Part shown: one piece after another, positions 1-64,000 of the stretch
Layout: every line of letters starts with the position of its first letter
Numbering within the stretch: the first letter of the stretch is position 1
Notes under the pieces: model-generated
Seen by the model: the letters and a program-made list of their open reading frames with translations, nothing else
Told to the model about the DNA's origin: nothing
The model's database searches: none
Program-made: the position numbers and the translations under genes
Assembly (NCBI GenBank): GCA_947085505.1
Contig: CAMTWI010000004.1
Location: forward strand, 193,800-257,799
Source: an uncultured bacterium
GTDB taxonomy: Bacteria > Patescibacteriota > Minisyncoccia > Phycocordibacterales > Phycocordibacteraceae
Direction: 5' to 3'
DNA: 64,000 bases

Positions 1-267
1 TTTGCGCTGGCTATCATGGCGGGGATTCGTGGGGTGGGGTCACGCGCCACCATCAACCTGGCCGGCAGCACTACGCATGTGTATCAAATTACTCGTGACC
101 TGGTTGAACTGAGCATACTGAAACACCCTCAGCTACATGCACGCATCAGGCGTGGATCAACAACACCCAGGGAAGACATGCGTGAAGTCTGGTGCGCACA
201 CCTCGCTGACATTCTCTGGAGTGCCATGAAAACACCTGTACAAGGTGAGCTCGCACTCGCAGGATAA
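1..267 (+). CDS. hypothetical protein, C-terminal fragment (ORF open at window edge)
   Basis: Frame 1 is open from nt 1 to TAA 265-267. A hairpin follows. No motif recognised. Confidence 0.3.
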   Translation, partial: FALAIMAGIRGVGSRATINLAGSTTHVYQITRDLVELSILKHPQLHARIRRGSTTPREDMREVWCAHLADILWSAMKTPVQGELALAG

Positions 268-279
268 GTCAGCATTCTC

Positions 280-314
280 AAGGGCGTCTTCGTATTCGTA
301 CGGAGGCGCCCTTT
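280..314 (+). terminator. hairpin terminator after the edge ORF
   Basis: 13-bp stem aagggcgtcttcg/cggaggcgccctt (two G-U pairs), loop tattcgta, then ttt. Confidence 0.45.
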
Positions 315-340
315 GACTATATTCACATAAATAGTATAGT
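313..340 (+). promoter_or_regulatory. sigma70-type promoter for 363..1244
   Basis: TTGACT 313-318, 16-nt spacer, TATAGT 335-340. AGGAG lies 7 nt before ATG 363. Confidence 0.45.
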
Positions 341-362
341 GAGATTTGAAAGGAGCCTTCTC

Positions 363-1244
363 ATGGCTAAGAAGCGACATAGCGCTTCCCATTGGAAGTG
401 CGACGAAACAGGTCTTTTTATCCTGACGCCGACAGGTCCCGTTGAGGTTTTTATTGACTCCATCTCTCTTGATGAGGTCCATTACTTCTATCTCGGGCGC
501 GATTACATCTACGAGCGTAAATTCGAGTATGCCTGCCGACGATACGAGAACAACCCGGGCACCCCGGGCGAACACTGGCGTGCAGCAATCAAAGACCTCT
601 CACGATCTCTGATGCATGCGTACTTCGCTATGCTCCAACCTGGCTGGGTGCGTAAGCGCCCCTTCATTTGGGTGGATGGCGAAAAAATGCTGTTCCAACG
701 TATCAGCCAACGCTATTTTGCGTTTAGCTGGAACGATGCTCGCTATGCCTTCTTCAGGAATGATGAGGGCGACATCGAGATTAGCGTCTACGACAAGGAC
801 GCACCGGACTTGCCTGAAAGCCTGTGTGCGAGCCTCCTTTGGTTCGCTGTCCGGATATGGCATGCCATTCCGGTTCCTGTACCGCTTCCCCGCTTTGATG
901 CGGAACGGTACAATACCTTCGTGAGTATGGAGAACCCAATGCGTAACCCGAAAAAGCGTCCTGCGCACGTCGAATCGTCTTACCAACGACTGGCGTATGC
1001 TGAACGGAACGGCCATCCGGTCGAAGAGATCGACAAGCATCAAGCCGAACTCCGTCAGCTTGGCAAACGCGGAGCTGAAGCCAAGAAGCAGGCACAACCC
1101 GCTACTGAGACTTCAGCTGAAGCCTTGATTCGGAGAGAGAATCTCATCCGGCAGAACGAGGCCCGTGCTATGGGCCTTGAACGAGGAGATCATCTCCTTC
1201 CGCCGGATGATCGTCCTGACGAATTCCGCGACTTCGCTGCATAA
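363..1244 (+). CDS. hypothetical protein (Trp/aromatic-rich N-domain, charged coiled C-terminal tail)
   Basis: ORF 339..1244 trimmed to ATG 363, which has an AGGAG SD. No family recognised. Confidence 0.55.
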   Translation: MAKKRHSASHWKCDETGLFILTPTGPVEVFIDSISLDEVHYFYLGRDYIYERKFEYACRRYENNPGTPGEHWRAAIKDLSRSLMHAYFAMLQPGWVRKRPFIWVDGEKMLFQRISQRYFAFSWNDARYAFFRNDEGDIEISVYDKDAPDLPESLCASLLWFAVRIWHAIPVPVPLPRFDAERYNTFVSMENPMRNPKKRPAHVESSYQRLAYAERNGHPVEEIDKHQAELRQLGKRGAEAKKQAQPATETSAEALIRRENLIRQNEARAMGLERGDHLLPPDDRPDEFRDFAA

Positions 1245-1382
1245 GCGGCAGAACCAACTCATCAATCGCCAAGCCCTCTCGCAGGACTTGGCGGTTCCTT
1301 TTATCTGAGAGAGTGGTAGAGTCCTTTCAGAGTTCGGTGGTGGTGGACCTCGAAGGAACCAACCTTTAAAGGATTCACTACA

Positions 1383-1721
1383 ATGAGTACTTCTTTGATC
1401 ACGACGCCGCTTTCGACTGCACGTGTCATCCTGCCTCCTGGTCCAATCTTTTCGAAGAGCGGCCAACCGCGCGTCCTCCGGGCGCTCATCTGGCGGGCCA
1501 GCATCTCGCAGTCCGAGCTAGCAATGTTTATCCACCATCATGGCTTCGGACCCGACGGAAGGACCGAACGTTATGACGGAACGCGGAGTGACGGCTTGAT
1601 CGAGCTTGAGCGCACTGTACCCAACGTACGGACGCATAACGAGCTGTTGCAGCAGGCCTGTGTTTTTGCAAACCAGATAAAAGAACACTTCGCGCACCTC
1701 GAAGAAGTCACGGTGCATTAA
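1383..1721 (+). CDS. hypothetical small protein, possible helix-turn-helix
   Basis: 112-aa ORF. The segment LRALIWRASISQSELAMFI resembles an HTH. Weak call. Confidence 0.4.
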   Translation: MSTSLITTPLSTARVILPPGPIFSKSGQPRVLRALIWRASISQSELAMFIHHHGFGPDGRTERYDGTRSDGLIELERTVPNVRTHNELLQQACVFANQIKEHFAHLEEVTVH

Positions 1722-1789
1722 ACCCCGAGCCGCCCACACGCAGAATGCGTACCGGGCGGTTTACCTTTTATGCGGTACCATTCCATACA

Positions 1790-2608
1790 ATGATTCCCCG
1801 GTACGTCGTACTCAACAAGAAACTCGGACAGACACCGCTGCAGGCTATTGATGCATGGAGACTTGAGCATCCTGAACACAAGGATGTTCCGGCAACCTAC
1901 GCAGGCAGGCTTGATCCCATGGCAACGGGAGAGCTTCTCGTCTTACTTGGCGAGGAATGCAAGAGACAAGAAGCGTACCGCGGTCTCGACAAGGAATATG
2001 AGATTGAGATACTTCTCGATTTCTCTACGGACACCGGCGACATACTTGGCATGCCTACGTATTCGAATACCATTACTCTTCCTAGCAAGCGGGACATCAC
2101 TCGCACCACTCGGGCAGAGATTGGCACAAAAGAAGTACCCTACCCTGCGTTCTCCTCAAAGACTGTAGATGGGAAGCCACTATTTTTGCATGCGCTTGAA
2201 GGGACACTCGATTCTATTTCTATACCTACACATGAAGAGAGAATCTATAGCATCAAACATGTGGCAGCTCGTACGATTGAAATAAATGACCTTAGAAAAA
2301 GGGTTATCGATATCCTCTCTCTCGCTCCCCGTACAAATGAGCCATCAAAAGAGCTCGGTGCGGACTTCAGGCAGGACGAAATTGGCGCAGCATGGCTGAA
2401 TTCTCTTTCTACACTTGAAGACCGAGGATTTGTTGTCCTTACACTCACTGTTACCTGTGCGTCCGGTACCTATATGAGAAGCCTTGCAGAGCGAATTGGA
2501 ATCGAACTAGGTACGCAGGCAGTTGCTCTTTCTATACATAGAACACGTGTTGGACAATGCGCAGCACTCCCGTTCGGCCTTTGCGTTTGGATCAAGACCT
2601 ACACATAA
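1790..2608 (+). CDS. truB: tRNA pseudouridine(55) synthase TruB
   Basis: GRLDPMATGELLVL catalytic-Asp motif. Start trimmed to MIPRYVVLNKK (ATG 1790) within ORF 1745..2608. Confidence 0.8.
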   Translation: MIPRYVVLNKKLGQTPLQAIDAWRLEHPEHKDVPATYAGRLDPMATGELLVLLGEECKRQEAYRGLDKEYEIEILLDFSTDTGDILGMPTYSNTITLPSKRDITRTTRAEIGTKEVPYPAFSSKTVDGKPLFLHALEGTLDSISIPTHEERIYSIKHVAARTIEINDLRKRVIDILSLAPRTNEPSKELGADFRQDEIGAAWLNSLSTLEDRGFVVLTLTVTCASGTYMRSLAERIGIELGTQAVALSIHRTRVGQCAALPFGLCVWIKTYT

Positions 2609-2625
2609 GCCTGAACCGTATACGC

Positions 2626-2650
2626 AAAAACCGCCCTTTCGGGCGGGTTT
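2626..2650. terminator. bidirectional hairpin terminator (truB / tRNA-Glu)
   Basis: aaaaa-ccgccc-tttc-gggcgg-ttt. Confidence 0.7.
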
Positions 2651-2657
2651 GCTCGTG

Positions 2658-2729
2658 TGACCTCACGGGGAATCGAACCCCGATTTGATCCGTGAGAGGG
2701 ATCTGTCCTAACCGTTAGACGATGAGGCC
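2658..2729 (-). tRNA. tRNA-Glu (anticodon CUC)
   Basis: The reverse complement GGCCTCATCGTCTAACGGTTAGGACAGATCCCTCTCACGGATCAAATCGGGGTTCGATTCCCCGTGAGGTCA folds as a cloverleaf. It has a 7-bp acceptor stem, anticodon loop CUCUCAC and T-loop GGTTCGATTCC. CCA is not encoded. Confidence 0.9.
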
Positions 2730-2737
2730 GTCCAGAC

Positions 2738-2747
2738 TTTTATACCA
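2738..2747 (-). promoter_or_regulatory. extended -10 promoter for tRNA-Glu
   Basis: The minus strand reads cTGgTATAAA, ending about 9 nt before the tRNA 5' end. Confidence 0.45.
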
Positions 2748-2768
2748 GATTCAGGAATCAGACGCCAC

Positions 2769-4052
2769 CTATCGAGCCTTCCATTCGGTCTCCTGGCGGA
2801 CAAGCCGATTGCGGTCCTCGGGGTTTCTGAGGAGCCGTTCGGCGATTCGCTCAGTACGAATACTCTGAGAACCTTTAACAAGAACCACGTCCCCTTCTTG
2901 AATAATTGCCTCAAGCACTTCGCTAGCTTCGTCTGAAGTGTTGTACGAAAACACCTGGTCTTTCTTCATGCCCGCCGTGAGTGCTGCAGTTGCGGTTGCA
3001 CGAGAGCGCACACCAACAGCAACCAACATGTCGACATGGGAGGCAGCGAGCGTTCCAATACGCTCGTGCTCTTCATATGAGTAGCGACCAAGCTCGAGCA
3101 TGTCCCCAAGCACCGCAATGCGGCGTCCCTTGGAAGAAAGGAGCTGGAGCGCAGACAACGCTTCTTCAACGGCTGCTGGCGACGCATTATATGAATCATC
3201 GATAAGGTAGGAACCGTTCTTGCCGGGGATGATTCGCCCGCGGCCTGCTGGCGCAACATAGTCCAGAGCACCGCGGAGTGCCATAGCAAGCGTTGTATCA
3301 AGCGAAAGCGCACACGCAATTGCCGCGGCAGGCGCATAGAGCTGGCTCTTTCCAAGCGCACCCTTAACGCGAAACGTATGATTCTTGCCTTTAACACTCA
3401 GCTGCGCCTCCATACCGCATTCACTTCCCTCTTCATAGAAAGAGTAGCCCTCGAGCCTGATATCGCTTCCTTCAGCGAAACCAAAGGTCGTTATCGTTAC
3501 AGAAAGCCTCGAAGCCATTGTTACCGCATTTGGATCGTCTGCAGAGATAATAAGCGGCGCACCGTTTGAAAGTGCATACGCCGGTGCGAACTCCTCGTCC
3601 CGTACCGCTTGAGGACTCGCATACGCTTCAACGTGCACCGGCACGTCTGGCAACCTCGTAACAATAACCGCATCAGGCTTCACGAAGCGCAGAATACGTG
3701 CGAGGTCTCCAGGCCTATCTGCACCAACCTCAAGTACGAGAAGTTTTGGATAGTGACTTGGAAGGAGTATCAGTCCAAGCGCATCCTTAAATACCCGCAG
3801 CCAGGCGATGGGATTCTCCCACGGGTTTTTTGCACCAATGATAGTGAGCGGAACACCGAACTCACTGTTGTAGCTCTTCTCGCTCGCGCGTAGGTGATAC
3901 CGGGAAGCGAGTACGGCTGCAGCTGCGTCTTTGGTTGAGGTCTTGCCCACACTCCCTGTCACCATAACGATGAGCGGTCGATACTTCTCGATAATTGCCT
4001 GAGCCAGAAGCGCGAGACACTGGGCGACCATTGCTTTCAGGATTGATTTCAT
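2769..4052 (-). CDS. murF: UDP-MurNAc-tripeptide--D-Ala-D-Ala ligase MurF
   Basis: Mur ligase P-loop VTGSVGKTSTK and C-terminal GDMLELG. Last gene of the dcw fragment. Confidence 0.85.
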   Translation of the reverse strand: MKSILKAMVAQCLALLAQAIIEKYRPLIVMVTGSVGKTSTKDAAAAVLASRYHLRASEKSYNSEFGVPLTIIGAKNPWENPIAWLRVFKDALGLILLPSHYPKLLVLEVGADRPGDLARILRFVKPDAVIVTRLPDVPVHVEAYASPQAVRDEEFAPAYALSNGAPLIISADDPNAVTMASRLSVTITTFGFAEGSDIRLEGYSFYEEGSECGMEAQLSVKGKNHTFRVKGALGKSQLYAPAAAIACALSLDTTLAMALRGALDYVAPAGRGRIIPGKNGSYLIDDSYNASPAAVEEALSALQLLSSKGRRIAVLGDMLELGRYSYEEHERIGTLAASHVDMLVAVGVRSRATATAALTAGMKKDQVFSYNTSDEASEVLEAIIQEGDVVLVKGSQSIRTERIAERLLRNPEDRNRLVRQETEWKAR

Positions 4053-5782
4053 AGGCTGGTCGGATAATCAGCCCTATCCGGAGGGATCTCATAATAATTA
4101 ATTAAAAAATGTGTCAGTTCCATGAAGGGGTGGGTGAGGGTCTCGGAAGCGTACTGTACGCCCCCAGGCTCCCGGGTGTAAAGCAGGATAATGAACTTAG
4201 GGTCATAAGCGGGAAAATAGCCAAAGAACGAGTGGAAGTACTTCCCTTCGGAGTACTTACCTCCCGGACCTGCAATTTGAGCCGTACCCGTCTTAGCCGC
4301 AACACTCATCTCAGGGATCTTCACCGCCCCTCCAGCGAGTTTCTTGTCAACAACCTCAACGAGCATGCGGGTGGTGCTTTCTGCAGCTGCCGCACTAAAG
4401 ACACGCTCAGGCATACCCCACGAAAGTCGCTTCTCGAGTCTACTCTCGAGTCTAATCTTCTCTACCAAGTGCGGTGTCACCACCTGCCCCCCGTTAGCGA
4501 GTGCACCGAGTGCACGAATCATCTGTACCGGAGTTTGCGCAATTCCCTGCCCGTAGGACGCGGTTGCGTACTCGATGTCACGCGGACTTGTCTCGATATT
4601 CCTGAGGTCTCCTTTAATCTCGCTTGGCAGGTCAATGCCAGTCTCGGTTGCCATACCGAGATCTTTGAAGTATCCACGGAACTTGTCATGCCCAACCTTA
4701 AGCGCAACATACGAAGCGCCCATATTTAAAGACTGGGACAAAATCTCCTGCATTGGTGTTACGCCGCGTGCCTTCAGATCGTAGTTACAAAACTTCTTGT
4801 TGTTGAGGGTGGTGCACCCGGTATCGGTATAGGTTGAGGACGGAGTAATGACACCTGAATCGAGACCCGCTGCTATAGTAAGGGCTTTCACAATCGAACC
4901 GAATTCATACCGGTGCTCAACTAAAGGGTTCCCGAAATGTGCCGGATTCCCATTCACAAAATTATTCGCATCGAACGATGGGGCGGTATCAAGCGCAATA
5001 ATCGCTCCGGTCTTTGGATCCATGATAATACCCCCAGTTTCATAGCTACCGTACTGAGCATTTACTTTAACGAGAATCTGATTGAGCTTTTCCTGCACCA
5101 CCGGCTCAATTGAAGTAATGAGGTCCCCTTCTCGAGTTTCGCGCGCGTTAACGGTAACGCTATTGATATTCGCAAAAAGCTCTGCAAAAAAGTTTCCGAA
5201 CACACCTACTGATTCTCGGCTCAGTGCATCGTTGTAGTAACGCTCAAGACCGAACCGTCCAGCGAGCGTATCGTCGTCGTCATACGCAACGAACCCAATC
5301 GATTGCGCAGCGCGTGTCTCTCCTGGGTATGCTCGCCACCTCTCACGCTCTACGCGTATTCCCTTTAACTTTAGTGCTTCTATTGCACGGCCCACATCTT
5401 CTTCTACACGCTTCGCCACAACTTCATATGGGTCTTCCTTCCTTGCTGCTGATGTAAAGAATGCATTTCGGTCAACTGGCACAAGGGCTGTTATCGCGGC
5501 GTAGGTCGCTTCTGGGTCCTCAACTAGCTTTGGTGTCATGGCAATCGTAAAACCATTCCTTAGCGTTGCGGCGGAGAGTAGCGTCCCGTCTTTACGCGTA
5601 AAGTAAATGGTTCCCCGATCGTAGAGCTCCTGACTAGCTGACACATACTGCCGCTCAGCACGCAGCGAGAATTCATTACCGTGCACTATTTGTACAAAAT
5701 AAAGCCTCGTTATGAGAAGTAACGCAATACAGACAAGTGCCAGGGTAAGTATTCGAAGTCTTGTACGAATCGCCCGGCGCAT
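4049..5782 (-). CDS. ftsI: penicillin-binding protein, FtsI-like transpeptidase
   Basis: N-terminal TM segment, SxxK (GSIVKALT), SLN and KTGTAQ motifs. Sits in the dcw context. Confidence 0.8.
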   Translation of the reverse strand: MRRAIRTRLRILTLALVCIALLLITRLYFVQIVHGNEFSLRAERQYVSASQELYDRGTIYFTRKDGTLLSAATLRNGFTIAMTPKLVEDPEATYAAITALVPVDRNAFFTSAARKEDPYEVVAKRVEEDVGRAIEALKLKGIRVERERWRAYPGETRAAQSIGFVAYDDDDTLAGRFGLERYYNDALSRESVGVFGNFFAELFANINSVTVNARETREGDLITSIEPVVQEKLNQILVKVNAQYGSYETGGIIMDPKTGAIIALDTAPSFDANNFVNGNPAHFGNPLVEHRYEFGSIVKALTIAAGLDSGVITPSSTYTDTGCTTLNNKKFCNYDLKARGVTPMQEILSQSLNMGASYVALKVGHDKFRGYFKDLGMATETGIDLPSEIKGDLRNIETSPRDIEYATASYGQGIAQTPVQMIRALGALANGGQVVTPHLVEKIRLESRLEKRLSWGMPERVFSAAAAESTTRMLVEVVDKKLAGGAVKIPEMSVAAKTGTAQIAGPGGKYSEGKYFHSFFGYFPAYDPKFIILLYTREPGGVQYASETLTHPFMELTHFLINYYEIPPDRADYPTSL

Positions 5783-5785
5783 AGA

Positions 5786-6064
5786 TTAACGAAGTGTAAC
5801 GGAAGGAGCGGTCTGTGTGGTTGCGTACATGACGCGAGCAGGTGGGACGAGTCCGAGGCTACCTGGATCTATCTTATCAATCTGCGCGACCATACTGTAA
5901 TACCGGCTCTCAAGACGAGCGATATCTGCTTCAGTCTCATGCACCTCCATAGCAAGGTTTGTCTGCCACGCAGCCATTGAGACTGTAACCACGATAAGCA
6001 CGAGATAGCTGGCGACAAGCGCTCCGCAAGCATATCCCAAAATTGAAACGGTTCGATCAGGCAT
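5786..6064 (-). CDS. small bitopic division protein, FtsL-like
   Basis: 92 aa with a single TM segment plus a coiled segment. It lies between rsmH and ftsI, the usual ftsL position. Confidence 0.5.
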   Translation of the reverse strand: MPDRTVSILGYACGALVASYLVLIVVTVSMAAWQTNLAMEVHETEADIARLESRYYSMVAQIDKIDPGSLGLVPPARVMYATTQTAPSVTLR

Positions 6065-7019
6065 ACGCAGGAAATGAGGTTAGGTTAATTCGGTTCTTCA
6101 CAGCAGGCGGACCTGATGTATAGAGCCTGAGCTTCGCGCTACGAGCACGAGGATTCTTCGTATTTTCTTCAGTAGACGGCACGATTGGCTTGCGCTGGAC
6201 GAGACTTCCCTTCCCAGCTTCCACAGCGTCACGGAACATCACCTTTACGATGCGGTCCTCGATGCTGTGGAAACTGATAACGGCGATACGCCCTCCGGCA
6301 GGCACCCGCTCAATAGCCGCAGCCAGACCGTCACGAAGTGCACCGAGCTCGTCGTTGGCGGCAATACGGAGCGCCTGGAACGTCTTCGTTGCTGGATGGA
6401 TACGGCGATGCTGGTACCAGGACGGTGTTCCCTCGCCGATAGCCTCAACAAGCTGCGTCGTAGTTTCAATTGGCGCGTTCTCGCGCTGCAAAACAACTGA
6501 CTTCGCAATTGATTTCGCAAAGCGCTCTTCGCCAAGAGACCAGAGAAGATCTGCGAGTGAACTCTCGGACAGATGGTTCACAAGGTCCCCGGCTGTGGTG
6601 CTCTCGCTAGGGTCTCCGTACGTCATGAGGAGTGGCTCATCAACCTTGAACGAGAAGCCGCGGCCGCTTGTAAGATGGAATGCGCTCCACCCAAGATCAA
6701 ACATCACTTTGGTCGGCGTGAGTCCCTCTACATCAAGGAGCGCACCAAGGTCGCGGAAGTTTCCGTTAATGAGACGAACCGTAGGGCGCTCAGCTGCTGG
6801 AATTTCGTCCACGACCTTCTGTGCACGAAGGAGTGCATCAGCATCTGCATCAATGCCCACCAAGACACCCTTAGGGCCAAGCTTTTTGAGTGCCTCGCGG
6901 AAATGTCCCGCTCCACCGAGTGTTGCATCGACAACGACGTCGTCTTGCTTAATTTCAAGGCCGTCTACGGTCTCGTGAAGGAGAACGGTTTCGTGTGCGC
7001 GAGTGAGGTCGTTCTCCAT
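6057..7019 (-). CDS. rsmH: 16S rRNA (cytosine1402-N4)-methyltransferase RsmH
   Basis: DATLGGAGH SAM motif. Start trimmed to MENDLTRAHETVLLHE (ATG at 7019), which overlaps the mraZ stop by a few nt. Confidence 0.85.
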   Translation of the reverse strand: MENDLTRAHETVLLHETVDGLEIKQDDVVVDATLGGAGHFREALKKLGPKGVLVGIDADADALLRAQKVVDEIPAAERPTVRLINGNFRDLGALLDVEGLTPTKVMFDLGWSAFHLTSGRGFSFKVDEPLLMTYGDPSESTTAGDLVNHLSESSLADLLWSLGEERFAKSIAKSVVLQRENAPIETTTQLVEAIGEGTPSWYQHRRIHPATKTFQALRIAANDELGALRDGLAAAIERVPAGGRIAVISFHSIEDRIVKVMFRDAVEAGKGSLVQRKPIVPSTEENTKNPRARSAKLRLYTSGPPAVKNRINLTSFPAYA

Positions 7020-7023
7020 ATGA

Positions 7024-7458
7024 TTATGCGAGCGATCGAGCCCCAAGAGTCTCTGCGAAGGAATCAGCATCGCGCTCAATATCCTTGGTGTATGCTTCCC
7101 ACGCGGTTTCGTCCCAGAGCTCGACACGATCTGAAACACCGGCAACCACACACTTCCCGGAAAGCACGGCGTACGATTTCAAATAATCAGGGACGAGGAT
7201 GCGGCCTGCAGAGTCGACATCTGCCTCGTTCGCACCTGCGAGCATAAGGCGCGCAAATGCGCGGCCTGCGGCCCCTCCCGATGAATGCTGTGCAAACTTT
7301 TGTGCTTCCTTCTTCCATGCTGCCTTCGGATAGACGAAGAGACAGTGATCAAGACCGCGCGTCACGATGACCGAAGAACCGAGCTCCTTACGGAACTTTG
7401 CGGGAAGCGAGAGACGATTCTTCGCATCGAGGGTGTGACGGTATTCTCCGATGAACAT
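7024..7458 (-). CDS. mraZ: transcriptional regulator MraZ
   Basis: MFIGEYRHTLDAKNRLSLPAKFR and a second SpoVT/AbrB-like repeat. Confidence 0.9.
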   Translation of the reverse strand: MFIGEYRHTLDAKNRLSLPAKFRKELGSSVIVTRGLDHCLFVYPKAAWKKEAQKFAQHSSGGAAGRAFARLMLAGANEADVDSAGRILVPDYLKSYAVLSGKCVVAGVSDRVELWDETAWEAYTKDIERDADSFAETLGARSLA

Positions 7459-7497
7459 AATAAGTAGGTTTCGCGAGAATGATGAAGGGACACGGTT

Positions 7498-7543
7498 CCC
7501 ACTTCATCCCACTTATATGCCAGTATATGCCACTTTCACCCAC
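7498..7543 (-). promoter_or_regulatory. MraZ-box array (five phased repeats)
   Basis: Plus-strand CCCAC 7498, CCCAC 7508, GCCAG 7519, GCCAC 7529 and CCCAC 7539. These read as GTGGG/GTGGC/CTGGC on the mraZ strand, spaced 10-11 bp apart, 40-85 nt upstream of mraZ. Confidence 0.6.
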
Positions 7544-7732
7544 TTAATATGTAGTTCCTATGAAAAGTTGTGTATAACCCTACCTTGCGTGATTACCAAC
7601 ATGCGCTATGCTTGCCCTACTGTGACTCAAGCAATTAATCAGGTGTTGACCTTCGTCTGCATTTACTTCGGCCTCATTAAGATGGTCGGGGTTTCGCTTG
7701 AGGTTTCTCCAGGAAAGTAGGAAAGAAACTTG

Positions 7733-7770
7733 AATCGAGCCCCCGACCAGAAACGGACGGGGGCTCGATT
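7733..7770. repeat. perfect 13-bp inverted repeat (hairpin)
   Basis: aatcgagcccccg (7733-7745) and cgggggctcgatt (7758-7770), with a 12-nt loop. Confidence 0.8.
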
Positions 7771-7819
7771 GCCTTTATAGGCAATACTGCCCTTTCACTC
7801 AAACAATGGAGGAAGTACT

Positions 7820-8032
7820 GTGACTGATTCCCCTGCTGGTGGCCCTCTGCATAGGTCTGTGGTACAGACCCCTGTCTCTTCGGCGATGACGTCGCCCAAT
7901 CTGGCATCTGATGACGTCCCCCGGACGCTCGCTGCGTACGGGGAAGGACATCCGCTCCCGCCAATGGAGACTGAGGCCGATCGCGATGCGTTCGAAGCAG
8001 CGCAGCGCCGCGGCTGGCAAGACCGATCCTGA
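7820..8032 (+). CDS. hypothetical small protein (70 aa, Pro/Ala/Asp-rich), GC-rich
   Basis: GTG 7820 is preceded by GGAGG 7808-7812 (7-nt spacer). The ORF ends just before terminator 8051-8081. Coding status uncertain. Confidence 0.35.
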   Translation: MTDSPAGGPLHRSVVQTPVSSAMTSPNLASDDVPRTLAAYGEGHPLPPMETEADRDAFEAAQRRGWQDRS

Positions 8033-8050
8033 GTCGCAGAAGCGACAGGC

Positions 8051-8081
8051 AAAAAGGGCCCCGTACAAACGGGGCCCTTTT
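8051..8081. terminator. bidirectional terminator (small ORF / greA)
   Basis: aaaaa-gggccccg-tacaaa-cggggccc-tttt. Confidence 0.75.
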
Positions 8082-8097
8082 CACATTCAATTACTCG

Positions 8098-8568
8098 CTA
8101 CGCAACCTTCTCAATCGTATACGTCTGCTTTCCGTTCGGCGTCTCGAACGTAAAGACATCGCCCTTCTTCTTGCCCATGAGTGCCGCGCCAAGCGGCGAG
8201 ACATGAGAAAGCTTGTGGATGCGCATGTCCGCTTCTTCTGAACCCACGATAGTGTACTCGTGTGTGTCACCAGAACCCTCCTTTTTAATCGTTACCGTTG
8301 AGCTGAAGCCAACAACATCCTTCTTCTTGCCGTCTGTAACAATCTTCGCGCGCTTAACAAGCTCTTCGAGCTTCCTGATGCGTTCTTCGGTAGCTGCCTG
8401 GAGCTCACGCGCCTCCTGGTACTCTGCGTTCTCGGACAAGTCGCCAAGCGAGCGAGCATACTCAAGATTCTCCGCAATCTCGGTGCGGCGGACGGTTTTC
8501 AAATTCTCGAGCTCCTTTATCATCTCGTCGAATTTCTCCTGGCTTACGACAGTATCCTGGTCGGTCAT
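8098..8568 (-). CDS. greA: transcription elongation factor GreA
   Basis: N-terminal coiled-coil (LGDLSENAEYQEARE) plus a C-terminal FKBP-like domain. Confidence 0.9.
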   Translation of the reverse strand: MTDQDTVVSQEKFDEMIKELENLKTVRRTEIAENLEYARSLGDLSENAEYQEARELQAATEERIRKLEELVKRAKIVTDGKKKDVVGFSSTVTIKKEGSGDTHEYTIVGSEEADMRIHKLSHVSPLGAALMGKKKGDVFTFETPNGKQTYTIEKVA

Positions 8569-8645
8569 GTGCTATGTGAATGAATTGTGCGAACGCTAGT
8601 TGGTGTAGGTATTGTACGGGCTCCCTTTCTGGCGTCAAATACCCT

Positions 8646-10319
8646 TTATTCGAAATACTCTGGCGCCGTCTGATACAACCGTGTTAGGGCCGTGTGAGTA
8701 GCAAAGATGCCGCCGATCGAATTAGTCGACGGACCCCGCTCCATAACTACAACAAAGGCATACTTTGGTTTATCGTACGGAAAGTATCCTATGGCCCATG
8801 AGTTATAGAACTCGTTATTCACCCCGAGCTGTGCGGTACCTGTCTTGGCTGCAACCTTCACAAAGGAAAGGTCGTTGAGCCCTATTGCGGTTCCCTCGGT
8901 TGTTGTCATGCGCATACCTTCCTGTGCTACACGTATTGCAGCCTGGCTAATTGGGATAGTTTGACCCTGAAGCGGTGCGTCCTTCACCAAGGTTGGCTTA
9001 ACTAGCTTGCCGCCGTTTGCAACCGCTGCAGTGCCGCGGGCTGCCGCAAGAGGTGTTATCTGCATCGCATACTGCCCTATGGCGGTGTTATAGGTGTCAC
9101 CCAGACGCCATGGATCCCCAAACCTTTCTTCTTTCCATGCGGGAGTTGGTACGAAGCCCGTTGCCTCCCCAGAAAGCTCTATACCCGTAGGACTTGTGAA
9201 GCCGAACGCGTCATACCAGTACTTAAGGCGTTCAATACCGAGTCCTTTCACTTCCCTATACCCGCCACCAATGGCATAGAAATACACGTCCGAAGAAACA
9301 GCAACCGCACGCCTGGCATCCACCCGTCCATGCGCCTTCCAGTCCTTAAAGATTGAAGGACGGGACGGGTCGTACGGATTTGGGATGCTAATGGAACCCG
9401 TAGAAACAATACTCCAGTCCGCTGTTACAACACCATCTGAGAGTGCCCCTGCAACCTCCATAGGTTTTATAATCGATCCTGGGGTATAGAGCCCCGACAC
9501 CGCGCGATCAAGATACACCCGTCGTGGGTTTGTCTGATACGACGCGATTACGCTCGATGGGCCGCCGGACGAAAGTACGTTCGGGTCATACTCAGGATAC
9601 GAAACAAGCGCATGTACTTCTCCGGTGTTCACGTCCATAAGAATTGCTGAGCCACCAAGAAATGGGATGCGGTCCGCGAGTTCCTGAATGGAGCTGGCGA
9701 ACGCGCGCTGCGCCCTGGCATCTATTGAGAGCGTTACGGTCTCTCCCTTCTCTGCCGGCTTCACCGTTCCTGAAGACTGAAGAGCGCCGTGTGCATTTTC
9801 CTCAACGAGAAGCGTTCCATTCTCTCCAGAAAGCACGTCATCCATCGCCTCCTCAACACCATTCAATCCTTTAATCACTGTTTCATAGAAATTGCCGGAC
9901 GAATCCCTTTTTGGATATGAGACGTAGCCCAAGAGATGCGAGAAGCCAGGATACTCGTATACGCGACGAACAAATCCATCGTGTCCTTCCTCGTTATAAA
10001 CGAGCGCGTTCCCGTTACGATCAACAATGGCACCCCGCTCTGCAAAAAGGACCTGGGGCCGTAGACGGTTGCGTTCACTTCTCTCTGCATACTCACTTCC
10101 CTGCAATATCTGCAAAGATGCCGCCTGCATCATGAGCGCCATAAACATAAGGATCGCAACAAACCCTATACCAGTGAACGTGGAGGGCTCGATCGGTTTC
10201 TCGAACTTCCCTTCAAGCCGGCTTTGATCGAATCCAGACAGGTTTGATGAATCCAAGAATATCTCGTCTGGATCGAGTTCGTATTTTCGTTTCTTCTTTA
10301 CGCGACGCCCGAGAATCAT
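8646..10319 (-). CDS. mrdA: penicillin-binding protein 2 (elongasome transpeptidase)
   Basis: SxxK (GSIIKPM), SSD and KTGTAQ motifs. Lies immediately downstream of mreBCD. Confidence 0.8.
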   Translation of the reverse strand: MILGRRVKKKRKYELDPDEIFLDSSNLSGFDQSRLEGKFEKPIEPSTFTGIGFVAILMFMALMMQAASLQILQGSEYAERSERNRLRPQVLFAERGAIVDRNGNALVYNEEGHDGFVRRVYEYPGFSHLLGYVSYPKRDSSGNFYETVIKGLNGVEEAMDDVLSGENGTLLVEENAHGALQSSGTVKPAEKGETVTLSIDARAQRAFASSIQELADRIPFLGGSAILMDVNTGEVHALVSYPEYDPNVLSSGGPSSVIASYQTNPRRVYLDRAVSGLYTPGSIIKPMEVAGALSDGVVTADWSIVSTGSISIPNPYDPSRPSIFKDWKAHGRVDARRAVAVSSDVYFYAIGGGYREVKGLGIERLKYWYDAFGFTSPTGIELSGEATGFVPTPAWKEERFGDPWRLGDTYNTAIGQYAMQITPLAAARGTAAVANGGKLVKPTLVKDAPLQGQTIPISQAAIRVAQEGMRMTTTEGTAIGLNDLSFVKVAAKTGTAQLGVNNEFYNSWAIGYFPYDKPKYAFVVVMERGPSTNSIGGIFATHTALTRLYQTAPEYFE

Positions 10320-10588
10320 CCTTCCATGATACGCGTCTTCACGAAGCGATGCACGAGGAGTGAAAGAACGAAAGAAAGTATGCCGAAGAGCGTAAAATAC
10401 GGCACAAACGCTGCTCCAGGCGAGTAGTATACGAGATCAGCTATGAGACCAAACGCGAGCCCAGCTGGCGGCACCATGAGACTTGCTGCAAAGATTGCGA
10501 CAAGCCCCACCTGCCACGGAAATATGAAAAGGGATATGAGTGCAATAAAAGATGTCATGGCGCGAATCATGGAGTAATGGTGATCCAC
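10316..10588 (-). CDS. mreD: MreD-like small polytopic membrane protein
   Basis: 90 aa with about 3 TM segments, located between mreC and mrdA. The call is positional. Confidence 0.5.
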   Translation of the reverse strand: MDHHYSMIRAMTSFIALISLFIFPWQVGLVAIFAASLMVPPAGLAFGLIADLVYYSPGAAFVPYFTLFGILSFVLSLLVHRFVKTRIMEG

Positions 10589-11355
10589 GTCACAGAGAAC
10601 GGATTAAGAAGCGGACGGATATCGACTCTCGAACGCGGCGATGACGGATCATTCCCTACCGCAATCACCGAACCGACAGGAAGTGCACCAGGGCCTGACG
10701 CAAACACAAGGTCCCCGACACTGATACCCGCCTCACGCGCGACTATTGCACTCATAGCGCCGCTCCCCTCGCCAATAAGCGTTACAGGTATACGTGCCTC
10801 GCCAATCCAACTCTCGGTCTCTTTGCCCGGTGTTGAGTATAGAAGAATACGTGCCGAGTTTTTCGTTACACTTTCTACTTCTCCAAGCGGCATACCGCCC
10901 GGCCCATCCGCGCGGCTGCCAACTGATACTCGTGCATTGCTCCCGGCATTGACTATAAGCACATCGTAGGGCGAGACCGGAGGACGAGACAGTACGCCCG
11001 CAAGAATACCATCAATTGGCTCTGTGCGACCCCCGAGAAGTCGTTCAAGGTCCTTTACTTTCGCATCAAGCTGAACATTCTTTGCATAGTAGGCAGCATT
11101 GTCAGCTAGGAGGCGATCACGCTCATTGGTAAGGATTGCTTTATCAGTGAAGAACGAGCTAACGTTCCCAGCACCTACAGAAAGAGACGATCCAATACTC
11201 CAAACTGGTGACACTATCGCAACGAGTACCCCGGGAAGAAGAAAGCGAAGCACTGCGAATATAAGTACGAGCACCAACAACACAAGCGCCACAGGTCCAA
11301 GCCATGGCATGCTGCCCACGAGCGAGTTATGCCTTCGGGAGAATTGCTTCTTCAT
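10567..11355 (-). CDS. mreC: rod shape-determining protein MreC
   Basis: N-terminal TM segment, a coiled coil (RDRLLADNAAYYAKNVQLDAKVKDLE) and a beta-rich C-domain. Start chosen at MKKQFSRR. Confidence 0.7.
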   Translation of the reverse strand: MKKQFSRRHNSLVGSMPWLGPVALVLLVLVLIFAVLRFLLPGVLVAIVSPVWSIGSSLSVGAGNVSSFFTDKAILTNERDRLLADNAAYYAKNVQLDAKVKDLERLLGGRTEPIDGILAGVLSRPPVSPYDVLIVNAGSNARVSVGSRADGPGGMPLGEVESVTKNSARILLYSTPGKETESWIGEARIPVTLIGEGSGAMSAIVAREAGISVGDLVFASGPGALPVGSVIAVGNDPSSPRSRVDIRPLLNPFSVTWITITP

Positions 11356-12388
11356 GCATAAAGGCGTCATTCCATGGACGCGGATCTTCTGTTACAACAC
11401 CCGTACCTCGCACAACCGCCGTTAACGGGTCAGATGCGACGTGCACCGGCACGCCAAGCATCTTCGCAAGGAGCTCTGGAAGACCTCGCAGAAGCGCACC
11501 ACCCCCAAAGACCGTTACACCTCGCTCAAGAACGTCAGAAAGAAGCTCGGGCGGTGTCCTCTCAATAACCTCCTTCATTGCTTCAGAAAGCGCGTCCAGG
11601 GACGGCGAAAGTGCCTCACGCATATGCGTGTCGTTCAGGATTATCTCGCGCGGAAGCCCGGTAGCTAGATCACGGCCACGGATCGCTCTCTCGAGACTGG
11701 TCTGGAGCGGGAGCACTGCACCAATAGCAATCTTGGTGTCTTCGGCTGTCTTCTCGCCAATAGCGAGCTGGAACTCGCTCCGCACATAGTCAATGATGTT
11801 CTCGTTGAAGCGATCTCCCGCAACCTGGGAACTCTTCCCTGCCACAGATCCCCCGAGCGCAATAACCGCGATGTCAGTGGTGCCTGCACCAATATCAAGC
11901 ACCATGGTTCCAACTGGCTCCATAACAGGAAGCTTTGCGCCGATAGCACCCGCCATGGGTTCCTCGAGTATGAATACCTCCCGTGCGCCAGCAGTCATCG
12001 CGGCGTCGCGCACGGCACGAGATTCAACGTTTGTAACGCCCGTAGGAACGCCCACCACAACACGTGGTCCAAAGAGGCGCGAGCGCCCGCCCTGTGCCTT
12101 GTTTATGAAATACGCGAGCAGCTCCTCAGTTACTTCAAAGTCTGAGATAACCCCGTGCGACAACGGACGAATAGCGCGGATGTGCGGCGGGGTCTTACCA
12201 AGCATAGCTTTCGCTTCCTTTCCGACCGCCACCATTTGGCCAGTCTTCTCGTTCACGGTTACTACCGAAGGCTCCGAGATAACGATGCCGCGTCCACGCA
12301 CATAGACGAGCGTGTTTCCGGTACCGAGATCAATACCAATGTCGGTTGAGAACAAAGAGTTCCGAGAAAATCGGTTGCCTTTAGCCAT
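11327..12388 (-). CDS. mreB: rod shape-determining protein MreB
   Basis: Actin-fold motifs DIGIDLGTGNTLVYV and DIGAGTTDIAV. Confidence 0.9.
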   Translation of the reverse strand: MAKGNRFSRNSLFSTDIGIDLGTGNTLVYVRGRGIVISEPSVVTVNEKTGQMVAVGKEAKAMLGKTPPHIRAIRPLSHGVISDFEVTEELLAYFINKAQGGRSRLFGPRVVVGVPTGVTNVESRAVRDAAMTAGAREVFILEEPMAGAIGAKLPVMEPVGTMVLDIGAGTTDIAVIALGGSVAGKSSQVAGDRFNENIIDYVRSEFQLAIGEKTAEDTKIAIGAVLPLQTSLERAIRGRDLATGLPREIILNDTHMREALSPSLDALSEAMKEVIERTPPELLSDVLERGVTVFGGGALLRGLPELLAKMLGVPVHVASDPLTAVVRGTGVVTEDPRPWNDAFMHEEAILPKA

Positions 12389-12390
12389 AC

Positions 12391-13629
12391 CTAACGTGCA
12401 AGCAACTCTTCTCGGGTAAGTTTCGACACGTCACCGGTTGCACGAGTAACAAACTCGAAGGAACCAGTTGCTACTGCCTCCTTGCCCACATTAATGCGGT
12501 ACGGGATGCCGATAAGGTCAGAATCCGCAAACTTCTCTCCCGCGCGTGCGTCCCTATCGTCATAGAGGACCGAAGAATTCTTTTCGAGCGTTTCGTACAG
12601 CTCGTCTGCAAGCTTTAGGACCTCCGGATCGTTTCCAAGGGACACGAGGTGGTAGCGGAATGGCGCAATCGCTTCCGGCCACACAAGACCCTTCTCGTCA
12701 GATAGGGTCTCCGCAATGATACCCATGAGCCTGGTCGGGCCAATGCCGTAGCTTCCCATAACAACGTGCTTCTTCTCGCCGTCCTCTGCCATGTAGGTAA
12801 GACCAAGCGGCTCTGAGAATCGCGTACCAAGGTTAAAGATATTCCCGGCTTCAATTGCCATCTTCTCTACGAGTGCTGACTTCTCAAGACCCAGCTTCTC
12901 AAGCGCTGCATCCGTCATCACTTCCTTGTTAACCGCGATACCCTTTGCCTCGTCCACGTAGATTGTGTCCTCGCCCGCGTCAGACACCGTCTGAAACTCT
13001 TCCGAGAATTCGCTGAAGATGCCGCCTGATGCAAACGTTACGTACGTGCGGTCTCCAACACCCGCTCTTTCAAACACGTTCTTGTACGCTTCCCTCGCCT
13101 TTGCAAAGAATGCTTCGTGCTCGCTCTCGTCCTTAGAGAACGAGTAGAGGTCTTTCATGAGGAATTCCTTTCCACGCATGATGCCGGACTTTGCACGAAG
13201 CTCATTCCTGAACTTGTTCTGGAACTGATACGCATATACCGGAAGATCGCGATACGACGCAATGTGTTCCTTCATGATGCGCGTGATCGGTTCCTCGTGC
13301 GTTATAGCAAGACCAGTCTCGCCACCCGACTTGAATTCAGTCTTGAACCAGATATCAAGTTTCTTCTCGTCCCAGCGATCGGTCTTTATCCAAGGCTCCT
13401 TATCCTGGAGTGCAGTTAGGACCATTTCCTGCCCGCCAATCTTATTCATCTCCTCGCGGATAATCTGGACGATGTTGTTCAGTACTTTGAGCCCAAGCGG
13501 GAGATACGTGTATACGCCCGCAATCTCCTTGTGTACAAATCCAGCACGAATGAGGAGCTGCGCGTTCTTCGCTTCCTCGTCTGAAGGGTTGTCCCTTCGG
13601 GTTCTCGTGAATAGCTGGCTTTGGCGCAT
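12391..13629 (-). CDS. proS: proline--tRNA ligase (short form lacking the bacterial INS domain)
   Basis: QLFTRTRRDNPSDEEAKNAQLLIRAGF and class II motifs. Start trimmed to MRQSQLF. Confidence 0.8.
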   Translation of the reverse strand: MRQSQLFTRTRRDNPSDEEAKNAQLLIRAGFVHKEIAGVYTYLPLGLKVLNNIVQIIREEMNKIGGQEMVLTALQDKEPWIKTDRWDEKKLDIWFKTEFKSGGETGLAITHEEPITRIMKEHIASYRDLPVYAYQFQNKFRNELRAKSGIMRGKEFLMKDLYSFSKDESEHEAFFAKAREAYKNVFERAGVGDRTYVTFASGGIFSEFSEEFQTVSDAGEDTIYVDEAKGIAVNKEVMTDAALEKLGLEKSALVEKMAIEAGNIFNLGTRFSEPLGLTYMAEDGEKKHVVMGSYGIGPTRLMGIIAETLSDEKGLVWPEAIAPFRYHLVSLGNDPEVLKLADELYETLEKNSSVLYDDRDARAGEKFADSDLIGIPYRINVGKEAVATGSFEFVTRATGDVSKLTREELLAR

Positions 13630-13676
13630 AGTCCTTTCAGTATACGGGTCTGTCCCCCACACCGCAAAAGCCGTGT

Positions 13677-14279
13677 TTACTCCCCTACAGTCTTGATTTC
13701 AGCTATTAATTCTGGGAACTCAAGCTGCATAAAATGGCCTCTGTCCGTAAAAATTCGGGTCTTGGCCTTGGGTAAGAGTCTCTGGTACTTTTCATACGCA
13801 TCCGACGGGACAATAGAATCGTCCATACTGTGGTAGATGAAAATCTCGCCACCTCTTTTCTCTACTCCACCAAGCGATTCGGGAAGAACGAAGTCCGCAA
13901 GTGAATAGTCTGTATCCTCAGTGTCGAACGGTGCAGCTACCAGAAAGGTTGCGAGTACTCGAACCGGCATTTCATGTTCGTTCAAATACTTTGCAAGAAA
14001 AATTCCTCCGAGAGAATGGCCAACAAGTACCACCCCATCGTTAAGATGAGGAATAACCTTTTCGAACCAAATCGACCACTCTAGAAATTTCGCATTATAT
14101 TTGCTCGGCATTGACGGCATGAATACTTCCCACTCGTCTCCAAGTTTTTCCGGCAAGGTATGCTTCCAGCGCTTTTGTGATTCCTTCGTAGGCTCATAGG
14201 TCCACGAACGCAAGGCGTCTACGTAATCCTCGTACGCATTGAATGTTTCGCCTCCGTGGATGAAGACTAGCTGCCTCAT
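13677..14279 (-). CDS. alpha/beta serine hydrolase, YdeN/RBBP9-like
   Basis: Nucleophile elbow GHSLGG. About 200 aa. Confidence 0.6.
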   Translation of the reverse strand: MRQLVFIHGGETFNAYEDYVDALRSWTYEPTKESQKRWKHTLPEKLGDEWEVFMPSMPSKYNAKFLEWSIWFEKVIPHLNDGVVLVGHSLGGIFLAKYLNEHEMPVRVLATFLVAAPFDTEDTDYSLADFVLPESLGGVEKRGGEIFIYHSMDDSIVPSDAYEKYQRLLPKAKTRIFTDRGHFMQLEFPELIAEIKTVGE

Positions 14280-14281
14280 GA

Positions 14282-15379
14282 CTAGGTGACTATCTTGAAG
14301 ATATCGCTCGCTGTAATCACAAGCATCAACCCAATGAGAAGAAGGAACCCGATGCCGTTCACTGCGTTGGCTAAGGATGGCTTAATAGGACGACGTGTAA
14401 TTGCTTCGATAATAACGAAAAGGAGTCTGCCACCATCAAGCGCTGGGATTGGAAGGAGGTTGATGAGTGCAAGGTTTATAGAGATGAGCGCGGTTATGGT
14501 CATGAGCGCTGCTAACCCGTTATCCGATGCCGTACCAACGGCGCCCGCAATACCAACCGGTCCTGCTACCTGCGAGAGGTCCGCGCTTAGTGTGAAGACA
14601 CTGCCAAAGAAATGAACGAGCGCTATCGCTGTTTGCTTTGTAAGTTCCCATGTAAGGATTGCTCCTTCAATCGGGGCCTCATACCACGGGGTAGCTACAG
14701 TACCAACCGCTGACAGGCCGATACCAAGTGCCGCACGGTCTGGCTCCGATGGAATAATGCCTGCCTTCGGTGTAACTTCAATCGTCTTCGTTTCGTCTCC
14801 ACTCTTAACGGTCAATGTAATCGGGGTTCCTGTCTCGTTCTGGTTAAGGAGCGCCATGAAGGCCGTTGGCTGCGGGCCTGCGTACTGACCTTGAGGAGAG
14901 ATGGTCTCGAGAATGAAATCTCCGGCCTTAAGTCCGGCTTCAGCTGCCGGAGACCCGCTTACGACACTTGCAATCGCCAACTCAGCGTCAGGAGCGTTTA
15001 GTGCCTGCTCGTCAGTAAGTGCACGAGTCGTGCCCATCCCAAGCGTTAAGGTAATGAGTAGGTACGCAAAGAATAGGTTCATCGCGATACCGGCAACAAG
15101 CACAAGCGCCTGAAGAATACGGGGCTTTGAACCAAACGAACGCGGTGCATGCTCCTCTCCTGGCTCCGGGTCCTCACCAAATATCTTTACAAAGCCGCCA
15201 AATGGCAGCCAATTGAGGGTGTACTCAGTCTCCCCTATCTTCTTCCCCCAGGCCTTCGGAGGATAGCCGATGCCGAACTCGTCCACGCGCATGCCGGATG
15301 CTTTAGCGGCAACAAAATGACCGAACTCATGCACAACGATAAGTGCAATGAGGACGAGGATGAAGATAATGATTGTCAT
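14282..15379 (-). CDS. rseP: site-2 protease RseP (M50 zinc metalloprotease with PDZ)
   Basis: HEFGH in the first TM segment, a central PDZ-like segment and a C-terminal LNLLPIPALDGG motif. Confidence 0.85.
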   Translation of the reverse strand: MTIIIFILVLIALIVVHEFGHFVAAKASGMRVDEFGIGYPPKAWGKKIGETEYTLNWLPFGGFVKIFGEDPEPGEEHAPRSFGSKPRILQALVLVAGIAMNLFFAYLLITLTLGMGTTRALTDEQALNAPDAELAIASVVSGSPAAEAGLKAGDFILETISPQGQYAGPQPTAFMALLNQNETGTPITLTVKSGDETKTIEVTPKAGIIPSEPDRAALGIGLSAVGTVATPWYEAPIEGAILTWELTKQTAIALVHFFGSVFTLSADLSQVAGPVGIAGAVGTASDNGLAALMTITALISINLALINLLPIPALDGGRLLFVIIEAITRRPIKPSLANAVNGIGFLLLIGLMLVITASDIFKIVT

Positions 15380-15382
15380 GGG

Positions 15383-15937
15383 TTATTGAGATACTTCCGT
15401 TTCCTTCCTCTTAAAGAGCGCCTCGAGTGCTTCGTTTCCCTTGTCGATCTTCTTCTGCACCTCTTCCTTGAAACGTGCGAGCTCGTCTTTGCCCATGCCA
15501 CCCTCCTTCTCAGCAGCATCAAGTGCCTTCAAAGTATCAGTACGATGTCCGCGAAGCGTAATACGCGCGCCCTCGAGTTTCTCGTTCGCAACTTTAAGTA
15601 GCATGGTGCGACGCTCTGCAGTTAGTTCTGGGAACGTAACGCGAAGGCCTTGATCGTCAGAACCGACCCCCACCCCGAGGTTCGCATTCTGAATTGCTGC
15701 CTCAATAATCTTTGTTAAGGACTTATCCCACGGCACGATGCGAAGGGTTCGGGCGTCTTCAATGTTCACGGCCGCAACCTGATTAATCGGTGTGCGCGTC
15801 CCGTATACCTCGGGCTTAATCGTGTCGAGAATTGCCGGGGTTGCGCGCCCAGTGCGGACGCTTGAAAGCTCGCGGACAAGCCACTCCTCAGTCTCCTTAA
15901 TGCTCTGGTCTAAAGTTTTGAAATCAAATGACGCCAT
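15383..15937 (-). CDS. frr: ribosome recycling factor
   Basis: Typical 184-aa RRF sequence (LSSVRTGRATPAILD...). Confidence 0.9.
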   Translation of the reverse strand: MASFDFKTLDQSIKETEEWLVRELSSVRTGRATPAILDTIKPEVYGTRTPINQVAAVNIEDARTLRIVPWDKSLTKIIEAAIQNANLGVGVGSDDQGLRVTFPELTAERRTMLLKVANEKLEGARITLRGHRTDTLKALDAAEKEGGMGKDELARFKEEVQKKIDKGNEALEALFKRKETEVSQ

Positions 15938-15952
15938 ATACGGCCTAGTGTA

Positions 15953-16651
15953 TCACTTCCAGAGATTCTCGGGCATAACGATGAGAATGTGCTCGAAGAT
16001 GAGCTTTAGAGGGGCGGAACTTGTGTGGAGTATTGGCATGAATGTATTGAGGTCTCGCAGGAACACAATGAGGTTTTCGGCTTCCTCGCCTTTTGCTTTC
16101 AACAACGTTAGGTGCGTAACACGTATTAAACCCTCGACAATACGGACCGCTTCCATGCGAGCCGCCTGCTTGTCCTCGTCTTTGTTGTCAGACTTCACGC
16201 GACTAACCAGCTTTGCAACCATCTTCTCGCGCTCAGTACGTGTACTACTCAGGAAAATACGTGCGGTCTCGTCTATCTCTCCTTTTGCGCGAGGAAGCTC
16301 GATGAGTCTTGAGCGGAGTGTCGGCAACAACATTCCTTCGGCCGGAACAACAAGAATGAGTGTTGTTCCCTCGCTTGGCTCTTCAAAAAGCTTGAGTAGC
16401 GCGTTCTGTGCCGGGGGAAAGAGCCTCCCTGCTGCGATAACGATGAGCTTCTTGTCGCCCTCAACAGGAGCCTGAGATGCGAATGTGATTATCCTGCGTG
16501 CGTGATCAATTGGAAACAGGCCTTCGTATGAAAAGATCGCAAGATCTGGGTGGCCTGTGCCTGCAATATCGAGCTTTTCTTCAGCGAATGCTCTAGCGGC
16601 AAGGATACCGGCCTTGGGTGCTCCAATATAGAGATACGCATGATGCGCCAT
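15953..16651 (-). CDS. holB: DNA polymerase III delta' subunit-like (HolB)
   Basis: HAYLYIG ... QNALLKLFEEPSEGTTLILV ... LPTLRSR. The 387-aa ORF is trimmed to ATG 16651. The upstream part overlaps a + strand gene and looks non-coding. Confidence 0.7.
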   Translation of the reverse strand: MAHHAYLYIGAPKAGILAARAFAEEKLDIAGTGHPDLAIFSYEGLFPIDHARRIITFASQAPVEGDKKLIVIAAGRLFPPAQNALLKLFEEPSEGTTLILVVPAEGMLLPTLRSRLIELPRAKGEIDETARIFLSSTRTEREKMVAKLVSRVKSDNKDEDKQAARMEAVRIVEGLIRVTHLTLLKAKGEEAENLIVFLRDLNTFMPILHTSSAPLKLIFEHILIVMPENLWK

Positions 16652-16706
16652 AAAGGCATTGTATCCTGGTGCTACACTTTCTCCATAGGAGTAACCTCTC
16701 AAGGAT

Positions 16707-17165
16707 ATGAACAGGAACGTAGTCGTAGGCATCGTCGTGGTACTCGCGCTCGCTGTTGTGGGTTGGTGGTACTTGGCCATGATGGTGCCTGTGCAGACAT
16801 TGCCGCAGGAAATGTCACCAGAAGGTACGGGAGCTAAAGTCTCAACAGTCCAGACCTCCATGGATCTCTCGGGTACGTGGCGAAGCAAACAGGATGCACG
16901 CTTCGTTCGTGTCTTCGCTGTCGATGGCACTATCACTGACCGATACGAAGGAGACGACAGCGCAACGGTTACCGGTACCTGGAACGTTGTTGAGGATCTC
17001 GCACGCGAGCGGCCCGAGCTCGTCGTTAACGGGAACGTGCAGGTCATCAGGGTACAGTTCGCTGAAGAGATGCTGTATTTCGCAATAGCAGCGCTTACGG
17101 AAACTGATCTCTCCATGATCTACCTCTCAGGCAACGGTTCGTTAGAATTCGAGCGAGTAAATTAA
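16707..17165 (+). CDS. membrane-anchored hypothetical protein
   Basis: N-terminal TM segment (VVVGIVVVLALAVVGWWYLAMM) followed by a beta-rich domain. Its own terminator follows. Confidence 0.6.
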   Translation: MNRNVVVGIVVVLALAVVGWWYLAMMVPVQTLPQEMSPEGTGAKVSTVQTSMDLSGTWRSKQDARFVRVFAVDGTITDRYEGDDSATVTGTWNVVEDLARERPELVVNGNVQVIRVQFAEEMLYFAIAALTETDLSMIYLSGNGSLEFERVN

Positions 17166-17183
17166 GCTCAGCCACTGTGTAGT

Positions 17184-17209
17184 AAAAGACCCGCTCGTGC
17201 GGGTCTTTT
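17184..17209. terminator. hairpin terminator
   Basis: aaaa-gacccgc-tcgt-gcgggtc-tttt. Confidence 0.75.
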
Positions 17210-17214
17210 ACTGT

Positions 17215-17242
17215 TTGACAAAATCAATATTTAGTCTATACT
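17215..17242 (+). promoter_or_regulatory. near-consensus sigma70 promoter for 17301..17963
   Basis: TTGACA 17215-17220, 16-nt spacer, TATACT 17237-17242. GGAGGA lies 7 nt before ATG 17301. Confidence 0.6.
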
Positions 17243-17300
17243 GTTTATCAGTCTGTGCGGTGCGTTCAGCCGCTAAACCCTATTTCTGGAGGATCCGCTG

Positions 17301-17963
17301 ATGCGCAATCGCGCTTTTGCCCTTTTCGCTTCTATCATCACCATGGCCGCTACGCCTGCGTTCGCGCAGGAAGCCAGCGGTCCGAGCTTCGAAGTCGGCG
17401 GCGGTGTGGCCTCGGGGTTCTTGTATCCCGACCAAGCCACTGTCTTCTCCGAGCGGACGACCGCTACGTTCGATGCCACCGTCTGTTCGGGCGGCTGGTG
17501 CGGCACCATCTGGACCGCCCAGACTGGAGAGTCGGAAACCAGCGAGACCGATCTGATCGTCTCGCGCGAATTCGACACCGGCCCGGTGACCATCCGTCTC
17601 CAAGGCGGCTACTACCTGGTCGCCGGCGAGGACATCTGGTCCGGCATCACTTCGGCGACGCTGCCCGTGTCCGACTCGCTGTCAATCACGGCCTCCTACG
17701 AGGTCATGGGCGGCGGATACGAAACCAACGTCGCGAAGCTCGCGGGCAACTACGAGCATTCGTTCACGGACCGGGTCGTTGGCGACATTGAAGTGGCGAT
17801 CAGCCACGACACGTCGATTGACGCCCAGGTGTGGAGCTACGAAGTCGGCGTTTCCTACGCCCTGACGGAGGAGCTTACGGTCCGCGGCTACGCGCAGGGC
17901 TTCGAGAGTCAAGTCGGCGACGGCTACATCGTCGGCGTCGACGTTCGTCGGCGGTGGCCATAG
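17301..17963 (+). CDS. secreted beta-barrel-like protein resembling proteobacterial outer-membrane proteins; GC-rich, compositionally foreign
   Basis: Signal peptide MRNRAFALFASIITMAATPAFAQE. Alternating aromatic/Gly beta-strand pattern. GC3-rich codons, unlike the neighbouring genes. Confidence 0.6.
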   Translation: MRNRAFALFASIITMAATPAFAQEASGPSFEVGGGVASGFLYPDQATVFSERTTATFDATVCSGGWCGTIWTAQTGESETSETDLIVSREFDTGPVTIRLQGGYYLVAGEDIWSGITSATLPVSDSLSITASYEVMGGGYETNVAKLAGNYEHSFTDRVVGDIEVAISHDTSIDAQVWSYEVGVSYALTEELTVRGYAQGFESQVGDGYIVGVDVRRRWP

Positions 17964-17975
17964 AGCACACTATAC

Positions 17976-18010
17976 AAAAGGGCCCCGAGCAATCTTGCAC
18001 GGGGCCCTTC
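17976..18010. terminator. bidirectional hairpin terminator
   Basis: aaaa-gggccccg-(12-nt loop)-cggggccc-tt. The stem is identical to that of terminator 8051-8081. Confidence 0.65.
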
Positions 18011-18018
18011 ATGTATAC

Positions 18019-19029
18019 CTACTTCTTCGAAATGATGCTCTTCTTATAGGTATCCAAATGTTTCAGCGCGATGCCTGTTCCTCGTACCACGCAGAAGTAC
18101 GCGTCGTCTGCGAGCTTCGCCTGCACCCCAGTGCGGCGATACACAAGTTCTGGGAAGTGTCGCAGCTGACTGGTGCCTCCCGTAAGGATGATGCCGTTGT
18201 CGATAATGTCGGATGCAAGTTCCGGTGGCGTGTCCTGGAGCACTTTTCTGACCGCATTCATCATCTCACGCAGTTCCCTGTTCATGGCTTGCACAACCTC
18301 ATTTGTCTTAAGTTCAATAGTACGTGGAAGTCCCGAAAGAAGATCGCGTCCTTTCACAAGCATTGAGAGCTCCTCTGTAACAGGAACCGCTGACCCGATT
18401 TGTATCTTTATTTCTTCTGCTGTTTTGTCTCCTATTGAAAGGTTGTACTGCTTCTTTACATAGTCGATGATCGCGCGGTCGAGTTTGTTGCCTGCTACCT
18501 TCACCGAAGTCGATGCAACAATCCCACCAAGCGAGATCACCGCCACGTCGATAGTACCGCCACCGATATCTGCAACCATACGACCGAGCGCTTCTTGAAT
18601 CGGGATGCCCGCACCAATGGCTGCGAGAATCGGTTCCTTCACGACGTACGCGTCAGACGCACCCGCTTTCACCGCGGCTTCGATAACCGCACGCTTCTCT
18701 GTTGACGTTACTCCTGCCGGTACTGAGATGAGTACGGTTGGCTTGAAGAAACTCCGACCCACCGCCTTCTTTATAAAATAACGAAGCATGGCTTCCGTTA
18801 CCCGGTAATCGGCAATAACACCATCTTTCATTGGACGATACGCAGTTATGGAATCTGGGGTCCTTCCAATCATCGCCTTAGCCTCTGAGCCTATAGCGAG
18901 CACTTTGTTGTTCTCGGTTGAGACCGCAACAACCGACGGCTCGTTCAGGACGACTCCTTTACCTGGTACGAACACCAGGACATTCGTGGTACCAAGGTCG
19001 ATTCCTATGCGTGGAGAGAAAAGCGGCAT
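18019..19029 (-). CDS. second MreB/actin-like paralog
   Basis: RIGIDLGTTNVLVFV and DIGGGTIDVAV. Start set to MPLFSPRIGIDLG (ATG 19029), which has TATGAT 7 nt upstream. Confidence 0.8.
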   Translation of the reverse strand: MPLFSPRIGIDLGTTNVLVFVPGKGVVLNEPSVVAVSTENNKVLAIGSEAKAMIGRTPDSITAYRPMKDGVIADYRVTEAMLRYFIKKAVGRSFFKPTVLISVPAGVTSTEKRAVIEAAVKAGASDAYVVKEPILAAIGAGIPIQEALGRMVADIGGGTIDVAVISLGGIVASTSVKVAGNKLDRAIIDYVKKQYNLSIGDKTAEEIKIQIGSAVPVTEELSMLVKGRDLLSGLPRTIELKTNEVVQAMNRELREMMNAVRKVLQDTPPELASDIIDNGIILTGGTSQLRHFPELVYRRTGVQAKLADDAYFCVVRGTGIALKHLDTYKKSIISKK

Positions 19030-19105
19030 GGCCAGTATCATACCGCGTCTTAGCCTAGCCACGCAAAAGCACGATTCTGGTTACATATGCCAAGCGATAG
19101 TGGAC

Positions 19106-19114
19106 TGCTACAAT
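19106..19114 (+). promoter_or_regulatory. extended -10 (TGcTACAAT) 7 nt before murA ATG
   Basis: Read directly from the sequence. No SD lies between the box and ATG 19122. Confidence 0.5.
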
Positions 19115-19121
19115 ACGCACC

Positions 19122-20432
19122 ATGTCCAAAGCCGAAGAGAATAACTTTATCGTTGAGGGCGGCCACCCGCTTTCTGGATCAATTACTACCAACTGCTCGA
19201 AGAATGGTGCCGTTGCAATGCTCGCCGCGTCCTTACTTAACAAAGGAACCACGACGCTCCGAAGGGTTCCAAAGATCGAGGAGGTGCACCGCTTAATTGA
19301 GGTGCTCCGCTCTATCGGTGTATCGATTGAATGGAAAGACAAGGATGTGGTTATTACCCCGCCAGAAACAATTTCTCTTGAGACAATCGACACGGCTGCG
19401 GCGGTGCGCACCCGCTCGATCCTCATGTTTATCGGATCCTTGGTGCATCTCTTCCCTACCTTCTCCATTCCACAATCGGGCGGTTGCACACTAGGTCTCC
19501 GTTCAGTACGTTCGCATCTCTGGGCACTCGAGAAGTTCGGCATCAACATTGAGACACTCTCAGACTCGTATCAGGTTACGCACGATGGACTCTCACCCGC
19601 TGAAGTGGTGCTCTACGAATCAAGCGATACCGCAACCATTAATGCGCTCTTAGCGGCAGCGAAAATTAGCGGCACGAGCGTGATTAAGTACGCATCCGCA
19701 AACTACCAGGTACAGGAAGTCTGCGGATTCTTACGAGAGCTCGGCGTAACAATCGAAGGTCTCGGAACAACAACACTCACTGTTACTGGAACTACTGAGA
19801 TCCAGAAGGATATTTCCTACGCTATTGGCGAGGATCCTATCGATGCCATGTTCTTCATTGCGGCAGCGGCAACGACTCGTTCCCTCCTTACTATTAGGAA
19901 CGCTCCTATTGAGTTTCTTGAGGTTGAGCTCGAAGTGCTGGCTAAGATGGGTCTCGTCTTCTCTATATCGAACCATTCGCTCTCAGAGAACGGCATCACG
20001 AAACTCGCCGACATTCATCTAGAGCCTTCGGACCTCATCGCGTTCCCGGAGAAGATCCATGCCCGCCCGTATCCAGGACTCAACATCGACAACCTTCCTT
20101 TCTTTGCGGTTATAGCAACGAGAGCTGAAGGCGAAACCCTCATCCATGATTGGGTCTACGAAAAGCGCGCCATTTACTACACTGAACTTGATCGGTTAGG
20201 CGCTGACACCGTCTTAATGGATCCGCATCGTATCCAAATTCGCGGACCGGTTCATTTGCGCGGTGCTGAAATTGTAGCCCCACCAGCACTTCGCCCCGCT
20301 ACCATTCTTCTTATTGGTATGCTTGCTGCAAAAGGCACTTCAACGCTTCGCAATATCTATAGCATCAACCGAGGGTACGAAGATCTCGTGAATCGTCTTA
20401 CGTCTATTGGCGCGAACATAAAGCACGCCTAA
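19122..20432 (+). CDS. murA: UDP-N-acetylglucosamine 1-carboxyvinyltransferase MurA
   Basis: EPSP-synthase/MurA fold sequence. Active-site loop PQSGGCTLGLRSV contains the Cys. Confidence 0.85.
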   Translation: MSKAEENNFIVEGGHPLSGSITTNCSKNGAVAMLAASLLNKGTTTLRRVPKIEEVHRLIEVLRSIGVSIEWKDKDVVITPPETISLETIDTAAAVRTRSILMFIGSLVHLFPTFSIPQSGGCTLGLRSVRSHLWALEKFGINIETLSDSYQVTHDGLSPAEVVLYESSDTATINALLAAAKISGTSVIKYASANYQVQEVCGFLRELGVTIEGLGTTTLTVTGTTEIQKDISYAIGEDPIDAMFFIAAAATTRSLLTIRNAPIEFLEVELEVLAKMGLVFSISNHSLSENGITKLADIHLEPSDLIAFPEKIHARPYPGLNIDNLPFFAVIATRAEGETLIHDWVYEKRAIYYTELDRLGADTVLMDPHRIQIRGPVHLRGAEIVAPPALRPATILLIGMLAAKGTSTLRNIYSINRGYEDLVNRLTSIGANIKHA

Positions 20433-20438
20433 GAAGCT

Positions 20439-20729
20439 ATGAAAAGCATCGGCGACATCCTTCCTAAGGACTTCGGCGACAAGAAGCCGACTACCAAGAC
20501 CGAGCGCGGCGAGCTCATGCGCTTCTTCGTGCGACACCTGAATCACTCACGTGCAAACGACGGTATCCCGAAACTCACCATGGGACGCATGGGAAAGATC
20601 CTCGAAGGTATCCCAACTAAGGATCTCTATTATCTGAAGACCGTGTGTAGTCGATCAAAGAATTTCAGCAAGAAGTTCTGGTGGGAGATCGATCCCGAAA
20701 AGCATAAGACCGAGGACAAGCCGTTCTAG
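20439..20729 (+). CDS. hypothetical basic protein (96 aa)
   Basis: ORF 6 nt after murA. No motif recognised. Confidence 0.5.
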   Translation: MKSIGDILPKDFGDKKPTTKTERGELMRFFVRHLNHSRANDGIPKLTMGRMGKILEGIPTKDLYYLKTVCSRSKNFSKKFWWEIDPEKHKTEDKPF

Positions 20730-20773
20730 CCGACAAACTTGACCAACACCCGTAAAGTTAGTATCGTGCACTC

Positions 20774-20981
20774 GTTCCAGCACGGGTATGATCTGCAGAA
20801 GCAGTAGTGCAGGAATCTGGCCCCAGGGTGGGCCGACGCCGCCAGTTGACGCCGAGTTAGCCGTTAAGGAATCAGGGGGACAGCTTTCACCACCTAGAAA
20901 CCTGATGTGCCTTCGAGCTGTTAATTGGCGGCGTCTCACCCGCTCTTTATACGCACCAGCCTCCCGGGCCGGTGTTTTTTT
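20774..20981 (+). ncRNA. candidate structured ncRNA of unknown class (about 200 nt)
   Basis: Possible promoter TTGACC 20739-20744 / TATCGT 20762-20767. Long-range helix 20826-20843 pairs with 20927-20941 (gggtg..gacgccgcc / ggcggcgtc.caccc). Terminator 20954-20981 carries a T7 run. No ORF. Confidence 0.4.
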
Positions 20982-20989
20982 GTTATAGT
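20981..20989 (+). promoter_or_regulatory. extended -10 (TGtTATAGT) 6 nt before def ATG
   Basis: Read directly. It lies immediately after the upstream terminator. Confidence 0.5.
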
Positions 20990-20995
20990 CCTTTT

Positions 20996-21526
20996 ATGTC
21001 CATAATCCTTCAGGATGGAGAGCCAGTGCTCCGCAAGATTTCAGCTCCCGTACCCGAGGAGCTCTTTGGGACGCCTGAACTGAAAACAATCATCGACGAC
21101 ATGGCCGCTACACTCAACGAGCAGCTCGATGGTGTTGCGCTCGCTGCTCCCCAGATCGGTATTCCCTACCGTATATTCATCGTCCGCTACGACCGCACCG
21201 TAGCCCCAACCCCTGAAGGCGAAGAAGACCATGCCGCTGATCTTGGTGTCTATATAAATCCTGTATTTGTGAAGAGCTCGCGTCGCCGGCTCGAGATGGA
21301 TGAGGGTTGTTTGTCAGTGCGTGGCATTTATGGAAAAACCATGCGCAACGAGCGCGCAACGGTACGTGCTCGTGACGCTGAAGGTGTTTCGTTTGAACGC
21401 GGTGGTGGAGGACTCTTGGCACAGATATTTCAGCATGAAACAGATCACTTAAACGGCATCCTATTTGTTGATCACGCAACCGACCTTATCGAAGTGAACA
21501 AAGAACACCATGGACAGGTTACCTAA
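20996..21526 (+). CDS. def: peptide deformylase
   Basis: EGCLS and QHETDHLNG motifs. Start set to MSIILQDGEPVLRK. Confidence 0.9.
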   Translation: MSIILQDGEPVLRKISAPVPEELFGTPELKTIIDDMAATLNEQLDGVALAAPQIGIPYRIFIVRYDRTVAPTPEGEEDHAADLGVYINPVFVKSSRRRLEMDEGCLSVRGIYGKTMRNERATVRARDAEGVSFERGGGGLLAQIFQHETDHLNGILFVDHATDLIEVNKEHHGQVT

Positions 21527-22376
21527 ACCATTCGCGTTCTTTGGTACGCCGTATGTGGCGCGCGATACACTCGAGTACCTTGCGTCGCAGGGATACGTGC
21601 CAGAAGTTGTCGTGTCCTCGCCGGACGCACGCCGCGGCCGCGGACTCACCCTTACGCCGTCTGAAACCAAGGCATGGGCGCTTGAATACGAGCTCAAGGT
21701 CCTCACACCAGAGACGATAGACAATGATTTTATAGAGAAGATTAAGGGCTATGGCTGCGCATACGCCATTGTTGTGGCATACGGCAAGATACTCCCGCAA
21801 GCACTCATTGATGCGTTCCCACTCGGTATCCTGAACATTCATTACTCACTACTGCCCAAGTACCGCGGAGCCTCCCCCGTTGAAGGCGCACTCCTTAACG
21901 GAGAAACTGAGACGGGTGTCACCATCCAGCAAATGGTGTACGCACTTGATGCGGGCGACGTTCTTAGGAGCGAGAGCACGGCAATACATCCGGAGGAGAC
22001 AACACGTGAACTGCGACCGCGCCTTGTGTCCCTTGGTGCCCGACTTCTTGTAGACATGCTCCCGGCATTTGAAGCAGGTACGCTCACCCCCGTTCCGCAG
22101 GACCACACACAAGCAACCGTTACAAAAAAGATACGGAAGGAACAGGGAGAGCTTTCTCTTACCGGCGACGCTAGAACAAATTGGAACCGGTATCGTGCAT
22201 ATGCGGAGTCGCCAGGTACCTACACCTTCCTCGAGAAGGATGGAGACCGCATTCGAGTAAAGATACGCACTGCCGCGTTTGAGCATGGAGCATTCGTTCC
22301 TCTCCTGGTTGTGCCTGAAGGAAAGAACGAGACCGCTTATAGCAGTCTCGTCTCGAGCGGGTATGTACCAGTCTAG
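21510..22376 (+). CDS. fmt: methionyl-tRNA formyltransferase
   Basis: Formyltransferase core (NIHYSLLPKYRGASPV). Overlaps the def stop. Confidence 0.85.
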   Translation: MDRLPKPFAFFGTPYVARDTLEYLASQGYVPEVVVSSPDARRGRGLTLTPSETKAWALEYELKVLTPETIDNDFIEKIKGYGCAYAIVVAYGKILPQALIDAFPLGILNIHYSLLPKYRGASPVEGALLNGETETGVTIQQMVYALDAGDVLRSESTAIHPEETTRELRPRLVSLGARLLVDMLPAFEAGTLTPVPQDHTQATVTKKIRKEQGELSLTGDARTNWNRYRAYAESPGTYTFLEKDGDRIRVKIRTAAFEHGAFVPLLVVPEGKNETAYSSLVSSGYVPV

Positions 22377-22738
22377 GCTTCAAGTCCACGCATTAAGGAC
22401 TTAATAATGCCGCCACCCTTCTTAACAAGACTCTGCTGACGCTTGCGTGTGGTCTTGAGCTCCCGCGCCAGTTCACTCACGGACCGATCGATTGCTTTCT
22501 CGATACTCTCTTCAACCGCTTTCGCATAGAAACGGTTCCCGTCTACATCGAAATTAATATCCGTGCGCCATATTTTGCCATTTTGGTGCGCTTCGGTTTC
22601 CTTGCCTAGGTCTACATAGGCTCGTGCATTCTCCTTGTTATCTCCGATATATTTTGCGAGCGATTCCACTTTTTTCCGCGCGAGCTCCGTTATGTTCGTC
22701 GGGAGATCATAATTGGTACCTTTGAAGTGAATCTGCAT
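22373..22738 (-). CDS. hpf: ribosome hibernation factor (HPF/RaiA family, short form)
   Basis: MQIHFKGTNYDLPTNITELARKKVESLAKY matches the family pattern. Confidence 0.8.
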   Translation of the reverse strand: MQIHFKGTNYDLPTNITELARKKVESLAKYIGDNKENARAYVDLGKETEAHQNGKIWRTDINFDVDGNRFYAKAVEESIEKAIDRSVSELARELKTTRKRQQSLVKKGGGIIKSLMRGLEA

Positions 22739-22787
22739 AGTGGTGGAGATTAGGTATATAAGGTGCGAGTTGCGTCGAGGCTATAGC

Positions 22788-23030
22788 TTACGTTTTTCCC
22801 GTAAAGCTAGCGTGAAGATGCGCGATTATGTCATTTGATTCGTACATTTCAATGCCTCGTTCTTCGTCTACAAGATATGGGACCTGGCCTTTTCCTCCTT
22901 TCGCAACGAGCTCTGCTTGAATTGCAGGATCGTTGATGTTCCGCTCGTCGAGGGGAATACCGAGTTCAGCTGCTGCAACGAGCACTCTCATGCAGTACTG
23001 GCATCCGGGACGCATATATAAAGTGAGCAT
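22788..23030 (-). CDS. glutaredoxin-family protein
   Basis: 80 aa. CQYC redox motif near the N-terminus and GKGQVPYL. Confidence 0.75.
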   Translation of the reverse strand: MLTLYMRPGCQYCMRVLVAAAELGIPLDERNINDPAIQAELVAKGGKGQVPYLVDEERGIEMYESNDIIAHLHASFTGKT

Positions 23031-23139
23031 ACGTAACGTGCGTTATCGGATATATCCTTAGTATAGCAAAGGTGGTAGTTGCCCAATGTGGGATTCCGGC
23101 CTAGTATAGTCATGCCCTCTCCTAGAGGGCGCCTACCAT

Positions 23140-23211
23140 TCCGCGGTAGCTCAGCGGTAGAGCAGTCGACTGTTAATCGATTGGTCGCAGGTTCGAATCC
23201 TGCCCGCGGAG
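23140..23211 (+). tRNA. tRNA-Asn (anticodon GUU)
   Basis: TCCGCGGTAGCTCAGCGGTAGAGCAGTCGACTGTTAATCGATTGGTCGCAGGTTCGAATCCTGCCCGCGGAG folds as a full cloverleaf with anticodon loop CUGUUAA. CCA is not encoded. Confidence 0.9.
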
Positions 23212-23218
23212 CATTCAG

Positions 23219-23246
23219 AAAAAGCCATGTATTACATGGCTTTTTC
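23219..23246 (+). terminator. terminator after tRNA-Asn
   Basis: aaaa-agccatgt-att-acatggct-tttt. Confidence 0.75.
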
Positions 23247-23332
23247 TATTTAGAGACTGACGCAAATATAACTCACTACTACCATTACAGAATATCTGTG
23301 GTATTGTCCATGACGGTAAAAGGAGGTACCCG

Positions 23333-23473
23333 ATGCCCAATCAGTACTGCGAATGCGGTAATCGGATACGGGTCTTTATTCGGGGTCGTGGTTGGACCGG
23401 TGCGCCGGATGACGATCATGATCAGTGCACCAAGTGCTATGTATCGCTTCGCGATTCTATGCGCTGCTCGTAA
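23333..23473 (+). CDS. 46-aa zinc-ribbon-like peptide (MPNQYCECGNRIRVFIRGRGWTGAPDDDHDQCTKCYVSLRDSMRCS)
   Basis: AGGAGG 23321-23326 lies 6 nt before the ATG. CxC...CxxC pattern. A hairpin follows at about 23488-23512. Below the 60-aa ORF-track cutoff. Confidence 0.45.
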   Translation: MPNQYCECGNRIRVFIRGRGWTGAPDDDHDQCTKCYVSLRDSMRCS

Positions 23474-23620
23474 GGACTTCTGTCCGATTGTTGCCAGGGG
23501 TCGTCCGCAAGGACGGCCCTTTCCATAAGACTAATCAAGTACAGCCGCTGTGCAGAGCTTTCGGAAATATACGTTTTCCAACAATATCAGAACTGGGTTT
23601 GTATATTGCTAAAAAATTCA

Positions 23621-23629
23621 TGACATAAT
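23621..23629 (+). promoter_or_regulatory. extended -10 (TGaCATAAT) 7 nt before ATG 23637
   Basis: Read directly. Confidence 0.45.
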
Positions 23630-23636
23630 AGGCACT

Positions 23637-26604
23637 ATGGGGTGCCGCTCAAAAATCTTTGTATTTTTACTTTTCTCTTTTCTTTTCTTTCCGTCAGCGG
23701 TTTCGGCTGCGACTATTTATACTAACTCTGCCTCTGGGAACGATACTTCTGGCGATGGTTCTGTAGGTGCTCCTTATAAAACATTTCATAAAGCGTATAC
23801 CTCGGCCAGTTCCGGCGACATCATTGATGCCACTGGAACTTTCACATGGACTGATGCGGACGAAACAGGAGATGCCACGACATCAGGCTATACACTTGCA
23901 AAAAATTTAACTATTCAGGGTCAGGGTCCAGCAAATACCATTTTTCAAGCGGCCGCATCCGAGGCAACTGCCAATAGACGAGTGTTTACCATTTCTAATG
24001 GATTCGCAATAACCTTCAATGATCTCACGGTACGGTACGGATACCTTTCATCTGATGGTGGAGGCATTCTGATTAACGGTACTGCTACTATCGATTCTTC
24101 CGATATTAGCTACAACAGGGCCACTGATGGAAATGGTGGAGGCATTATTGCTAACGGAGCATTGACCATTCGAAATAGTACCGTTCGCCACAATAAAGCC
24201 CATTACAACGGTGGAGGTATTAGTCGGGGGTATTATTCTGGCACTAATGGCACGCCAACAAGTGCCGATGATTTACATATTATAAATTCAACCATTGCTC
24301 ACAATCAGGTAACACAATCAGTTGCATACCTTGAGGGTGGTGGTGTTTTTTTTTAGAAGGGGTTCTGGAACGATTACGAACTCCACGATATCGTACAACC
24401 AAGTTGTGAATGGTGGCACTAGTAGATCTACCCATGGTCTGGGCACTGGAGATGGCGCAGGGACGGTTCAGCTAAAAAATACCATCATCGCTAACAATAT
24501 TCTTTCTTCAGCAGGGGGTGACATTGGTCATCGAGAAAATGGATATGGGGTCTACACTGATAATGGCGGCAACATTATAGGCAGGAGAGGTTTTTACAGT
24601 GGAGGGTTTACAGCTGCGGCGACTACTTGGATGGATTCCACAACATACAACGGGGCCATTGATGGTACGTATGTGCTTCAAAATGGCCTAGGGACCACCA
24701 GCGGTACCCTTAATCTTAGCGACACGCTAGCACTTAATAATACGCTCAAGGGCACGATGACTTTCGCTATTGCTTCAAGTAGTAGCATTGCAATCAACAA
24801 CGGCCTTACTGGCATGAACGGAGCGACGACAACGGTGCCAACACTTGATCAGCGCGGAGCATCAAGGAGTGGTGCTACTGATATTGGAGCGTATGAATAT
24901 GATGGCGGTCTAGGAGCTGATGCAACTCCTCCGACAGTTTCTCTCACCTCTCCAGTTAGTGATGGTCTTGTCGGCGGCACAGTGGAATTAGCAGCCACAG
25001 CAAATGACAATGTTGGGGTTGCTGGGGTTTCGTTTTATATAGACGATACATTGGTTGGAATTGAAGACACGTCAGCACCATATGCCGTACATTGGGACAG
25101 TTCTTCTATTGAAACCGGAGAAGTAACCCTGGTGGCCGTGGCTCGGGATACTTCTAACAACTACGCCACTTCAACTGCAGTCGCTTTTACGGTTGAGAAC
25201 AGGGTCCCTATATTCTCCGGCATAGACATTACATCAAATAGTTCTGGTGCGGATTTTATATGGACAACAAATATCCTATCCTCAACCAAGATAAACTTTG
25301 GTTTAGCAAGCACTTCTTACAGCACCTCAACAAGCGAAACTAATACCTCCCCAAGGGTAACGAGCCACTCGACTTCAATAACTGGACTACCATCCTGCAC
25401 CAGATTTTATTATCAATTACAGGGAACTAATTCAGTGTCAGTTGTAGCCACAAGCACCAGTGGCACATTTACAACGACCGGGTGTGTCGGTAGTGCTTCC
25501 ATTTCTGAAACTTCGCAAAGCAGTGTGACGGTGTCGACCGGAGGTAGTGTAAGTACCGCAGATTTGATCCTAACCATCCCTGCTGCCGTTACAGCCACAA
25601 CAAGCACCCTTGTGTTCCAAGTAAATCGCATAAATAACGACTCATTTGTTTCCTCAGCTGGTGCACCTTCTGGCAAAGTGAGAGCTGGCGACAAGGTTTT
25701 CCATGTAGCAGCCTTAGTATCGGCAACGACAACTCTTTCCTCATTTGCTGAGCCAATAGAGGTTAAGTTTAATTATGCGCCATCAGATATCGTTGGAATC
25801 ACTGAAAGTTCTTTGGTCATTTATAGATACTCTTCCAGTGCCTGGAGTCCACTTGAATCCTGTGTAGTGAATACAGGTAGCAGAGTCGTTACGTGCCAAA
25901 CCAGTGCCTTTTCCGACCTGGCTCTATTTGGAGATTCGATTCCTTCTGTTGCAGTAGAGGCAAGTACATCAAAAAAGCCTGGAACCTCAATTAAGGCTCG
26001 AGTCCAGAACCTACTCAACATGGGCAACTACGAAGCGGCAGATAACTTAAAGCGACAATGGCCTCATTTGTTTACACAGGTAGCACCAACGCCGATTAGT
26101 GTCCCCTCAAGCACGAGCGTGAGGAATGTATCTTCAACAAGAGAACTACAGAGATTCCTCAACACGAATGGGTTTGTTATAACGCTGCAAGGGCCTGGAT
26201 CACTCAACAATGAGACAGACTTTTTTGGTGAGTTAACAAGACAAGCACTTGCAAGATTCCAGCAAGCACATGGCATCTCCCCCGCGGTCGGTTTCTTTGG
26301 ACCAATCACCAAAGCATTTATTAATGCTTCTTCCCCAACTGTTTCATCTGCACTCCCAACCGCTAAGAATGAATCACCGAAAATGGTGCGAGATTTGCAA
26401 CTGGGAATGAATGGAAGTGATGTAACAAGACTTCAAGAGCTGCTTATCAGTGCAGGACACCCAATCCCGGCAGGAGCAAGTGGATACTTTGGACAGCAAA
26501 CAAAAAATGCTTTGATCGAATACCAAAAAGCTAATTCCATCACGCCGGCAACTGGATTCTTTGGACCGATTACGAGAGTACAGATGAATGATTTACTGCA
26601 ATAG
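23637..26604 (+). CDS. large secreted surface protein interrupted by a frameshift at a T9 tract. Domains: parallel beta-helix repeats, Ig-like, FN3-like, 2x peptidoglycan-binding.
   Basis: Signal peptide FFPSAVSAATIY. GGGI..N-type beta-helix repeats continue across the ORF 23637..24356 / 24322..26604 junction (GGGVFF|RRGSGTITNSTISYNQ). The C-terminus has two PG_binding_1-like repeats (TRQALARFQQAHGI..., TKNALIEYQKANSI...). Confidence 0.7.
24346..24354 (+). repeat. T9 homopolymer at the frameshift site
   Basis: ggtggtg-ttttttttt-agaagg. Removing one T fuses the two ORFs in frame. Confidence 0.9.
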
Positions 26605-26674
26605 ACGTACTCTTTCAACGTATAGCTTTAAACTTGTCTAGTACAGGAAATTCACAGAAAGCAGGAATCTTGCA

Positions 26675-26683
26675 TGCTACGAT
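26675..26683 (+). promoter_or_regulatory. extended -10 (TGcTACGAT) 6 nt before ATG 26690
   Basis: Read directly. Confidence 0.45.
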
Positions 26684-26689
26684 ATATGC

Positions 26690-26884
26690 ATGAGCAAACA
26701 AACCTTCTACTACGTTGTATCAGGAGTCTTCTTTCTCGTAGCATTTGCACACCTTATGCGTGCTGTGTACGGATGGGAGGCGGTTATTGGTGGCGTCGCT
26801 ATACCAATCTCGTTTAGCTGGGGTGCGGTCGTACTCGCCGGGTATCTTGGCTATCGAAGCTACTCGTTCGGCAAGAAGCTGTAA
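26690..26884 (+). CDS. small 2-TM membrane protein (64 aa)
   Basis: Two hydrophobic helices. Leaderless-type promoter. Confidence 0.55.
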   Translation: MSKQTFYYVVSGVFFLVAFAHLMRAVYGWEAVIGGVAIPISFSWGAVVLAGYLGYRSYSFGKKL

Positions 26885-26983
26885 TTGCCTCACTTGAGAG
26901 ATCAATAAAGACAGTCTTAAAGCATAAGGCTGCTATTTACTGCATTACGTAGTATCCTGTACGTACCAAATAAACACATACGT

Positions 26984-27091
26984 ATGTCAGCAAAAAGACA
27001 CGGGGTAAGCCCGAAAATACCAAGAAAGAGTCCTCCAAAGACCCAGAAGCGCCTAGCTATAAAGCAGGCGAAGAAGGACGCACGGAAGTAA
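26984..27091 (+). CDS. possible 35-aa highly basic peptide (MSAKRHGVSPKIPRKSPPKTQKRLAIKQAKKDARK)
   Basis: The stop abuts terminator 27095-27121. It is antisense to the hydrophobic ORF 26917..27102, whose start falls inside the hairpin. No SD. Confidence 0.2.
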   Translation: MSAKRHGVSPKIPRKSPPKTQKRLAIKQAKKDARK

Positions 27092-27094
27092 TAG

Positions 27095-27121
27095 AAAGCC
27101 ACCGTTATTCCGGTGGCTTTT
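27095..27121 (+). terminator. hairpin terminator
   Basis: aaagccaccg-ttattc-cggtggcttt-t. Confidence 0.65.
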
Positions 27122-27158
27122 ATCGTTCGTTCTCTTCCCTCGTGTACCTCTCTTTATC

Positions 27159-27167
27159 TGTTAATCT
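27159..27167 (+). promoter_or_regulatory. extended -10 (TGtTAATCT) 6 nt before ATG 27174
   Basis: Read directly. Confidence 0.4.
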
Positions 27168-27173
27168 GCCAAC

Positions 27174-27551
27174 ATGAACCACACTACTCAAACCATTCTC
27201 GGTACACTCGTCGTCATAGGCTTCGTTATGGGCGCGCTCTTTCTGTACGAGCGATCAAACAAAGAACAAGCGGAGCAAGAGACACCAATAATCCCTGAAG
27301 TGTCTACTGAAGTCACACCGGAGCAAACCTCTACAGAAAGTATTGAAGAGTACGTTAGAAAGAACATCTCTACACTCTCTCCCGAGCCCGAGGTGCTCGG
27401 CGGTACGTTCTATGTAACGAGCATTGAAGCTAGCAATGGTTCTGGTGTCGTCTCATACGAAGACGGACATGTCGCGTTCACCGCAGACTTCACCTATGCA
27501 ACAAATGAATCAGGCGCAGTCTCGGTTGATTCGTTTGTGGTGCGTCAATAA
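27174..27551 (+). CDS. membrane-anchored hypothetical protein (125 aa)
   Basis: N-terminal TM segment, an acidic linker and a small beta domain. Confidence 0.55.
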   Translation: MNHTTQTILGTLVVIGFVMGALFLYERSNKEQAEQETPIIPEVSTEVTPEQTSTESIEEYVRKNISTLSPEPEVLGGTFYVTSIEASNGSGVVSYEDGHVAFTADFTYATNESGAVSVDSFVVRQ

Positions 27552-27574
27552 GTTTCAAACACTTCTAGATACAG

Positions 27575-27608
27575 AAAAGGCGCAGATCGCTGAGGATCTG
27601 CGCCTTTT
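27575..27608. terminator. bidirectional terminator between convergent genes
   Basis: aaaa-ggcgcagatc-gctgag-gatctgcgcc-tttt. Confidence 0.8.
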
Positions 27609-27620
27609 CTCTTTTCCTAA

Positions 27621-27971
27621 TTATTGATTGTCGAGCTTTACAGATGCCTCAGGCGTTGTAACCGCCTTACTCATGGTGAGCATCTTAATGATGCCAAACG
27701 CAACGAGCCAGTAGACAGCCATTGCAAGGAGCGTCGTCCATTCAAAAACACTACCCGATACCTGACTTACGCCGAACACCGATGAAAATGGGAGCGTGAA
27801 CGGATACGAGAGTGAATAGATGAAGTCTGTGAATCCTGCAGCAGGATTCGCGCCAAGGAGCTTAAGCACAAAACGGAACGCAAGCAGAATCTCGAGTACA
27901 CCGAGTACGTACCATACAATTTGCGTACCTCGATACAGAGGCTTAGTTGAGGCAGCGACATTCGAATCCAT
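27621..27971 (-). CDS. YggT-family membrane protein
   Basis: ILLAFRFVLKLLGANPAAGFTDFIYSLSYPFTLPF matches the YGGT repeat pattern. Confidence 0.65.
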   Translation of the reverse strand: MDSNVAASTKPLYRGTQIVWYVLGVLEILLAFRFVLKLLGANPAAGFTDFIYSLSYPFTLPFSSVFGVSQVSGSVFEWTTLLAMAVYWLVAFGIIKMLTMSKAVTTPEASVKLDNQ

Positions 27972-28095
27972 AGGGATTTAGTTAGGGTTAGTAGCGACAG
28001 AGTGACACGTACCTGGTGAAGACCTCATGAAGCGCGGCATCATCTATGCCTATTGATCGGGAGTCATCCCGAAACAGAACTCAAGCAAACGTGCG

Positions 28096-28506
28096 CTATC
28101 CGTAGAGATGCTTCTTCGCGCTACAGCGACACGGAACACAGTGCTCGATACAATACTCTTTCCCATAGTCATACGTGAGCTCGTCTCCGGGCTTTATGTT
28201 CTTGAGCGCCATAACAAATACGCGACTCTTGTTGATTGCTGTTTCTGCGTTTGGACTGCAGGAATGATTGATATACCCCGCCTTATTAATGGCCGGCTTC
28301 CCGTCTATGGTCTTTGTCTTTGATATCTCAAAGAGATATTTGCTCTTACTACTTTCTGTCTCTTCTGGAGACAGTACGCGTCCTACATATTCAATAATGC
28401 AGCTCCCTTTCGGTATCGACTCTCCAGCAAAAAGCCCGAGACCGGCACTCGAACGTTTTACGGCGAGTTTCCACTCGCCGGGTACATACTTCCCTCGTTT
28501 TGCCAT
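28096..28506 (-). CDS. SET-domain protein (putative lysine methyltransferase)
   Basis: GLGLFAGESIPKGSCIIEYVG, INHSCSPNAE, GDELTYDYG and a C-terminal Cys cluster. Start set to MAKRGKYVPGEW. The longer ORF extension overlaps the divergent promoter region. Confidence 0.75.
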   Translation of the reverse strand: MAKRGKYVPGEWKLAVKRSSAGLGLFAGESIPKGSCIIEYVGRVLSPEETESSKSKYLFEISKTKTIDGKPAINKAGYINHSCSPNAETAINKSRVFVMALKNIKPGDELTYDYGKEYCIEHCVPCRCSAKKHLYG

Positions 28507-28557
28507 ATAGTCTACCCATACTACGGTGCATATGGCTCCTGATGCAAGAGATGATGG

Positions 28558-28574
28558 CTTCATGTAGGCTTCAC
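28558..28574 (+). promoter_or_regulatory. direct repeat CTTCAT-N5-CTTCAC upstream of the hybrid HK
   Basis: CTTCAT 28558-28563 and CTTCAC 28569-28574 (11-bp phase). TGtTATAAA follows at 28588-28596. ATG at 28607. Confidence 0.4.
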
Positions 28575-28606
28575 GCATAATACGTAGTGTTATAAAGACC
28601 CCCTTC

Positions 28607-30652
28607 ATGACTTTCTTCTCGTATTCCGGACGGAACCTTCTGCATATGGTTTTGCTCTTTTTGGCATACCTTCTGTCTGCTCAGATTTTCTCTTATTTCT
28701 ACGCCACTATCCCAAACGCACCGATACTGGTTTGGCCTTCGTCTGGAATCGCACTTGCCGGGCTTATTCTTGGTGGTATTGGGCTTTGGCCCGCAGTGTT
28801 TGCAGGTGCGCTTGTGCACAGCCTTTTATACGGGGACACGGCACTAGCGGTCGTTAGTGTTGCCGCCGCTAGTGCGCTGCAGGCAGTAGTTGGTGCCTAT
28901 TTTTTGAAGCAGTTCGGGTTTACAAACTCCTTCTCTCGCGTCCCGCAGACCATAGCGTTCATCCTGACGGCAATCCTTACTACCCTTATTGTCCCCTCAA
29001 TCGGCATACTGACACTCCTCATTGGGGGCGAACCGCTCACACGAGGTGTACTTGGTACCTACATACCGTGGTGGATTGCACAGATACTTTCTGTCCTTAT
29101 CGTAACGCCACTCTTGGTTCGGTGGCTTCCTCGCTTCACGTTTAGACGATCAAAGGGAGAGATGATTGAGGCGTGGCTATCCATAGCCTCCATAACGGGT
29201 GTTGCGTTCCTGTTGTACTGGACGCCGTACCGTGAGATTGCAGAAGTGCCACTTGTGTATCTCATTCTCGTACCACTCCTCTGGATTGCACTGCGTATTG
29301 GGCCCCGATTCATGACGCTTGCCTTGTTCATTAACGCGTTCCTTGCACTTGCGGGAACCGCATACCTAACGGTCTCTTCAGGATCTATCGCGATGCTCGG
29401 ACAAGCACTTCTTCAGACTGAAATCTTCATTATTATGATTTCGTTTATCTTCCTGCTCCTCGTTACCGTTGCCGAAGAGCGCAAGGACACGGCGAACGAT
29501 CTGCGGGAGAACGTAAAGCGTCTCGAAGACGCTATCGAGCGCATACGCAAGGAGGACGAGGCGAAGAGCCGTTTTATTGCAACACTCGCGCATGAGCTTA
29601 GGAATCCGCTCGCTCCTCTTATGTCCTCGCTTGAAATACTCAAGCTCGCACCTCCCAGCGTAAAGCAAACAAGCGGGCTCGCAGATGAGATGACTGATCA
29701 TCTCCAAACCATGCGTCACCTGCTTGACGACCTCCTCGACATATCACGCATCTCCCGCGAGAAGCTTTCGCTCTATAAAGAACGCGTAGATCTGAACGCC
29801 GTCATTCATCAAAGCACTCGGACCGTTGATCGGCTTATGAATGAGCGCGGTCATGCGCTCATTGTTGACGTTCCTGACACCGCAATCATGTTTGAAGCAG
29901 ATCCAGTGCGGCTCGAGCAGGTATTCGTGAACCTCTTAAACAACGCTGCGAAGTATACAGAGCCAGGCGGTACGATTACGGTATCAGCACAGATCTCCAA
30001 AGGATTCGTAACGGTTTGTGTATCGGATACCGGCATCGGTATGGATGAACATGTGCTTGAGCATGTCTTTGAAGCATTCTTTCAGATTGAACAGCCAGGC
30101 AAAATGCATGCGGGGCTTGGTATCGGTCTCTCGTTAACCCGGAACCTCGTTGAGATGCACGGCGGCACTATAGAAGCCAGGAGTCCTGGTATTGGTCGCG
30201 GCAGCGAGTTTGTGGTGCGGCTTCCCCTCACAGAATCCCTGCCTGAAGCAGCGACCAACAACACTAGAGCCGATATGCAGTCGAATGACGGACTCCGTAT
30301 TCTCATCGTGGATGACAACCGTGCTGCCGCAGATGCACTCGCGAAGCTTCTTGCACTTCGCGGGAACGTAACAGAAGCAGTGTATGCGAGCAAAGAAGCC
30401 ATCGAGCGAGCACCAACATTTTGTCCTGAGGTAGTGCTCCTCGACATCGGACTTCCCGATATGGACGGGTACGAGGTCGCACGAAGGCTTCGAAGCGACT
30501 CAAACTTCTCCGCCACCCTAATTGCGCTCACCGGATACGGTCAAGAGTCTGATATCCGCAAGGCCACAAAGGCCGGATTCGATCACCACCTCACAAAGCC
30601 AGCAGGGCTCGCTGACATTGAGGAGATACTACGCTCCATCGCGCGAACCTAA
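28607..30652 (+). CDS. hybrid sensor histidine kinase (polytopic MASE1-like sensor, HisKA, HATPase, C-terminal receiver)
   Basis: About 8 TM helices. H-box LAHELRNPLAP, N/G boxes (NNAAKYT, DTGIGM, GLGIGL) and a receiver with ILIVDDN...LLDIGLPDMDG...KP. Confidence 0.85.
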   Translation: MTFFSYSGRNLLHMVLLFLAYLLSAQIFSYFYATIPNAPILVWPSSGIALAGLILGGIGLWPAVFAGALVHSLLYGDTALAVVSVAAASALQAVVGAYFLKQFGFTNSFSRVPQTIAFILTAILTTLIVPSIGILTLLIGGEPLTRGVLGTYIPWWIAQILSVLIVTPLLVRWLPRFTFRRSKGEMIEAWLSIASITGVAFLLYWTPYREIAEVPLVYLILVPLLWIALRIGPRFMTLALFINAFLALAGTAYLTVSSGSIAMLGQALLQTEIFIIMISFIFLLLVTVAEERKDTANDLRENVKRLEDAIERIRKEDEAKSRFIATLAHELRNPLAPLMSSLEILKLAPPSVKQTSGLADEMTDHLQTMRHLLDDLLDISRISREKLSLYKERVDLNAVIHQSTRTVDRLMNERGHALIVDVPDTAIMFEADPVRLEQVFVNLLNNAAKYTEPGGTITVSAQISKGFVTVCVSDTGIGMDEHVLEHVFEAFFQIEQPGKMHAGLGIGLSLTRNLVEMHGGTIEARSPGIGRGSEFVVRLPLTESLPEAATNNTRADMQSNDGLRILIVDDNRAAADALAKLLALRGNVTEAVYASKEAIERAPTFCPEVVLLDIGLPDMDGYEVARRLRSDSNFSATLIALTGYGQESDIRKATKAGFDHHLTKPAGLADIEEILRSIART

Positions 30653-30665
30653 CGGGTATGGGACA

Positions 30666-31556
30666 ATGCGCGGGATGCCAAAGACCGCACTCATAGGGGT
30701 CCTTTCCCTTCTCGCCACACTCATTACTGGTACGGGCGCCTATGGCTACTATTACCTTGCCAGCGAGCTTGGAAGAGCCCAGGAGGCTCTAACAGCAACC
30801 AAGCAAGATGCCGAGGCACGTGCGGCTGCGCTCATGGAAGATCTCGCAATTAAGACTGAAGAAAAGATAACGCTTGCTGGGGAGCTTCGTCTTCTTCAAG
30901 AGGCACACGAGGATGAGAAGCGAACAGTACAGAGACTCTCGAATACAGTTGACGACCTTGAGAAGATCGTCGCAACTGATCCGGAACTCCTCGCAAAGTA
31001 TTCCAAAGTCTACTTTCTGAACGAGAACTATGCACCTGCGAAACTTTCGAGTATTGCAACCGAATTCACCTTTCAAAAGGAACGTACCTACGAAATACAC
31101 GCGGAGGTCGCCCCATTCTTAAAGAATCTGCTTGAGGACGCAAAGAAAGATGGGATGATTCTCCAGGTTGTGTCCGCGTACCGCTCCTTCGCAACGCAAG
31201 CGGCTCTCAAGTCTGGATACCGTATACGGTTTGGAACGGGAGCAAACGTGTTCTCTGCTGAGCAAGGTTACTCGGAGCATCAGCTCGGTACCGCGGTTGA
31301 TTTCACGACAGCAACCGTTGGCGGCATGTTTGTTGGATTTGATAAGACAGATGAGTATGCGTGGCTCACCAAGCATGCGCATGAATACGGCTTTATACTC
31401 TCCTATCCCAAAGGCAACACATATTACCAATACGAGCCCTGGCACTGGCGTTTCGTTGGAAGGAAGCTCGCGGAGCGCCTGCATGAGGATGGCGACTATT
31501 TCTATGACCTCGACCAACGAGTTATTGATACATACCTCGGCGTGCTCTTTGATTAA
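30666..31556 (+). CDS. D-alanyl-D-alanine carboxypeptidase, VanY/M15B family, with N-terminal TM segment and coiled coil
   Basis: SAYRSFATQ, SEHQLGTAVDF and EPWHWRFVG motifs. Start trimmed to MRGMPKTALIG. Confidence 0.8.
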   Translation: MRGMPKTALIGVLSLLATLITGTGAYGYYYLASELGRAQEALTATKQDAEARAAALMEDLAIKTEEKITLAGELRLLQEAHEDEKRTVQRLSNTVDDLEKIVATDPELLAKYSKVYFLNENYAPAKLSSIATEFTFQKERTYEIHAEVAPFLKNLLEDAKKDGMILQVVSAYRSFATQAALKSGYRIRFGTGANVFSAEQGYSEHQLGTAVDFTTATVGGMFVGFDKTDEYAWLTKHAHEYGFILSYPKGNTYYQYEPWHWRFVGRKLAERLHEDGDYFYDLDQRVIDTYLGVLFD

Positions 31557-31570
31557 ACGGATGTATGAAG

Positions 31571-31597
31571 AAAAGGCCCGTCTCTGACGGGCCTTTC
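31571..31597. terminator. bidirectional terminator
   Basis: aaa-aggcccgtc-tct-gacgggcct-ttct. Confidence 0.75.
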
Positions 31598-31599
31598 TA

Positions 31600-32838
31600 T
31601 TATTTAAGCACCTTCCACATCTTTGGATCCGAGCCTCCGTCTATCTTGAAGATAGCGACACCCGCAAGCTTAAGCCGCTTTGCAAGGTCTACCTTCTGCT
31701 TTATGGCAACTGAGTCACTCCACGTGAGGTACTGAACGGGTGCCTGTCGTCCCTGCATGCGTGCAAGCTCGAGTGCTCCTGCGGACGCTAGGCTAGCGGA
31801 CGAGGTACCACGCGGCGCAAGCTTCGCTAGTGCTGCCTGGTTTGGAAGTGCAGCAACCTGATCCTTGGGGACATACGTGAGCGAGAGCTCTCCTGCACGG
31901 TTACGCTCTGGTTTTATTTTGTACTCTTTAGCAATCTGCCTGCCGTATCCAGGATTGAACGCTTCAGTCTTTATGTAATTGTACCCGCTACCATCTGTGT
32001 GCGGCATAATCTGGTAGATATAGCCATAAGTGGCGATACCCAGAACCATTTTCTTTGTATCAATATCCTCGCCCATATACTCAACCACCTTCTCCACCCA
32101 CTTCACATCTGCTACTGGCGCGTAAATCTCTTTCGCGTTTCGCGCTACTCTGTTCAACTCTACGTCTGCTGTCTGCTGGTCATACGTCATAATGCGCACC
32201 CTGTCGCAGGAGCGGTTCACTTCCTTCAAGTCGTTTGCGTACTCAATACCAGGCGGCGGAGCGCCTGTATAGCGTGCAGAGAGTGGCATACGTGCCTCTA
32301 TGGTGCAGTGGAGCTGTTTCTTTCCGAGTGCATCGTTAAGCTCTGAAAGGAACGCGGAGAAGTGGATTCTCGTCTCCGCCTTCTTGCCCTCATAATCAAT
32401 ATCAATACCGTCGAAATTCTTTTCCTCAACGAGGTCTGCAATGGCTTTCACATGTGAAGCACGGGTCACTGGGTTTGAGAGGACCTTATGAATATTGTCC
32501 GTGTCACTCCACATAACAGTAGGGATCACCTTCACGCGCTTATTTTTAGCAGCCGCAATAAGGCTTTGCCAATCCTGTTTATCAATCTTTGCCGTATCAA
32601 CCAGGCTTCCGTCTGTACGTACGCTATACGCGAACGGATTGATTTCCGTCATCTTGCTCAGGTTCTTCATAGCGTCCTTAGTTCCCGCTTCGGTACGCCA
32701 GTACGGTATCCATCCGGATACCTCGAGCTTAGAGGATGAGCGAGCACTTGCCGCATGCGCCTCTAAAGGAGCGATGCCAGCAAAAACGAAGGTTGCAATG
32801 AGTGTGCCTGCGAAAAAGGAAGTTGGTGTGATGTTCAT
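31600..32838 (-). CDS. secreted glycoside hydrolase family 18 protein (chitinase/peptidoglycan-hydrolase-like)
   Basis: Signal peptide and the catalytic FDGIDIDYEG (DxDxE) motif. Confidence 0.8.
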   Translation of the reverse strand: MNITPTSFFAGTLIATFVFAGIAPLEAHAASARSSSKLEVSGWIPYWRTEAGTKDAMKNLSKMTEINPFAYSVRTDGSLVDTAKIDKQDWQSLIAAAKNKRVKVIPTVMWSDTDNIHKVLSNPVTRASHVKAIADLVEEKNFDGIDIDYEGKKAETRIHFSAFLSELNDALGKKQLHCTIEARMPLSARYTGAPPPGIEYANDLKEVNRSCDRVRIMTYDQQTADVELNRVARNAKEIYAPVADVKWVEKVVEYMGEDIDTKKMVLGIATYGYIYQIMPHTDGSGYNYIKTEAFNPGYGRQIAKEYKIKPERNRAGELSLTYVPKDQVAALPNQAALAKLAPRGTSSASLASAGALELARMQGRQAPVQYLTWSDSVAIKQKVDLAKRLKLAGVAIFKIDGGSDPKMWKVLK

Positions 32839-32917
32839 ATACTGTAAGTCACTATACCAAACGAATGAAAGGCCGCGCTCTTACGAGCGCTGCCTTTCAG
32901 GAGAGATTCAAGTATGC

Positions 32918-33532
32918 TTAGCGAACTGCGAGCGCAGGCTCTGCGAACATTGCCGCGAGTTCAGCCTGGGTTGTTGGGGGGTTTTTCATATTCACCTTTC
33001 CCACAACCGTTACTGTAACGCCCGTACAGTGTCCGAGCGCAATCGCTGGGTTCACATGGCGACCATTCACAGGCACCGTATCGTTCTGATCGAGGAGCAC
33101 GTCGATCTTGTGGGTCCAGCGCCAATGCATAGTGTCTGCAATAATGCGGTATCCGATCTGGTGCTCGACTTCAGAGAAACGGCACGAAGGAGTGTCCTTC
33201 GCTGTGCGCTCAATGCGTATAACGGTACCGAACGGGAGTTCAGCCGCCATATCGCGGGATCGCGCTGCCACAACCTCAGGAATCGAGGTCATGCCGCTCG
33301 CGGTGACGAATGGGTTATCATCCGTCTGTCCGGGAACAGCATTGTAAGCGGTCATACTAACCTGGTAGGTGTCGGCGGCTACCTCGATAGAGGTAGCCAG
33401 ACGTTTGGAAGGCTCTTCCGGAGCTCCTGCAACGACGGTCGGCGCGGAAATCGTCTCCGCATATGCCGGCGCCCCTGCACTACCTGGTAGAAACAGAAAG
33501 CCCATAAGGGCTACTACTGCAATAACTGGCAT
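32918..33532 (-). CDS. secreted 3D-domain protein (MltA/RlpA-like cell-wall binding or lytic domain)
   Basis: Signal peptide. YNAVPGQTDDNPFVTASG, FGTVIRIE and ADTMHWRWTHKIDVL are typical of 3D domains. Confidence 0.65.
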   Translation of the reverse strand: MPVIAVVALMGFLFLPGSAGAPAYAETISAPTVVAGAPEEPSKRLATSIEVAADTYQVSMTAYNAVPGQTDDNPFVTASGMTSIPEVVAARSRDMAAELPFGTVIRIERTAKDTPSCRFSEVEHQIGYRIIADTMHWRWTHKIDVLLDQNDTVPVNGRHVNPAIALGHCTGVTVTVVGKVNMKNPPTTQAELAAMFAEPALAVR

Positions 33533-33568
33533 AAATGAAAACCGCCCTTGCGGACGGCTAACTAGCCC

Positions 33569-33597
33569 ATAATAGCAGACTTGACAACTGCTGTCAA
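33569..33597 (-). promoter_or_regulatory. strong promoter for the 3D-domain gene, with its -35 inside a palindrome
   Basis: The minus strand reads TTGACA (rc 33592-33597), 17 nt, then TGcTATTAT (rc 33569-33577). Palindrome cttgaca-actgc-tgtcaag spans 33580-33598. The 38-nt leader carries the hairpin ccgtcc-gcaa-gggcgg followed by tttt. Confidence 0.55.
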
Positions 33598-33653
33598 GGC
33601 TTGGAAAGTCATTTCTTCATGTTTCGCTACCCTTCATTTTCGACAGTCAACCC

Positions 33654-33682
33654 TTGAAAATACGGCCTAGGTACAGTATTAT
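33654..33682 (+). promoter_or_regulatory. promoter ending 6 nt before ATG 33689
   Basis: TTGAAA 33654-33659, 17-nt spacer, TATTAT 33677-33682. Confidence 0.5.
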
Positions 33683-33688
33683 AAGCCC

Positions 33689-33991
33689 ATGAGCGAGCAT
33701 AAAAGAAAGGTGCGGAAGCTATGGTTTAGAGCCAAAGAATATGGCTGGGGATGGTTCCCTATTTCCTGGCAGGGATGGGCTATTACGGTCCTGTATGCCC
33801 TTTTGTTCACCCTTACCTTCCTCCTCTTCTCCGGCTGGATTGGGGCTGCTGCTGAGGCAGAAGTTGAGACTCGAGACATTGTATTCGGGGTCCTCGAGTT
33901 CCTCGCGGTTATTGCTCTCCTCTCCTATACCCTCTATAGGATCTGCATTAAGTGGGGCGAGAAGCCGGGATGGCGTTGGGGAAAGAAATAG
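33689..33991 (+). CDS. small 2-3 TM membrane protein (100 aa)
   Basis: Hydrophobic helices and a Trp-rich sequence. A terminator follows. Confidence 0.55.
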   Translation: MSEHKRKVRKLWFRAKEYGWGWFPISWQGWAITVLYALLFTLTFLLFSGWIGAAAEAEVETRDIVFGVLEFLAVIALLSYTLYRICIKWGEKPGWRWGKK

Positions 33992-33996
33992 AAGAA

Positions 33997-34026
33997 GAAA
34001 GCCGTCACAAAGACGGCTTTCTTCTT
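33997..34026. terminator. bidirectional terminator
   Basis: aaagccgtc-acaaa-gacggcttt-cttctttt. Confidence 0.75.
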
Positions 34027-34039
34027 TTATTACTGGGAA

Positions 34040-35074
34040 TTACCAACTCAACTGCCCTCCTGTCTTGTACTCCGTCACGCGAGTCTCAAAGAAGTTCTTC
34101 TCTTTGTTGAGATCAACCGCCTCACTCATCCACGGGAAAGGATTCTCCATGTTGTACTGCGCAGGAAGACCAACGGTAGCAAGACGTCGGTCCGCGATGT
34201 GCTCGATGTACTGCTTGAACCCGGCTGCATTCATGCCGAAGATACCCTTCGGGAATACCTCAGTTGCAAACGTGTACTCAAGCACAACGGCACGCTTCAC
34301 GAGATCAATGATGCGCTGCTGGAACTCAGGGGTCCACACCTCCGGCTGCTCCTCCTTTATGGTGTTAATCATGTTCACACCGAAGTTCAGGTGCTGAGAC
34401 TCGTCACGCATGATGTACTGAATCTGCTCGGCAGATCCTGTGAGCTTGTTCTGGCGCTGGAACCCGAACATAACCGCAAACGAGGAGTAGAAGAAGATAC
34501 CTTCCATGATAAGCGAGAAGACGCAGAGGTTCTCCAGGAAGAGCTGATCGTTCTCGAGCGTACCGGTCTTGAAGTCGTCTGCGAAGATTCCCTCGTTCAA
34601 GCGGAGTACCATGTTGTCCTTGTTGTAGATACTCTCTACCTCCCGGTACATGTTGAAGATTCGGGACTCATCCATACCAAGGGACTCCACGATGTACTGG
34701 TACGCATGCGTGTGAATTGCTTCTTCGTATCCTTGGCGAAGCAGGTACATGCGGCACTCAGGGCTCGTTATGTGCTTGTAGAGCGCGAGCACGACGTTGT
34801 TGGCAGCGATAGAGTCAGCGGTAGTGAAGAAGCCAAGCACGGTCTCGAACGCCTTGCGCTCATCTGGTGTTAGCGCCGTTGGGCTCTTCCACTGCTCAAT
34901 GTCGCGCTGCATGGAGATCTCGGTTGGAAGCCAGTGATTACTGTTCCCTGCCATGTACGCGTCCCACGCGAACATATGCTTCATCGGATAGAGCTGCATC
35001 ACGTCGGCATCGCCGCCGTTGATGATCTTTCGGTTGTTAATGTTAACGGGAGCAGCACCTTTGTTGATGGGCAT
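34040..35074 (-). CDS. nrdB: ribonucleotide reductase class I beta subunit
   Basis: Di-iron ligand motifs EEAIHTHAY and MRDESQHLNF. Radical-site context IFFYSSF retains the Tyr. Confidence 0.9.
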   Translation of the reverse strand: MPINKGAAPVNINNRKIINGGDADVMQLYPMKHMFAWDAYMAGNSNHWLPTEISMQRDIEQWKSPTALTPDERKAFETVLGFFTTADSIAANNVVLALYKHITSPECRMYLLRQGYEEAIHTHAYQYIVESLGMDESRIFNMYREVESIYNKDNMVLRLNEGIFADDFKTGTLENDQLFLENLCVFSLIMEGIFFYSSFAVMFGFQRQNKLTGSAEQIQYIMRDESQHLNFGVNMINTIKEEQPEVWTPEFQQRIIDLVKRAVVLEYTFATEVFPKGIFGMNAAGFKQYIEHIADRRLATVGLPAQYNMENPFPWMSEAVDLNKEKNFFETRVTEYKTGGQLSW

Positions 35075-35120
35075 AGTTCGGGATTTTTAAAGAACAATAA
35101 TAAGTCAGCGTTTGCTAGGA

Positions 35121-37988
35121 CTAACTTTCACAGGATTCACACACACCTGCCTCTTCTCCGGCGGCAACTCGTGCCATCTTGGCTTGCCACTCGCTCGCTG
35201 AGAATCCGCTCGGGATAGCAAGCTCAGGAGCCGCTTCAACGACTTCTTCAATAACAACACTTGTCGCAACAACGGAACCTCCTGCTGCACGGTTATGGGT
35301 TGAGCCGTACTCTGCAGTTGAAACCGTTGCCTTCTCAACCTGGGACGCGCCAAGCGTACGGAGGTAGTAGGTGGTCTTAAGACCCATCTCCCACGCCATG
35401 AAATAGATATCGGAGAGCTCCTTGCCTGAGGTGCCGTTGTAGAAGATATTCAAGGACTGCGACTGATCGATCCACTTGCCGCGACGGGCGGCTGCCTCAA
35501 CAAGCCACTTGCCGTCAATCTCAAACACTTCCTTGTACTTCTCCTTAAGGACGCGTGGAATCTCGTCGATGTTCTGAATACTGCCGTCCGCATACTTGAT
35601 GCGGTTCAACATGCCAGCACTCCAAAGTCCTGCCTTCTTCAAGTCCTCAACGAGATACTTGTTCACCACAACGAACTCTCCCTCTTTGTTGCTCTTCACG
35701 TAGATGTTCTTGTAGATCGGTTCAACACATGGGATGCAGCCAACGAGGTTTGCGGTTGAGGCGGTTGGTGCGATAGCCATCGTGTTCGAATTCCTCATAC
35801 CATGTGCCTTCACGTGCTCGCGAACCGGCGTCCAATCAAGTTTTCCGTCACGCTTCACCTTGATCTCTTCGCCGCGTTCTTTAGCAAGAAGGTCGATGGT
35901 GTCCTGCGGGAAGAGATTGCGATCCCACTTACTTCCCTTGTATGAGGAGTAGGTGCCACGCTCCTTCGCGAGCTCGGAAGAGCCAAGGATCGCGTAGTAC
36001 GCAACAACCTCCATACTCTCGTCTGCGAAGTTGAGTGCTTCGGGCGAATCGAACTGAATGCCAAGCATGTAGAGGGCATCATGGTAACCGCGAACACCAA
36101 GTCCAACCGGACGATGACGGGTGTTGCCGTTCTCTGCGTCAATCGTTGGGTAGAAGTTGAGATCGATAACATTGTCGAGCATGCGGATTGCGGTGCGAGT
36201 TACGCGCGCAACCATCTCATGATCGAAACGAAGATTGCCCTGTTCGTCAGGCGTCACGAACTTCGCGAAGTTGAGTGAACCAAGCGTACAGACGGCAGTC
36301 TCGTCGTCGCTCGTATTGAGTGTGATCTCGGTGCAGAGGTTTGAGTTGTGCACCACACCCGCATGATCCTGTGGAGACCTAACGTTGGACGGATCCTTCC
36401 AGGTGATCCATGGGTGTCCGGTCTCGAACAACATACCGATCATCTTCTTCCAGAGATCAGTAGCTGGAATGCGCTTGAAGAGTTCAATCTCGCCGCGATC
36501 CGCCTTCGCCTCGTACTCGATGTATGCGGTCTCAAACGCTGCTCCATAGAGGTCATGAAGGTCAGGCACGTCACTTGGCGAGAACAGGGTCCATTCCCCA
36601 TTGTCGCGCACACGCTTCATAAAGAGATCCGGAATCCAGTTCGCCGTATTGATGTCGTGCGTACGACGTCGCTCGTCTCCCGTGTTCTTACGAAGCTCGA
36701 GGAAGTCCTCGATGTCGAGGTGCCAGGTCTCAAGGTACACACAGCCCGCACCACGGCGCTTGCCGGAGCGGTTAATTGCGATGTTTACGTCGTTGGCTAC
36801 CTTTAGGAACGGAACGATACCCTGAGAACCTACACCAGTGCCCTTAATAAACGAGCCGGTTGCGCGAACCTTTGTCCAGTCAGTACCCGTGCCGCCAGAC
36901 CACTTAAGGTACTGAGCATTATCCGAGATGGACTTGAAGATACCGTCGAGGGAATCCGGAACAGAGTTGAGGAAGCAGTTCGACATCTGTGCCTTCTTAA
37001 AGCCAGACTGGAAGAGTGTGCGACCGCCTGGGGTGTAGTAGAAGTTCGAAAGCACCTCGTAGAACTCAAGTGCGGCTGCCTCTCTCGCCTCTGGCTTTTC
37101 CGCAATCGCAAGACCCATAGCAATACGCATCCAGAGCATCTGCGGGGTCTCGAGAGTCTTTCGAGCTTTCGGGTCCTCCATGCAGTATCGGCTGATCATG
37201 ATCTCGAGACCCATGTACTCGAACAAGGTGTCATTCTCAACCTTCATGGCACGTGCGAGTTTCTTTAGATCGAACTCGGCCATGCGCTCGTCGAGGTTTC
37301 CTTCAGCAACCAGGCGCTGCATGTTTTGAGCGAACACGCGCTCATGCGCATCGAGTGGATTCTTGGCATCGAACTCAGCACCAAACACTTCCGCGTAGAG
37401 GCGGTTCAAAAGGAGACGGGATGCGAGACGTGAGTAGGCAGGATCACGTTCGATCATAGAACGCACCACCATGATGAGTGCCTTTCCAACCTCAGCCGTC
37501 GTCATGCCCTCGTAGAGCTCGTACTTGAGTTGCGAGAGGATGTGATCGATGTCGAAGCTGCCGACATGCTCCTGGTCTGCGAGGTGCTGCAAGGTCTGGC
37601 GAAGCTTCACCTCGTTGAAGCGCTCCTGCTTTCCGGAGGCGGTCGTTATAAGAAGCCCCTCTTCTTCGATCTTCTCAAGAACCTCTTGTTTCTTCTCTTC
37701 GCGGATCTTCGTGTGCTCGTAGCGGTACACGATGTAATGCTTGGCAACAGAAAGATAGCCCGCTTCCATAAGAGCGAGCTCAACAAGGTCCTGCACGTTC
37801 TCTACCGAAGGAATCTGCTCCTCCCCGAACTTGTTCGAGAGGTCCTCGAGTACGCCATTGGTAACGTTCTCGAGTATCTCCTCAGTTACACCAACCTCAA
37901 CACTCGCAAAAGCTTTCCTCAGTGCATCGGTTATCTTTGCTTCCTCAAAGTCGACAATGCTTCCATTCCTCTTTTTGACCTGCTTCAT
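35121..37988 (-). CDS. nrdA: ribonucleotide reductase class I alpha subunit with N-terminal ATP-cone
   Basis: ATP-cone VKKRNGSIVDFEEAKI, catalytic NLCTEI and C-terminal CESCES. ATG 37988 preferred. The ORF track allows GTG 38015. Confidence 0.9.
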   Translation of the reverse strand: MKQVKKRNGSIVDFEEAKITDALRKAFASVEVGVTEEILENVTNGVLEDLSNKFGEEQIPSVENVQDLVELALMEAGYLSVAKHYIVYRYEHTKIREEKKQEVLEKIEEEGLLITTASGKQERFNEVKLRQTLQHLADQEHVGSFDIDHILSQLKYELYEGMTTAEVGKALIMVVRSMIERDPAYSRLASRLLLNRLYAEVFGAEFDAKNPLDAHERVFAQNMQRLVAEGNLDERMAEFDLKKLARAMKVENDTLFEYMGLEIMISRYCMEDPKARKTLETPQMLWMRIAMGLAIAEKPEAREAAALEFYEVLSNFYYTPGGRTLFQSGFKKAQMSNCFLNSVPDSLDGIFKSISDNAQYLKWSGGTGTDWTKVRATGSFIKGTGVGSQGIVPFLKVANDVNIAINRSGKRRGAGCVYLETWHLDIEDFLELRKNTGDERRRTHDINTANWIPDLFMKRVRDNGEWTLFSPSDVPDLHDLYGAAFETAYIEYEAKADRGEIELFKRIPATDLWKKMIGMLFETGHPWITWKDPSNVRSPQDHAGVVHNSNLCTEITLNTSDDETAVCTLGSLNFAKFVTPDEQGNLRFDHEMVARVTRTAIRMLDNVIDLNFYPTIDAENGNTRHRPVGLGVRGYHDALYMLGIQFDSPEALNFADESMEVVAYYAILGSSELAKERGTYSSYKGSKWDRNLFPQDTIDLLAKERGEEIKVKRDGKLDWTPVREHVKAHGMRNSNTMAIAPTASTANLVGCIPCVEPIYKNIYVKSNKEGEFVVVNKYLVEDLKKAGLWSAGMLNRIKYADGSIQNIDEIPRVLKEKYKEVFEIDGKWLVEAAARRGKWIDQSQSLNIFYNGTSGKELSDIYFMAWEMGLKTTYYLRTLGASQVEKATVSTAEYGSTHNRAAGGSVVATSVVIEEVVEAAPELAIPSGFSASEWQAKMARVAAGEEAGVCESCES

Positions 37989-38274
37989 AAGGTAATCCCG
38001 TAGGTTACGCGGCACGTTTATAAGTCAGCCTTGGCTTCCTCGCTGGCAGGGATTTCGCTCCACTTCGTGGCGCGTAGAGGGCGCCGTAGCGCTTGGCTCT
38101 CGCGTTTCCTCGACTGCATTCGGCTGTGTTGACCTCTGTATTGTACTCGTCTTCACCCAATTCTCAGTGTGCATAAACCAGCAGAAAACATAACTCGAAG
38201 CATTCAAGACACATCTTTTTAGAGCCTTATATAAAGCCGTGGAATAGCGGGTGTTTTAACGCTATAGTGCCGTG

Positions 38275-38390
38275 AGTCAGGGCTGCCAGTACGGACCGAT
38301 CAGTGTGCGGACCCGAAGTCCCTGATTAGGTGCATGTATTCATGACGCCGGGGGGGAGGCATGTTGCCTTCCCCTTTTTAATACCTAGGA
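38275..38390 (+). ncRNA. candidate small RNA or leader of unknown class
   Basis: Promoter TGGAAT 38240-38245, 17 nt, TATAGT 38263-38268. Hairpin agtcaggg...ccctgatt. Terminator ggggaggca-tgt-tgccttcccc followed by ttttt at about 38352-38388. Confidence 0.25.
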
Positions 38391-38406
38391 AGCACACTCC
38401 GCATTC

Positions 38407-38423
38407 GTTCATGAAGGCTTCAT
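38407..38423 (+). promoter_or_regulatory. direct repeat GTTCAT-N5-CTTCAT upstream of the response regulator (putative autoregulatory site)
   Basis: GTTCAT 38407-38412 and CTTCAT 38418-38423. TACAGT 38435-38440 lies 11 nt downstream. ATG at 38477. Confidence 0.4.
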
Positions 38424-38476
38424 GGTCTAATAGATACAGTTTCCCTACAGATATTTAGCCATTAGAACTTCTATTC

Positions 38477-39151
38477 ATGCGCATACTCATCGTTGAAGAC
38501 GAAGCGAAACTTGCTGAGGGACTTAAGCGCGGCCTCGAGAGCAAGGGATTCGCCGTTGACTGGATCGCCGAGAGCGAGAAGGCACGCACACGCATCCTCC
38601 TCTATCGCGACGAATACGACCTTATCCTGCTCGATCTCATGCTCCCGGGGATCGACGGCGCTACCATCACTCGTGAAGCGCGTAAGGAGGGCGTCACCAC
38701 ACCAATCATTATTCTCACGGCTCGCGACGAGACGGAGTATAAGGTTGAACTCCTTAACACGGGCGCAGACGACTATCTCGCGAAGCCTTTCTCCTTTGAA
38801 GAACTCGTTGCACGCATCAACGCGGTGCTCCGCCGTCCAGAGCAAACCATGCTGACAAAGATGACCGTGCGCGATATCGAGCTTGATACCGGTGCGCGCA
38901 CCGTTACCAAAGCTGGAAAACCTATCCAACTCACCCTTAAGGAGTATTCTTTACTTGAGTACTTCATGCGGCACCCAGACGAGGCCCTGACGCGAGAGAG
39001 TATCCTTGACCACGTCTGGAGCTTTGACTTCCCTGGCTTCTCAAACGTTCTTGATGTACATATGAAGAACCTTCGCAAGAAGCTTGATACTTATGCAGAC
39101 GCACCCCTCTTCGAAACCGTACGTGGCGTGGGTTACCGACTTAACCGATAA
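38477..39151 (+). CDS. OmpR/PhoB-family response regulator
   Basis: Receiver domain (ILIVEDE...LILLDLMLPGIDG...KPF) plus a winged-helix C-domain (VRGVGYRL). Confidence 0.9.
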   Translation: MRILIVEDEAKLAEGLKRGLESKGFAVDWIAESEKARTRILLYRDEYDLILLDLMLPGIDGATITREARKEGVTTPIIILTARDETEYKVELLNTGADDYLAKPFSFEELVARINAVLRRPEQTMLTKMTVRDIELDTGARTVTKAGKPIQLTLKEYSLLEYFMRHPDEALTRESILDHVWSFDFPGFSNVLDVHMKNLRKKLDTYADAPLFETVRGVGYRLNR

Positions 39152-40226
39152 GTATCGGTATAACCTGTTTTATAAGACCGCGACAAATGTTGTGGGTTTG
39201 CAGGTGATTCTCGCGCTCATTTCCCTCTTGATTCTTGCCTGGGGCATTGGATACGCACAAGAACGCACGCTATCTGCGGTTAGCGACAGAGTCGTAAATG
39301 GAGTATTCCTTGATTCCGACGCCTCCTCGCAAGGCCTTGCACAAACACTAGAGATCATAAGTAGTGAGACGCATCTCTATGCAGCGATTATCCTCATTGT
39401 TCTCAATGTTCTATTTGGACTCCTCATTGCCCGCTTTGCACTCTGGCCTACACGCAACAGTCTCCAGTTCCAAAAGAAGTTCATCGGAAACATAGCCCAC
39501 GAGATACGCACGCCCCTCGCCATCATAAAGACGAACACGGAAGTTGCGCTGTTCGATCCAAAACTCCCGGCGAGCATTAAGGATACGTTTGATGACACTA
39601 TCGTTGAGCTCGACCGGATCTCAGAGACCATCAACAACCTGCTTTCGTTCGATACCCTTACCCGTCCTCGCCGTATGGTGTTTGAGCCTACCAATCTCTG
39701 CGCACTCACCCACACCATTCTTGAGCGACATCAAGCACTCGCTGATTCTCGGGGCGTAGAACTCATTGCAAAGATGGACGAGGATTGTTTCGTTTGTGGC
39801 AACGGCGTAGCGCTCGAGCAAGTGGTAACAAACCTTGTTAAGAATGCCGTAAACTACACTCCAAAAGACAGGGATGGCTCAGTAACCGTTACAGTTGCTC
39901 CGGAGCCAGGCGACAAAATCATGCTTTCCGTAAAGGATACCGGCATAGGTATTGATCAGAAAGATCTCTTCCATATCTTCGAACCGTTCTATCGCGGTGA
40001 CACATCCCGCGCGCGCGGTATCGGCACCGGCACCTCAGGACTTGGCCTCGCTATTGTGAACGAGATCGTCAGATTGCATAAGGGCGCCATAACAATACGC
40101 AGCACACCTGGCAAAGGCACAGAAATCCGAGTCATCCTTCCGGCTGTAGGCGCTAAAGATCTACCCGATCCACTTACCAACGGAAAGAACAACACCACCA
40201 ACGAAGTGTCGGTTGATTTCTCCTAG
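39084..40226 (+). CDS. sensor histidine kinase (2 TM, HisKA, HATPase)
   Basis: H-box IAHEIRTPLA and N/G boxes (NAVNYTP, DTGIGI, GLGLAIV). The annotated ATG overlaps the RR gene by 68 nt. An in-frame GTG at 39123 is an alternative start. Confidence 0.85.
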   Translation: MILMQTHPSSKPYVAWVTDLTDKYRYNLFYKTATNVVGLQVILALISLLILAWGIGYAQERTLSAVSDRVVNGVFLDSDASSQGLAQTLEIISSETHLYAAIILIVLNVLFGLLIARFALWPTRNSLQFQKKFIGNIAHEIRTPLAIIKTNTEVALFDPKLPASIKDTFDDTIVELDRISETINNLLSFDTLTRPRRMVFEPTNLCALTHTILERHQALADSRGVELIAKMDEDCFVCGNGVALEQVVTNLVKNAVNYTPKDRDGSVTVTVAPEPGDKIMLSVKDTGIGIDQKDLFHIFEPFYRGDTSRARGIGTGTSGLGLAIVNEIVRLHKGAITIRSTPGKGTEIRVILPAVGAKDLPDPLTNGKNNTTNEVSVDFS

Positions 40227-40228
40227 TG

Positions 40229-40274
40229 CTTCATGAACCTGTTCACGACGGGTTCACGCTCTCTTTCATAAAAT
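40229..40274 (+). promoter_or_regulatory. three phased (G/C)TTCA(T/C) repeats plus a -10, directly after the HK stop
   Basis: CTTCAT 40229-40234, GTTCAC 40241-40246 and GTTCAC 40252-40257. TAAAAT 40269-40274 lies 11 nt downstream. Confidence 0.4.
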
Positions 40275-40280
40275 AGGTTT

Positions 40281-40497
40281 ATTGAGGAACCGCACGGAAA
40301 GCGCACGCGCTCCCCTGCTAAGGCCTCATCGTTCTTTCTCAGAGTATTTACGCCGGGCATCTCTACGGAAATGATGCACGGCATACGGGAAAGATTCCTT
40401 ACCAGACGCTAAGCCAGAAGCGCCTGTATGATACGGAAACTAAAGGATTGATGCCGGGGCCGCGCTCAGTAAAACTGGGAGCGGCCCCGGCTCTTTA
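40281..40497 (+). ncRNA. candidate ~210-nt non-coding transcript bounded by the repeat-promoter and a strong terminator
   Basis: By-eye plus-strand scan found only short ORFs (largest 13 codons). Terminator gccggggccgc...gcggccccggc 40453-40491 followed by tcttt. Confidence 0.35.
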
Positions 40498-40513
40498 TAA
40501 AAATCAGATACGG

Positions 40514-40861
40514 TTAAAGAAGTTCTCCAACCTTAGCAACAATTAGCTCGTCAGATTCAACGCAATAAACGTTTGGGAGCTTAAAAAAGAAAGCCTCTGA
40601 GTTTCCAGATACTACGACTGGCTTTTCCAGACCCATCGCCATCCCCGCTTCATATCGTGCACTTTCCTGGTCACCTTCCCATAGGTAAACTAGGAGGTCT
40701 GAGTCCCGCACTGCCTCTGCTTCCTTTATAGCTATTTCCTTTGTTGGACCTGCACTCAAAGTAGCAATCCAGTCGTAGGTTATCGTGTGGCCCTGCGCTG
40801 TAAGCGCGTCCATGACTGCACGAGCTCGTTCTATGGCCTTTCCTGCAACGTAAATTTTCAT
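40514..40861 (-). CDS. nucleoside 2-deoxyribosyltransferase-like protein
   Basis: 115 aa. MKIYVAGK..., a Rossmann-like pattern with acidic residues (LLVYLWEGDQESARYEAG). Family call is tentative. Confidence 0.4.
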   Translation of the reverse strand: MKIYVAGKAIERARAVMDALTAQGHTITYDWIATLSAGPTKEIAIKEAEAVRDSDLLVYLWEGDQESARYEAGMAMGLEKPVVVSGNSEAFFFKLPNVYCVESDELIVAKVGELL

Positions 40862-40864
40862 TCT

Positions 40865-41650
40865 TTAGTTCTTCAACCCCGATCCCCTATGAAAGAGCCA
40901 CAACACAGTTCCAAGCAACACAACAATAAAACCGCCCATAACCGCAAACGAGAGTCCAACCGGAACATCTGAGATACCAAGGAATCCGTATCGGAAGGCA
41001 TTAACCATGTAGAGGATTGGGTTCGCAAGCGAGATAATGCGGAAGAATTCAGGAAGCTGGTCTATGGAGTAGAAGACACCGCCAAGGTATGTAAGAGGAG
41101 TAAGAACGAACGTTGGGATGATGGAGATCGCATCGAAGGATTTTGCGAACATGCCGTTAAGAAGCCCGGCAAGCGCAAAGAGAATTGCCGTAAGGAAAGC
41201 GGCAGCGAATACGATGCCAAGCGAGACAATCGTAAGCTTTGTGAAGAATAAGGAGACGATAAGAACAAGAATCGCAACCATCATGGCGCGCGCAACGCCT
41301 CCTGAAATAAATCCTGCAATAACAACCCAGGATGGCATCGGCGAGACAAGGATCTCGTCGAGTGTATGCACCCATTTCGCGAAATAGAAGGTGGAGACGG
41401 TATTCATGTACGAACTGGTTATAACCGTCATCATCACCAATCCCGGCACAATAAACTGCATGTACGAGAAGCCACCAATAGGCTGTACCTGACTACCAAT
41501 GAACGCACCGAAGATGAGGTAGTACAGAGTTGTTGTTACAACTGGTGGGAGCAGAGTCTGAGACCAAATGCGCAGAATACGCACTATGTCCTTGCGGAGC
41601 ATGGTGTAGTAGCCGACGAGAATGGGTGACGTAGTCATGGTATTAGGCAT
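40865..41650 (-). CDS. ABC-2 type transporter permease
   Basis: 6 TM helices. Overlaps the upstream ATPase gene. Confidence 0.75.
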   Translation of the reverse strand: MPNTMTTSPILVGYYTMLRKDIVRILRIWSQTLLPPVVTTTLYYLIFGAFIGSQVQPIGGFSYMQFIVPGLVMMTVITSSYMNTVSTFYFAKWVHTLDEILVSPMPSWVVIAGFISGGVARAMMVAILVLIVSLFFTKLTIVSLGIVFAAAFLTAILFALAGLLNGMFAKSFDAISIIPTFVLTPLTYLGGVFYSIDQLPEFFRIISLANPILYMVNAFRYGFLGISDVPVGLSFAVMGGFIVVLLGTVLWLFHRGSGLKN

Positions 41651-42590
41651 TTTTCTCGATCAAATTCACAAACACTTCCTCGAGTCTGCTTCCCGAGTTC
41701 CGGATATTTGAGATCTGTATCCCGATCTTGGTCATAAGACGGACAGCATCATTCACAACGTCGCCAGGCTTGAGCGACAACTCAAGCGTGGTCTCGTCGA
41801 TACTCTTTATTGAAAGGTCCCGCATGAGCGCTAATTGCGCTGGTGTAACCGGTTCAACAGTATCGAGAACAAGCGTTACGTAACTCAGTTTCGAGACCAG
41901 CTCCTTTACACTTCCCTGTTCGATAATCTGGCCCTTGTTCACAATTGCGATGCGACTACAGAGTTGCTCTGCCTCCTCAAGGTAGTGGGTGGTGAGGACG
42001 ATGGTCGTGCCCGCTTCGTTCAGTTTCCGCAGGTATTCCCACATCCCACGACGGAGCTCCACGTCCACTCCCGCCGTTGGCTCGTCAAGAAGGAGGATCT
42101 TCGGCTCGTGGATGAGTGCGCGTGCAATGAGAAGCCGGCGCTTCATACCACCTGAAAGCTTTTGCGATTGCGTATCTTTCTTGTCCCAAAGACCCAGCTC
42201 TTTAAGCACCTCTTCCGCTCGTGGAAGGGCTGCACTGCGTGGAATACCGTAGTATCCCGCTTGGTTGAGAACGATGTTGAACGGCGTTTCGAATATATCG
42301 AAGTTCACCTCCTGCGGCACAAGTCCGATATGCTTCTTCGCATTCACCGGGTCACTATCAATAGCAGAACCCATGACCTCAACAGTGCCTGAGGTCTTCA
42401 CCACGAGACCCGCGGTTATACCAATAAGACTTGTCTTGCCCGCGCCATTCGGGCCAAGGAGTCCAAAGAATTCTCCTTTCTTAATCTCGAGCGAAACTCC
42501 TTTCAGTGCTTCGGTTCCGGGCTGCTTTGTATCTTTTGCGTATACCTTTTTGAGGTCCTTGATTGAAAGCGCAGATACCAAATCTTCCAT
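41643..42590 (-). CDS. ABC transporter ATP-binding protein
   Basis: Walker A GPNGAGKTS, signature LSGGMKRR and Walker B ILLLDEPT. Start trimmed to MEDLVSALSIKDL. Confidence 0.9.
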   Translation of the reverse strand: MEDLVSALSIKDLKKVYAKDTKQPGTEALKGVSLEIKKGEFFGLLGPNGAGKTSLIGITAGLVVKTSGTVEVMGSAIDSDPVNAKKHIGLVPQEVNFDIFETPFNIVLNQAGYYGIPRSAALPRAEEVLKELGLWDKKDTQSQKLSGGMKRRLLIARALIHEPKILLLDEPTAGVDVELRRGMWEYLRKLNEAGTTIVLTTHYLEEAEQLCSRIAIVNKGQIIEQGSVKELVSKLSYVTLVLDTVEPVTPAQLALMRDLSIKSIDETTLELSLKPGDVVNDAVRLMTKIGIQISNIRNSGSRLEEVFVNLIEKNA

Positions 42591-42637
42591 AATAGAGTCA
42601 GTATACCACTGACCGTTTTCCGGGCTATGATGGGGAC

Positions 42638-43036
42638 ATGAGCCCCTCATACAAGCGCTTTCTTAGGTACGCAACAGTTGGCGGATCGACGTTCGCGTTT
42701 GACCTCGTACTCCTCTGGATCATGACGGAGTTTTTGTTGGTTCCCTACTTGGTATCCACGGCACTCGCCTTCATGCTTGCTGTCTCCATTAACTACTTCA
42801 TCTCACGAAGGTACGTATTCAAGGGGACCGCGCGGAGAATTCACCACGGCTATGTGTACTTCATTCTGATTGCTGTCGGTGGTGCATTTGCTGTTACGGG
42901 CGCCGTAGCGATTCTTGTGACCACACTCGCCATGCATTATCTCGTGGCACGCGTCTTGGTTGCATGTGTCGTTGGTATAGGAAATTACCTCTTTAACCTG
43001 CATTTCAACTTTAAGGTTGTTGGGCATCATCCGTAG
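42638..43036 (+). CDS. GtrA-family membrane protein
   Basis: RFLRYATVGGSTFAFDLVLLW... with 4 TM helices. TATGAT lies 6 nt before the ATG. Confidence 0.75.
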   Translation: MSPSYKRFLRYATVGGSTFAFDLVLLWIMTEFLLVPYLVSTALAFMLAVSINYFISRRYVFKGTARRIHHGYVYFILIAVGGAFAVTGAVAILVTTLAMHYLVARVLVACVVGIGNYLFNLHFNFKVVGHHP

Positions 43037-43086
43037 GTTGCCTTCTATGAAAGACGGGTCCATAGTGCTCTCAGACCTTCTTTGCA

Positions 43087-43752
43087 ATGAAAGGGTGCGT
43101 CATGCATGCACGCATAAGGAAATCAAAAGACGGCAGTTCTAGGACAGTCTGGGTCGCAGGACCTGGAGACCTTCCGATTACCGGCACTTCAAGTAATGGG
43201 AGATACACCACCTTCAGTACGGGCGGCAAGCGACACTTCACTGCCCGAAACATCCACGAGGATGAGGCTTTCTGGTTGGCTGCCATCCTTCCGTGCATTA
43301 GCGCAGCGTGCATTGCATGGATAGCGCTCGGAACTTCTTTCGAGCGTCCACACATGGCACCGCTTTTCCTATTATCTATGGTCGGTGTCGCTCTCCTCGC
43401 CTCAGGCATTCGCGAGGAAGCCTCTACATGGAAGGAGGTGCTGTTCCTCATCACAACCGTCTTTCTTTTCAGCAACGGAAAGGAGGCCGGGGTGCTTTGG
43501 CTCGCCGCCAGTACCTACGTGTTCCTCCTTATCCGCTACGCGTGGCTGTGGAAGGAACGAGCGGTCTGGGAACCCTTCATATCCCTGTCGCTGTTTTGTG
43601 GCGCATTGCTCGCGCATCGGATTGGTATTCTACCGGGTCTGTTCGCACCGTTCCTGTTCATATGCATCGCAGCATATTCATTTGTCGGACTCATGACAGT
43701 CCTTACAAGCGGATGGACATACAGCCGGGGGTATAACAACATCAGTGAGTAA
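43087..43752 (+). CDS. polytopic membrane protein, hypothetical
   Basis: 5-6 hydrophobic helices. No motif recognised. Start uncertain. Confidence 0.5.
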   Translation: MKGCVMHARIRKSKDGSSRTVWVAGPGDLPITGTSSNGRYTTFSTGGKRHFTARNIHEDEAFWLAAILPCISAACIAWIALGTSFERPHMAPLFLLSMVGVALLASGIREEASTWKEVLFLITTVFLFSNGKEAGVLWLAASTYVFLLIRYAWLWKERAVWEPFISLSLFCGALLAHRIGILPGLFAPFLFICIAAYSFVGLMTVLTSGWTYSRGYNNISE

Positions 43753-43756
43753 TCCA

Positions 43757-43784
43757 CGGGCCCGACTATTGTCGGGCCCGTTCT
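43757..43784 (+). terminator. hairpin terminator
   Basis: cgggcccgac-tatt-gtcgggcccg-ttct. Confidence 0.65.
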
Positions 43785-43881
43785 GCGTATCTCGAATAAT
43801 TTCGGCATTCACCACTGGCGTCCTACTTATGATTCAGGAAATCAACACAGGAATGATGGGTGGCGCGCTATACTTCTCATA

Positions 43882-45540
43882 ATGACTGACACGCGACTAC
43901 TGGAGCGCTTGCGCGCTTCGATGAAAGGTGAGGTACTCGACGACGCGAAGACACGTGCGTTGTTTGCGCGTGACACGAGTATCTTCACGAAGACCCCCGA
44001 GATCGTGACTTATCCGAAGAATTCGGATGATGTCTCGGCGCTTGTGCGTACCGTACTTGGTGCTCGTAAGGACGGTATCAATGCCTCAGTTACGGCCCGC
44101 GCTGCTGGTACCTGTATGTCGGGCGGTCCGCTCACGGATTCCGTTGTTGCAGTGTTCACGAAGCATATGAACCGAGTGCTTGAAGTTGGGAGCGGCTTTG
44201 CGGTTACCGAGCCTGGCGTCTACTATCGCGACTTTGAGAAGGCAACCCTAGCCTCAAACCGCCAAATACTTCCCTCCTACCCAGCTTCGAGAGAACTGGC
44301 CGCAATGGGCGGTATTGTGAACAACGATTCAGGGGGCGAGCGGACACTCGAGTACGGCAAGACACGCAAGTACGTAGAAGAAGTAGACATCGTACTCTCG
44401 GATGGATCGAAAGTGACGTTTAATGCGAAGTCGAAAGAAGAACTCGAGCGCTTGTGTGCACTCGAGACTCTCGAAGGTCGCATATACCGCGACATACGAG
44501 CTCTACTCGCTAAAAATGCGGACGCCATCGAGAATGCTCGTCCGAAGGTGTCAAAGAATTCCGCGGGCTACGCGCTTTGGGAGATTGAAGACAAGGAAGC
44601 TGGCACGTTCAATCTTGCAAAACTTATTTGTGGCGCTCAGGGCACCCTCGCACTTACCACGAAAATGAAGCTCTCCTTGGTGCGTGAGCAAGGATATCGC
44701 TCAATGCTTATCATCTTCCTCGACGACATCACGCTTTTGCCCGACGTCGTACGAAAAGTACTTCCCTTCAATCCCGAATCATTTGAGTCGTATGACGACC
44801 ACACGTTTGAGCTGGCTATGAAGTTCCTGCCGCAAATGCTCTCGCAGATGGGCCTTATTGAAGCCACAAAGCTTGGACTCTCCTTTATCCCCGAACTGGG
44901 TCTGGTTATGAAGGGTGGTGTGCCCAAGCTCGTCCTTATGGCTGAGTTCTCGGAAGACACGCACCAGGAAGCCTTGTTTAAAGCAGGTGCTGCAAAAGCA
45001 ACGCTTGAGCCTCTGAATCTGCCAATGCGCATTGCCAGGGACGAGAAGGCAGCTGCAAAATACTGGAAGGTACGCCGTGAAAGTTTTGCACTCCTTCGAA
45101 AAAACGCGAAAGGTCTCTACGCAGCTCCCTTCATTGACGACTTCGTAGTACCGCCCGACTCATACCCTGAGTTTATGCCAGAACTGAATGCGCTTTTGGC
45201 TGAGTACGATCTTCTCTATACCATCGCGGGACACATCGGCAACGGGAACTTCCATATCATCCCGCTCATGGATCTTTCGGACCCGAAGGTGCGCGACATT
45301 ATTCTTGAGCTTTCTCCGAGGGTGTACGACCTTGTTATTAAATACGGCGGCTCCACAACAGGCGAGCATAACGACGGCATCATACGCACCCCATACCTCC
45401 CGCAGATGTTCGGAGATGAGATGGTTTCGCTCTTTGAGGAGACGAAACGCATTTTTGATCCTGAGAATATCTTTAACCCTGGCAAGAAGGTGAACGGCAC
45501 GTTCGCAGACATTGAACGCGACATGCTGAAGCAGGTATAA
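43882..45540 (+). CDS. FAD-linked oxidase/dehydrogenase (GlcD / D-lactate dehydrogenase family)
   Basis: N-terminal FAD_binding_4-like region (VTARAAGTCMSGGPL) and C-terminal GGSTTGEHNDG. TATACT lies 7 nt before the ATG. Confidence 0.75.
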   Translation: MTDTRLLERLRASMKGEVLDDAKTRALFARDTSIFTKTPEIVTYPKNSDDVSALVRTVLGARKDGINASVTARAAGTCMSGGPLTDSVVAVFTKHMNRVLEVGSGFAVTEPGVYYRDFEKATLASNRQILPSYPASRELAAMGGIVNNDSGGERTLEYGKTRKYVEEVDIVLSDGSKVTFNAKSKEELERLCALETLEGRIYRDIRALLAKNADAIENARPKVSKNSAGYALWEIEDKEAGTFNLAKLICGAQGTLALTTKMKLSLVREQGYRSMLIIFLDDITLLPDVVRKVLPFNPESFESYDDHTFELAMKFLPQMLSQMGLIEATKLGLSFIPELGLVMKGGVPKLVLMAEFSEDTHQEALFKAGAAKATLEPLNLPMRIARDEKAAAKYWKVRRESFALLRKNAKGLYAAPFIDDFVVPPDSYPEFMPELNALLAEYDLLYTIAGHIGNGNFHIIPLMDLSDPKVRDIILELSPRVYDLVIKYGGSTTGEHNDGIIRTPYLPQMFGDEMVSLFEETKRIFDPENIFNPGKKVNGTFADIERDMLKQV

Positions 45541-45612
45541 GCCAAAAGCGCTCCATTTTTCGTTCCCTGGACATAAAGAGGGCCCACCACGCTGGCGGAC
45601 CCTCCTTCACGT

Positions 45613-46152
45613 CTACAGGTGATGCTGAATCCACATCGCTACAAACAGATTGTAGGAACCGTGCAGGATCAGTATGGCGCAGATACCCTTGAGTGGCGTC
45701 CTACCGTACGAACCCCAGAGCAGAAACACAAAGGCAATAACGACGCCAATGAGTCCCTGGATAAACACGTTTCCTATACCTCCGTGAACAAATCCGAACA
45801 CGAAGGACGTGAGCACTACCAGCACGAGCGCGGCAGCAAGCGGTGGGGTTGTTTTCCAGAAAATCCCCCATACACCCCACAGTAACCCGAACGGTACCAC
45901 GCGATAGAGGAATTCTTCTCGCAGCGGCGTGATAACAAACGAGCGTAGGGCTATGTCATGAACCCCTCTGGCGTGAAGCTCGAGCGCGTAGTTGCGCGTT
46001 CTGCTCGAGATGGATAGCTCTGGGGCGAGCCATACCACAAAGTCTCTTCCGTAGGCTGCAAGGTTCCAGCAAAAGAACACGAGCACCGGAAGAGAGCAGA
46101 GAAACAGCCAGAATGGTGCGCCGGCCAAAAGCCGGTTTCGTATCCTTTGCAT
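45613..46152 (-). CDS. CPBP (CAAX) family intramembrane glutamic protease
   Basis: REEFLYRVVPFGLL (EExxxR) and FGFVHG motifs. GGAGGAG SD. Confidence 0.75.
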   Translation of the reverse strand: MQRIRNRLLAGAPFWLFLCSLPVLVFFCWNLAAYGRDFVVWLAPELSISSRTRNYALELHARGVHDIALRSFVITPLREEFLYRVVPFGLLWGVWGIFWKTTPPLAAALVLVVLTSFVFGFVHGGIGNVFIQGLIGVVIAFVFLLWGSYGRTPLKGICAILILHGSYNLFVAMWIQHHL

Positions 46153-46308
46153 TGTCTCCTCCGAAAGTTGCTGTACTTGTTCTACTGTATCACTTGATCT
46201 TGAGCTGCCAAATCTGTGCCTAGCTTGCTTAGCATTCGTCTATGCGCACCCAAGCATCTTGTTGTGTACACGCATCAAACTCTCTAACGACACATGTAGC
46301 GTCGTGCA

Positions 46309-46317
46309 TGGTAAATT
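46309..46317 (+). promoter_or_regulatory. extended -10 (TGgTAAATT) 6 nt before ATG 46324
   Basis: Read directly. Confidence 0.45.
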
Positions 46318-46323
46318 ACGTGC

Positions 46324-47022
46324 ATGAACGAAGAACAGTTCAAGGCGCACGAAGCCTTGGTTAAGGAATTGAACGATCCAGCGTTACGCGCGGAGTATGC
46401 GCGCACCTATGACAACTACAAGCCAGGTATTGTTGCGCGGCTCCTCGGCTATCTTCTCGTTGGTTCAGGAACGCTCGTATACGGAAAGAAGCCTTCCTAT
46501 TCAAAGTTCAAGGCCATTGAGGTTATCGCCCGCATCCCCTACCAGTCCTGGGAGGTTGCAACATATACCCTCCTTACGGGGCTTTACTCAAACGAGAAGC
46601 GCGCTATTGAACTTACGAAGACCAGCACCTTTTCCAGAGAGGCACAGGACAACGAGACCCTGCATGTCGTTGTATTGGCGCAGATCTGCAAACGCCTTAA
46701 GTGTGACGGCTTCTTCCGCCATTTCCTTATCCCAATCCTATTTGCGTTCTTCTACTTCTGGACCATCTACATTCTCTACATGCTCTCTCGCCGTTCTGCG
46801 CTCGAACTTAATTACATCTTCGAGAATCATGCATACCATCAGTACCAGCAGTTCCTAGTTGAAGATGGAGAGCGCCTTAGAGACACGCCAGTGTATTCAG
46901 AGTTTCTTACATTCTACGGACGCAATCCGCGCAACGAATATGAGCTTTTCGAGCTGATTAGAAACGATGAGTTGGTGCACCGAAATCGTTCGATACGGGA
47001 GCTGCAGGCGAAGAAGGGATAA
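46324..47022 (+). CDS. alternative oxidase (AOX/PTOX)-like membrane di-iron carboxylate protein
   Basis: The four motifs appear in the canonical AOX order: AIEVIARIPY (E), EAQDNETLH (ExxH), FENHAYH (E) and NDELVHRN (ExxH). There are also hydrophobic membrane-associating segments. Confidence 0.6.
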   Translation: MNEEQFKAHEALVKELNDPALRAEYARTYDNYKPGIVARLLGYLLVGSGTLVYGKKPSYSKFKAIEVIARIPYQSWEVATYTLLTGLYSNEKRAIELTKTSTFSREAQDNETLHVVVLAQICKRLKCDGFFRHFLIPILFAFFYFWTIYILYMLSRRSALELNYIFENHAYHQYQQFLVEDGERLRDTPVYSEFLTFYGRNPRNEYELFELIRNDELVHRNRSIRELQAKKG

Positions 47023-47028
47023 AGAAAA

Positions 47029-47054
47029 GGCCGTCCACGCGAACGCGGACGGCC
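47029..47054. terminator. hairpin between convergent genes
   Basis: ggccgtcc-acgcgaacgc-ggacggcc, with an A-rich run on the 5' side. Confidence 0.5.
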
Positions 47055-47061
47055 TGGACTC

Positions 47062-47823
47062 TTAGATCTTGGGGAGAATTCCCGTCACGGAACCAGCATG
47101 GGCCGCCGACACGGTCTCTATGCACACGTCAACAGACAAGTCGACGGACCATTTCCCTTTTGCAACAACCTGCATAAACGGCACGTCAGTGAACTTGTCC
47201 GAAAAACTTGGACGGAATTCATCACCGACACACTCGATCTGAAGCGACCTACTGTTCACAAACCGTCTCCGGTGCGTAAGCAGCATGCAAGACGCTTCAA
47301 GCAACCCGAAGCCGTACTCGCTGGCGAGATACTCTCGCCGTACTTCAGCGGGCGATCTTCCACGATGGTGCCAGCCAAATTGGCCGTACACGATCCAGAG
47401 ATCGCCTGGCTGTTCAATGCGAAGGCGTTCATGGAATTCAGCCGTTCGTGCTGAGAGTCGCAGACAGGATTCAAGTTCCCTTCCACGTACGTGAATGCTC
47501 CTCAACCGGTCTTCGACCGAGGTACGGAGTTCTGCACGAGCCGTAATAAGGGCATCGAGCGTTGTTTCCACGGCCTTGGCATGGGTCCCGAAGAAATCGG
47601 GATTAACGATGCAGAACGGTGCTTCGAGCCAATCCGGATCTTCCGGATTAGAGTCGATACTCTTCGCTACGTTTAGTGCGGGTTCAGGATTGATTTCAGG
47701 CCAATAATCACAAAGGATCTTGATTTGCCGTTGTAAGTCCTTGGAACCATAGCTCAAAGGGTAACTGATCCGCTCTCTGCGGGCCCGTTGGGCTATTCCC
47801 GCGCGTGCGGATTGTGATGTCAT
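47062..47823 (-). CDS. hypothetical protein (253 aa)
   Basis: Start set to MTSQSARAG, with GGAG 8 nt upstream. No family recognised. Confidence 0.5.
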   Translation of the reverse strand: MTSQSARAGIAQRARRERISYPLSYGSKDLQRQIKILCDYWPEINPEPALNVAKSIDSNPEDPDWLEAPFCIVNPDFFGTHAKAVETTLDALITARAELRTSVEDRLRSIHVRGRELESCLRLSARTAEFHERLRIEQPGDLWIVYGQFGWHHRGRSPAEVRREYLASEYGFGLLEASCMLLTHRRRFVNSRSLQIECVGDEFRPSFSDKFTDVPFMQVVAKGKWSVDLSVDVCIETVSAAHAGSVTGILPKI

Positions 47824-48059
47824 TATGATTGCTCCAGTGCAAAAGAAGAACGATGTGAACCTCTCGCTAAAGAGGTGTCTGTTTGCATCATAACACATTT
47901 ACTATCTTTTTCAAATATCCTACATCCCTTATCCCCTTTCTGGCCATAGATTCATTGCGTTTCAGAGCTATTTGTCGCATACTGCGAATAACTCGCCGAA
48001 ACTCCAAATTGCTCCTAGCGTTCGGCATCAGCGAGGTTATCCAGGTATCCACAAGCCAC

Positions 48060-48428
48060 ATGGCAACATGCAAACTATATGTCGGCGGTATTCCATACCG
48101 CACGACCGAGGATGAGCTCCGCACTGCTTTCGAGGAAGCAGGTTCGGTTACATCCGCAAGCATTATCAGCGATCGTATGACCGGCCGCTCCCGCGGATTC
48201 GGCTTCGTCGAGATGGCATCCGAGGCCGAAGGCCAGGCTGCTATCGACCGTTGGGACGGCAAGGAGATGGACGGGCGTATGCTCTCCGTTTCCATGGCGC
48301 GCCCACAGGGCGACCGTCCTCCTCGCGAGGGTGGGTTCGGCGGCGGCAACCGTGGCGGTGACCGTGGCGGAAATCGCGGAGGCGGTTTCGGCGGTGGCGA
48401 TCGCGGAGGCTACCAGGGCGGCTACTAG
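48060..48428 (+). CDS. RRM-type RNA-binding protein with RGG/Gly-rich tail
   Basis: RNP2 KLYVGGI and RNP1 RGFGFVEM. C-terminal GGNRGGDRGGNRGGGFGGGDRGG. Start at ATG 48060 inside ORF 47883..48428. Confidence 0.85.
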   Translation: MATCKLYVGGIPYRTTEDELRTAFEEAGSVTSASIISDRMTGRSRGFGFVEMASEAEGQAAIDRWDGKEMDGRMLSVSMARPQGDRPPREGGFGGGNRGGDRGGNRGGGFGGGDRGGYQGGY

Positions 48429-48444
48429 TAGCTGACCTCACAAT

Positions 48445-48472
48445 AAAAGCCCCTCTTTATGAGGGGCTTTTA
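48445..48472. terminator. bidirectional terminator
   Basis: aaaagcccctc-tttat-gaggggctttt. Confidence 0.8.
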
Positions 48473-48476
48473 TTGT

Positions 48477-48929
48477 TTAGTCTTTCTTGTGTGTCACGTC
48501 TATCTTCTTGTCCTCCGCGTTCCAGCCAACCAAGTTTGAAAACACCTGGAAGAATGATGCGAGGGCCGCAATGGCAAGTATGAGCACGAGCGGCATGATG
48601 ACCTGAGGACTCGCACTGTATCCGACATATGCGAGGAATGCGAACCAAACACCCGTGCACCATGGGCATCCAAGCAAATCCTTAATGGTCCCAAGGAAGG
48701 TTCCCTCACGTGCGGAAGAGACCGCATCGCGCAGGAACTCGGTTATGTGGTCATACGTAAAGAGACGCACGAGACGGAACGTTGCAAGCGAGAGCAGAAT
48801 CAGGTCTGTCCATGGAATAGAGGTGGTAAGAAGGCCACGACCTGAGAGATAGATATAACTAAGTGCAACTAACCCGAGGAAGAACAGAGAGAAGATGATA
48901 TTCCAGAGTGCTTTCATACGGGCGAGCAT
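48477..48929 (-). CDS. DUF1360-like membrane protein
   Basis: TFRLVRLFTYDHITEFLR and CPWCTGVW motifs as I recall them for DUF1360. 4 TM helices. Confidence 0.55.
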   Translation of the reverse strand: MLARMKALWNIIFSLFFLGLVALSYIYLSGRGLLTTSIPWTDLILLSLATFRLVRLFTYDHITEFLRDAVSSAREGTFLGTIKDLLGCPWCTGVWFAFLAYVGYSASPQVIMPLVLILAIAALASFFQVFSNLVGWNAEDKKIDVTHKKD

Positions 48930-48979
48930 ACCATACGAGAAACGCCGCTCAGAGAGCGGCGTTTCTACAAAGACTGGCG

Positions 48980-49294
48980 TTACGCGAACGTAAAGCGGGA
49001 GGCCGTTAGGTTCGGGATGAAGTATCCCTTCTGTGGAACCGTAAGCGTTGAGGGTGTCGTTGCATTGCGTTCCGCAGAGCGCGCATAGACTGCAGGGGTC
49101 ACACGGCGAGCATAGATGCTCTCGTTAATTACAGAACGACCAGCAATAACCGCATCGACATCAAAACAGTCTTCCTGTTCAAGTCGGTGCGCATCGTCGA
49201 AGTGCTGAATACAGATCGACAGAATCGCGTTAACATCCTTACAGAGACGCTCGCGCACTACCTGTGGAGCTATCTTCTTAGTTGTCGTTTCCAT
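48980..49294 (-). CDS. hypothetical protein (104 aa)
   Basis: ORF trimmed to METTTKK. A terminator hairpin follows at 48940-48966. Confidence 0.45.
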   Translation of the reverse strand: METTTKKIAPQVVRERLCKDVNAILSICIQHFDDAHRLEQEDCFDVDAVIAGRSVINESIYARRVTPAVYARSAERNATTPSTLTVPQKGYFIPNLTASRFTFA

Positions 49295-49323
49295 AGGATT
49301 AACAATATACCACATACCTTAAT

Positions 49324-50097
49324 ATGTCAATAGCTCCTGAGGTGCCGGTATCCACGCAGGAAAAAACCCTGCTTTTGCGGGACAAATACAACGACAACCC
49401 TGAGGCAGATCTCTCAGAGGACCTAGCCCGGCTCGCAGCCGGAGAACCTTTGGCATATGTTATCGGGTGGATCCCCTTCCTCGGGTTACGCATTTCTCTC
49501 GATTCGCATCCGCTCATTCCGCGTCCGGAGACCGAGAGCTGGACTGAGGACTTGCACGCTCGTCTAAAGGAAAAGTTTGAAGACAAGCCGTTTACGTTTC
49601 TTGATCTATGTGCGGGGTCTGGGGCTATAGGACTCTCGGTACTCGCACGCTTCCCGGCTGCTCGGGTCCGCTTCAGTGAGCTTGTGTCTGCGCATTGCGA
49701 TCAGATCAGAAAAAACATCGAAGAGAACGATCTGGACGTATCCCGAGCTACCGTTCATATCGGCGATTTATTCGACGCTTTCCCAAAAGACCAATACTTC
49801 GATGTTATTGCGACGAACCCGCCGTATGTGCCAGAGACGCGCGCACTCGATGCAAGCGTTACAGACTTTGAACCTAAGGTTGCACTCTACGCCGGAAACG
49901 ATGGACTCGATCTTATCCGCCGAATTGCTGTTGAGACACCTCAAAGGCTCGAGGACGGGGGCGAGTTGTGGATGGAGTGTGATATCGACAACATCGAAGA
50001 GGCTAGACAAATGCTTATGAAGCATGGTGCCAAAGAGGCTACGATACGCAATGACGTGTATAGCAGGCCCCGGGTGTGCGTGGGATACTATTCGTAA
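49324..50097 (+). CDS. prmC: release-factor glutamine N5-methyltransferase PrmC/HemK
   Basis: SAM motif LDLCAGSGAIG and NPPY (ATNPPYV). Confidence 0.85.
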   Translation: MSIAPEVPVSTQEKTLLLRDKYNDNPEADLSEDLARLAAGEPLAYVIGWIPFLGLRISLDSHPLIPRPETESWTEDLHARLKEKFEDKPFTFLDLCAGSGAIGLSVLARFPAARVRFSELVSAHCDQIRKNIEENDLDVSRATVHIGDLFDAFPKDQYFDVIATNPPYVPETRALDASVTDFEPKVALYAGNDGLDLIRRIAVETPQRLEDGGELWMECDIDNIEEARQMLMKHGAKEATIRNDVYSRPRVCVGYYS

Positions 50098-50339
50098 TGC
50101 AATCAGATCCGCTCGTTCCGTTTGCTCCTCCGGCATTTCTCCAGACCGTGAATGTAGACCAAGTTGTCTCTGTTGTCTTTGCGCTCCTTTTCATTCTATG
50201 GGCGCTCTATACCCTCATCACGACGTACCACTGGCTCCGGTATGGACACCGGTCCTCGATTGCAATCCCGGCACTTATCACGCATGTGGTAGTGTCTGGA
50301 TTTTTGTCACTCTATGCCGTTAGCGGCTTCACTGGCTGA
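50097..50339 (+). CDS. small 2-TM membrane protein
   Basis: The ATG overlaps the prmC stop (TAATG). Hydrophobic helices. Confidence 0.55.
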   Translation: MQSDPLVPFAPPAFLQTVNVDQVVSVVFALLFILWALYTLITTYHWLRYGHRSSIAIPALITHVVVSGFLSLYAVSGFTG

Positions 50340-50340
50340 T

Positions 50341-50892
50341 ATGGAAGAGTTTCCACTAGATGCAGGAGAGCGTGTAAAGCGAACGGTACGAAAGCACTGG
50401 TTCGTGCTCATCGTCTCCTTCATTCCGTTTCTTCTTCTCGCCTGGCTACCGACGTTCATTCCGGGATTACTTATTAAGCTCGCGAGTGCGAGTCCGGAAT
50501 CTGCTGCGCTCTTTGGGCAGTTTACGCCTGAGAACCCATGGTTCCGTCTCTTCCTCGGATTGTGGTGGGTGTTCTTGTGGATAGGTGCATTCAATACGTT
50601 TACCCAGTACTACCTCAACCACTGGGTCATCACCACGACGCGTATCGTGCGCATCAGGCAGCATGGATTTTTTAATCGCGAGGTTTCAAGCTTCCTTCTT
50701 TCTCGAGTGCAGGACGTTACAACCGAAGTGAATGGTATTTTCGCTGATCTCTTAGGGTACGGCTCAGTTCGCGTCCAGACCGCCGGCACCGAGTCGAAAG
50801 ATTTCGTTATGTACGGCGTTGAAGATCCTACTGGTATGCGTGATCTCATAATGTCTGAGATTGCCGCTCTCCACAGCAAGACGGGCGTATAG
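50341..50892 (+). CDS. bacterial PH-domain (YdbT/bPH_2-like) membrane protein
   Basis: Two TM helices followed by a PH-like C-domain (ITTTRIVRIRQHGFFNREVSSFLLSRVQDV). Confidence 0.6.
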   Translation: MEEFPLDAGERVKRTVRKHWFVLIVSFIPFLLLAWLPTFIPGLLIKLASASPESAALFGQFTPENPWFRLFLGLWWVFLWIGAFNTFTQYYLNHWVITTTRIVRIRQHGFFNREVSSFLLSRVQDVTTEVNGIFADLLGYGSVRVQTAGTESKDFVMYGVEDPTGMRDLIMSEIAALHSKTGV

Positions 50893-50893
50893 A

Positions 50894-50921
50894 TTGCAAA
50901 TAGGGCGTTTTCTGGTATAGT
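50894..50921 (+). promoter_or_regulatory. sigma70-type promoter for small ORF 50950
   Basis: TTGCAA 50894-50899, 16-nt spacer, TATAGT 50916-50921. Confidence 0.5.
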
Positions 50922-50949
50922 TCATACAGACGCAACAAGGAGTGAATCG

Positions 50950-51123
50950 ATGTTTCGTGTAGCTTCATGGCCGCTTAGGTTTCAGGAGGTCTGGCAAATC
51001 TCCCTTTCGAAGCCTGTAGCGGTTCAGAAGACGTTCCTTTACCAACGTCTTCTCCATCGAGTGTCCTTCGTACGCTCAGGCGAGGGACAAGAGCTCAAAC
51101 CCATTGCGTGGGCGCAACCCTGA
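50950..51123 (+). CDS. 57-aa hypothetical protein (MFRVASWPLRFQEVWQISLSKPVAVQKTFLYQRLLHRVSFVRSGEGQELKPIAWAQP)
   Basis: AAGGAG 50937-50942 lies 7 nt before the ATG. Its own terminator follows. Below the ORF-track cutoff. Confidence 0.4.
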   Translation: MFRVASWPLRFQEVWQISLSKPVAVQKTFLYQRLLHRVSFVRSGEGQELKPIAWAQP

Positions 51124-51136
51124 GCTTGAACAAAGA

Positions 51137-51167
51137 CCCTGCCGGCATCCGTGTCGGCAGGGCTTTT
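51137..51167 (+). terminator. hairpin terminator
   Basis: ccctgccggc-atccgt-gtcggcaggg-c-tttt. Confidence 0.75.
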
Positions 51168-51171
51168 CATT

Positions 51172-51180
51172 TGCTAGAAT
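51172..51180 (+). promoter_or_regulatory. extended -10 (TGcTAGAAT) 6 nt before hisS ATG
   Basis: Read directly. It lies between the terminator and ATG 51187. Confidence 0.5.
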
Positions 51181-51186
51181 GAACGC

Positions 51187-52473
51187 ATGAGCGACAAACA
51201 ACCACTCTCCACAGAGCCCTACAAGGGCGTCCATGACTATTATCCTGAAGACTGGTCTAAGGCTCAGGCGATATTCAATACCATTCGTACGACACTTCGA
51301 AAGTCAGGCTTTGAGGAGTATCAGGCTTCGGTGCTTGAGCGTGCAGAGCTCTACGAGAGCAAGACCTCTGAAGAGATCGTAAACCAGCAGACCTATACCT
51401 TCGTTGATCGCGGAGACCGCCGCGTAACGCTGCGCCCGGAGATGACGCCTACCCTCGCGCGTATGGTTGCGGGACGTCGTCGCGAACTCGTGTTCCCTCT
51501 TCGCTGGTTCTCCATTGGGAACCGATTCCGCTACGAGCGTCCGCAAAAGGGTCGCTCCCGCGAGTTCTATCAGGCAGACGTTGATATCGTTGGTATCGAC
51601 GACGCTAAGGCTGAAGGCGAAGCCGTTGTTATGGCGTACGAGATACTGCGTGCGTTTGGTGCAACCAACAAGGACTTTCGCATCCGGATGAATTCTCGCG
51701 CACTCATGAATGCAGCAGCAAGTGCGCTTTCTTTAAATGCTGAGGATGCAGCGAGCTACCTTGCGCTCATCGACCGCAAGGACAAGATGCCTATTGAGGA
51801 GTTTGAGTCTTCTCGGGGAGCATTCCGCAGGAACGGCACTGATCCGCTTGAGCTTATCGAAGCCCGAAGCGACGAGAGCATTGACGCGGTGTACCGACAG
51901 TTCATGGCGCTTATTGAGAGCCTTAAGGCGCGTGGCATGGATAACGTAGTGTTTGACCCAACGGTTGTTCGCGGCTTCCTGTATTACACCGGACTGGTGT
52001 TCGAGGTCTTTGATACGAATCCAGAGAATCCGAGAGCGCTTCTTGGTGGCGGTAGGTATGACGGATTGGTATCGATGTTCGGAGACGAGACCATTCCAGC
52101 AATTGGTTTTGCTATTGGTATTGAGACACTTACCGACTTCCTGGGAACACATAATCTCCTACCCGCACTTCCTCCTCCAGCTGATATCTTCATTGGCACG
52201 CCGTCTGAGGCGAATATCGCTGACGCACAGGCAGTTGCTTCCATGTTTAGGGAGCATGGGTTGAACGTGCTCGTAAACGTATCCGGGAAGGGTCTTGGGG
52301 ACCAGGTGAAGGAAGCAGTACGTCGCGGTGTTCCCTACTTCGTAGCAATCGGCGAAGACGAGGCTCGGTTAAAGAAAGCGAAGCTAAAGACACTTGCTTC
52401 AAGCGAAGAGATTGAAATTGGTACCGATCTCATTCCAGCGCATATCTATAAGGTTCGGTCTGACGGTGCGTAG
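51187..52473 (+). CDS. hisS: histidine--tRNA ligase
   Basis: Class II motifs (RPEMTPTLARM, FRYERPQKGRSREFYQ, GGGRYDGL). Confidence 0.9.
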   Translation: MSDKQPLSTEPYKGVHDYYPEDWSKAQAIFNTIRTTLRKSGFEEYQASVLERAELYESKTSEEIVNQQTYTFVDRGDRRVTLRPEMTPTLARMVAGRRRELVFPLRWFSIGNRFRYERPQKGRSREFYQADVDIVGIDDAKAEGEAVVMAYEILRAFGATNKDFRIRMNSRALMNAAASALSLNAEDAASYLALIDRKDKMPIEEFESSRGAFRRNGTDPLELIEARSDESIDAVYRQFMALIESLKARGMDNVVFDPTVVRGFLYYTGLVFEVFDTNPENPRALLGGGRYDGLVSMFGDETIPAIGFAIGIETLTDFLGTHNLLPALPPPADIFIGTPSEANIADAQAVASMFREHGLNVLVNVSGKGLGDQVKEAVRRGVPYFVAIGEDEARLKKAKLKTLASSEEIEIGTDLIPAHIYKVRSDGA

Positions 52474-52474
52474 T

Positions 52475-53053
52475 ATGCGAGAGATAACGTTTGATATTGA
52501 AACATCTAACATCTTGCCTTCCTTGGCACGGCAGGACGTTACCCGTCTTGATTTAGCGGTCGTAGCGATTCATGACTCGGAAACTGGCGAGTACTCTTCG
52601 TATGACCAGAGCGAGCTTCCGAAGCTCTGGCCCATTATCGAAAAGGCAGACACATTAATTGGGTACAACTCTGATTCGTTTGATATTCCGCTTCTCAACA
52701 AGTATTACCCCGGAGACCTCACCAAGATCCGCTCCATAGACCTCATGGTTGAGGTGCAGAAGGTACTTGGAAGAAGGTTGCGTCTTCAGTCTCTTGCTGA
52801 GGCAACACTAAAGGTTGGCAAAAGTGGGAATGGTCTTGAGTCTGTGCGTTGGTGGAACGAAGGCCTCTACGAGAAGGTCCGTGAATACTGCATCCAAGAT
52901 GTAAAGATTACACGTGACCTTTATGACTGGGCGCTTGAAAAAGGCGCGCTGAAGTACAAGGACTTGAAGGATGTGCGGGATATCAAGCTCGATACCTCGA
53001 AATGGCAGGTAGCACCTGGACCAACTGGGTTCACTCATACGCTCGGATTGTAG
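52475..53053 (+). CDS. DEDDy-type 3'-5' exonuclease (RNase H-like fold)
   Basis: ITFDIETSN (DxE), GYNSDSFDIPLL and YCIQDVKITRDLY (YxxxD). Start at ATG 52475, 2 nt after the hisS stop. Confidence 0.65.
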   Translation: MREITFDIETSNILPSLARQDVTRLDLAVVAIHDSETGEYSSYDQSELPKLWPIIEKADTLIGYNSDSFDIPLLNKYYPGDLTKIRSIDLMVEVQKVLGRRLRLQSLAEATLKVGKSGNGLESVRWWNEGLYEKVREYCIQDVKITRDLYDWALEKGALKYKDLKDVRDIKLDTSKWQVAPGPTGFTHTLGL

Positions 53054-53123
53054 TTGCCTTTTAGGGTTTCTGTGCTATTTTCATAGCAGTAGTATCAATT
53101 GTTCACTTCCTGGAAGGCTTTCC

Positions 53124-53438
53124 ATGCAAGCACGCATCGCCTGTTTCCAAAAATGGTCACCTGCCGTTCTTACGCAGCTTGGCCAAGTCATGACAAGGAC
53201 CTTTGGTATCGAGACGCGTGCCCGGGACCTCTCGGAAAGCACGCGCTCAGATTCGATCGTCTGCACCTTGTATCGAGAATCGCATGACGCGCTGCTCGAT
53301 CCGGAAAACCAGCAGCAACTGCTCGATCGAATCAATGCAACCATAACGGAGTGGGCCAAACCGGCAGTTCCGATCGTCATCGTCAGATACACCGATCAGC
53401 CTATTCCGCTGGAAACCTCAGCCTTGCTGGTTGCCTGA
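53124..53438 (+). CDS. hypothetical protein (104 aa)
   Basis: GGAAGG lies 6 nt upstream. Its own terminator follows. No family recognised. Confidence 0.45.
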   Translation: MQARIACFQKWSPAVLTQLGQVMTRTFGIETRARDLSESTRSDSIVCTLYRESHDALLDPENQQQLLDRINATITEWAKPAVPIVIVRYTDQPIPLETSALLVA

Positions 53439-53442
53439 CCCG

Positions 53443-53470
53443 CCGCCCTGCACATCCGTGTGCAGGGCGG
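53443..53470 (+). terminator. hairpin terminator
   Basis: ccgccctgcaca-tccg-tgtgcagggcgg. Confidence 0.65.
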
Positions 53471-53493
53471 CAATTCTTTACCCTTTTCCTGCA

Positions 53494-53502
53494 TGCTATG
53501 AT
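53494..53502 (+). promoter_or_regulatory. extended -10 (TGcTATGAT) 6 nt before ATG 53509
   Basis: Read directly. Confidence 0.5.
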
Positions 53503-53508
53503 TTTTTT

Positions 53509-54204
53509 ATGGACACCCAGAAACTACGCCGCGATTACTTCCTCCCGGGCGCAATTATCCTTGCGGGACTTATCATTTCTCTAGCACTCTTCGCTATCCG
53601 TACCGAAGAGGTACCCGCACTTGGTGCCGGAGACCCAAAGATGGTCCGTCCTGTAAGTCCGGATGATCGCATCATCGGGAATCCGCAGGCCAAGGTGAAA
53701 ATTGTGGAGTACGCAGATATCGACTCCAAGTTTAGTAAGCAGTTCCAGGCAACCATGCAGCAGGTTATGAGCGAGTATGCTGCTGGTAGCGAGGTGGCAT
53801 GGGTATATCGTCACTTCCCGCTCCTTGATCAGCATGCAGCTGCCGCGTCTCACGCGGAGGCCGCTGAGTGTGCTGGATTCCTTGGAGACTCAGACGCCTT
53901 CTGGCGCTTCATTGACGCACTCCAGAGTGCGGCACCGGGCGAGACACAGTTCCCAGTTGAGGGATATGCATCCGTTGCAACACAGCTTGGGCTTCCACAG
54001 GCAGAGTTTGATACGTGCCTAAAGAATGGCCGGTTCACCAAGAAGGTCTACGACGACAGCACCAACGCTATGCTCGCAGGTGCTGAAGGTGCACCGTACA
54101 CGGTTGTACTCGTTGACGGCCAGGAACCTATCGGCATCCAGGGTGCGCTCTCGTATGAGGATATGAAGCGTGTTATTACTGAGGCATTGGCGAAGACACA
54201 ATAG
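53509..54204 (+). CDS. DsbA/thioredoxin-fold protein with degenerate active site (SKFS in place of CxxC), membrane-anchored
   Basis: N-terminal TM segment. GNPQAKVKIVEYADIDSKFSKQF aligns by eye to the DsbA-like ...EF.D..CPFC..F pattern. The conserved AAECA and FW..HD-like regions are also present. Confidence 0.6.
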   Translation: MDTQKLRRDYFLPGAIILAGLIISLALFAIRTEEVPALGAGDPKMVRPVSPDDRIIGNPQAKVKIVEYADIDSKFSKQFQATMQQVMSEYAAGSEVAWVYRHFPLLDQHAAAASHAEAAECAGFLGDSDAFWRFIDALQSAAPGETQFPVEGYASVATQLGLPQAEFDTCLKNGRFTKKVYDDSTNAMLAGAEGAPYTVVLVDGQEPIGIQGALSYEDMKRVITEALAKTQ

Positions 54205-54263
54205 CTGTTTGACAACTGAATCGTCCGTGTAAAGATAGCCTTATACAACTAGACCATATATCT

Positions 54264-54455
54264 ATGAAGAATCCATTCGAGCGTCGCGAGATTAAGAAAG
54301 AAACACCTTCTGAAGAGAGCAACGTCGTAAATTTCGATCAGCCTGTTATCATCGCTCGTGATTCGCTTGGAAATCCAATTGGTACTGCTGAGAACAGCAT
54401 CGAAGCTGACTCGATGACACGCGAGAACGCGGACGACATGCGTGAGGCAGCGTAA
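54264..54455 (+). CDS. small acidic hypothetical protein (63 aa)
   Basis: ORF followed by terminator 54472-54498. Confidence 0.4.
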   Translation: MKNPFERREIKKETPSEESNVVNFDQPVIIARDSLGNPIGTAENSIEADSMTRENADDMREAA

Positions 54456-54471
54456 GAATCAATCCATGTTG

Positions 54472-54498
54472 AAAAGGCCCGCTTCGTGCGGGTCTTTT
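54472..54498. terminator. bidirectional terminator
   Basis: aaaa-ggcccgc-ttcgt-gcgggtc-tttt. Confidence 0.75.
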
Positions 54499-54499
54499 C

Positions 54500-57334
54500 T
54501 TATATAAAGAGTTTGAGAAGGTCGTCGTACTCGCTGGCGATTCCCTCTCGCCATGTACCGGAGAGAAGTTCAGCAAGTACCTCGTCCAGCACGGTTACAA
54601 TCTCGGTTCGGGATTCGTCTGTAACGGGGACCTCGTGGTCCTTCACGCCGTCAGGACCTACCTGCACAATGGCAGCGCTTGTTGGGTTCTGACCGTTCTC
54701 GCGCACCAGGAGGTCATAAAACGCGAGCTGGCGCACATACTTCTCGTCCATCGCCTTCACCTCGCTCGTGGTCTTGAAGTCTGCGATGCAGATGCCAGAT
54801 GCGGTCTCAAACAAGGCGTCGATCTGGCCCTTTAGCTTTATGATATAGCCGTCTATGGTTCTTGTTGTCTCATAGGTCTTCTCTATAGACACCGGCGCCA
54901 GCAGAGTGCCACCTTCGCTTCGGTACACGATGTATGCAGAGAGACTCAGACGTGCATGCTCCCAGAGTCTATCAAAGGCGGCGTTCCTCTGGAGAAGACT
55001 GCGGCGCATATTTGCTTCAAGTGCGGCAAAGGCACTCCCTTCGTCATTCTTCTCAAGGAATGCCGCGATGCCCGCATGTACTGCCGTTCCCACCGTTAGA
55101 GCAGGCATCTCAGGCTCTTTGAGCCGGAGTACGCGCTTTGCAAAGAACGACGCTGGCGATTCGAGGTATTCATTCAGTGCAGACGGCGAGAGTCCGTCCT
55201 GAATAAGATAGGCCTTCGTTAGGTCGCGAATTAGTTCTGAAGCCACGACGGTTGAATGCATGGGTGGCAGGAGATCCGCTTCGGGAGTAACGAGCGAGAG
55301 TCCGTCCGGCAAAAGCGTGGACGGTGCCTGGTCCTTCCCAGCTCCGGACTGTGCCGCGTATGAAATGGTGAGTGCGTCCTTGGCACGTGTGAGCGCGACG
55401 TAGAAGAGCCGGACGGCGTCCTCTGTCTGCTTCTGCTGACTTATAGGAGACGGGATGGTTGCTGATCTTCCGCTACCCTCCCACTCGCGACTCGTTGCAG
55501 ACACGAGGAACACCCGTTCAAACTCCATACCCTTCGCTTTATGTGCCGTAATAACGGTTACGAATCCTTCCTTCTGCAGTACGCTCGCCTTCACGCTCTC
55601 GAGGTCATGTTCTTGGGCTTTCCGAAGTTCCTCAATGACGTGTGCGAACGAGACGTTCGTGTCGCGTCGAACGAGGTCCTCAATGTGCATGATGAGACGA
55701 CGGATAAGAAGTACGTCGTCCAGGTGCTCGCTATGGGAAAGGAGGAAGCTGCGGGCTCCGGAGAGTTGAAGAATCTTTGATATGAGCTCAAGGGGCGCCA
55801 GGCGCTGGCCCATCTCCTGGAGCGACGTAATGGTTGCGTGAATGTCTGGAAAACGCTCCTTGAGATTCTCATGCAGGTGGAAGTCCCGGGTCTCGCGCAG
55901 GAAGAGTGCTCGATCCTTTATGGTTGCCTCCCACCAAGGCGCAAGCAAGCACTCCCTGAGTGCTGACGCATCGAGCGGGTCCGCTACCGCGCGCATGAGT
56001 GCCTGCAAGGAGCGGATAATAGGACGCGAAGACAAAGAGACGTCGCCGGCACGGAGCGTAGGGATGCCGCGGGCTGCCAGGTGGTCGGCGAAGAGGTCTG
56101 CGTTTGCGTTGGTGCGTGCGATAACGGCAATCTCTTCAGGCTTAGTTCCACTCTTTATTGCATCCTCAACAAGTCCGCTCACCTGGTCTCGCTCGGCAAG
56201 TGGGTCGTCTGACACCAGAAGGTTCAATGATGCCTCTCCTTTCTTGCGATGTGCCGATAGGGTTTTGTGTTCGCCTCTGCTCGCGGACATGCCGCTCGTA
56301 AGGCCGTGTGCGGCTTCGAGGATAGGACCAAGGGAGCGATAGCTGGTCTCAAGCTCAACCACGGTAGTGCGAGGGTAGCTCAGAAGGAACTCGCCGAAGT
56401 GCGTGGCATCAGCCCCCTGGAAACGGAATATGGCCTGCTTCTCGTCCCCTACAACAAACAGGTTCGGGTGCTCGTCATATGCGAGTGCGTCGAGGAGTGC
56501 ATGCTGGAGCGCGTTAGCGTCCTGGTGCTCGTCTGCAAGCACGTACTGGTACTGCTCCTGAAGGGTTGTCCTTAGGGCTTCATCCTCTGCGAGCTGGTCC
56601 GTTACGATACGGAGCACGTCTGTGAAGTCGTAGAGGTCGCGCTCGTCCTTCAGGCGGTCGTACGCTTCTATGAGTCGTGCGGCTTCGAATACCTTCTCGA
56701 GGCGATCGATCTTCTTTTGTCCATCAGGCTTTAGGTCCGCTTTCTTTCCGTACTTAGAGTCCCGGGTGTAGTAGTTGGATTCGTCGTTTCGGAGTCGTTC
56801 TTCTTCTTCCTTTGCGAAGGCGCGATAGTCATCGAGCGTAATGCGTTCGCGGGCGAGGTCGTCGCGGAGTCGGGCCAAATCTCTCAAATAAAAGAATGGG
56901 GACTTCGGAGTGCGTAGATGCACGAGCTCTTCGTTCTCGAGAACCTCCCGCCACAAAAGTGTGGCCTCTACGTCCCCTGCCTGGCGCTTCCCGGCCCATA
57001 CAGGGAAGAAGTCAGCGTACTCTTCTAGTACGTGGTTCGCGAAGCCGTGGAAGGTTGATATAAATACGTCGCGAGCGGTCTCTTCGCCTATTAAGGCAGC
57101 AAGTCGCTGGCGGACGGTCCGTGCAGCCGATTCCGTGAAAGTTAGGACGAGGATGTTGGTGGCGTTCGCCTGAGTCTCCTTGAGTATGTTCGCGATCCTT
57201 AAAGTGAGGATGTGGGTCTTTCCGGTGCCGGGGCCAGCGATAACGAGGACGGGCCCCTCTACCGTGTCTACGGCCAGCTTCTGGGCGCTGTCGAGCATTG
57301 CGTAGGCCTTCTGGAATGCCTGGTTGTCCTTCAT
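54500..57334 (-). CDS. UvrD/PcrA-type SF1 helicase fused to a C-terminal RecB-family PD-(D/E)XK nuclease (AddA-like)
   Basis: Walker A AGPGTGKTH, DEHQD, helicase motifs through TAHKAKGMEFERVF, and C-terminal GQIDALF...IADFKT. TACACT lies 6 nt before the ATG. Confidence 0.8.
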   Translation of the reverse strand: MKDNQAFQKAYAMLDSAQKLAVDTVEGPVLVIAGPGTGKTHILTLRIANILKETQANATNILVLTFTESAARTVRQRLAALIGEETARDVFISTFHGFANHVLEEYADFFPVWAGKRQAGDVEATLLWREVLENEELVHLRTPKSPFFYLRDLARLRDDLARERITLDDYRAFAKEEEERLRNDESNYYTRDSKYGKKADLKPDGQKKIDRLEKVFEAARLIEAYDRLKDERDLYDFTDVLRIVTDQLAEDEALRTTLQEQYQYVLADEHQDANALQHALLDALAYDEHPNLFVVGDEKQAIFRFQGADATHFGEFLLSYPRTTVVELETSYRSLGPILEAAHGLTSGMSASRGEHKTLSAHRKKGEASLNLLVSDDPLAERDQVSGLVEDAIKSGTKPEEIAVIARTNANADLFADHLAARGIPTLRAGDVSLSSRPIIRSLQALMRAVADPLDASALRECLLAPWWEATIKDRALFLRETRDFHLHENLKERFPDIHATITSLQEMGQRLAPLELISKILQLSGARSFLLSHSEHLDDVLLIRRLIMHIEDLVRRDTNVSFAHVIEELRKAQEHDLESVKASVLQKEGFVTVITAHKAKGMEFERVFLVSATSREWEGSGRSATIPSPISQQKQTEDAVRLFYVALTRAKDALTISYAAQSGAGKDQAPSTLLPDGLSLVTPEADLLPPMHSTVVASELIRDLTKAYLIQDGLSPSALNEYLESPASFFAKRVLRLKEPEMPALTVGTAVHAGIAAFLEKNDEGSAFAALEANMRRSLLQRNAAFDRLWEHARLSLSAYIVYRSEGGTLLAPVSIEKTYETTRTIDGYIIKLKGQIDALFETASGICIADFKTTSEVKAMDEKYVRQLAFYDLLVRENGQNPTSAAIVQVGPDGVKDHEVPVTDESRTEIVTVLDEVLAELLSGTWREGIASEYDDLLKLFI

Positions 57335-57456
57335 ACCCCTAGTGTACCTGATACAGGCAACAGGGTCCCCAGAAGGGGTATACTAGTCCTGTCCCGAAGG
57401 ATGGCACCTTAGAGAAGCTTGATGCCGGGCGGTAGGTGAAACGGAAAGGAGGTCTC

Positions 57457-57588
57457 GTGATAGAGCAGAGGATCAGATGCATGCATACTGCTTCAGTGAC
57501 CACGAGACGATGTAGTCGGGCATATGGCCTGTTGGACCGGGACCCATCGGAAAACCCCCGAAAACGTAACCACCAAAACTGCTCGTGA
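57457..57588 (+). CDS. possible 43-aa Arg/Cys-containing peptide, or part of an sRNA
   Basis: AGGAGG 57447-57452 lies 4 nt before GTG 57457. The stop sits inside the terminator stem. TATACT at 57379-57384 is a possible promoter. Very uncertain. Confidence 0.2.
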   Translation: MIEQRIRCMHTASVTTRRCSRAYGLLDRDPSENPRKRNHQNCS

Positions 57589-57612
57589 CCTCAGGTCGCG
57601 AGCAGACTTTTT
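57575..57612. terminator. bidirectional terminator (12-bp stem)
   Basis: aaaa-ctgctcgtgacc-tca-ggtcgcgagcag-ac-ttttt. Confidence 0.8.
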
Positions 57613-58171
57613 ATAAATATCGTGTACGGAGCTCCCTTCTGCGTAGAGCGTGCGCGGGTATCTCTCTAGCCACCTGTGCCCAGAATCGTTCGGAATGGTT
57701 GTGCTCTTTAGTATGACAGAGCTCATGCACTACGATGTAGTCCTGGATTTCTTTAGGAAGGTAGACGATGCGGTAATTGAAAGACAGATTTCCCTTCGCG
57801 GAGCAGCTTCCCCATCGCGTCTTCTGGTCCCTGATGTATATGGTGCCGTATGTGAAGTTGTAGAGCTCATTGAAGTGTTTGAGACGTTCTGTAACGAGGA
57901 TTCTGGCTTCCTTTCTTGCTTCTCTGTATGCGCTTGAGTTCTTGCGGGGGCGTGGGAGCGCTATCGGATTTGTTCTCTTCTTAGCGGCTCTCTTTATAAA
58001 GGCTTCTTTTGCTCTCTCAATCCATTCTCTGTGCTTTAGAACGAATGCTTCTGCTGTCTTCTGAGAGATTCGTGTTGGTTTGGTTGCAACAACACGGCCG
58101 TCTGGGTGGACGGTTAGAGTGAGGCGCTTGGCGCGGGTTGATTCGCGCACTATGTATGCATCAGCTTCCAT
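57611..58171 (-). CDS. DUF45/YgjP-type M48-like zinc metallopeptidase
   Basis: HELCHTKEHNHSERFW (HExxH). About 186 aa. Overlaps the upstream membrane gene by 22 nt. Confidence 0.7.
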   Translation of the reverse strand: MEADAYIVRESTRAKRLTLTVHPDGRVVATKPTRISQKTAEAFVLKHREWIERAKEAFIKRAAKKRTNPIALPRPRKNSSAYREARKEARILVTERLKHFNELYNFTYGTIYIRDQKTRWGSCSAKGNLSFNYRIVYLPKEIQDYIVVHELCHTKEHNHSERFWAQVAREIPAHALRRRELRTRYL

Positions 58172-58440
58172 CTATCCTCGCTCTTCAAAATAGCGCTTGA
58201 GCCACCATTTTTTATTGCTGGCAAAGACTGTGTAGAGAGAACATAGCCACCAACAGGCACAAAAGCTGAGAGATACCAATCGCTTACGCCAATCATATAG
58301 AGAAATAGCGATGCGCTGACATAAGTTATGGCAGCGATAATAAGCACACGAACCAGGCTAGTCTCCCAAGCCTTATCCGCCTCGACACGTACGTTTCGCT
58401 CGTGGATACGTTCTATTGTCTCGCTAATGTGCTCTTCCAT
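58150..58440 (-). CDS. small 2-TM membrane protein
   Basis: MEEHISETIERIHERNVRVEADKAWETS followed by two TM helices. TATACT lies 7 nt before ATG 58440. Confidence 0.55.
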   Translation of the reverse strand: MEEHISETIERIHERNVRVEADKAWETSLVRVLIIAAITYVSASLFLYMIGVSDWYLSAFVPVGGYVLSTQSLPAIKNGGSSAILKSEDRWKLMHT

Positions 58441-58547
58441 GTCAGAAAGTATACCTTTCTGACTGGTCTTCTTACAAAGAGGGGTCGTCATTAGTCTGGG
58501 TTAGAAATGGAGCTACAGGGCTCAGATATGCTAGGCTAATTCTATAC

Positions 58548-61500
58548 ATGGAGGAGTATCTGCGGGGAATAGCCCAGAAGTATGCGCGTGCGGATGCTCG
58601 AGAGATGATTTATCGAGCCGATTTTGAAATGTTATTGAAATCGATATTTGGAGTTGATGGGAAAGTGCTCCAAATCAATCACGACTCAACTAATGACAAC
58701 GGCAACAAGCCGGATTTCGTAGTCTCGAAAAATGAAGTCCCTTTGGTGTACATCGAGGCCAAAGATATTGGTGTAAACCTCGATAAAATTGAGAAGAGCG
58801 ACCAGATGAATCGATATTACGGATATTCGAACCTTGTCCTAACAGATTATCTAGAATTTAGATTCTATCGAAACGGGTCACTCTACGGAGCACCAGTCTC
58901 AATTGCCACAATCAACAAAGGAGATCGAACTCTTTCCTACCTTCCTGAGAATTATCCACTCCTGCAGAAAACACTTTTAGATTTTGCCTCAACACACAGG
59001 GAGCCAATTAAAGGCGGCGCTCACCTTGCGCGAATCATGGGCGGAAAGGCGCGCCGCATTAAAGACAATGTAAAGGAAATGCTTGCTGGTTCTTCGGATA
59101 AGTATTCCGACCTGCTCAAGATTCGTGATGTCGTGAGGGATTCTTTGGTAACAGACTTGGACGATGAGAAGTTTGCTGACATGTACTCACAAACTCTTGT
59201 ATACGGTCTATTTGCCGCACGCTATAACGACAAGACACCGGAAACATTCTCACGTATTGAGGCCCGAGAATTAGTGCCTGCAAGCAACCCATTCTTGAGA
59301 TCATTCTTTGATCATATTGCAGGCAACAGCTTCCCTGAACGTCTTCGGTTTATTGTTGATGAACTTTGTGAAGTGTTTACCCATGCCGATCTTGAGAAGA
59401 TACTGAAGGATTTCTATCTTAAAGAAAAGGATACGAAAGATCCGGTTATTCATTTCTATGAGGACTTTCTTAATGAGTACGACCCAAAAAAGAAGATGGA
59501 AATGGGTGTGTTCTACACACCGCGTCCAGTAGTCCAGTTTATTGTTCGTGCTGTTGATTCTATTCTCAAATCTGAATTTAACCTTTCTGCTGGCCTCGCA
59601 GACTACTCGAAAATTACCAAGGACGAGAAGATGATTGGCCCGAAGGGTAAGGGTGTGGTAACCACGCAAGAATACCATCGAGTTCAAGTACTAGATATTG
59701 CCACAGGTACCGGAACATTCCTTAATGAGGTTATTTATCAGGTTTATGAGTCTTTCCATAATCAGAAAGGTGCATGGAGCGCATATGTTCAGGAACACCT
59801 GCTCCCTCGACTTCATGGGTTTGAGTTAATGATGGCAAGTTATACAATCGCGCATCTTAAGCTTGGCCTAAGCTTAAGTGCAACAGGTGCAGGTGAAGCA
59901 GATGGACGTCTTGGAGTTTATCTGACCAACTCTCTTGATAAGCCTCACATCCAGTTAATCCAACCAACGTTGCTTGGTTTTATGGATAGCATCACGGAGG
60001 AAAGCAGACTCGCCTCTAAAGTAAAAAATGATTACCCAATAATGGTGGTAATTGGTAACCCGCCCTACTCTGGTAAATCAATGAATCCTCATTACACCGA
60101 AAATGATGTCTATAAAGTTGAACCTGGTGGAAAGCAAAAGCTCAAGGAAAGAAATAGCAAGTGGTTAAATGACGATTATGTAAAGTTTATACGTCTTGCT
60201 GAGAGCATGATTGAGAAAAATGGTGAGGGTGTTTTAGGAATGATTACTGCACATGGGTATATCGATAACCCAACATTCCGTGGCATGCGTTGGCACTTAA
60301 GAAATACCTTCGATCAAATATATATTGTTGATCTTCATGGTAATTCAAATAAGGATGAGAGTGCAGAAGACGGTTCTAGGGACGAAAACGTTTTCGACAT
60401 TAAGACCGGCGTATCGATTCTCATTGGGGTGCGTAAAAAATCAGCGCCAAGCAAGCCTCTAGCTAGGGTTTTTGTAAATAATATTTACGGTAAGCGTCAA
60501 AGTAAGTTTGATATTTTAGACAAAGCCACAGTTGACTCAATGAAGTGGGAGGAGATTGATGCTGAGAACGATGTGTGGAGAGTTGAAGGTAAGGGTAAAG
60601 AAATTTACATGAAGGGCTTTAGCGTCGATGCACTTTTTGCACTTTCCAGTATCGGAATTGTTACAGGAAAAGATTCGTTTGTTATCGACACAAATCGGAA
60701 CAGGCTCCTGAGCAGAATTGAGACTTATTCTCAGGATCCATCTTCTATACAAATAAAGGGACTACCTACAAAACATGATTTTGATACGTCTCATATCAAA
60801 AAAATATCTTATAGACCATTTGATGATAGGTATATTTATTACCATAAAGGTTTTATCGAGAGGGAGCGTCTTGCGGTCATGAAGCACTTTCTTGATGGAG
60901 AGAATATTGGCCTAGTGGTTCCAAGACAGGTTAAGGCAGGTAAGAATTGGTGTCATGCCTTTGTAACAAAGGAAATTATTGAGTCTTCACTTATATCTAA
61001 CAAAACAAGTGAGATCGGTACAGTGTTTCCACTGTACAGATATGACGACCACAATAGCCGGGTTTCAAATCTTAACGAGGAGATTTTAGAGCGATTTATA
61101 AATATCGTGGGCTATAGTGACCCCGAAGACATTTTTGCATACGTATATGGGTATCTCTACGACACTCCTTATTTGACCGAATACAGCGAGTTTTTAAAGA
61201 CTCATTTCCCAAGAATTCCTTTTCCAGAATCGAAGGCGGAGTTTGAAAAATATGTGGAACGGGGCAATGCATTAAAATCTGCCCACCTAATGGAGCCGTT
61301 AGCACTTGAAAATATAACCACTCATTACCCAATTCAGGGAAGCAATGTTGTTGATTCTCTAGTTTTTGAATCAAATAAGATCTATATAAACGAGCAACAG
61401 TATTTTGACGGAATTAGTGAGAGGGTATGGAACTATAGAATAGGTGCATACCAACCTGCACAGAAATATCTTAAAGATAGAAAAGGCACGACCCTAACAC

Positions 61501-61571
61501 ATGAGGAGATAACTCATTACCAAAATCTGGTTGCGTCGCTTACAAAAACCCTACAGCTTACTTCTTATTAG
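58548..61571 (+). CDS. single-polypeptide restriction-modification enzyme (Type IIG/IIL or ISP-like): N-terminal PD-(D/E)XK nuclease, N6-adenine methyltransferase, C-terminal specificity region
   Basis: D56...E70-A-K72 (PDFVV...VYIEAKD, nt 58713-58763). SAM motif VLDIATGTGTFL. NPPY at nt 60057-60068. The C-terminal W-NYRIGAYQPAQKYLKDRKG...HY is recalled from Type ISP/IIG C-terminal domains. AT-rich relative to its neighbours. Confidence 0.75.
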   Translation: MEEYLRGIAQKYARADAREMIYRADFEMLLKSIFGVDGKVLQINHDSTNDNGNKPDFVVSKNEVPLVYIEAKDIGVNLDKIEKSDQMNRYYGYSNLVLTDYLEFRFYRNGSLYGAPVSIATINKGDRTLSYLPENYPLLQKTLLDFASTHREPIKGGAHLARIMGGKARRIKDNVKEMLAGSSDKYSDLLKIRDVVRDSLVTDLDDEKFADMYSQTLVYGLFAARYNDKTPETFSRIEARELVPASNPFLRSFFDHIAGNSFPERLRFIVDELCEVFTHADLEKILKDFYLKEKDTKDPVIHFYEDFLNEYDPKKKMEMGVFYTPRPVVQFIVRAVDSILKSEFNLSAGLADYSKITKDEKMIGPKGKGVVTTQEYHRVQVLDIATGTGTFLNEVIYQVYESFHNQKGAWSAYVQEHLLPRLHGFELMMASYTIAHLKLGLSLSATGAGEADGRLGVYLTNSLDKPHIQLIQPTLLGFMDSITEESRLASKVKNDYPIMVVIGNPPYSGKSMNPHYTENDVYKVEPGGKQKLKERNSKWLNDDYVKFIRLAESMIEKNGEGVLGMITAHGYIDNPTFRGMRWHLRNTFDQIYIVDLHGNSNKDESAEDGSRDENVFDIKTGVSILIGVRKKSAPSKPLARVFVNNIYGKRQSKFDILDKATVDSMKWEEIDAENDVWRVEGKGKEIYMKGFSVDALFALSSIGIVTGKDSFVIDTNRNRLLSRIETYSQDPSSIQIKGLPTKHDFDTSHIKKISYRPFDDRYIYYHKGFIERERLAVMKHFLDGENIGLVVPRQVKAGKNWCHAFVTKEIIESSLISNKTSEIGTVFPLYRYDDHNSRVSNLNEEILERFINIVGYSDPEDIFAYVYGYLYDTPYLTEYSEFLKTHFPRIPFPESKAEFEKYVERGNALKSAHLMEPLALENITTHYPIQGSNVVDSLVFESNKIYINEQQYFDGISERVWNYRIGAYQPAQKYLKDRKGTTLTHEEITHYQNLVASLTKTLQLTSY

Positions 61572-61596
61572 AAAAGCGCCCTTTCGGGCGCTTTTC
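61572..61596. terminator. bidirectional terminator
   Basis: aaaagcgccc-tttc-gggcgctttt. Confidence 0.8.
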
Positions 61597-61598
61597 TC

Positions 61599-62882
61599 CT
61601 AGTAACTCTTCAACCTCCTACTTTTCTCATGCGTCCTAATCTTCTCAAGCGCCTTCGCCTCAATCTGGCGGATACGCTCACGCGTAACCCCAAACTCCTT
61701 CCCTACTTCCTCAAGCGTGTGGTACACACCGTCGAGGAGTCCATGGCGCATCTCAAGAATCTTGCGCTCCTTTGGACTCAAGTCCTCAAGAATATCCCGA
61801 ACCTGCTCCCCAAGAATACGCTCTGAAGACTCCTGGATAGGAGACGGAATCTTGTCGTCCGCGATGAAGTCGCCAAGAGTAGACCGATCGTCATCATCAG
61901 ACCCGATAGGATTCTCAAGGGAAAGCGTATCCTGGTTGATCTTCTCAATCTGGTAGATCTTCTCAACCTCAACACCCATCTCAATAGCAACCTCCTCTGG
62001 CTGCGGATCGCGGCCAAGAACCTGAGCCAAGCGGCGAGATACCTGCTTGTACTTCGCGATAGTCTCAACCATGTGCACCGGAATGCGGATGGTACGTGAC
62101 TGGTCTGCGAGTGCACGCGTAATAGCCTGGCGAATCCACCAGGTCGCATAGGTCGAGAACTTGAATCCCTTGCTCCAGTCGAACTTGTCTACCGCCTTGA
62201 AGAGACCGAGGTTTCCTTCCTGGATAAGGTCGAGGAGGGTCAAGTCAGGAGAGCGTCCTACATACTTCTTTGCAATAGACACCACAAGGCGAAGGTTGGA
62301 GCGGGCAAGAATGTTCCTGGCCTCGTCGTCTCCCTTCTCAATGCGCTGTGCGAGCTCGCGCTCTTCTGAAGCCGTAAGGAGTGGGTACTGGCCGATCTCG
62401 CGAAGATAGATCTGGATAGAGTCGTACGCACCCGAGTCACGGCTCTTAATGTTTCGCGTTGCGAGATACTGGTCAGTATCGTCTGCGAGCATACCGCCCT
62501 CGAGAATATCGATACCTGCGGTTGTGAACTTCTCGTAGAGCTCGTCGAGGAACATGATGTCGTCCTCAACATGGGGGAATTCCTTAAGAATCTCTGAGTA
62601 TGTGATGTACCCACGCTCCTTGCCCTTCTTGATGAGGAGGTCTGCCTTGTCTACCTTCTGGGCAGCAGCCTTCGCTTTCGCTCCTGTTGCAGCAACACGA
62701 ACAATGTTCTTAAGCTGTGCCTTCTTCGCTGGCTTCTTTGCAGCTACTTTCTTCACTACTTTCTTCGGTGCTGCTTTCTTCACTGCCTTCTTGGGTGCAG
62801 CCTTCTTTACCGCTTTCTTTGGAGCGGCCTTCTTTGCGACTTTCTTAGCAGCCTTCTTAACCGGCTTCTTGGTTGTAGCCAT
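61599..62882 (-). CDS. rpoD: primary sigma factor RpoD/SigA with Lys/Ala/Pro-rich N-terminal extension
   Basis: Regions 1.2-4 are present ([51 protein letters not shown]). The N-terminal ~75 aa are AKK-rich. Confidence 0.9.
62754..62834 (-). repeat. three tandem 27-nt coding repeats (KKAAPKKAV x3) inside rpoD
   Basis: aa 17-43 read [27 protein letters not shown]. Confidence 0.85.
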
Positions 62883-62912
62883 AGGGGTATGTACGAACTG
62901 GTAATGAGAAAA

Positions 62913-64000
62913 CTATGAAAATGAGGAGAGGAGTCGTGCCAGTTCCTGGCATTCTTTTCCTGCCTCTTTGATGGTTGCTTCGTCCTTAGACGCCTCAGCA
63001 ACGCGTAGACGAGCGGTTGCAGCCTGGAGCCGCTCCGCTAAAAGTGCTTTCTCGAACGCGTGAATGAGATCGTCCGCGTCTGTTTCTCCGGGGGCCTCGC
63101 CAAAGGCTATTCCTGCCTCGAAGATCATGTCTTCGGGAGGGGGCTCATCCGGGAACGGTACGCCGATAATGCGATTATACTCACTTTCAAGCCGTTTCGC
63201 AATGGCGGTATCAGGGTACGATGCCGCTGCAGCCCGCATTTTAAGGGCGTGGCGGTCGCTTGCCCGCTCAACAACCGAAGGTCGCGGAATAGAGATAGTC
63301 ATACGTGCTGTACCTGGCGTAGCAGACACGTCCTGTGGAAGCCGCAGAAGTCCTTCCCGTATCGCTTCAGGGGTCGATCCAAGAGAGCGAGCAGCAACTC
63401 CAACGAAATGCTCCCGCTCCATAGGACTCTGAATCGCGGCAATGAGCGGCAAAACCGTCTTCTCAACAAGAATAACCAAACGATGCTGGTCTCGCTCGCT
63501 TTCGGTTAATACCGAGAGGAAAAACTCAACGATAGGCTGCGCATCCTTAATGCGGCCTGTAAGGTCCTTCGAATCAGAGACCGCGAGATCTGCCGGATCC
63601 TTCCCGCTCGGCAACTTCACGGCCTTCACCCGCATACCGCTTTTAAGCGCAACAATCGCATTCTTCATAGAAGCATTGAGTCCTGCCCTATCCGAATCAA
63701 GTGCGAGCATGAGGTTGTCCGCATAGCGCTTTATTAAGGAAAGGTGCTGCGTAGTAAGGGCTGTGCCCGAGAGCGCAATCGTGTTCGTAAAGCCAATTTG
63801 ATGCAGCATCAAAAGATCCATCTGCCCTTCAACCAAAAGCGCAAAGCCACGCTGCCGTATCGCGTCCTTCGCCTTATCCATACCAAAGAGAATCTCTGAC
63901 TTCTTGTAGAGATCAGTCTCGGGAGAGTTCAGGTACTTCGCCTGATCGTTTGGGTCTAACGCGCGACCCGTAAACGCAACCGTGCGTCCAGCAGCGTCCC
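62913..64000 (-). CDS. dnaG: DNA primase DnaG, C-terminal two-thirds (continues beyond the window)
   Basis: TOPRIM motif LLVEGQMDLL...LDSDRAG. The reading frame stays open upstream of the ORF-track ATG to nt 64000. Upstream of rpoD, as in the classic operon. Confidence 0.8.
   Translation of the reverse strand, partial: DAAGRTVAFTGRALDPNDQAKYLNSPETDLYKKSEILFGMDKAKDAIRQRGFALLVEGQMDLLMLHQIGFTNTIALSGTALTTQHLSLIKRYADNLMLALDSDRAGLNASMKNAIVALKSGMRVKAVKLPSGKDPADLAVSDSKDLTGRIKDAQPIVEFFLSVLTESERDQHRLVILVEKTVLPLIAAIQSPMEREHFVGVAARSLGSTPEAIREGLLRLPQDVSATPGTARMTISIPRPSVVERASDRHALKMRAAAASYPDTAIAKRLESEYNRIIGVPFPDEPPPEDMIFEAGIAFGEAPGETDADDLIHAFEKALLAERLQAATARLRVAEASKDEATIKEAGKECQELARLLSSFS

Follow-up and report, generated by a model that had tools for sequence, protein, structure and literature searches.

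Gene Starts in the Window

The window, that is, the whole 64-kb stretch of DNA analysed here, holds 69 gene models, including murA, hisS, def, proS, frr, mrdA and rpoD. For 16 genes heading a transcription unit, the original prediction had placed a −10-like hexamer, frequently TGn-extended, 5–7 nt ahead of the ATG, and had taken this as a sign of leaderless mRNAs. The coordinates of hexamer and ATG are exact in 16/16 cases, with spacers of 6 nt (n = 10), 7 nt (n = 5) and 5 nt (n = 1). The TGn extension is indeed frequent (8/16) and the hexamers fit TANNNT in 14/16, the poor boxes being CATAAT (ATG 23637) and TACATA (rpoD). These sites are the following, given with their retention in relatives or with the residue that meets a position of the profile HMM.

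murA, plus strand: TGcTACAAT 19106-19114, 7-nt spacer, ATG 19122; HMM residue 7 at profile position 2
mreB paralogue, minus strand: −35-like TTGCGT (19061-19066), 18 bp, TATGAT (19037-19042), 7 nt, ATG 19029; MreB HMM residue 3 at profile position 4
holB, minus strand, 16649-16663: TACAAT (16658-16663), 6 nt, ATG 16651; protein start MAHHAY conserved
def, plus strand: TGtTATAGT 20981-20989, 6 nt, ATG 20996; Def HMM residue 4 at profile position 5
"Surface protein" (hypothetical), plus strand: TGaCATAAT 23621-23629, 7 nt, ATG 23637; imperfect −10, a weak example
64-aa ORF, plus strand: TGcTACGAT 26675-26683, 6 nt, ATG 26690; box kept in 1/1 orthologue
125-aa ORF, plus strand: TGtTAATCT 27159-27167, 6 nt, ATG 27174; box kept in 1/2 orthologues
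100-aa ORF, plus strand: TTGAAA-17-TATTAT 33654-33682, 6 nt, ATG 33689; 10/12 consensus matches
gtrA-family gene, plus strand: TATGAT 42626-42631, 6 nt, ATG 42638; Pfam GtrA_DPMS_TM, residue 10 at profile position 1
FAD-linked oxidase, plus strand: TATACT 43869-43874, 7 nt, ATG 43882; box kept in 3/3 relatives
AOX-family protein, plus strand: TGgTAAATT 46309-46317, 6 nt, ATG 46324; TGnTAGATT at spacer 6 in 4/4 relatives
hisS, plus strand: hairpin 51137-51162 with T-run, TGcTAGAAT 51172-51180, 6 nt, ATG 51187; HMM residue 11 at profile position 2
DsbA-like thioredoxin-fold gene, plus strand: terminator hairpin 53442-53471, TGcTATGAT 53494-53502, 6 nt, ATG 53509; 9/9 relatives at spacer 6
UvrD/PcrA-type helicase, minus strand, 57332-57346: TACACT (57341-57346), 6 nt, ATG 57334; box in 4/4 relatives
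96-aa membrane ORF, minus strand, 58438-58453: TATACT (58448-58453), 7 nt, ATG 58440; coordinates confirmed
rpoD, minus strand, 62880-62893: TACATA (62888-62893), ATG 62882; final T missing, the weakest example

Further boxes lie ahead of these genes:

Divergent partner of gtrA (315 aa), minus strand, 42588-42608: TGgTATACT, 9 nt, ATG 42590; predicted near-leaderless
DUF1360 gene, absent from the original list, minus strand, 48915-48965: hairpin 48939-48965, TGgTATGCT, 7 nt, ATG 48917; 5/7 relatives
mrdA/PBP2, minus strand, 10317-10331: TATCAT, 6 nt, ATG 10319; box at spacer 6 in 28/28 relatives
proS, minus strand, 13627-13644: TATACT, 9 nt, ATG 13629; ProS HMM residue 1 at profile position 1
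frr, minus strand, 15935-15955: TGaTACACT, 9 nt, ATG 15937; box kept in 46/53 relatives

Several boxes had been described as sitting directly after the terminator of the previous unit, which is the case for the hisS, DsbA-like and DUF1360 genes and probably for def, whose box abuts a hairpin plus T-run (20954-20980; hairpin 20954-20974). In the frr promoter, the TGA of the TGn box is at the same time the holB stop codon. With regard to the start codons themselves, profile HMMs meet the proposed N-termini of murA, def, hisS, mreB, proS and frr within a few residues, and publicly available gene calls, made independently on a relative, agree in protein length, with a box at 10 of 27 called starts. 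Judged by these profile HMMs and gene calls, the proposed start codons are correct. The N-terminus of the mreB paralogue is conserved as M-x-x-FSP-R/K-x-GIDL, and for holB several relatives carry in-frame stops just upstream, and an independent gene call on a relative is 231 aa long. In the window, a 387-aa ORF engulfs the holB promoter region and hides a real gene on the opposite strand.

The rpoD gene (61599-62882, minus strand) matches NCBIfam RpoD with E = 4.5e-129 (PRK09210), and residues 188-427 match the C-terminal model TIGR02393. It begins 30 nt past the upstream gene, and the box is absent in its single orthologue. The "surface protein" has no Pfam or NCBIfam match and no orthologues in the fetched loci; likewise, no orthologue was found for the 96-aa membrane ORF, and the 186-aa gene that lies downstream in relatives has its own box at spacer 6.

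Position of the Box Relative to Start Codons

The clade relatives used here are MAGs of Patescibacteria that carry the label Paceibacterota, Parcubacteria or Kaiserbacteria. A first set comprises loci of 80 genomes (1.28 Mb, 1413 first ATGs) and an independent second set the loci around hisS (25 metagenome loci, 222 starts); these related loci are syntenic orthologues rather than independent samples, so that there are fewer independent events than the large counts suggest. The genome to which the window belongs has a GC content of 52% and is streamlined, at about 0.7 Mb as judged by a 674,607-bp contig in a relative.

As a bare string, the pattern is not over-represented in the window: TANNNT-N6-ATG occurs 25 times versus 21.5 ± 4.4 in shuffles, and TANNNT-N7-ATG 30 times versus 22.6 ± 5.1, with 16 versus 21.8 at the N15 control spacing. 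The enrichment, in other words, concerns where the pattern falls and not how often it occurs. The box stands at spacer 6-7 of 55 of the 2042 ATGs in the window. When the 5′-most ATG of each called gene is taken as its start, however, it is found at 12 of 66 genes versus 1.8 expected (hypergeometric P = 7e-8; binomial P = 4e-7). The pattern had originally also helped to choose between alternative start codons, with an attendant risk of circularity; the first-ATG test is free of it, because the motif is never used to pick a start, and is still significant. With curated starts, the spacer is 5-7 nt at about 18 window genes and 8-12 nt at a further 5 or so. About 18 window genes fall outside all the classes considered here.

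The same positional enrichment is observed directly in the relatives. Among the 1413 first ATGs of the 80-genome set, the box ends at spacer 6 in 179 cases, 7 in 110, 8 in 54 and 9 in 83, versus about 15 per position, and in the hisS-region set (222 starts) spacers 6 and 7 account for 40 and 16 cases. The spacer histogram thus peaks at 6-7 nt alike in the window, in the 80 genome loci and in the 25 metagenome loci. The same code returned 8 and 4 of 635 in unrelated metagenomic bacteria and 1/63 in E. coli, with no peak in either. The computational checks suggested with the original prediction all speak for it: the box is strongly enriched at gene starts, absent or rare at operon-internal genes, absent from the control genomes and conserved in relatives.

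Conservation of the Box

Conservation, also a direct observation, holds across more than 100 related genomes, where the box is kept at orthologous positions as the flanking sequence diverges. A murA closely related to that of the window occurs in more than 450 species-level genomes of the clade. In 80/80 relatives murA has TANNNT 5-10 nt before the ATG, TGn-extended in 56/80, and 24/25 relatives retain the hisS box, with protein identities as low as 52%. Comparable retention is seen for the mreB paralogue, mreB-2 (68/79 at spacer 5-10, with a visibly conserved TTTTG/TTGAGC −35), for holB (52/63), for def (54/68) and for proS (45/47 at spacers 5-9, with a predicted leader of 2-3 nt). The gtrA box stays at spacer 6 in 3/3 relatives and that of its divergent partner, across a 47-bp intergenic gap, at spacer 8-9 in 3/3. 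In relatives of the FAD-linked oxidase, the aligned start is a GTG lying 7 nt after TATACT. The mrdA box sits inside the 3′ end of the upstream ORF, with an ATGA overlap at the start, and this case is ambiguous, as its conservation might also stem from coding constraint and translational coupling.

Structure of the Motif

The motif has the form of an extended −10 element, TGnTAYAAT, with a hexamer consensus TA[T/C]A[A/C]T; its free positions read T/C, A and A/C, in line with the TATAAT of sigma-70 −10 hexamers, in which the second-position A and the final T are invariant. The commonest hexamers are TACAAT, TATGAT, TATACT, TATAGT and TAGAAT, and the TG extension shows in the frequencies of G at −14 (60% of sites) and of T at −15 (41%), over a background of 25%. 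The −35 signal is weak (TTGC at −35 to −32, information content 0.05-0.12 bit), although clear upstream of mreB and also at 33654, 17215 and 33597. A strict scan for a two-hexamer −35/−10 consensus found no enrichment over shuffles, which leaves the extended −10 as the basis for calling these sites promoters. The peak is restricted to ATG and does not appear for GTG, TTG, CTG or ATT. A pyrimidine precedes the start codon (position −1) in 71% of sites versus 56% elsewhere (P = 3e-6), and where the spacer is 8 or 9 nt, A is over-represented as the 7th nucleotide past the box. TGnTAnnnT also occurs 25-36 nt upstream of some starts, with a Shine-Dalgarno (SD) sequence in some of these leaders (363, 23333, 46152, 50950). 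The TGn, the weak −35, the −1 pyrimidine, the restriction to ATG and the A at the 7th nt argue for a promoter rather than a ribosome-binding site; judged by its sequence, the hexamer is a predicted sigma-70 extended −10 promoter element.

Shine-Dalgarno Signals and Operon-Internal Genes

The original prediction also held that classical SD genes coexist with those having a box at the start codon. This view finds weak support: the starts at 363, 17301 and 46152 are solid, whereas the remaining starts named there belong to small ORFs that lack conservation and are doubtful. Solid window genes with GGAGG/AGGAG-type motifs thus number 3, versus about 1 by chance, and differ from the sites above in having a leader:

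335-365, plus strand: TATAGT (335-340), leader of about 15 nt, AGGAG (351-355), ATG 363
46150-46192, minus strand, CAAX-protease family: TGaTACAGT (46184-46192), GGAGGAG, ATG 46152
17215-17303, plus strand: TTGACA-16-TATACT (17215-17242), GGAGG (17288-17292), ATG 17301; 11/12 consensus matches

Over about 1.5 Mb of the clade, SD 4-mers at −16 to −5 accompany 12% and 9% of starts versus 8-11% at a control position; the same crude method gives 35-47% in the outgroup and 35-62% in E. coli. GGAGG at spacer 5-8 occurs at 18 of 1411 clade starts versus about 7 expected. SD use in the clade is thus at background level, further from the classical mode than a picture of two coexisting modes conveys.

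Genes inside operons follow a different pattern. The box is present in only 1/68 relatives at fmt and 1/76 at mreB-1, and its share among coupled genes is 18% versus 38% for the others; the residual 18% includes promoters embedded in upstream genes, as for frr and mrdA. Gaps between same-strand genes peak at −4 (n = 31), −1 (n = 16), +2 (n = 29) and +3 (n = 25), and 13 window genes have a gap of 15 nt or less. In genes with no box, the sole enriched upstream words are the stop codons of the preceding gene.

A Model for Initiation and Its Alternatives

Taken together, the −10 boxes are very probably placed for transcription to start at or near the ATG, with predicted leaderless or near-leaderless mRNAs and coupled downstream genes. 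Specifically, the housekeeping sigma-70 factor RpoD would read extended −10 promoters with a weak −35, and RNA polymerase would start about 7 nt past the box, at the A of the ATG. Both the transcription start site, placed by spacing rules from other bacteria, and the mode of translation are predicted in this model, whereas the positional enrichment, the promoter-type motif, its conservation and the absence of SD are direct observations. With spacers of 8-12 nt, transcription would start 2-6 nt before the ATG and leave a short leader; as such spacers are common in relatives (mreB, proS, frr), the corresponding mRNAs would not be strictly leaderless. The mRNA would begin at or almost at a 5′-AUG, with no room for an SD, and ribosome and initiator tRNA may bind this 5′-terminal AUG through the leaderless pathway. 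Downstream genes, having neither box nor SD, lie −4 to +7 nt after the previous stop, so that coupling by termination and reinitiation is their probable mode of translation. This organisation extends to the whole sampled clade (Paceibacteria/Parcubacteria of the "Kaiserbacteria" type) and is not confined to the window. Furthermore, there is about an even chance that the clade runs almost without SD initiation, relying on leaderless first genes and reinitiated downstream genes.

It might be argued that the signal arises from start choice or ORF definition, with ATGs picked to suit the pattern or in-frame TAA/TAG stops mimicking the hexamer. The admitted use of the pattern in choosing starts and a raw count no higher than in shuffles would fit this explanation, as would the in-frame location of spacers 6 and 9 relative to the ATG and a slight excess at the in-frame positions 0, 12 and 18 in the 80-genome set. 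It is nevertheless extremely improbable, given the outcome of the motif-blind first-ATG rule, the lack of a peak in control genomes and the independent gene calls and profile HMMs that back the starts; moreover, the out-of-frame spacer 7 is strongly enriched too, and the peak stays after exclusion of TAA/TAG hexamers (133 and 112 versus about 12).

Another explanation accepts the signal and assigns it to translation: the hexamer would be a non-SD, AT-rich ribosome-binding or unstructured-region signal of leadered mRNAs, of the Bacteroidetes "group B" type, with transcription starting further upstream. A clade nearly devoid of SD needs another initiation signal, and the distance from motif to ATG resembles that of a ribosome-binding site. 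A group B motif, however, is expected at first and internal genes alike, which is at odds with the counts at fmt and mreB-1 and with the lower share among coupled genes. The TGn and weak −35 at promoter spacing, the restriction to ATG with a pyrimidine at −1 and the same motif 25-36 nt upstream of leadered genes speak for a promoter, and the box often comes right after an intrinsic terminator, which would stop any upstream transcript; this explanation is thus very unlikely. It is unlikely, too, that the promoters are real and most transcripts carry leaders of 1-6 nt, which would make them short-leadered, with a related but possibly distinct translation mechanism. Relatives often have spacers of 8-10 nt (for the mreB paralogue 8 nt n = 14, 9 nt n = 19 and 10 nt n = 4, with frr and proS similar) and the A at the 7th nt after the box suits such leaders, but spacers 6 and 7 dominate, and with these the A of the ATG comes 7th or 8th after the box, preceded by a pyrimidine. 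The short-leader reading is a refinement of start-codon-proximal transcription and not a true alternative to it.

Comparison with Known Systems

Other phyla are well known to have this architecture, and it is the lineage that is new for it. In the main text of Lomsadze et al. 2018 (PMC6028130), "group C" of GeneMarkS-2 has a Pribnow box about 6-8 nt ("about 10 nt") from first-in-operon starts and covers 90% of Actinobacteria and 97% of Deinococcus-Thermus; that main text makes no mention of Patescibacteria/CPR. A full-text literature search, in agreement with the remark in the original prediction, likewise found no description of the −10-to-ATG architecture for the Patescibacteria/Paceibacteria lineage. 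The window and its clade show the group C architecture in a new lineage: the box lies 6-7 nt before operon-first starts, is absent at internal genes and is found at about 38-45% of non-coupled genes, versus a predicted 25-50% of operons for group C. The remaining group C genes, however, are modelled with an SD ribosome-binding site, whereas SD use in the clade is at background.

The experimentally mapped leaderless transcriptomes cited in PMC6028130 include those of Mycobacterium tuberculosis, M. smegmatis, Corynebacterium glutamicum, Streptomyces coelicolor and Deinococcus deserti. The clade resembles these bacteria in having TANNNT directly upstream of the start (AUG or GUG there), predicted mRNAs with no 5′ UTR and many housekeeping genes involved. 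The mapped cases are based on dRNA-seq and proteogenomics, whereas the evidence for the clade comes from sequence; their genomes are GC-rich, whereas the present one is streamlined with 52% GC; and GUG-initiated leaderless genes appear rare here, the FAD-oxidase orthologues being the exception. The same analysis on a 50-kb plasmid segment of D. deserti gave box-type signals at 4 of 39 starts and SD at 23 of 39. By analogy, the arrangement would also recall that of haloarchaeal/archaeal "group D", with leaderless first genes, tightly coupled downstream genes translated through termination-reinitiation, and a dispensable SD; unlike the clade, which uses a bacterial −10, archaea have a TATA box about 26 nt upstream, so that this is an analogy with no shared family.

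On the rRNA side, Tsurumaki et al. 2022 (PMC9297842) detected the CCTCCT anti-SD in the 16S rRNA of 48% of Parcubacteria and left the initiation mechanism open. That scarcity and the mRNA side seen in this clade both point to SD-independent initiation in part of the same superphylum subgroup. No 16S gene was found in the 64-kb window nor in the fetched relative loci.

Implications for the Clade

Knowledge of candidate phyla radiation genomes comes almost entirely from metagenomes. A gene caller tuned to SD signals can put starts in the wrong place or report long spurious ORFs, as with that over the holB promoter, and a −10-to-ATG rule gives precise starts and operon boundaries for annotation. 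If the model is true, terminator, −10 box and ATG would be packed into compressed intergenic regions of about 25-50 nt. The arrangement also suggests how organisms with reduced ribosomes, part of the Parcubacteria having no detectable anti-SD, may initiate translation: they would use leaderless mRNAs and coupling. If the nearly SD-free reading is true as well, bacteria with a reduced ribosome would express their genes in an archaeon-like manner, and this would offer an mRNA-side explanation for the lack of the anti-SD in about half of Parcubacteria 16S rRNAs.

Position of -10-like boxes relative to gene starts

The original prediction listed 16 genes in which a -10-like hexamer (TANNNT, here called the box) ends 5-7 nt before the ATG, and proposed that their mRNAs are leaderless. 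On re-reading, the coordinates of all 16 hexamers and start codons proved exact, and the spacer between the last T of the box and the A of the ATG measures 6 nt at ten genes, 7 nt at five and 5 nt at one. The description of the hexamers as -10-like holds for the 14 that fit TANNNT and is weak for the 'surface protein' gene (CATAAT) and rpoD (TACATA); an extended -10 element (TGn) is present in 8 of the 16. Moreover, boxes do adjoin terminators as had been described: intrinsic terminators at 51137-51162, 53442-53471 and 48939-48965 directly precede boxes, so that no upstream transcript is available to give a leader. Further candidates absent from the first list are given below with the flagged region.

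Features of the flagged divergent region and additional candidates
19029-19124: flagged interval, mreB paralogue/murA divergent region, 92 bp
19037-19042 (-): box TATGAT of the mreB paralogue, 7 nt before the ATG at 19029
19106-19114 (+): box TGcTACAAT of murA, 7 nt before the ATG at 19122
start 48917: DUF1360 gene, with TGgTATGCT immediately behind a terminator
start 13629: proS
start 15937: frr
42590: gene at this position
start 10319: mrdA

Taken as bare patterns, these arrangements are not over-represented in the window, in which TANNNT-N6-ATG occurs 25 times against 21.5±4.4 in dinucleotide shuffles and TANNNT-N7-ATG 30 times against 22.6±5.1, with 16 against 21.8 for an N15 control pattern. 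As the raw counts do not exceed the shuffles, the test was switched from total count to co-localisation with gene starts. Genes were called by codon usage and each open frame was taken to start at its 5'-most ATG, because the pattern had, admittedly, helped to pick starts in the original prediction, which made that choice circular. Under this rule, TANNNT stands at spacer 5-7 before 12 of the 66 first-ATG starts, against 1.9 expected (binomial P=4e-7). Likewise, a box at spacer 6-7 precedes 55 of the 2042 ATGs of the window, and 12 of these are gene-first against 1.8 expected (hypergeometric P=7e-8). The signal is where the matches fall, not how many there are. Once starts are curated, the window's 69 gene models sort into classes of approximate size.

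Classes of gene models with curated starts
Box at spacer 5-7: about 18 genes
Box at spacer 8-12: about 5 genes
Promoter-like box 20-50 nt upstream plus a Shine-Dalgarno (SD)-like motif: about 8 genes
Distant box without SD: about 6 genes
At most 15 nt behind the upstream gene, or overlapping it: about 13 genes
Remaining gene models: outside these classes

Correctness of the start codons

Profile HMMs match near the proposed N-termini of six proteins, pairing protein residue and profile position, respectively, at 7 and 2 in MurA, 4 and 5 in Def, 11 and 2 in HisS, 3 and 4 in MreB, 1 and 1 in ProS, and 16 and 7 in RRF. In orthologue alignments, similarity runs from the proposed methionine onward in MreB (MPLFSPRIGIDL), HolB (MAHHAY) and HisS (M-x-D-K/R-Q-P-L-S-T-E-P-Y), and 5' of it the hexamer alone is conserved. 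For a 90%-identical relative, a 674,607-bp contig has public, independently made gene calls; their protein lengths match (MurA 436 aa, MreB 336, Def 176, HolB 231, ProS 412, RRF 184, PBP2 557), and 10 of the 27 starts called there carry a box at spacer 5-9.

Conservation among relatives and operon position

A MurA query of a species-representative genome collection returned 457 relatives, the best 80 of which (70-95% identity) are MAGs titled Patescibacteria, Candidatus Paceibacterota, Parcubacteria (including C7867-004 and C7867-001), Kaiserbacteria or Minisyncoccia; in a further homologue search with MurA, the 120 matches listed were all close relatives, with identities of at least 75%. A HisS query of metagenome contigs added 25 relatives (52-79% identity) and, from the same scan, 55 unrelated loci (~30% identity) that served as outgroup.

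The 80 genome loci amount to 1.28 Mb and 1413 first ATGs of ORFs of at least 150 aa. TANNNT precedes these at spacer 6 in 179 cases, 7 in 110, 8 in 54 and 9 in 83, over a background of ~15 per position. The enrichment at gene starts thus appears both in the window and in its relatives. Among the HisS relatives (222 starts) the counts are 40 at spacer 6 and 16 at spacer 7, against 8 and 4 in the outgroup (635 starts), while a 50-kb stretch of E. coli K-12 with matching G+C has a box at spacer 6-7 at 1 of 63 starts. On Deinococcus deserti plasmid P3, a poor positive control as a GC-rich plasmid segment, box-type starts number 4 of 39 with annotated coordinates, and the first-ATG rule yields no spacer peak; the window does show a stronger signal than this segment of a known leaderless-rich species.

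At the level of single genes, the box was counted as kept when it stood at spacer 5-10 before the orthologue start.

Relatives keeping the box
murA: 80/80
proS: 45/47
hisS: 24/25
DsbA-like: 9/9
frr: 46/53
mreB paralogue at 19029: 68/79
holB: 52/63
def: 54/68
AOX-like: 4/4
helicase: 4/4
FAD oxidase: 3/3
gtrA: 3/3

Genes close behind another gene mostly lack it (fmt 1/68, the mreB of the mreBCD-mrdA cluster 1/76, rseP 6/38), and the contrast of murA with the first two bears out the view that the box belongs to genes heading a transcription unit rather than to operon-internal ones. Over the whole clade sample, with crude gene calls, the box occurs at 38% of non-coupled genes versus 18% of coupled genes (those no more than 10 nt away from an upstream gene on the same strand); the same method gives 8-10% in the outgroup. 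The 18% is due in part to promoters that lie inside the 3' end of the preceding gene, for example that of frr.

The two MreB paralogues differ in this respect, as the one at 12388 (-), inside the mreBCD-mrdA cluster, has no box of its own, whereas the one at 19029 (-) stands alone, divergent from murA, and has a leaderless-type promoter to itself. The mrdA box, TATCAT (within 10316-10331, -), lies 6 nt before the ATG and inside an upstream 90-aa ORF that overlaps mrdA by ATGA. The T-A-N-N-N-T pattern at exactly 6 nt is kept in 28/28 relatives, including a conserved wobble-position T, and could be an internal promoter or the outcome of coding constraint.

Promoter or ribosome-binding site

Alignment of 436 sites on the hexamer gives TA[T/C]A[A/C]T at its free positions. 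Position -14 is G in 60% of sites, position -15 is T in 41%, and a weak TTGC lies at -35 to -32. A strict TTGACA/TATAAT two-hexamer scan shows no enrichment, which together with the weak -35 speaks for mainly extended -10 promoters. Upstream of mreB, at 16-18 bp from the box, a TTGAGC/TTGCGT element is visibly conserved. A housekeeping sigma-70 gene is present in the window.

A conserved hexamer so close to the ATG might also be a ribosome-binding site, or a mimic produced by TAA/TAG stop codons. The latter was rejected, as the peak survives removal of hexamers beginning with TAA or TAG. As to the former, the spacer peak is specific to ATG, with none for GTG, TTG, CTG or ATT at the same ORF positions; a pyrimidine directly precedes the ATG at 71% of boxed versus 56% of other starts (P=3e-6), G being depleted there in boxed starts; and with the longer spacers A is over-represented precisely at the 7th nt after the box (56% at spacer 8, 50% at spacer 9), which fits initiation at a purine ~7 nt downstream of a -10. 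In addition, TGnTAnnnT occurs 25-36 nt upstream of certain starts, some of these leaders containing an SD-like motif (363, 23333, 46152, 50950), and start 17301 has a TTGACA-16-TATACT promoter farther upstream. The ATG specificity, the -1 pyrimidine, the spacing of the A, the terminators and the leadered copies of the motif point to a promoter, not a ribosome-binding site.

The FAD-linked oxidase orthologues of three metagenome contigs (L085, L086, L107) begin with GTG at the equivalent site, which again follows TATACT by 7 nt. Despite the ATG-specific genome-wide peak, GUG-initiated leaderless mRNAs may therefore occur in the clade.

Shine-Dalgarno motifs and gene coupling

Across the window, the genome loci (L001-L080) and the metagenome relatives (L083-L107), SD 4-mers at -16 to -5 precede 12% of non-coupled and 9% of coupled starts, against 8-11% at a control position; run on the outgroup, the same code finds them at 35% and 47% of starts, respectively, and on E. 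coli at 35% and 62%. SD motifs are thus at background level across the clade, operon-internal genes included, with GGAGG at spacer 5-8 before 18 of 1411 starts against ~7 expected. The proposed coexistence of SD-led and boxed genes finds weak support: three solid window genes have a strong SD, against about 1 expected by chance, and the other SD-led starts belong to small ORFs without family match, unconserved in the fetched relatives. No 16S 3' end turned up in the window or in any of the 164 loci.

The words enriched before box-less genes are stop codons of the preceding gene, and gaps between same-strand genes are most frequent at -4, -1, +2 and +3, a distribution suggestive of reinitiation coupling. 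Together, these features make the regime look like leaderless first genes with termination-reinitiation for the remaining ones.

Some short units (50913-51170, 57440-57605 and 23299-23470) combine a TGnTAnnnT promoter, a strong AGGAGG-type motif and an ORF of 43-57 aa, with a strong terminator in the first two. Neither a family match for their ORFs nor an Rfam match was obtained, and the fetched relatives showed no conservation of them; Rfam scans at the gathering threshold and at E<=1 found two tRNAs only. These units could encode small proteins or unrecognised RNAs.

Compact intergenic regions and other genes of the window

The stop codon of holB (TGA, 15953-15955) doubles as the TGn of the extended -10 TGATACACT before frr, a case of extreme intergenic compaction. 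Moreover, three divergent gene pairs are separated by gaps so short that the two promoters of each pair must overlap back to back.

Gaps between divergent genes
16652-16706: 55 bp
42591-42637: 47 bp
49295-49323: 29 bp

In the first, the -10 boxes of holB (16658-16663, -) and of the opposite 152-aa ORF (16673-16678, +) have 9 bp between them. That ORF (16707-17165, +) has an N-terminal hydrophobic segment, is conserved in 13 relatives and carries a TGcTACACT box 28 nt before its start. A 387-aa holB ORF (15953-17116, -) was rejected, since its 155-codon 5' extension has no domain and contains in-frame stops in relatives, and the opposite-strand ORF, better conserved, is by this comparison the real gene under the spurious extension. 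The HolB (DNA polymerase III delta') homologue itself (15956-16651, -) is short, 232 aa; family profiles align from position ~56-63 onward only, so that it seems to lack the usual N-terminal part or to carry a diverged version of it. The start MAHHAY is conserved in relatives.

The protein encoded at 46324-47022 (+) gives a Pfam match to the alternative-oxidase (AOX) di-iron family (E=5.8e-9) and is kept at 84-89% identity in four relatives, an unexpected oxygen-related function in a CPR genome. The segment 24001-28000, of lower G+C (0.46 versus ~0.52), contains genes for large hypothetical 'surface' proteins along with several small ORFs that lack family matches. Its origin may be horizontal transfer, yet it shares the promoter-to-ATG arrangement.

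Relation to known systems and significance

The architecture itself is already known; what is new is the lineage. GeneMarkS-2 formalises the box-to-start arrangement as 'group C'; mapped 5' ends have demonstrated it in mycobacteria, corynebacteria, streptomycetes and Deinococcus (PMC6028130). The clade shares this architecture, as judged here from sequence, but non-leaderless genes of group C use SD motifs, whereas the clade nearly lacks them. The overall expression regime also resembles that of haloarchaea, although the promoter of the clade is bacterial. The closest related report detected an anti-SD motif in only 48% of Parcubacteria 16S rRNAs and left the initiation mechanism open (PMC9297842). 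A full-text literature search across candidate phyla radiation names found no description of leaderless architecture, in agreement with the original view that it is uncharacterised for this lineage. Enrichment, conservation and promoter motif support the prediction of leaderless mRNAs in the clade.

The immediate practical use lies in calling gene starts in these genomes. More broadly, SD-directed initiation may be essentially absent from this uncultivated clade, which is very large and has reduced ribosomes.

Follow-up and report, generated by a model that had tools for sequence, protein, structure and literature searches.

A phased TTCAY direct repeat marks four promoters of a probable OmpR/PhoB-family regulon, including a candidate small RNA, in a Patescibacteria genome

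The window analysed here, i.e., the whole 64-kb stretch of DNA, carries four copies of a phased direct repeat, TTCAY-N6-TTCAY. From sequence comparison, we consider it likely that these elements are the operators of the OmpR/PhoB-family response regulator encoded at 38477..39151, which would activate four transcription units in the manner of PhoB. The sequence-only reading of this DNA had described three motif-marked promoters; all three are real and non-random, and a fourth, that of site D, had been missed. Gene regulation is nearly unexplored in the candidate phyla radiation, whose organisms are mostly uncultured, and a full-text literature search found no Patescibacteria paper dealing with a two-component regulon or with a small RNA.

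The direct repeat and its promoters

The sites, their promoters and the adjoining genes are as follows.

38407..38423, plus strand: site A, GTTCATgaaggCTTCAT, two half-sites 11 bp apart (GTTCAT 38407-38412, CTTCAT 38418-38423)
38435..38440, plus strand: -10 box TACAGT of the regulator/kinase operon promoter, 11 nt after site A; predicted start ~38447
38477..39151, plus strand: OmpR/PhoB-family response regulator, 224 aa, with Response_reg and Trans_reg_C domains (ATG 38477)
39093..40226, plus strand: cognate histidine kinase with two predicted membrane helices, HisKA and HATPase_c
40229..40257, plus strand: site B, made up of the core pair GTTCACgacggGTTCAC at 40241-40257 (GTTCAC 40241-40246, GTTCAC 40252-40257) and, 12 bp further upstream, an additional half-site (CTTCAT 40229-40234)
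40269..40274, plus strand: -10 box TAAAAT of the small-RNA promoter, 11 nt after site B; predicted start ~40281
28558..28574, plus strand: site C, CTTCATgtaggCTTCAC (CTTCAT 28558-28563, CTTCAC 28569-28574)
28585..28590, plus strand: -10 box TAGTGT, 10 nt after site C
28607..30652, plus strand: hybrid histidine kinase with MASE1, HisKA, HATPase_c and receiver domains; alternative start 28646
30666..31556, plus strand: VanY-type D-Ala-D-Ala (or LdcB-like) carboxypeptidase, 14 nt past the kinase stop
28016..28032, minus strand: site D, CTTCATgaggtCTTCAC, an exact-pattern match upstream of the YggT-like gene
27999..28004, minus strand: weak -10 box CACTCT, 11 nt after site D; predicted start ~27992
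27621..27971, minus strand: YggT-like small membrane protein, 116 aa (weak Pfam YGGT match, E = 4e-5, below the gathering score)

A re-check of the sequence placed every hexamer of sites A, B and C at the coordinates originally reported for it. The exact pattern (G/C)TTCA(T/C)-N5-(G/C)TTCA(T/C) was matched four times in the 64-kb window against 0.10 expected, the fourth match being site D (CTTCATGAGGTCTTCAC at 28032..28016, minus strand), and none of 100 shuffles reached four matches. In a matrix scan of the window, the four sites scored 36.4, 27.9, 26.3 and 20.9 and the next match 9.9, while the best match in null sequences averaged 12.4 and reached 21.3 at most. None of the four sites lies in coding sequence, which makes up 89% of the window. 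The single hexamer was somewhat over-represented across the window (181 vs 135); in a cluster within the YggT coding sequence it comes from TTC (Phe) followed by a codon starting with A, and this combination may be the source of the general hexamer excess. The relaxed core TTCAY-Nx-TTCAY, counted in the window only, gave four matches at N6, four at N4 and four at N7. Within the window by itself the relaxed core is only suggestive, and the case for regulator sites therefore rests on conservation of the motif in relatives.

The operator can be written as TTCAY-N6-TTCAY followed, after 10-11 nt, by TAnnnT. Sites A and B had been described as having the same geometry relative to the -10 box, and the distance is 11 nt at both. 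The different spacing ascribed to site C did not hold up: because a conserved TAnnnT box, found at equal spacing in eight relatives, lies 10 nt after the repeat, its geometry is off from that of A and B by 1 nt only. In a compilation of 107 sites, matrix positions 27-32, which were unselected and lie 11 nt downstream of the site, read TAtanT, with the A present in 84 and the T in 88 of the sites. No -35 box was found at 16-18 nt spacing either at the four promoters or in the compilation (at most three of six matches to TTGACA); canonical TTGACA-17-TATTAT promoters are present elsewhere in the window. Reading a half-site as a disguised -35 box was rejected, because it would stand 10 or 21 nt from the -10 box rather than 16-18 nt. 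Relative to the predicted start sites, the repeats reach from about -39 to -24, so that, as had been claimed, the repeat overlaps the -35 position; it stands in place of the -35 box at a fixed distance from the -10 box, which is the geometry of a class II activator. Note that the -10 box of site D (CACTCT) is poor, which counts against reading that site as an operator; in the related locus L165, the corresponding box is CATAGT.

Conservation of the sites and of the regulator

Sites A and B were compared across 80 orthologous loci from species-level Patescibacteria/Parcubacteria genomes, and conservation in relatives carrying orthologous regulator/kinase pairs, which had been proposed as a check on the motif, was found at both. 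TTCAY-N6-TTCAB occurs ~67 nt (-60 to -70) upstream of the regulator ATG in 52 of the 80 loci, where site A is kept in the form TTCATGAAnnnTTCA(T/G)G with diverged flanks, and the site B core pair, with a variable spacer, occurs directly after the kinase stop (~+1750) in 41. Thus, 93 of the 119 motif matches in the 80 genomes fall in two narrow windows (52 at A and 41 at B), compared with ~9 chance matches over the whole set by a rough composition estimate. TTCA is retained at both sites while spacers and flanks vary. About one third of the loci have no strict site A match, and the second half-site is degenerate in most of these. The claimed 11-bp phasing of a direct repeat is likewise borne out by the relatives, where a half-site spacing of N6 gave 92 matches vs 3-26 at other spacings, and a count of spacings and orientations showed no enrichment of inverted arrangements. 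TTCAY-N6-TTCAY at the four sites therefore has the tandem direct repeats, the half-site of 5-7 bp and the 10-11 bp periodicity of OmpR/PhoB-type operators, with half-site positions 5-7 under loose constraint here.

Sites C and D were compared by a protein search and in the nine contigs encoding the matches, where C is kept in eight and D in five of nine orthologous loci, with diverged flanks; each of the four sites thus leaves a phylogenetic footprint at orthologous promoters. Upstream of the MASE1 kinase, as site C had been placed, TTCATG(T/G)AG(G/C)CTTCAY was found in 8/9 loci, down to 61% protein identity, and was absent at L169, the most distant kinase orthologue examined. The order of the kinase and VanY genes is conserved in relatives, and the two probably share one operon because the gap between them is 14 nt. 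In a scan of metagenome contigs with the MASE1 kinase, nearly all matches were generic matches to the kinase core, with one full-length match at 41%. At site D, a 16-mer identical to that of the window lies upstream of the YggT-like gene in L161-L165, with diverged flanks, and L167 has one mismatch. Weak precomputed YggT matches are present in relatives, and in relatives an M23 peptidase gene is divergent from the YggT gene at site D. A conserved stretch of 220 nt upstream of the ribonucleotide reductase gene showed no significant RNA structure (z = -0.96).

The regulator has the N-terminal receiver (Response_reg, 3.7e-28) and C-terminal winged helix (Trans_reg_C, 2.3e-26) of the OmpR/PhoB family, with full-length matches to DrrD, PhoP, MtrA, RegX3 and BasR. 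Its nearest solved structures are DrrD (2e-54) and then Mycobacterium tuberculosis PhoP (8e-48), and the window encodes no other winged-helix response regulator. Its recognition helix, SNVLDVHMKNLRKK, is invariant in 80/80 orthologues. In some genomes the second half-site ends in G rather than T/C, and this shift affects A and B together (Fisher p = 1.8e-4, with genomes counted regardless of kinship); it tracks an F-to-W substitution beside the otherwise invariant helix. The start of the cognate kinase is uncertain (TTG 39084, ATG 39093 or GTG 39123; stop 40224-40226), and in Pfam only HisKA and HATPase_c were detected, with no HAMP or PAS domain.

The non-coding RNA behind site B

Site B had been read as lying right after the kinase stop, in front of a non-coding unit, and this unit turned out to be a conserved structured RNA, as examined by alignment, covariation and a covariance model. 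Its parts, all on the plus strand, are given below.

40281..40499, plus strand: conserved non-coding RNA, ~215 nt
40283-40328, plus strand: 5' hairpin
40331-40338, plus strand: box GUUCUUUC
within 40281..40499, plus strand: internal helix GCCG/CGGC-CAUC/GAUG
40405-40412 and 40427-40434, plus strand: segments GACGCUAA and UAUGAUAC
40453-40498, plus strand: terminator

RNAalifold assigned 21 pairs to the alignment, 11 of them compensatory vs 4.8 in shuffles, and the observed value was reached by none of 500 shuffles. In the covariation control, paired cells amounted to 95.2% vs 36-46% with the partners slid. The minimum free energy was -87.6 kcal/mol (z = -4.26). The covariance model scored 221.7 bits at the window locus and matched seven further genomes, and the 5' hairpin together with the UUCYUUC box was found in at least 24 species-level genomes. 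Compensatory structure, a predicted promoter and terminator of its own and the lack of a conserved ORF point to a structured non-coding small RNA, and we regard it as the candidate for a new small-RNA family. That the unit codes for a small protein was rejected, because the ORFs are short and vary in length and frame and the indels are not multiples of three; the candidate peptides, of 5-14 aa, are not conserved. Rfam 15 yielded two tRNAs only across the window and no family at gathering score for the RNA; its matches on 40200-40560 were spurious and sub-threshold, and nothing credible was matched upstream of site A. In a naive duplex search against 65 translation-initiation regions, the regulon genes ranked 39, 53 and 63 of 65, an uninformative ranking.

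The proposed regulon and alternative explanations

In the proposed mechanism, the adjacent small membrane kinase would phosphorylate the regulator, which would then dimerise head to tail on every direct repeat, its two recognition helices each contacting a TTCAY in neighbouring major grooves, one turn of the DNA helix apart. From -39 to -24 it would recruit RNA polymerase to promoters having only a -10 box, i.e., by class II, PhoB-style activation. The predicted outputs are the regulator/kinase operon itself, giving positive autoregulation (unit A), the ~215-nt small RNA, transcribed from directly behind the kinase stop (unit B), the MASE1 hybrid kinase/VanY carboxypeptidase operon (unit C) and the YggT-like membrane protein (unit D). 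Such a regulon would tie a minimal membrane kinase to peptidoglycan trimming, membrane proteins and a second sensor kinase. We infer the binding of the regulator to sites A-D from adjacency, co-conservation, the invariance of the helix and the co-variation of the half-sites; that the effect is activation, where transcription starts, which signal is sensed and what the RNA does are inferred as well. The motif is now available as a testable operator motif with which hundreds of metagenome-assembled genomes can be searched for the regulon, and the regulator and its sites are open to in vitro work without culturing the organism.

Site B raises the alternative that it is an intrinsic terminator only and that the likeness among the sites reflects chance or palindromes such as TTCATGAA, with no regulon at all. 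A terminator scan does flag TGAACCTGTT-CAC-GACGGGTTCA, followed by CGCTCTCTTT, at site B, the hairpin (40234-40256) overlaps the site and is kept via compensatory changes (ACC/GGT vs ATT/GAT) in the window and L001-L007 (dG -6 to -15 kcal/mol), and site A contains a perfect palindrome, CATGAAGgCTTCATG. However, the compensated hairpin is confined to this subclade. In more distant relatives it is mostly lost (dG 0 to about -7 kcal/mol, mostly above -5), whereas the half-sites, the 11-nt gap and the -10 box are kept, and a terminator-only reading of site B was rejected because the direct repeat and the -10 box outlast the hairpin. Moreover, T-tracts are lacking or weak, with 2-6 T among the 8 nt of the tail, inverted arrangements show no enrichment, and sites A, C and D are conserved independently and do not lie behind same-strand genes needing termination. 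This alternative thus appears very improbable. The hairpin is best seen, from these comparisons, as a second function added to the operator in one subclade, where it may terminate the kinase operon; most relatives have no strong terminator between that operon and the RNA. Since the site B DNA of the closest subclade additionally specifies a hairpin for the 3' end of the kinase mRNA, one element probably serves there as both terminator and promoter. A bolder reading, which we advance tentatively as falling a little short of an even balance, is that a clade of ultra-small Patescibacteria (Parcubacteria/Paceibacterota) has fixed, at the 3' end of a two-component operon, a structured small RNA not described before, that in this subclade a single compact element ends the kinase mRNA as its terminator hairpin and starts the RNA as its regulator-dependent promoter, and that the RNA is a principal output of an envelope/cell-wall circuit also feeding the MASE1 hybrid kinase. 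If true, this would be the first regulon to be defined in the candidate phyla radiation and also its first small RNA under the control of a regulator.

Granted that the repeats are operators, they might belong to another factor encoded outside the window, either of the OmpR family or an unrelated binder of tandem repeats, with the regulator/kinase operon being a target rather than the source. The analysis covers 64 kb of the genome and assigns the sites to the regulator by adjacency, and at least one further phosphorelay partner is implied somewhere in the genome because the MASE1 hybrid kinase is present. We nevertheless regard this as unlikely: the motif had been said to flank the regulator/kinase pair, and in dozens of genomes the sites do bracket this operon on both sides, a classic signature of autoregulation, while the half-site drift from T to G follows the substitution by the regulator's own recognition helix, that helix and the TTCA core are both invariant, the motif class (TCAY, 11-bp direct repeat) fits the nearest characterised homologues, and the window has no other winged-helix regulator. 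It is also conceivable that the regulator binds these sites and represses, occluding RNA polymerase by occupying -39 to -24, so that the signal turns the regulon off. The site overlaps the region that polymerase has to contact, OmpR-family proteins are able to repress from such positions, and the sign of regulation is not readable from sequence alone. However, the four promoters and the 107-site set keep the -10 box at 10-11 nt and are expected to be inactive without an activator because they have no -35 box, and contact between an activator and polymerase typically goes with such a strict helical register of site and -10 box, as in the pho box of PhoB. We therefore find repression quite unlikely and retain the reading of the four elements as activator sites of the regulator.

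The regulon would have a PhoB/PhoP-style activator design, and since this design is textbook, the advance lies in scope (phylum, RNA and regulon content), not in principle. In Escherichia coli, the pho box replaces the -35 box and lies ~10 bp upstream of the -10 box. The site described here likewise adjoins the -10 box at 10-11 nt without a -35 box, and PhoB, also of the OmpR/PhoB family, shares operon autoregulation, proposed here, and two direct half-sites with 11-bp phasing; its pho box is CTGTCAT-N4-CTGTCAT (PMC4832192), whose core GTCAY is one base apart from TTCAY. In contrast, the regulator and the kinase score 197.7 and 154.5 against the PhoB and PhoR equivalogs, below the cut-offs of 296.2 and 334.2, a PAS domain is missing from the kinase, no gene for phosphate uptake is among the four targets, and the phylum is Patescibacteria. 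Membership in the Pho regulon was rejected on the equivalog cut-offs and because the targets are not those of phosphate acquisition. The WalR (YycF) motif is TGTWAH. The WalR/WalK system of Firmicutes resembles the present one in its OmpR-family regulator, hexamer direct repeats with an N5 spacer and peptidoglycan-remodelling targets (the VanY-type carboxypeptidase here and the M23 peptidase in relatives), but differs in motif (TTCAY here), in the kinase, which here is without HAMP and PAS, and in equivalog scores (YycF, 164 vs a cut-off of 340; WalK, 149.6 vs 725). Membership in WalRK (YycFG) was rejected, the scores being far below the cut-offs and the kinase domains unfitting, and the likeness would be a functional analogy only.

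Small RNAs activated by two-component systems include OmrA/OmrB (EnvZ-OmpR), MgrR (PhoQP) and CpxQ (CpxAR). The candidate RNA would share with these a promoter carrying the regulator's operator and, with 3'-end small RNAs that use the terminator of the upstream operon, a position at the 3' end of the regulator/kinase operon; unlike OmrA/B and MgrR, its gene is fused to the two-component operon across the whole clade. Such an arrangement would form a mixed transcriptional/post-transcriptional circuit, a concept found in PMC5175337.

Among the homologues found, M. tuberculosis PhoP (PDB 5ED4; E = 8e-48) is the nearest with a solved DNA complex. It binds TCACAGC-N4-TCACAGC as a tandem dimer, and Streptomyces coelicolor PhoP binds GTTCACC-N4-GTTCACC (PMC4832192). 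The TCAC/GTTCAC half-site and the 11-bp register are thus common to the actinobacterial proteins and the present motif, whereas the regulon content is unrelated. By analogy with PhoP, the regulator probably binds as a tandem head-to-tail dimer. Asn212, Val213 and the wing residue Arg237 of M. tuberculosis PhoP are identical in the regulator and Glu215 is replaced by Asp, while the peripheral recognition residues Ser216, Tyr217 and Tyr220 differ, being Val, His and Asn, respectively.

Tandem TTCAY repeats in the window and in related genomes

The sequence-only reading of this DNA had assigned a phased repeat, (G/C)TTCA(T/C)-N5-(G/C)TTCA(T/C), to three promoters. The hexamers and spacings of sites A, B and C, and the -10 boxes named with them, were all present where they had been placed, but the count was incomplete, since the exact pattern matched a fourth time, at site D. 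The sites and the genes beside them are as follows.

Site A, plus strand: GTTCAT 38407-38412 and CTTCAT 38418-38423, 11 nt before TACAGT 38435-38440; regulator ATG at 38477
Site B, plus strand: CTTCAT 40229, GTTCAC 40241 and GTTCAC 40252, 11 nt before TAAAAT 40269-40274
Site C, plus strand: CTTCAT 28558 and CTTCAC 28569, 5' of the ATG at 28607
Site D, minus strand: CTTCATGAGGTCTTCAC, 28032..28016
38477-39151: OmpR/PhoB-type response regulator with receiver and Trans_reg_C domains
Ending at 40226: small histidine kinase, two predicted membrane helices and, immediately after them, HisKA and HATPase_c
28607-30652: MASE1 hybrid kinase
30666-31556: VanY-type carboxypeptidase, starting 14 nt past the MASE1 kinase

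Site B starts 3 nt past the kinase stop (40224-40226), and site D lies 45 nt 5' of a 116-aa gene (27971..27621) whose YggT-family match is weak. The exact pattern was expected 0.10 times in the 64-kb window and occurred 4 times, and none of 100 shuffles reached four. With a matrix of 107 unique sites, gathered by the two half-sites (TTCAY copies) alone, the four sites scored 36.4, 27.9, 26.3 and 20.9 and the next-best window match 9.9, while the best scores of 30 Markov-1 sequences had a mean of 12.4 and a maximum of 21.3. The relaxed core was, within the window, as frequent at N4 and N7 as at N6 (4 matches each), and the single hexamer STTCAY was mildly over-represented (181 vs 135), so that, taken alone, the window is suggestive, and it is the comparison with relatives that decides the case. 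A cluster of four irregularly spaced TTCAY words within the YggT-like coding region (27790-27833, minus strand) was rejected as an operator because codons make it: the words are Phe-Thr/Phe-Ile codons (ttc aca, ttc atc, ttc acg) plus tat tca (Tyr-Ser), the hexamer excess there being due to TTC (Phe) in front of codons that begin with A.

Searched with the regulator, contigs representing one genome per species yielded 80 orthologous loci (98-64% identity). Nearly all carried the labels Patescibacteria, Parcubacteria, Paceibacterota, Kaiserbacteria or Adlerbacteria; some records bore the label Saccharibacteria and a single one Bacillota. The window is accordingly assigned to a bacterium of the candidate phyla radiation. 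Across these 80 loci, TTCATGAAnnnTTCA(T/G)G stood ~60-70 nt 5' of the regulator start, in surrounding DNA that is unalignable between genera. When each 10-kb locus was scanned on both strands for TTCA[CT]-N6-TTCA[CTG], the motif was almost confined to two positions, ~-67 (52 loci) and ~+1750, just past the kinase stop (41 loci), with only 26 matches elsewhere in ~730 kb; the proposed check of conservation beside orthologous pairs thus came out in favour of the sites. Across relatives, the half-sites of site B are kept and its six-base spacer varies freely.

For sites C and D, a protein search with the MASE1 kinase found full-length orthologues of 91% to about 41% identity, and nine encoding contigs were compared. 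The placement of site C before the MASE1-like kinase/VanY operon held, TTCATG(T/G)AG(G/C)CTTCAY being found 5' of the kinase in eight of the nine loci, down to 61% protein identity. Site D, TTCATGAGGTCTTCAC, preceded the YggT-like gene in five of the nine, with a one-mismatch version in a sixth, and the flanks of the conserved C and D sites had diverged in every case. The 11-bp phasing was also upheld: over 796 kb of related loci N6 gave 92 matches and each other spacing from N0 to N15 gave 3-26, with N7 the runner-up, partly because site B has a third half-site; inverted half-site arrangements in the same DNA were not enriched.

Further TTCAY-N6-TTCAB sites with TAnnnT ~11 nt downstream were seen at ~-3.5 to -4.9 kb on the minus strand (L060, L065, L071 and L074 of the regulator loci L001-L080), at ~+690 just past the regulator stop (L052, L055, L059, L066, L069), and on the minus strand of L027 and L031. 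They precede a conserved secreted protein of ~80 aa (MTLALTKRIAGG...), adjoin the 3' end of the regulator gene, or precede opposite-oriented RNA-like GAGG starts. Since these sites differ among relatives, the regulon would differ between genera.

Promoter geometry and the candidate regulator

Although the matrix sites were gathered by half-sites alone, an unselected T-A-t-a-n-T appeared at matrix positions 27-32 (A in 84 and T in 88 of the 107), which places a -10 box exactly 11 nt past the second half-site. Sites A and B do share this geometry, as had been claimed. The different -10 spacing noted for site C is real (10 nt vs 11 nt), but its conserved TAnnnT box, TAGTGT at 28585-28590, is only 1 nt off; site D has a weak CACTCT at 11 nt. 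At the four promoters, TTGACA at 16-18 nt spacing was matched in at most 3 of 6 positions, and a half-site serving as the -35 box was rejected, as spacers of 10 or 21 nt would be needed. Given the missing -35 box and the fixed -10 distance, the repeat covers about -39 to -24, in agreement with the proposed overlap of the -35 position. Two near-consensus divergent sigma-70 promoters, TTGACA-17-TATTAT and TTGAAA-17-TATTAT (33569-33597, minus strand; 33654-33682, plus strand), show that this genome also uses promoters of the canonical -35/-10 kind.

Note that genes here have no Shine-Dalgarno sequences (38455-38476, 27972-27995; L001-L013 and, among the MASE1-kinase loci, L161-L167). In many relatives TTAGCC/TTATCC/TAACCC...TAA stands ~15-25 nt 5' of the regulator and YggT-like starts, and may be a leader or translation-initiation signal.

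The domain content of the pair at 38477 bears out its assignment to an OmpR-family two-component system, and several observations suggest that its regulator binds the sites. They lie on both sides of the regulator operon in dozens of genomes, and this is the only winged-helix response regulator within the window. Its recognition helix SNVLDVHMKNLRKK is identical in 80/80 orthologues, and the TTCA core is likewise invariant. The last base of the second half-site changes from T/C to G at sites A and B together in the same genomes (Fisher p = 1.8e-4, phylogeny ignored). The residue just before the helix (about 39035-39037 in the window) is Phe in L001-L049 and Trp in L050-L080, with base counts of 56 T, 7 C and 3 G for Phe and 20 G, 5 T and 3 C for Trp, a correspondence confounded by phylogeny. 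Among solved structures, T. maritima DrrD and M. tuberculosis PhoP are the nearest; compared with PhoP, the regulator is identical at Asn212, Val213 and the wing Arg237, has Asp opposite Glu215, and differs at three peripheral residues.

PhoP binds TCACAGC-N4-TCACAGC as a tandem dimer, and the S. coelicolor PhoP and E. coli PhoB targets are GTTCACC-N4-GTTCACC and CTGTCAT-N4-CTGTCAT (PMC4832192), which puts TTCAY at 11-bp phasing in the same recognition class. The sites share their architecture with the pho box of PhoB and with actinobacterial PhoP operators, and show every sequence-testable feature of the OmpR/PhoB operator class. On the other hand, the regulator is not recognisable as PhoB, WalR, CopR or similar: it reached none of the NCBIfam equivalog cut-offs (best RppA, 214.6 vs 250; PhoB, 197.7 vs 296.2), and membership in the Pho or WalRK system was rejected.

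The non-coding unit and hairpin at site B

Most relatives have about 200-250 nt between site B and the next sizeable gene; this gene is as a rule convergent and varies among genomes. This stretch could be aligned over the window and 13 relatives, with these elements in order.

5' hairpin, closing (U/C)GAGG...CCUC(A/G)
Box GUUCUUUC
Internal helix, GCCG/CGGC-CAUC/GAUG
Boxes GACGCUAA and invariant UAUGAUAC
3' part, terminator

RNAalifold predicted 21 pairs, 11 of them with compensatory changes; 95.2% of cells pair, compared with 36-46% for slid partners, and none of 500 shuffles reached the observed covariation. The window RNA folded at -87.6 kcal/mol (z = -4.26). A covariance model found a single window copy (40282-40503, 221.7 bits) and, beyond its training set, matched seven genomes at the equivalent post-kinase position. 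The 5' hairpin and UUCYUUC box occur in 24 genomes (regulator identity about 81% or more), while more distant genomes keep the promoter and lack these boxes. Candidate ORFs in the region were 5-14 aa long and unconserved, and indels were not in threes. The unit is non-coding and ends in a terminator, as described earlier, and we conclude that it is a conserved small RNA. An Rfam search of the region gave no family match, and a crude duplex search for targets gave no informative result.

A terminator scan also matched site B itself (TGAACCTGTT-CAC-GACGGGTTCA). Compensatory spacer changes, e.g. AACCCG/CGGGTT vs AATTCG/CGGATT, preserve this hairpin in the window and L001-L007, with a dG of -6 to -15 kcal/mol and a modest T-rich tail; in most genomes from L008 outward it is gone or considerably weaker, whereas the direct repeat, 11-nt gap and -10 box stay. 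The best reading is that site B is dual-use in this subclade, serving as terminator or 3' stabiliser of the kinase mRNA and as promoter of the RNA. Where the hairpin is absent, operon read-through would stop at the RNA's own terminator, an arrangement like that of 3'-end small RNAs that carry an internal promoter of their own. Two-component-activated small RNAs are well known in enterobacteria, e.g. OmpR with OmrA/B (PMC5175337), and full-text literature searches, most of them aimed at this phylum, found no account of regulons or small RNAs there. The candidate new RNA family and the unusual terminator/promoter overlap are the most original aspects here.

Proposed circuit and neighbouring genes

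In the circuit that we propose, a signal, probably membrane- or envelope-related, would act on the kinase, leading to phosphorylation of the regulator, which would bind TTCAY-N6-TTCAY as a head-to-tail dimer and recruit polymerase to -10-only promoters. The regulator would thereby activate its own operon (positive autoregulation) and would also switch on the small RNA, the MASE1 kinase/VanY operon and the YggT-like protein. The motif, its phasing, the promoter geometry, the conservation and the RNA structure are observed, while the binder, the direction of regulation, the start sites, the signal and the role of the RNA are inferred. The targets fit a shared cell-wall/envelope-remodelling theme, as do further motif-plus-(-10) sites in relatives, located ahead of a small secreted protein and of other units, and an M23 peptidase gene beside site D in relatives.

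The conserved gene order is YggT (-), M23 peptidase (+), SET (-), MASE1 kinase (+), VanY (+), GH18 (-). The M23-family gene (165-170 aa) is divergent from the YggT-like gene and lies between it and the SET gene in L161-L165 and L167, so that site D there falls in a divergent intergenic region. It is absent from the window, where site D has the YggT-like gene on one side and the stop of the SET gene on the other (about 27972-28095). The SET-domain gene (28096-28608, minus strand; lysine methyltransferase-like) is unusual for bacteria and present once in the window, with two tandem copies in several relatives (L161, L162, L164 and L165). Its start is likely 28506 rather than 28608, which would make site C intergenic. 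One database entry matches the MASE1 kinase exactly and begins 13 codons further on (28646; 668 aa), most orthologues having 681 aa, and the transcription start predicted near 28597 would leave ATG 28607 a leader of only ~10 nt.

Just 5' of site A stands a strong intrinsic terminator, GGGGAGGC-ATGTT-GCCTTCCCC-TTTTT (about 38352-38379, plus strand). No plus-strand ORF of at least 50 aa ends at it, the upstream gene being on the minus strand, and the stretch 38240-38378 is conserved in L003 only; a plus-strand terminator directly 5' of site A is present in most relatives as well. Farther upstream, ~220 nt of non-coding DNA (38016-38240, minus strand) lie directly 5' of the class I ribonucleotide reductase large-subunit gene (35121..38015). 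This stretch had no Rfam match and insignificant folding (z = -0.96); it is 68-95% conserved in about a dozen relatives and probably serves the reductase operon as a conserved leader or operator region.
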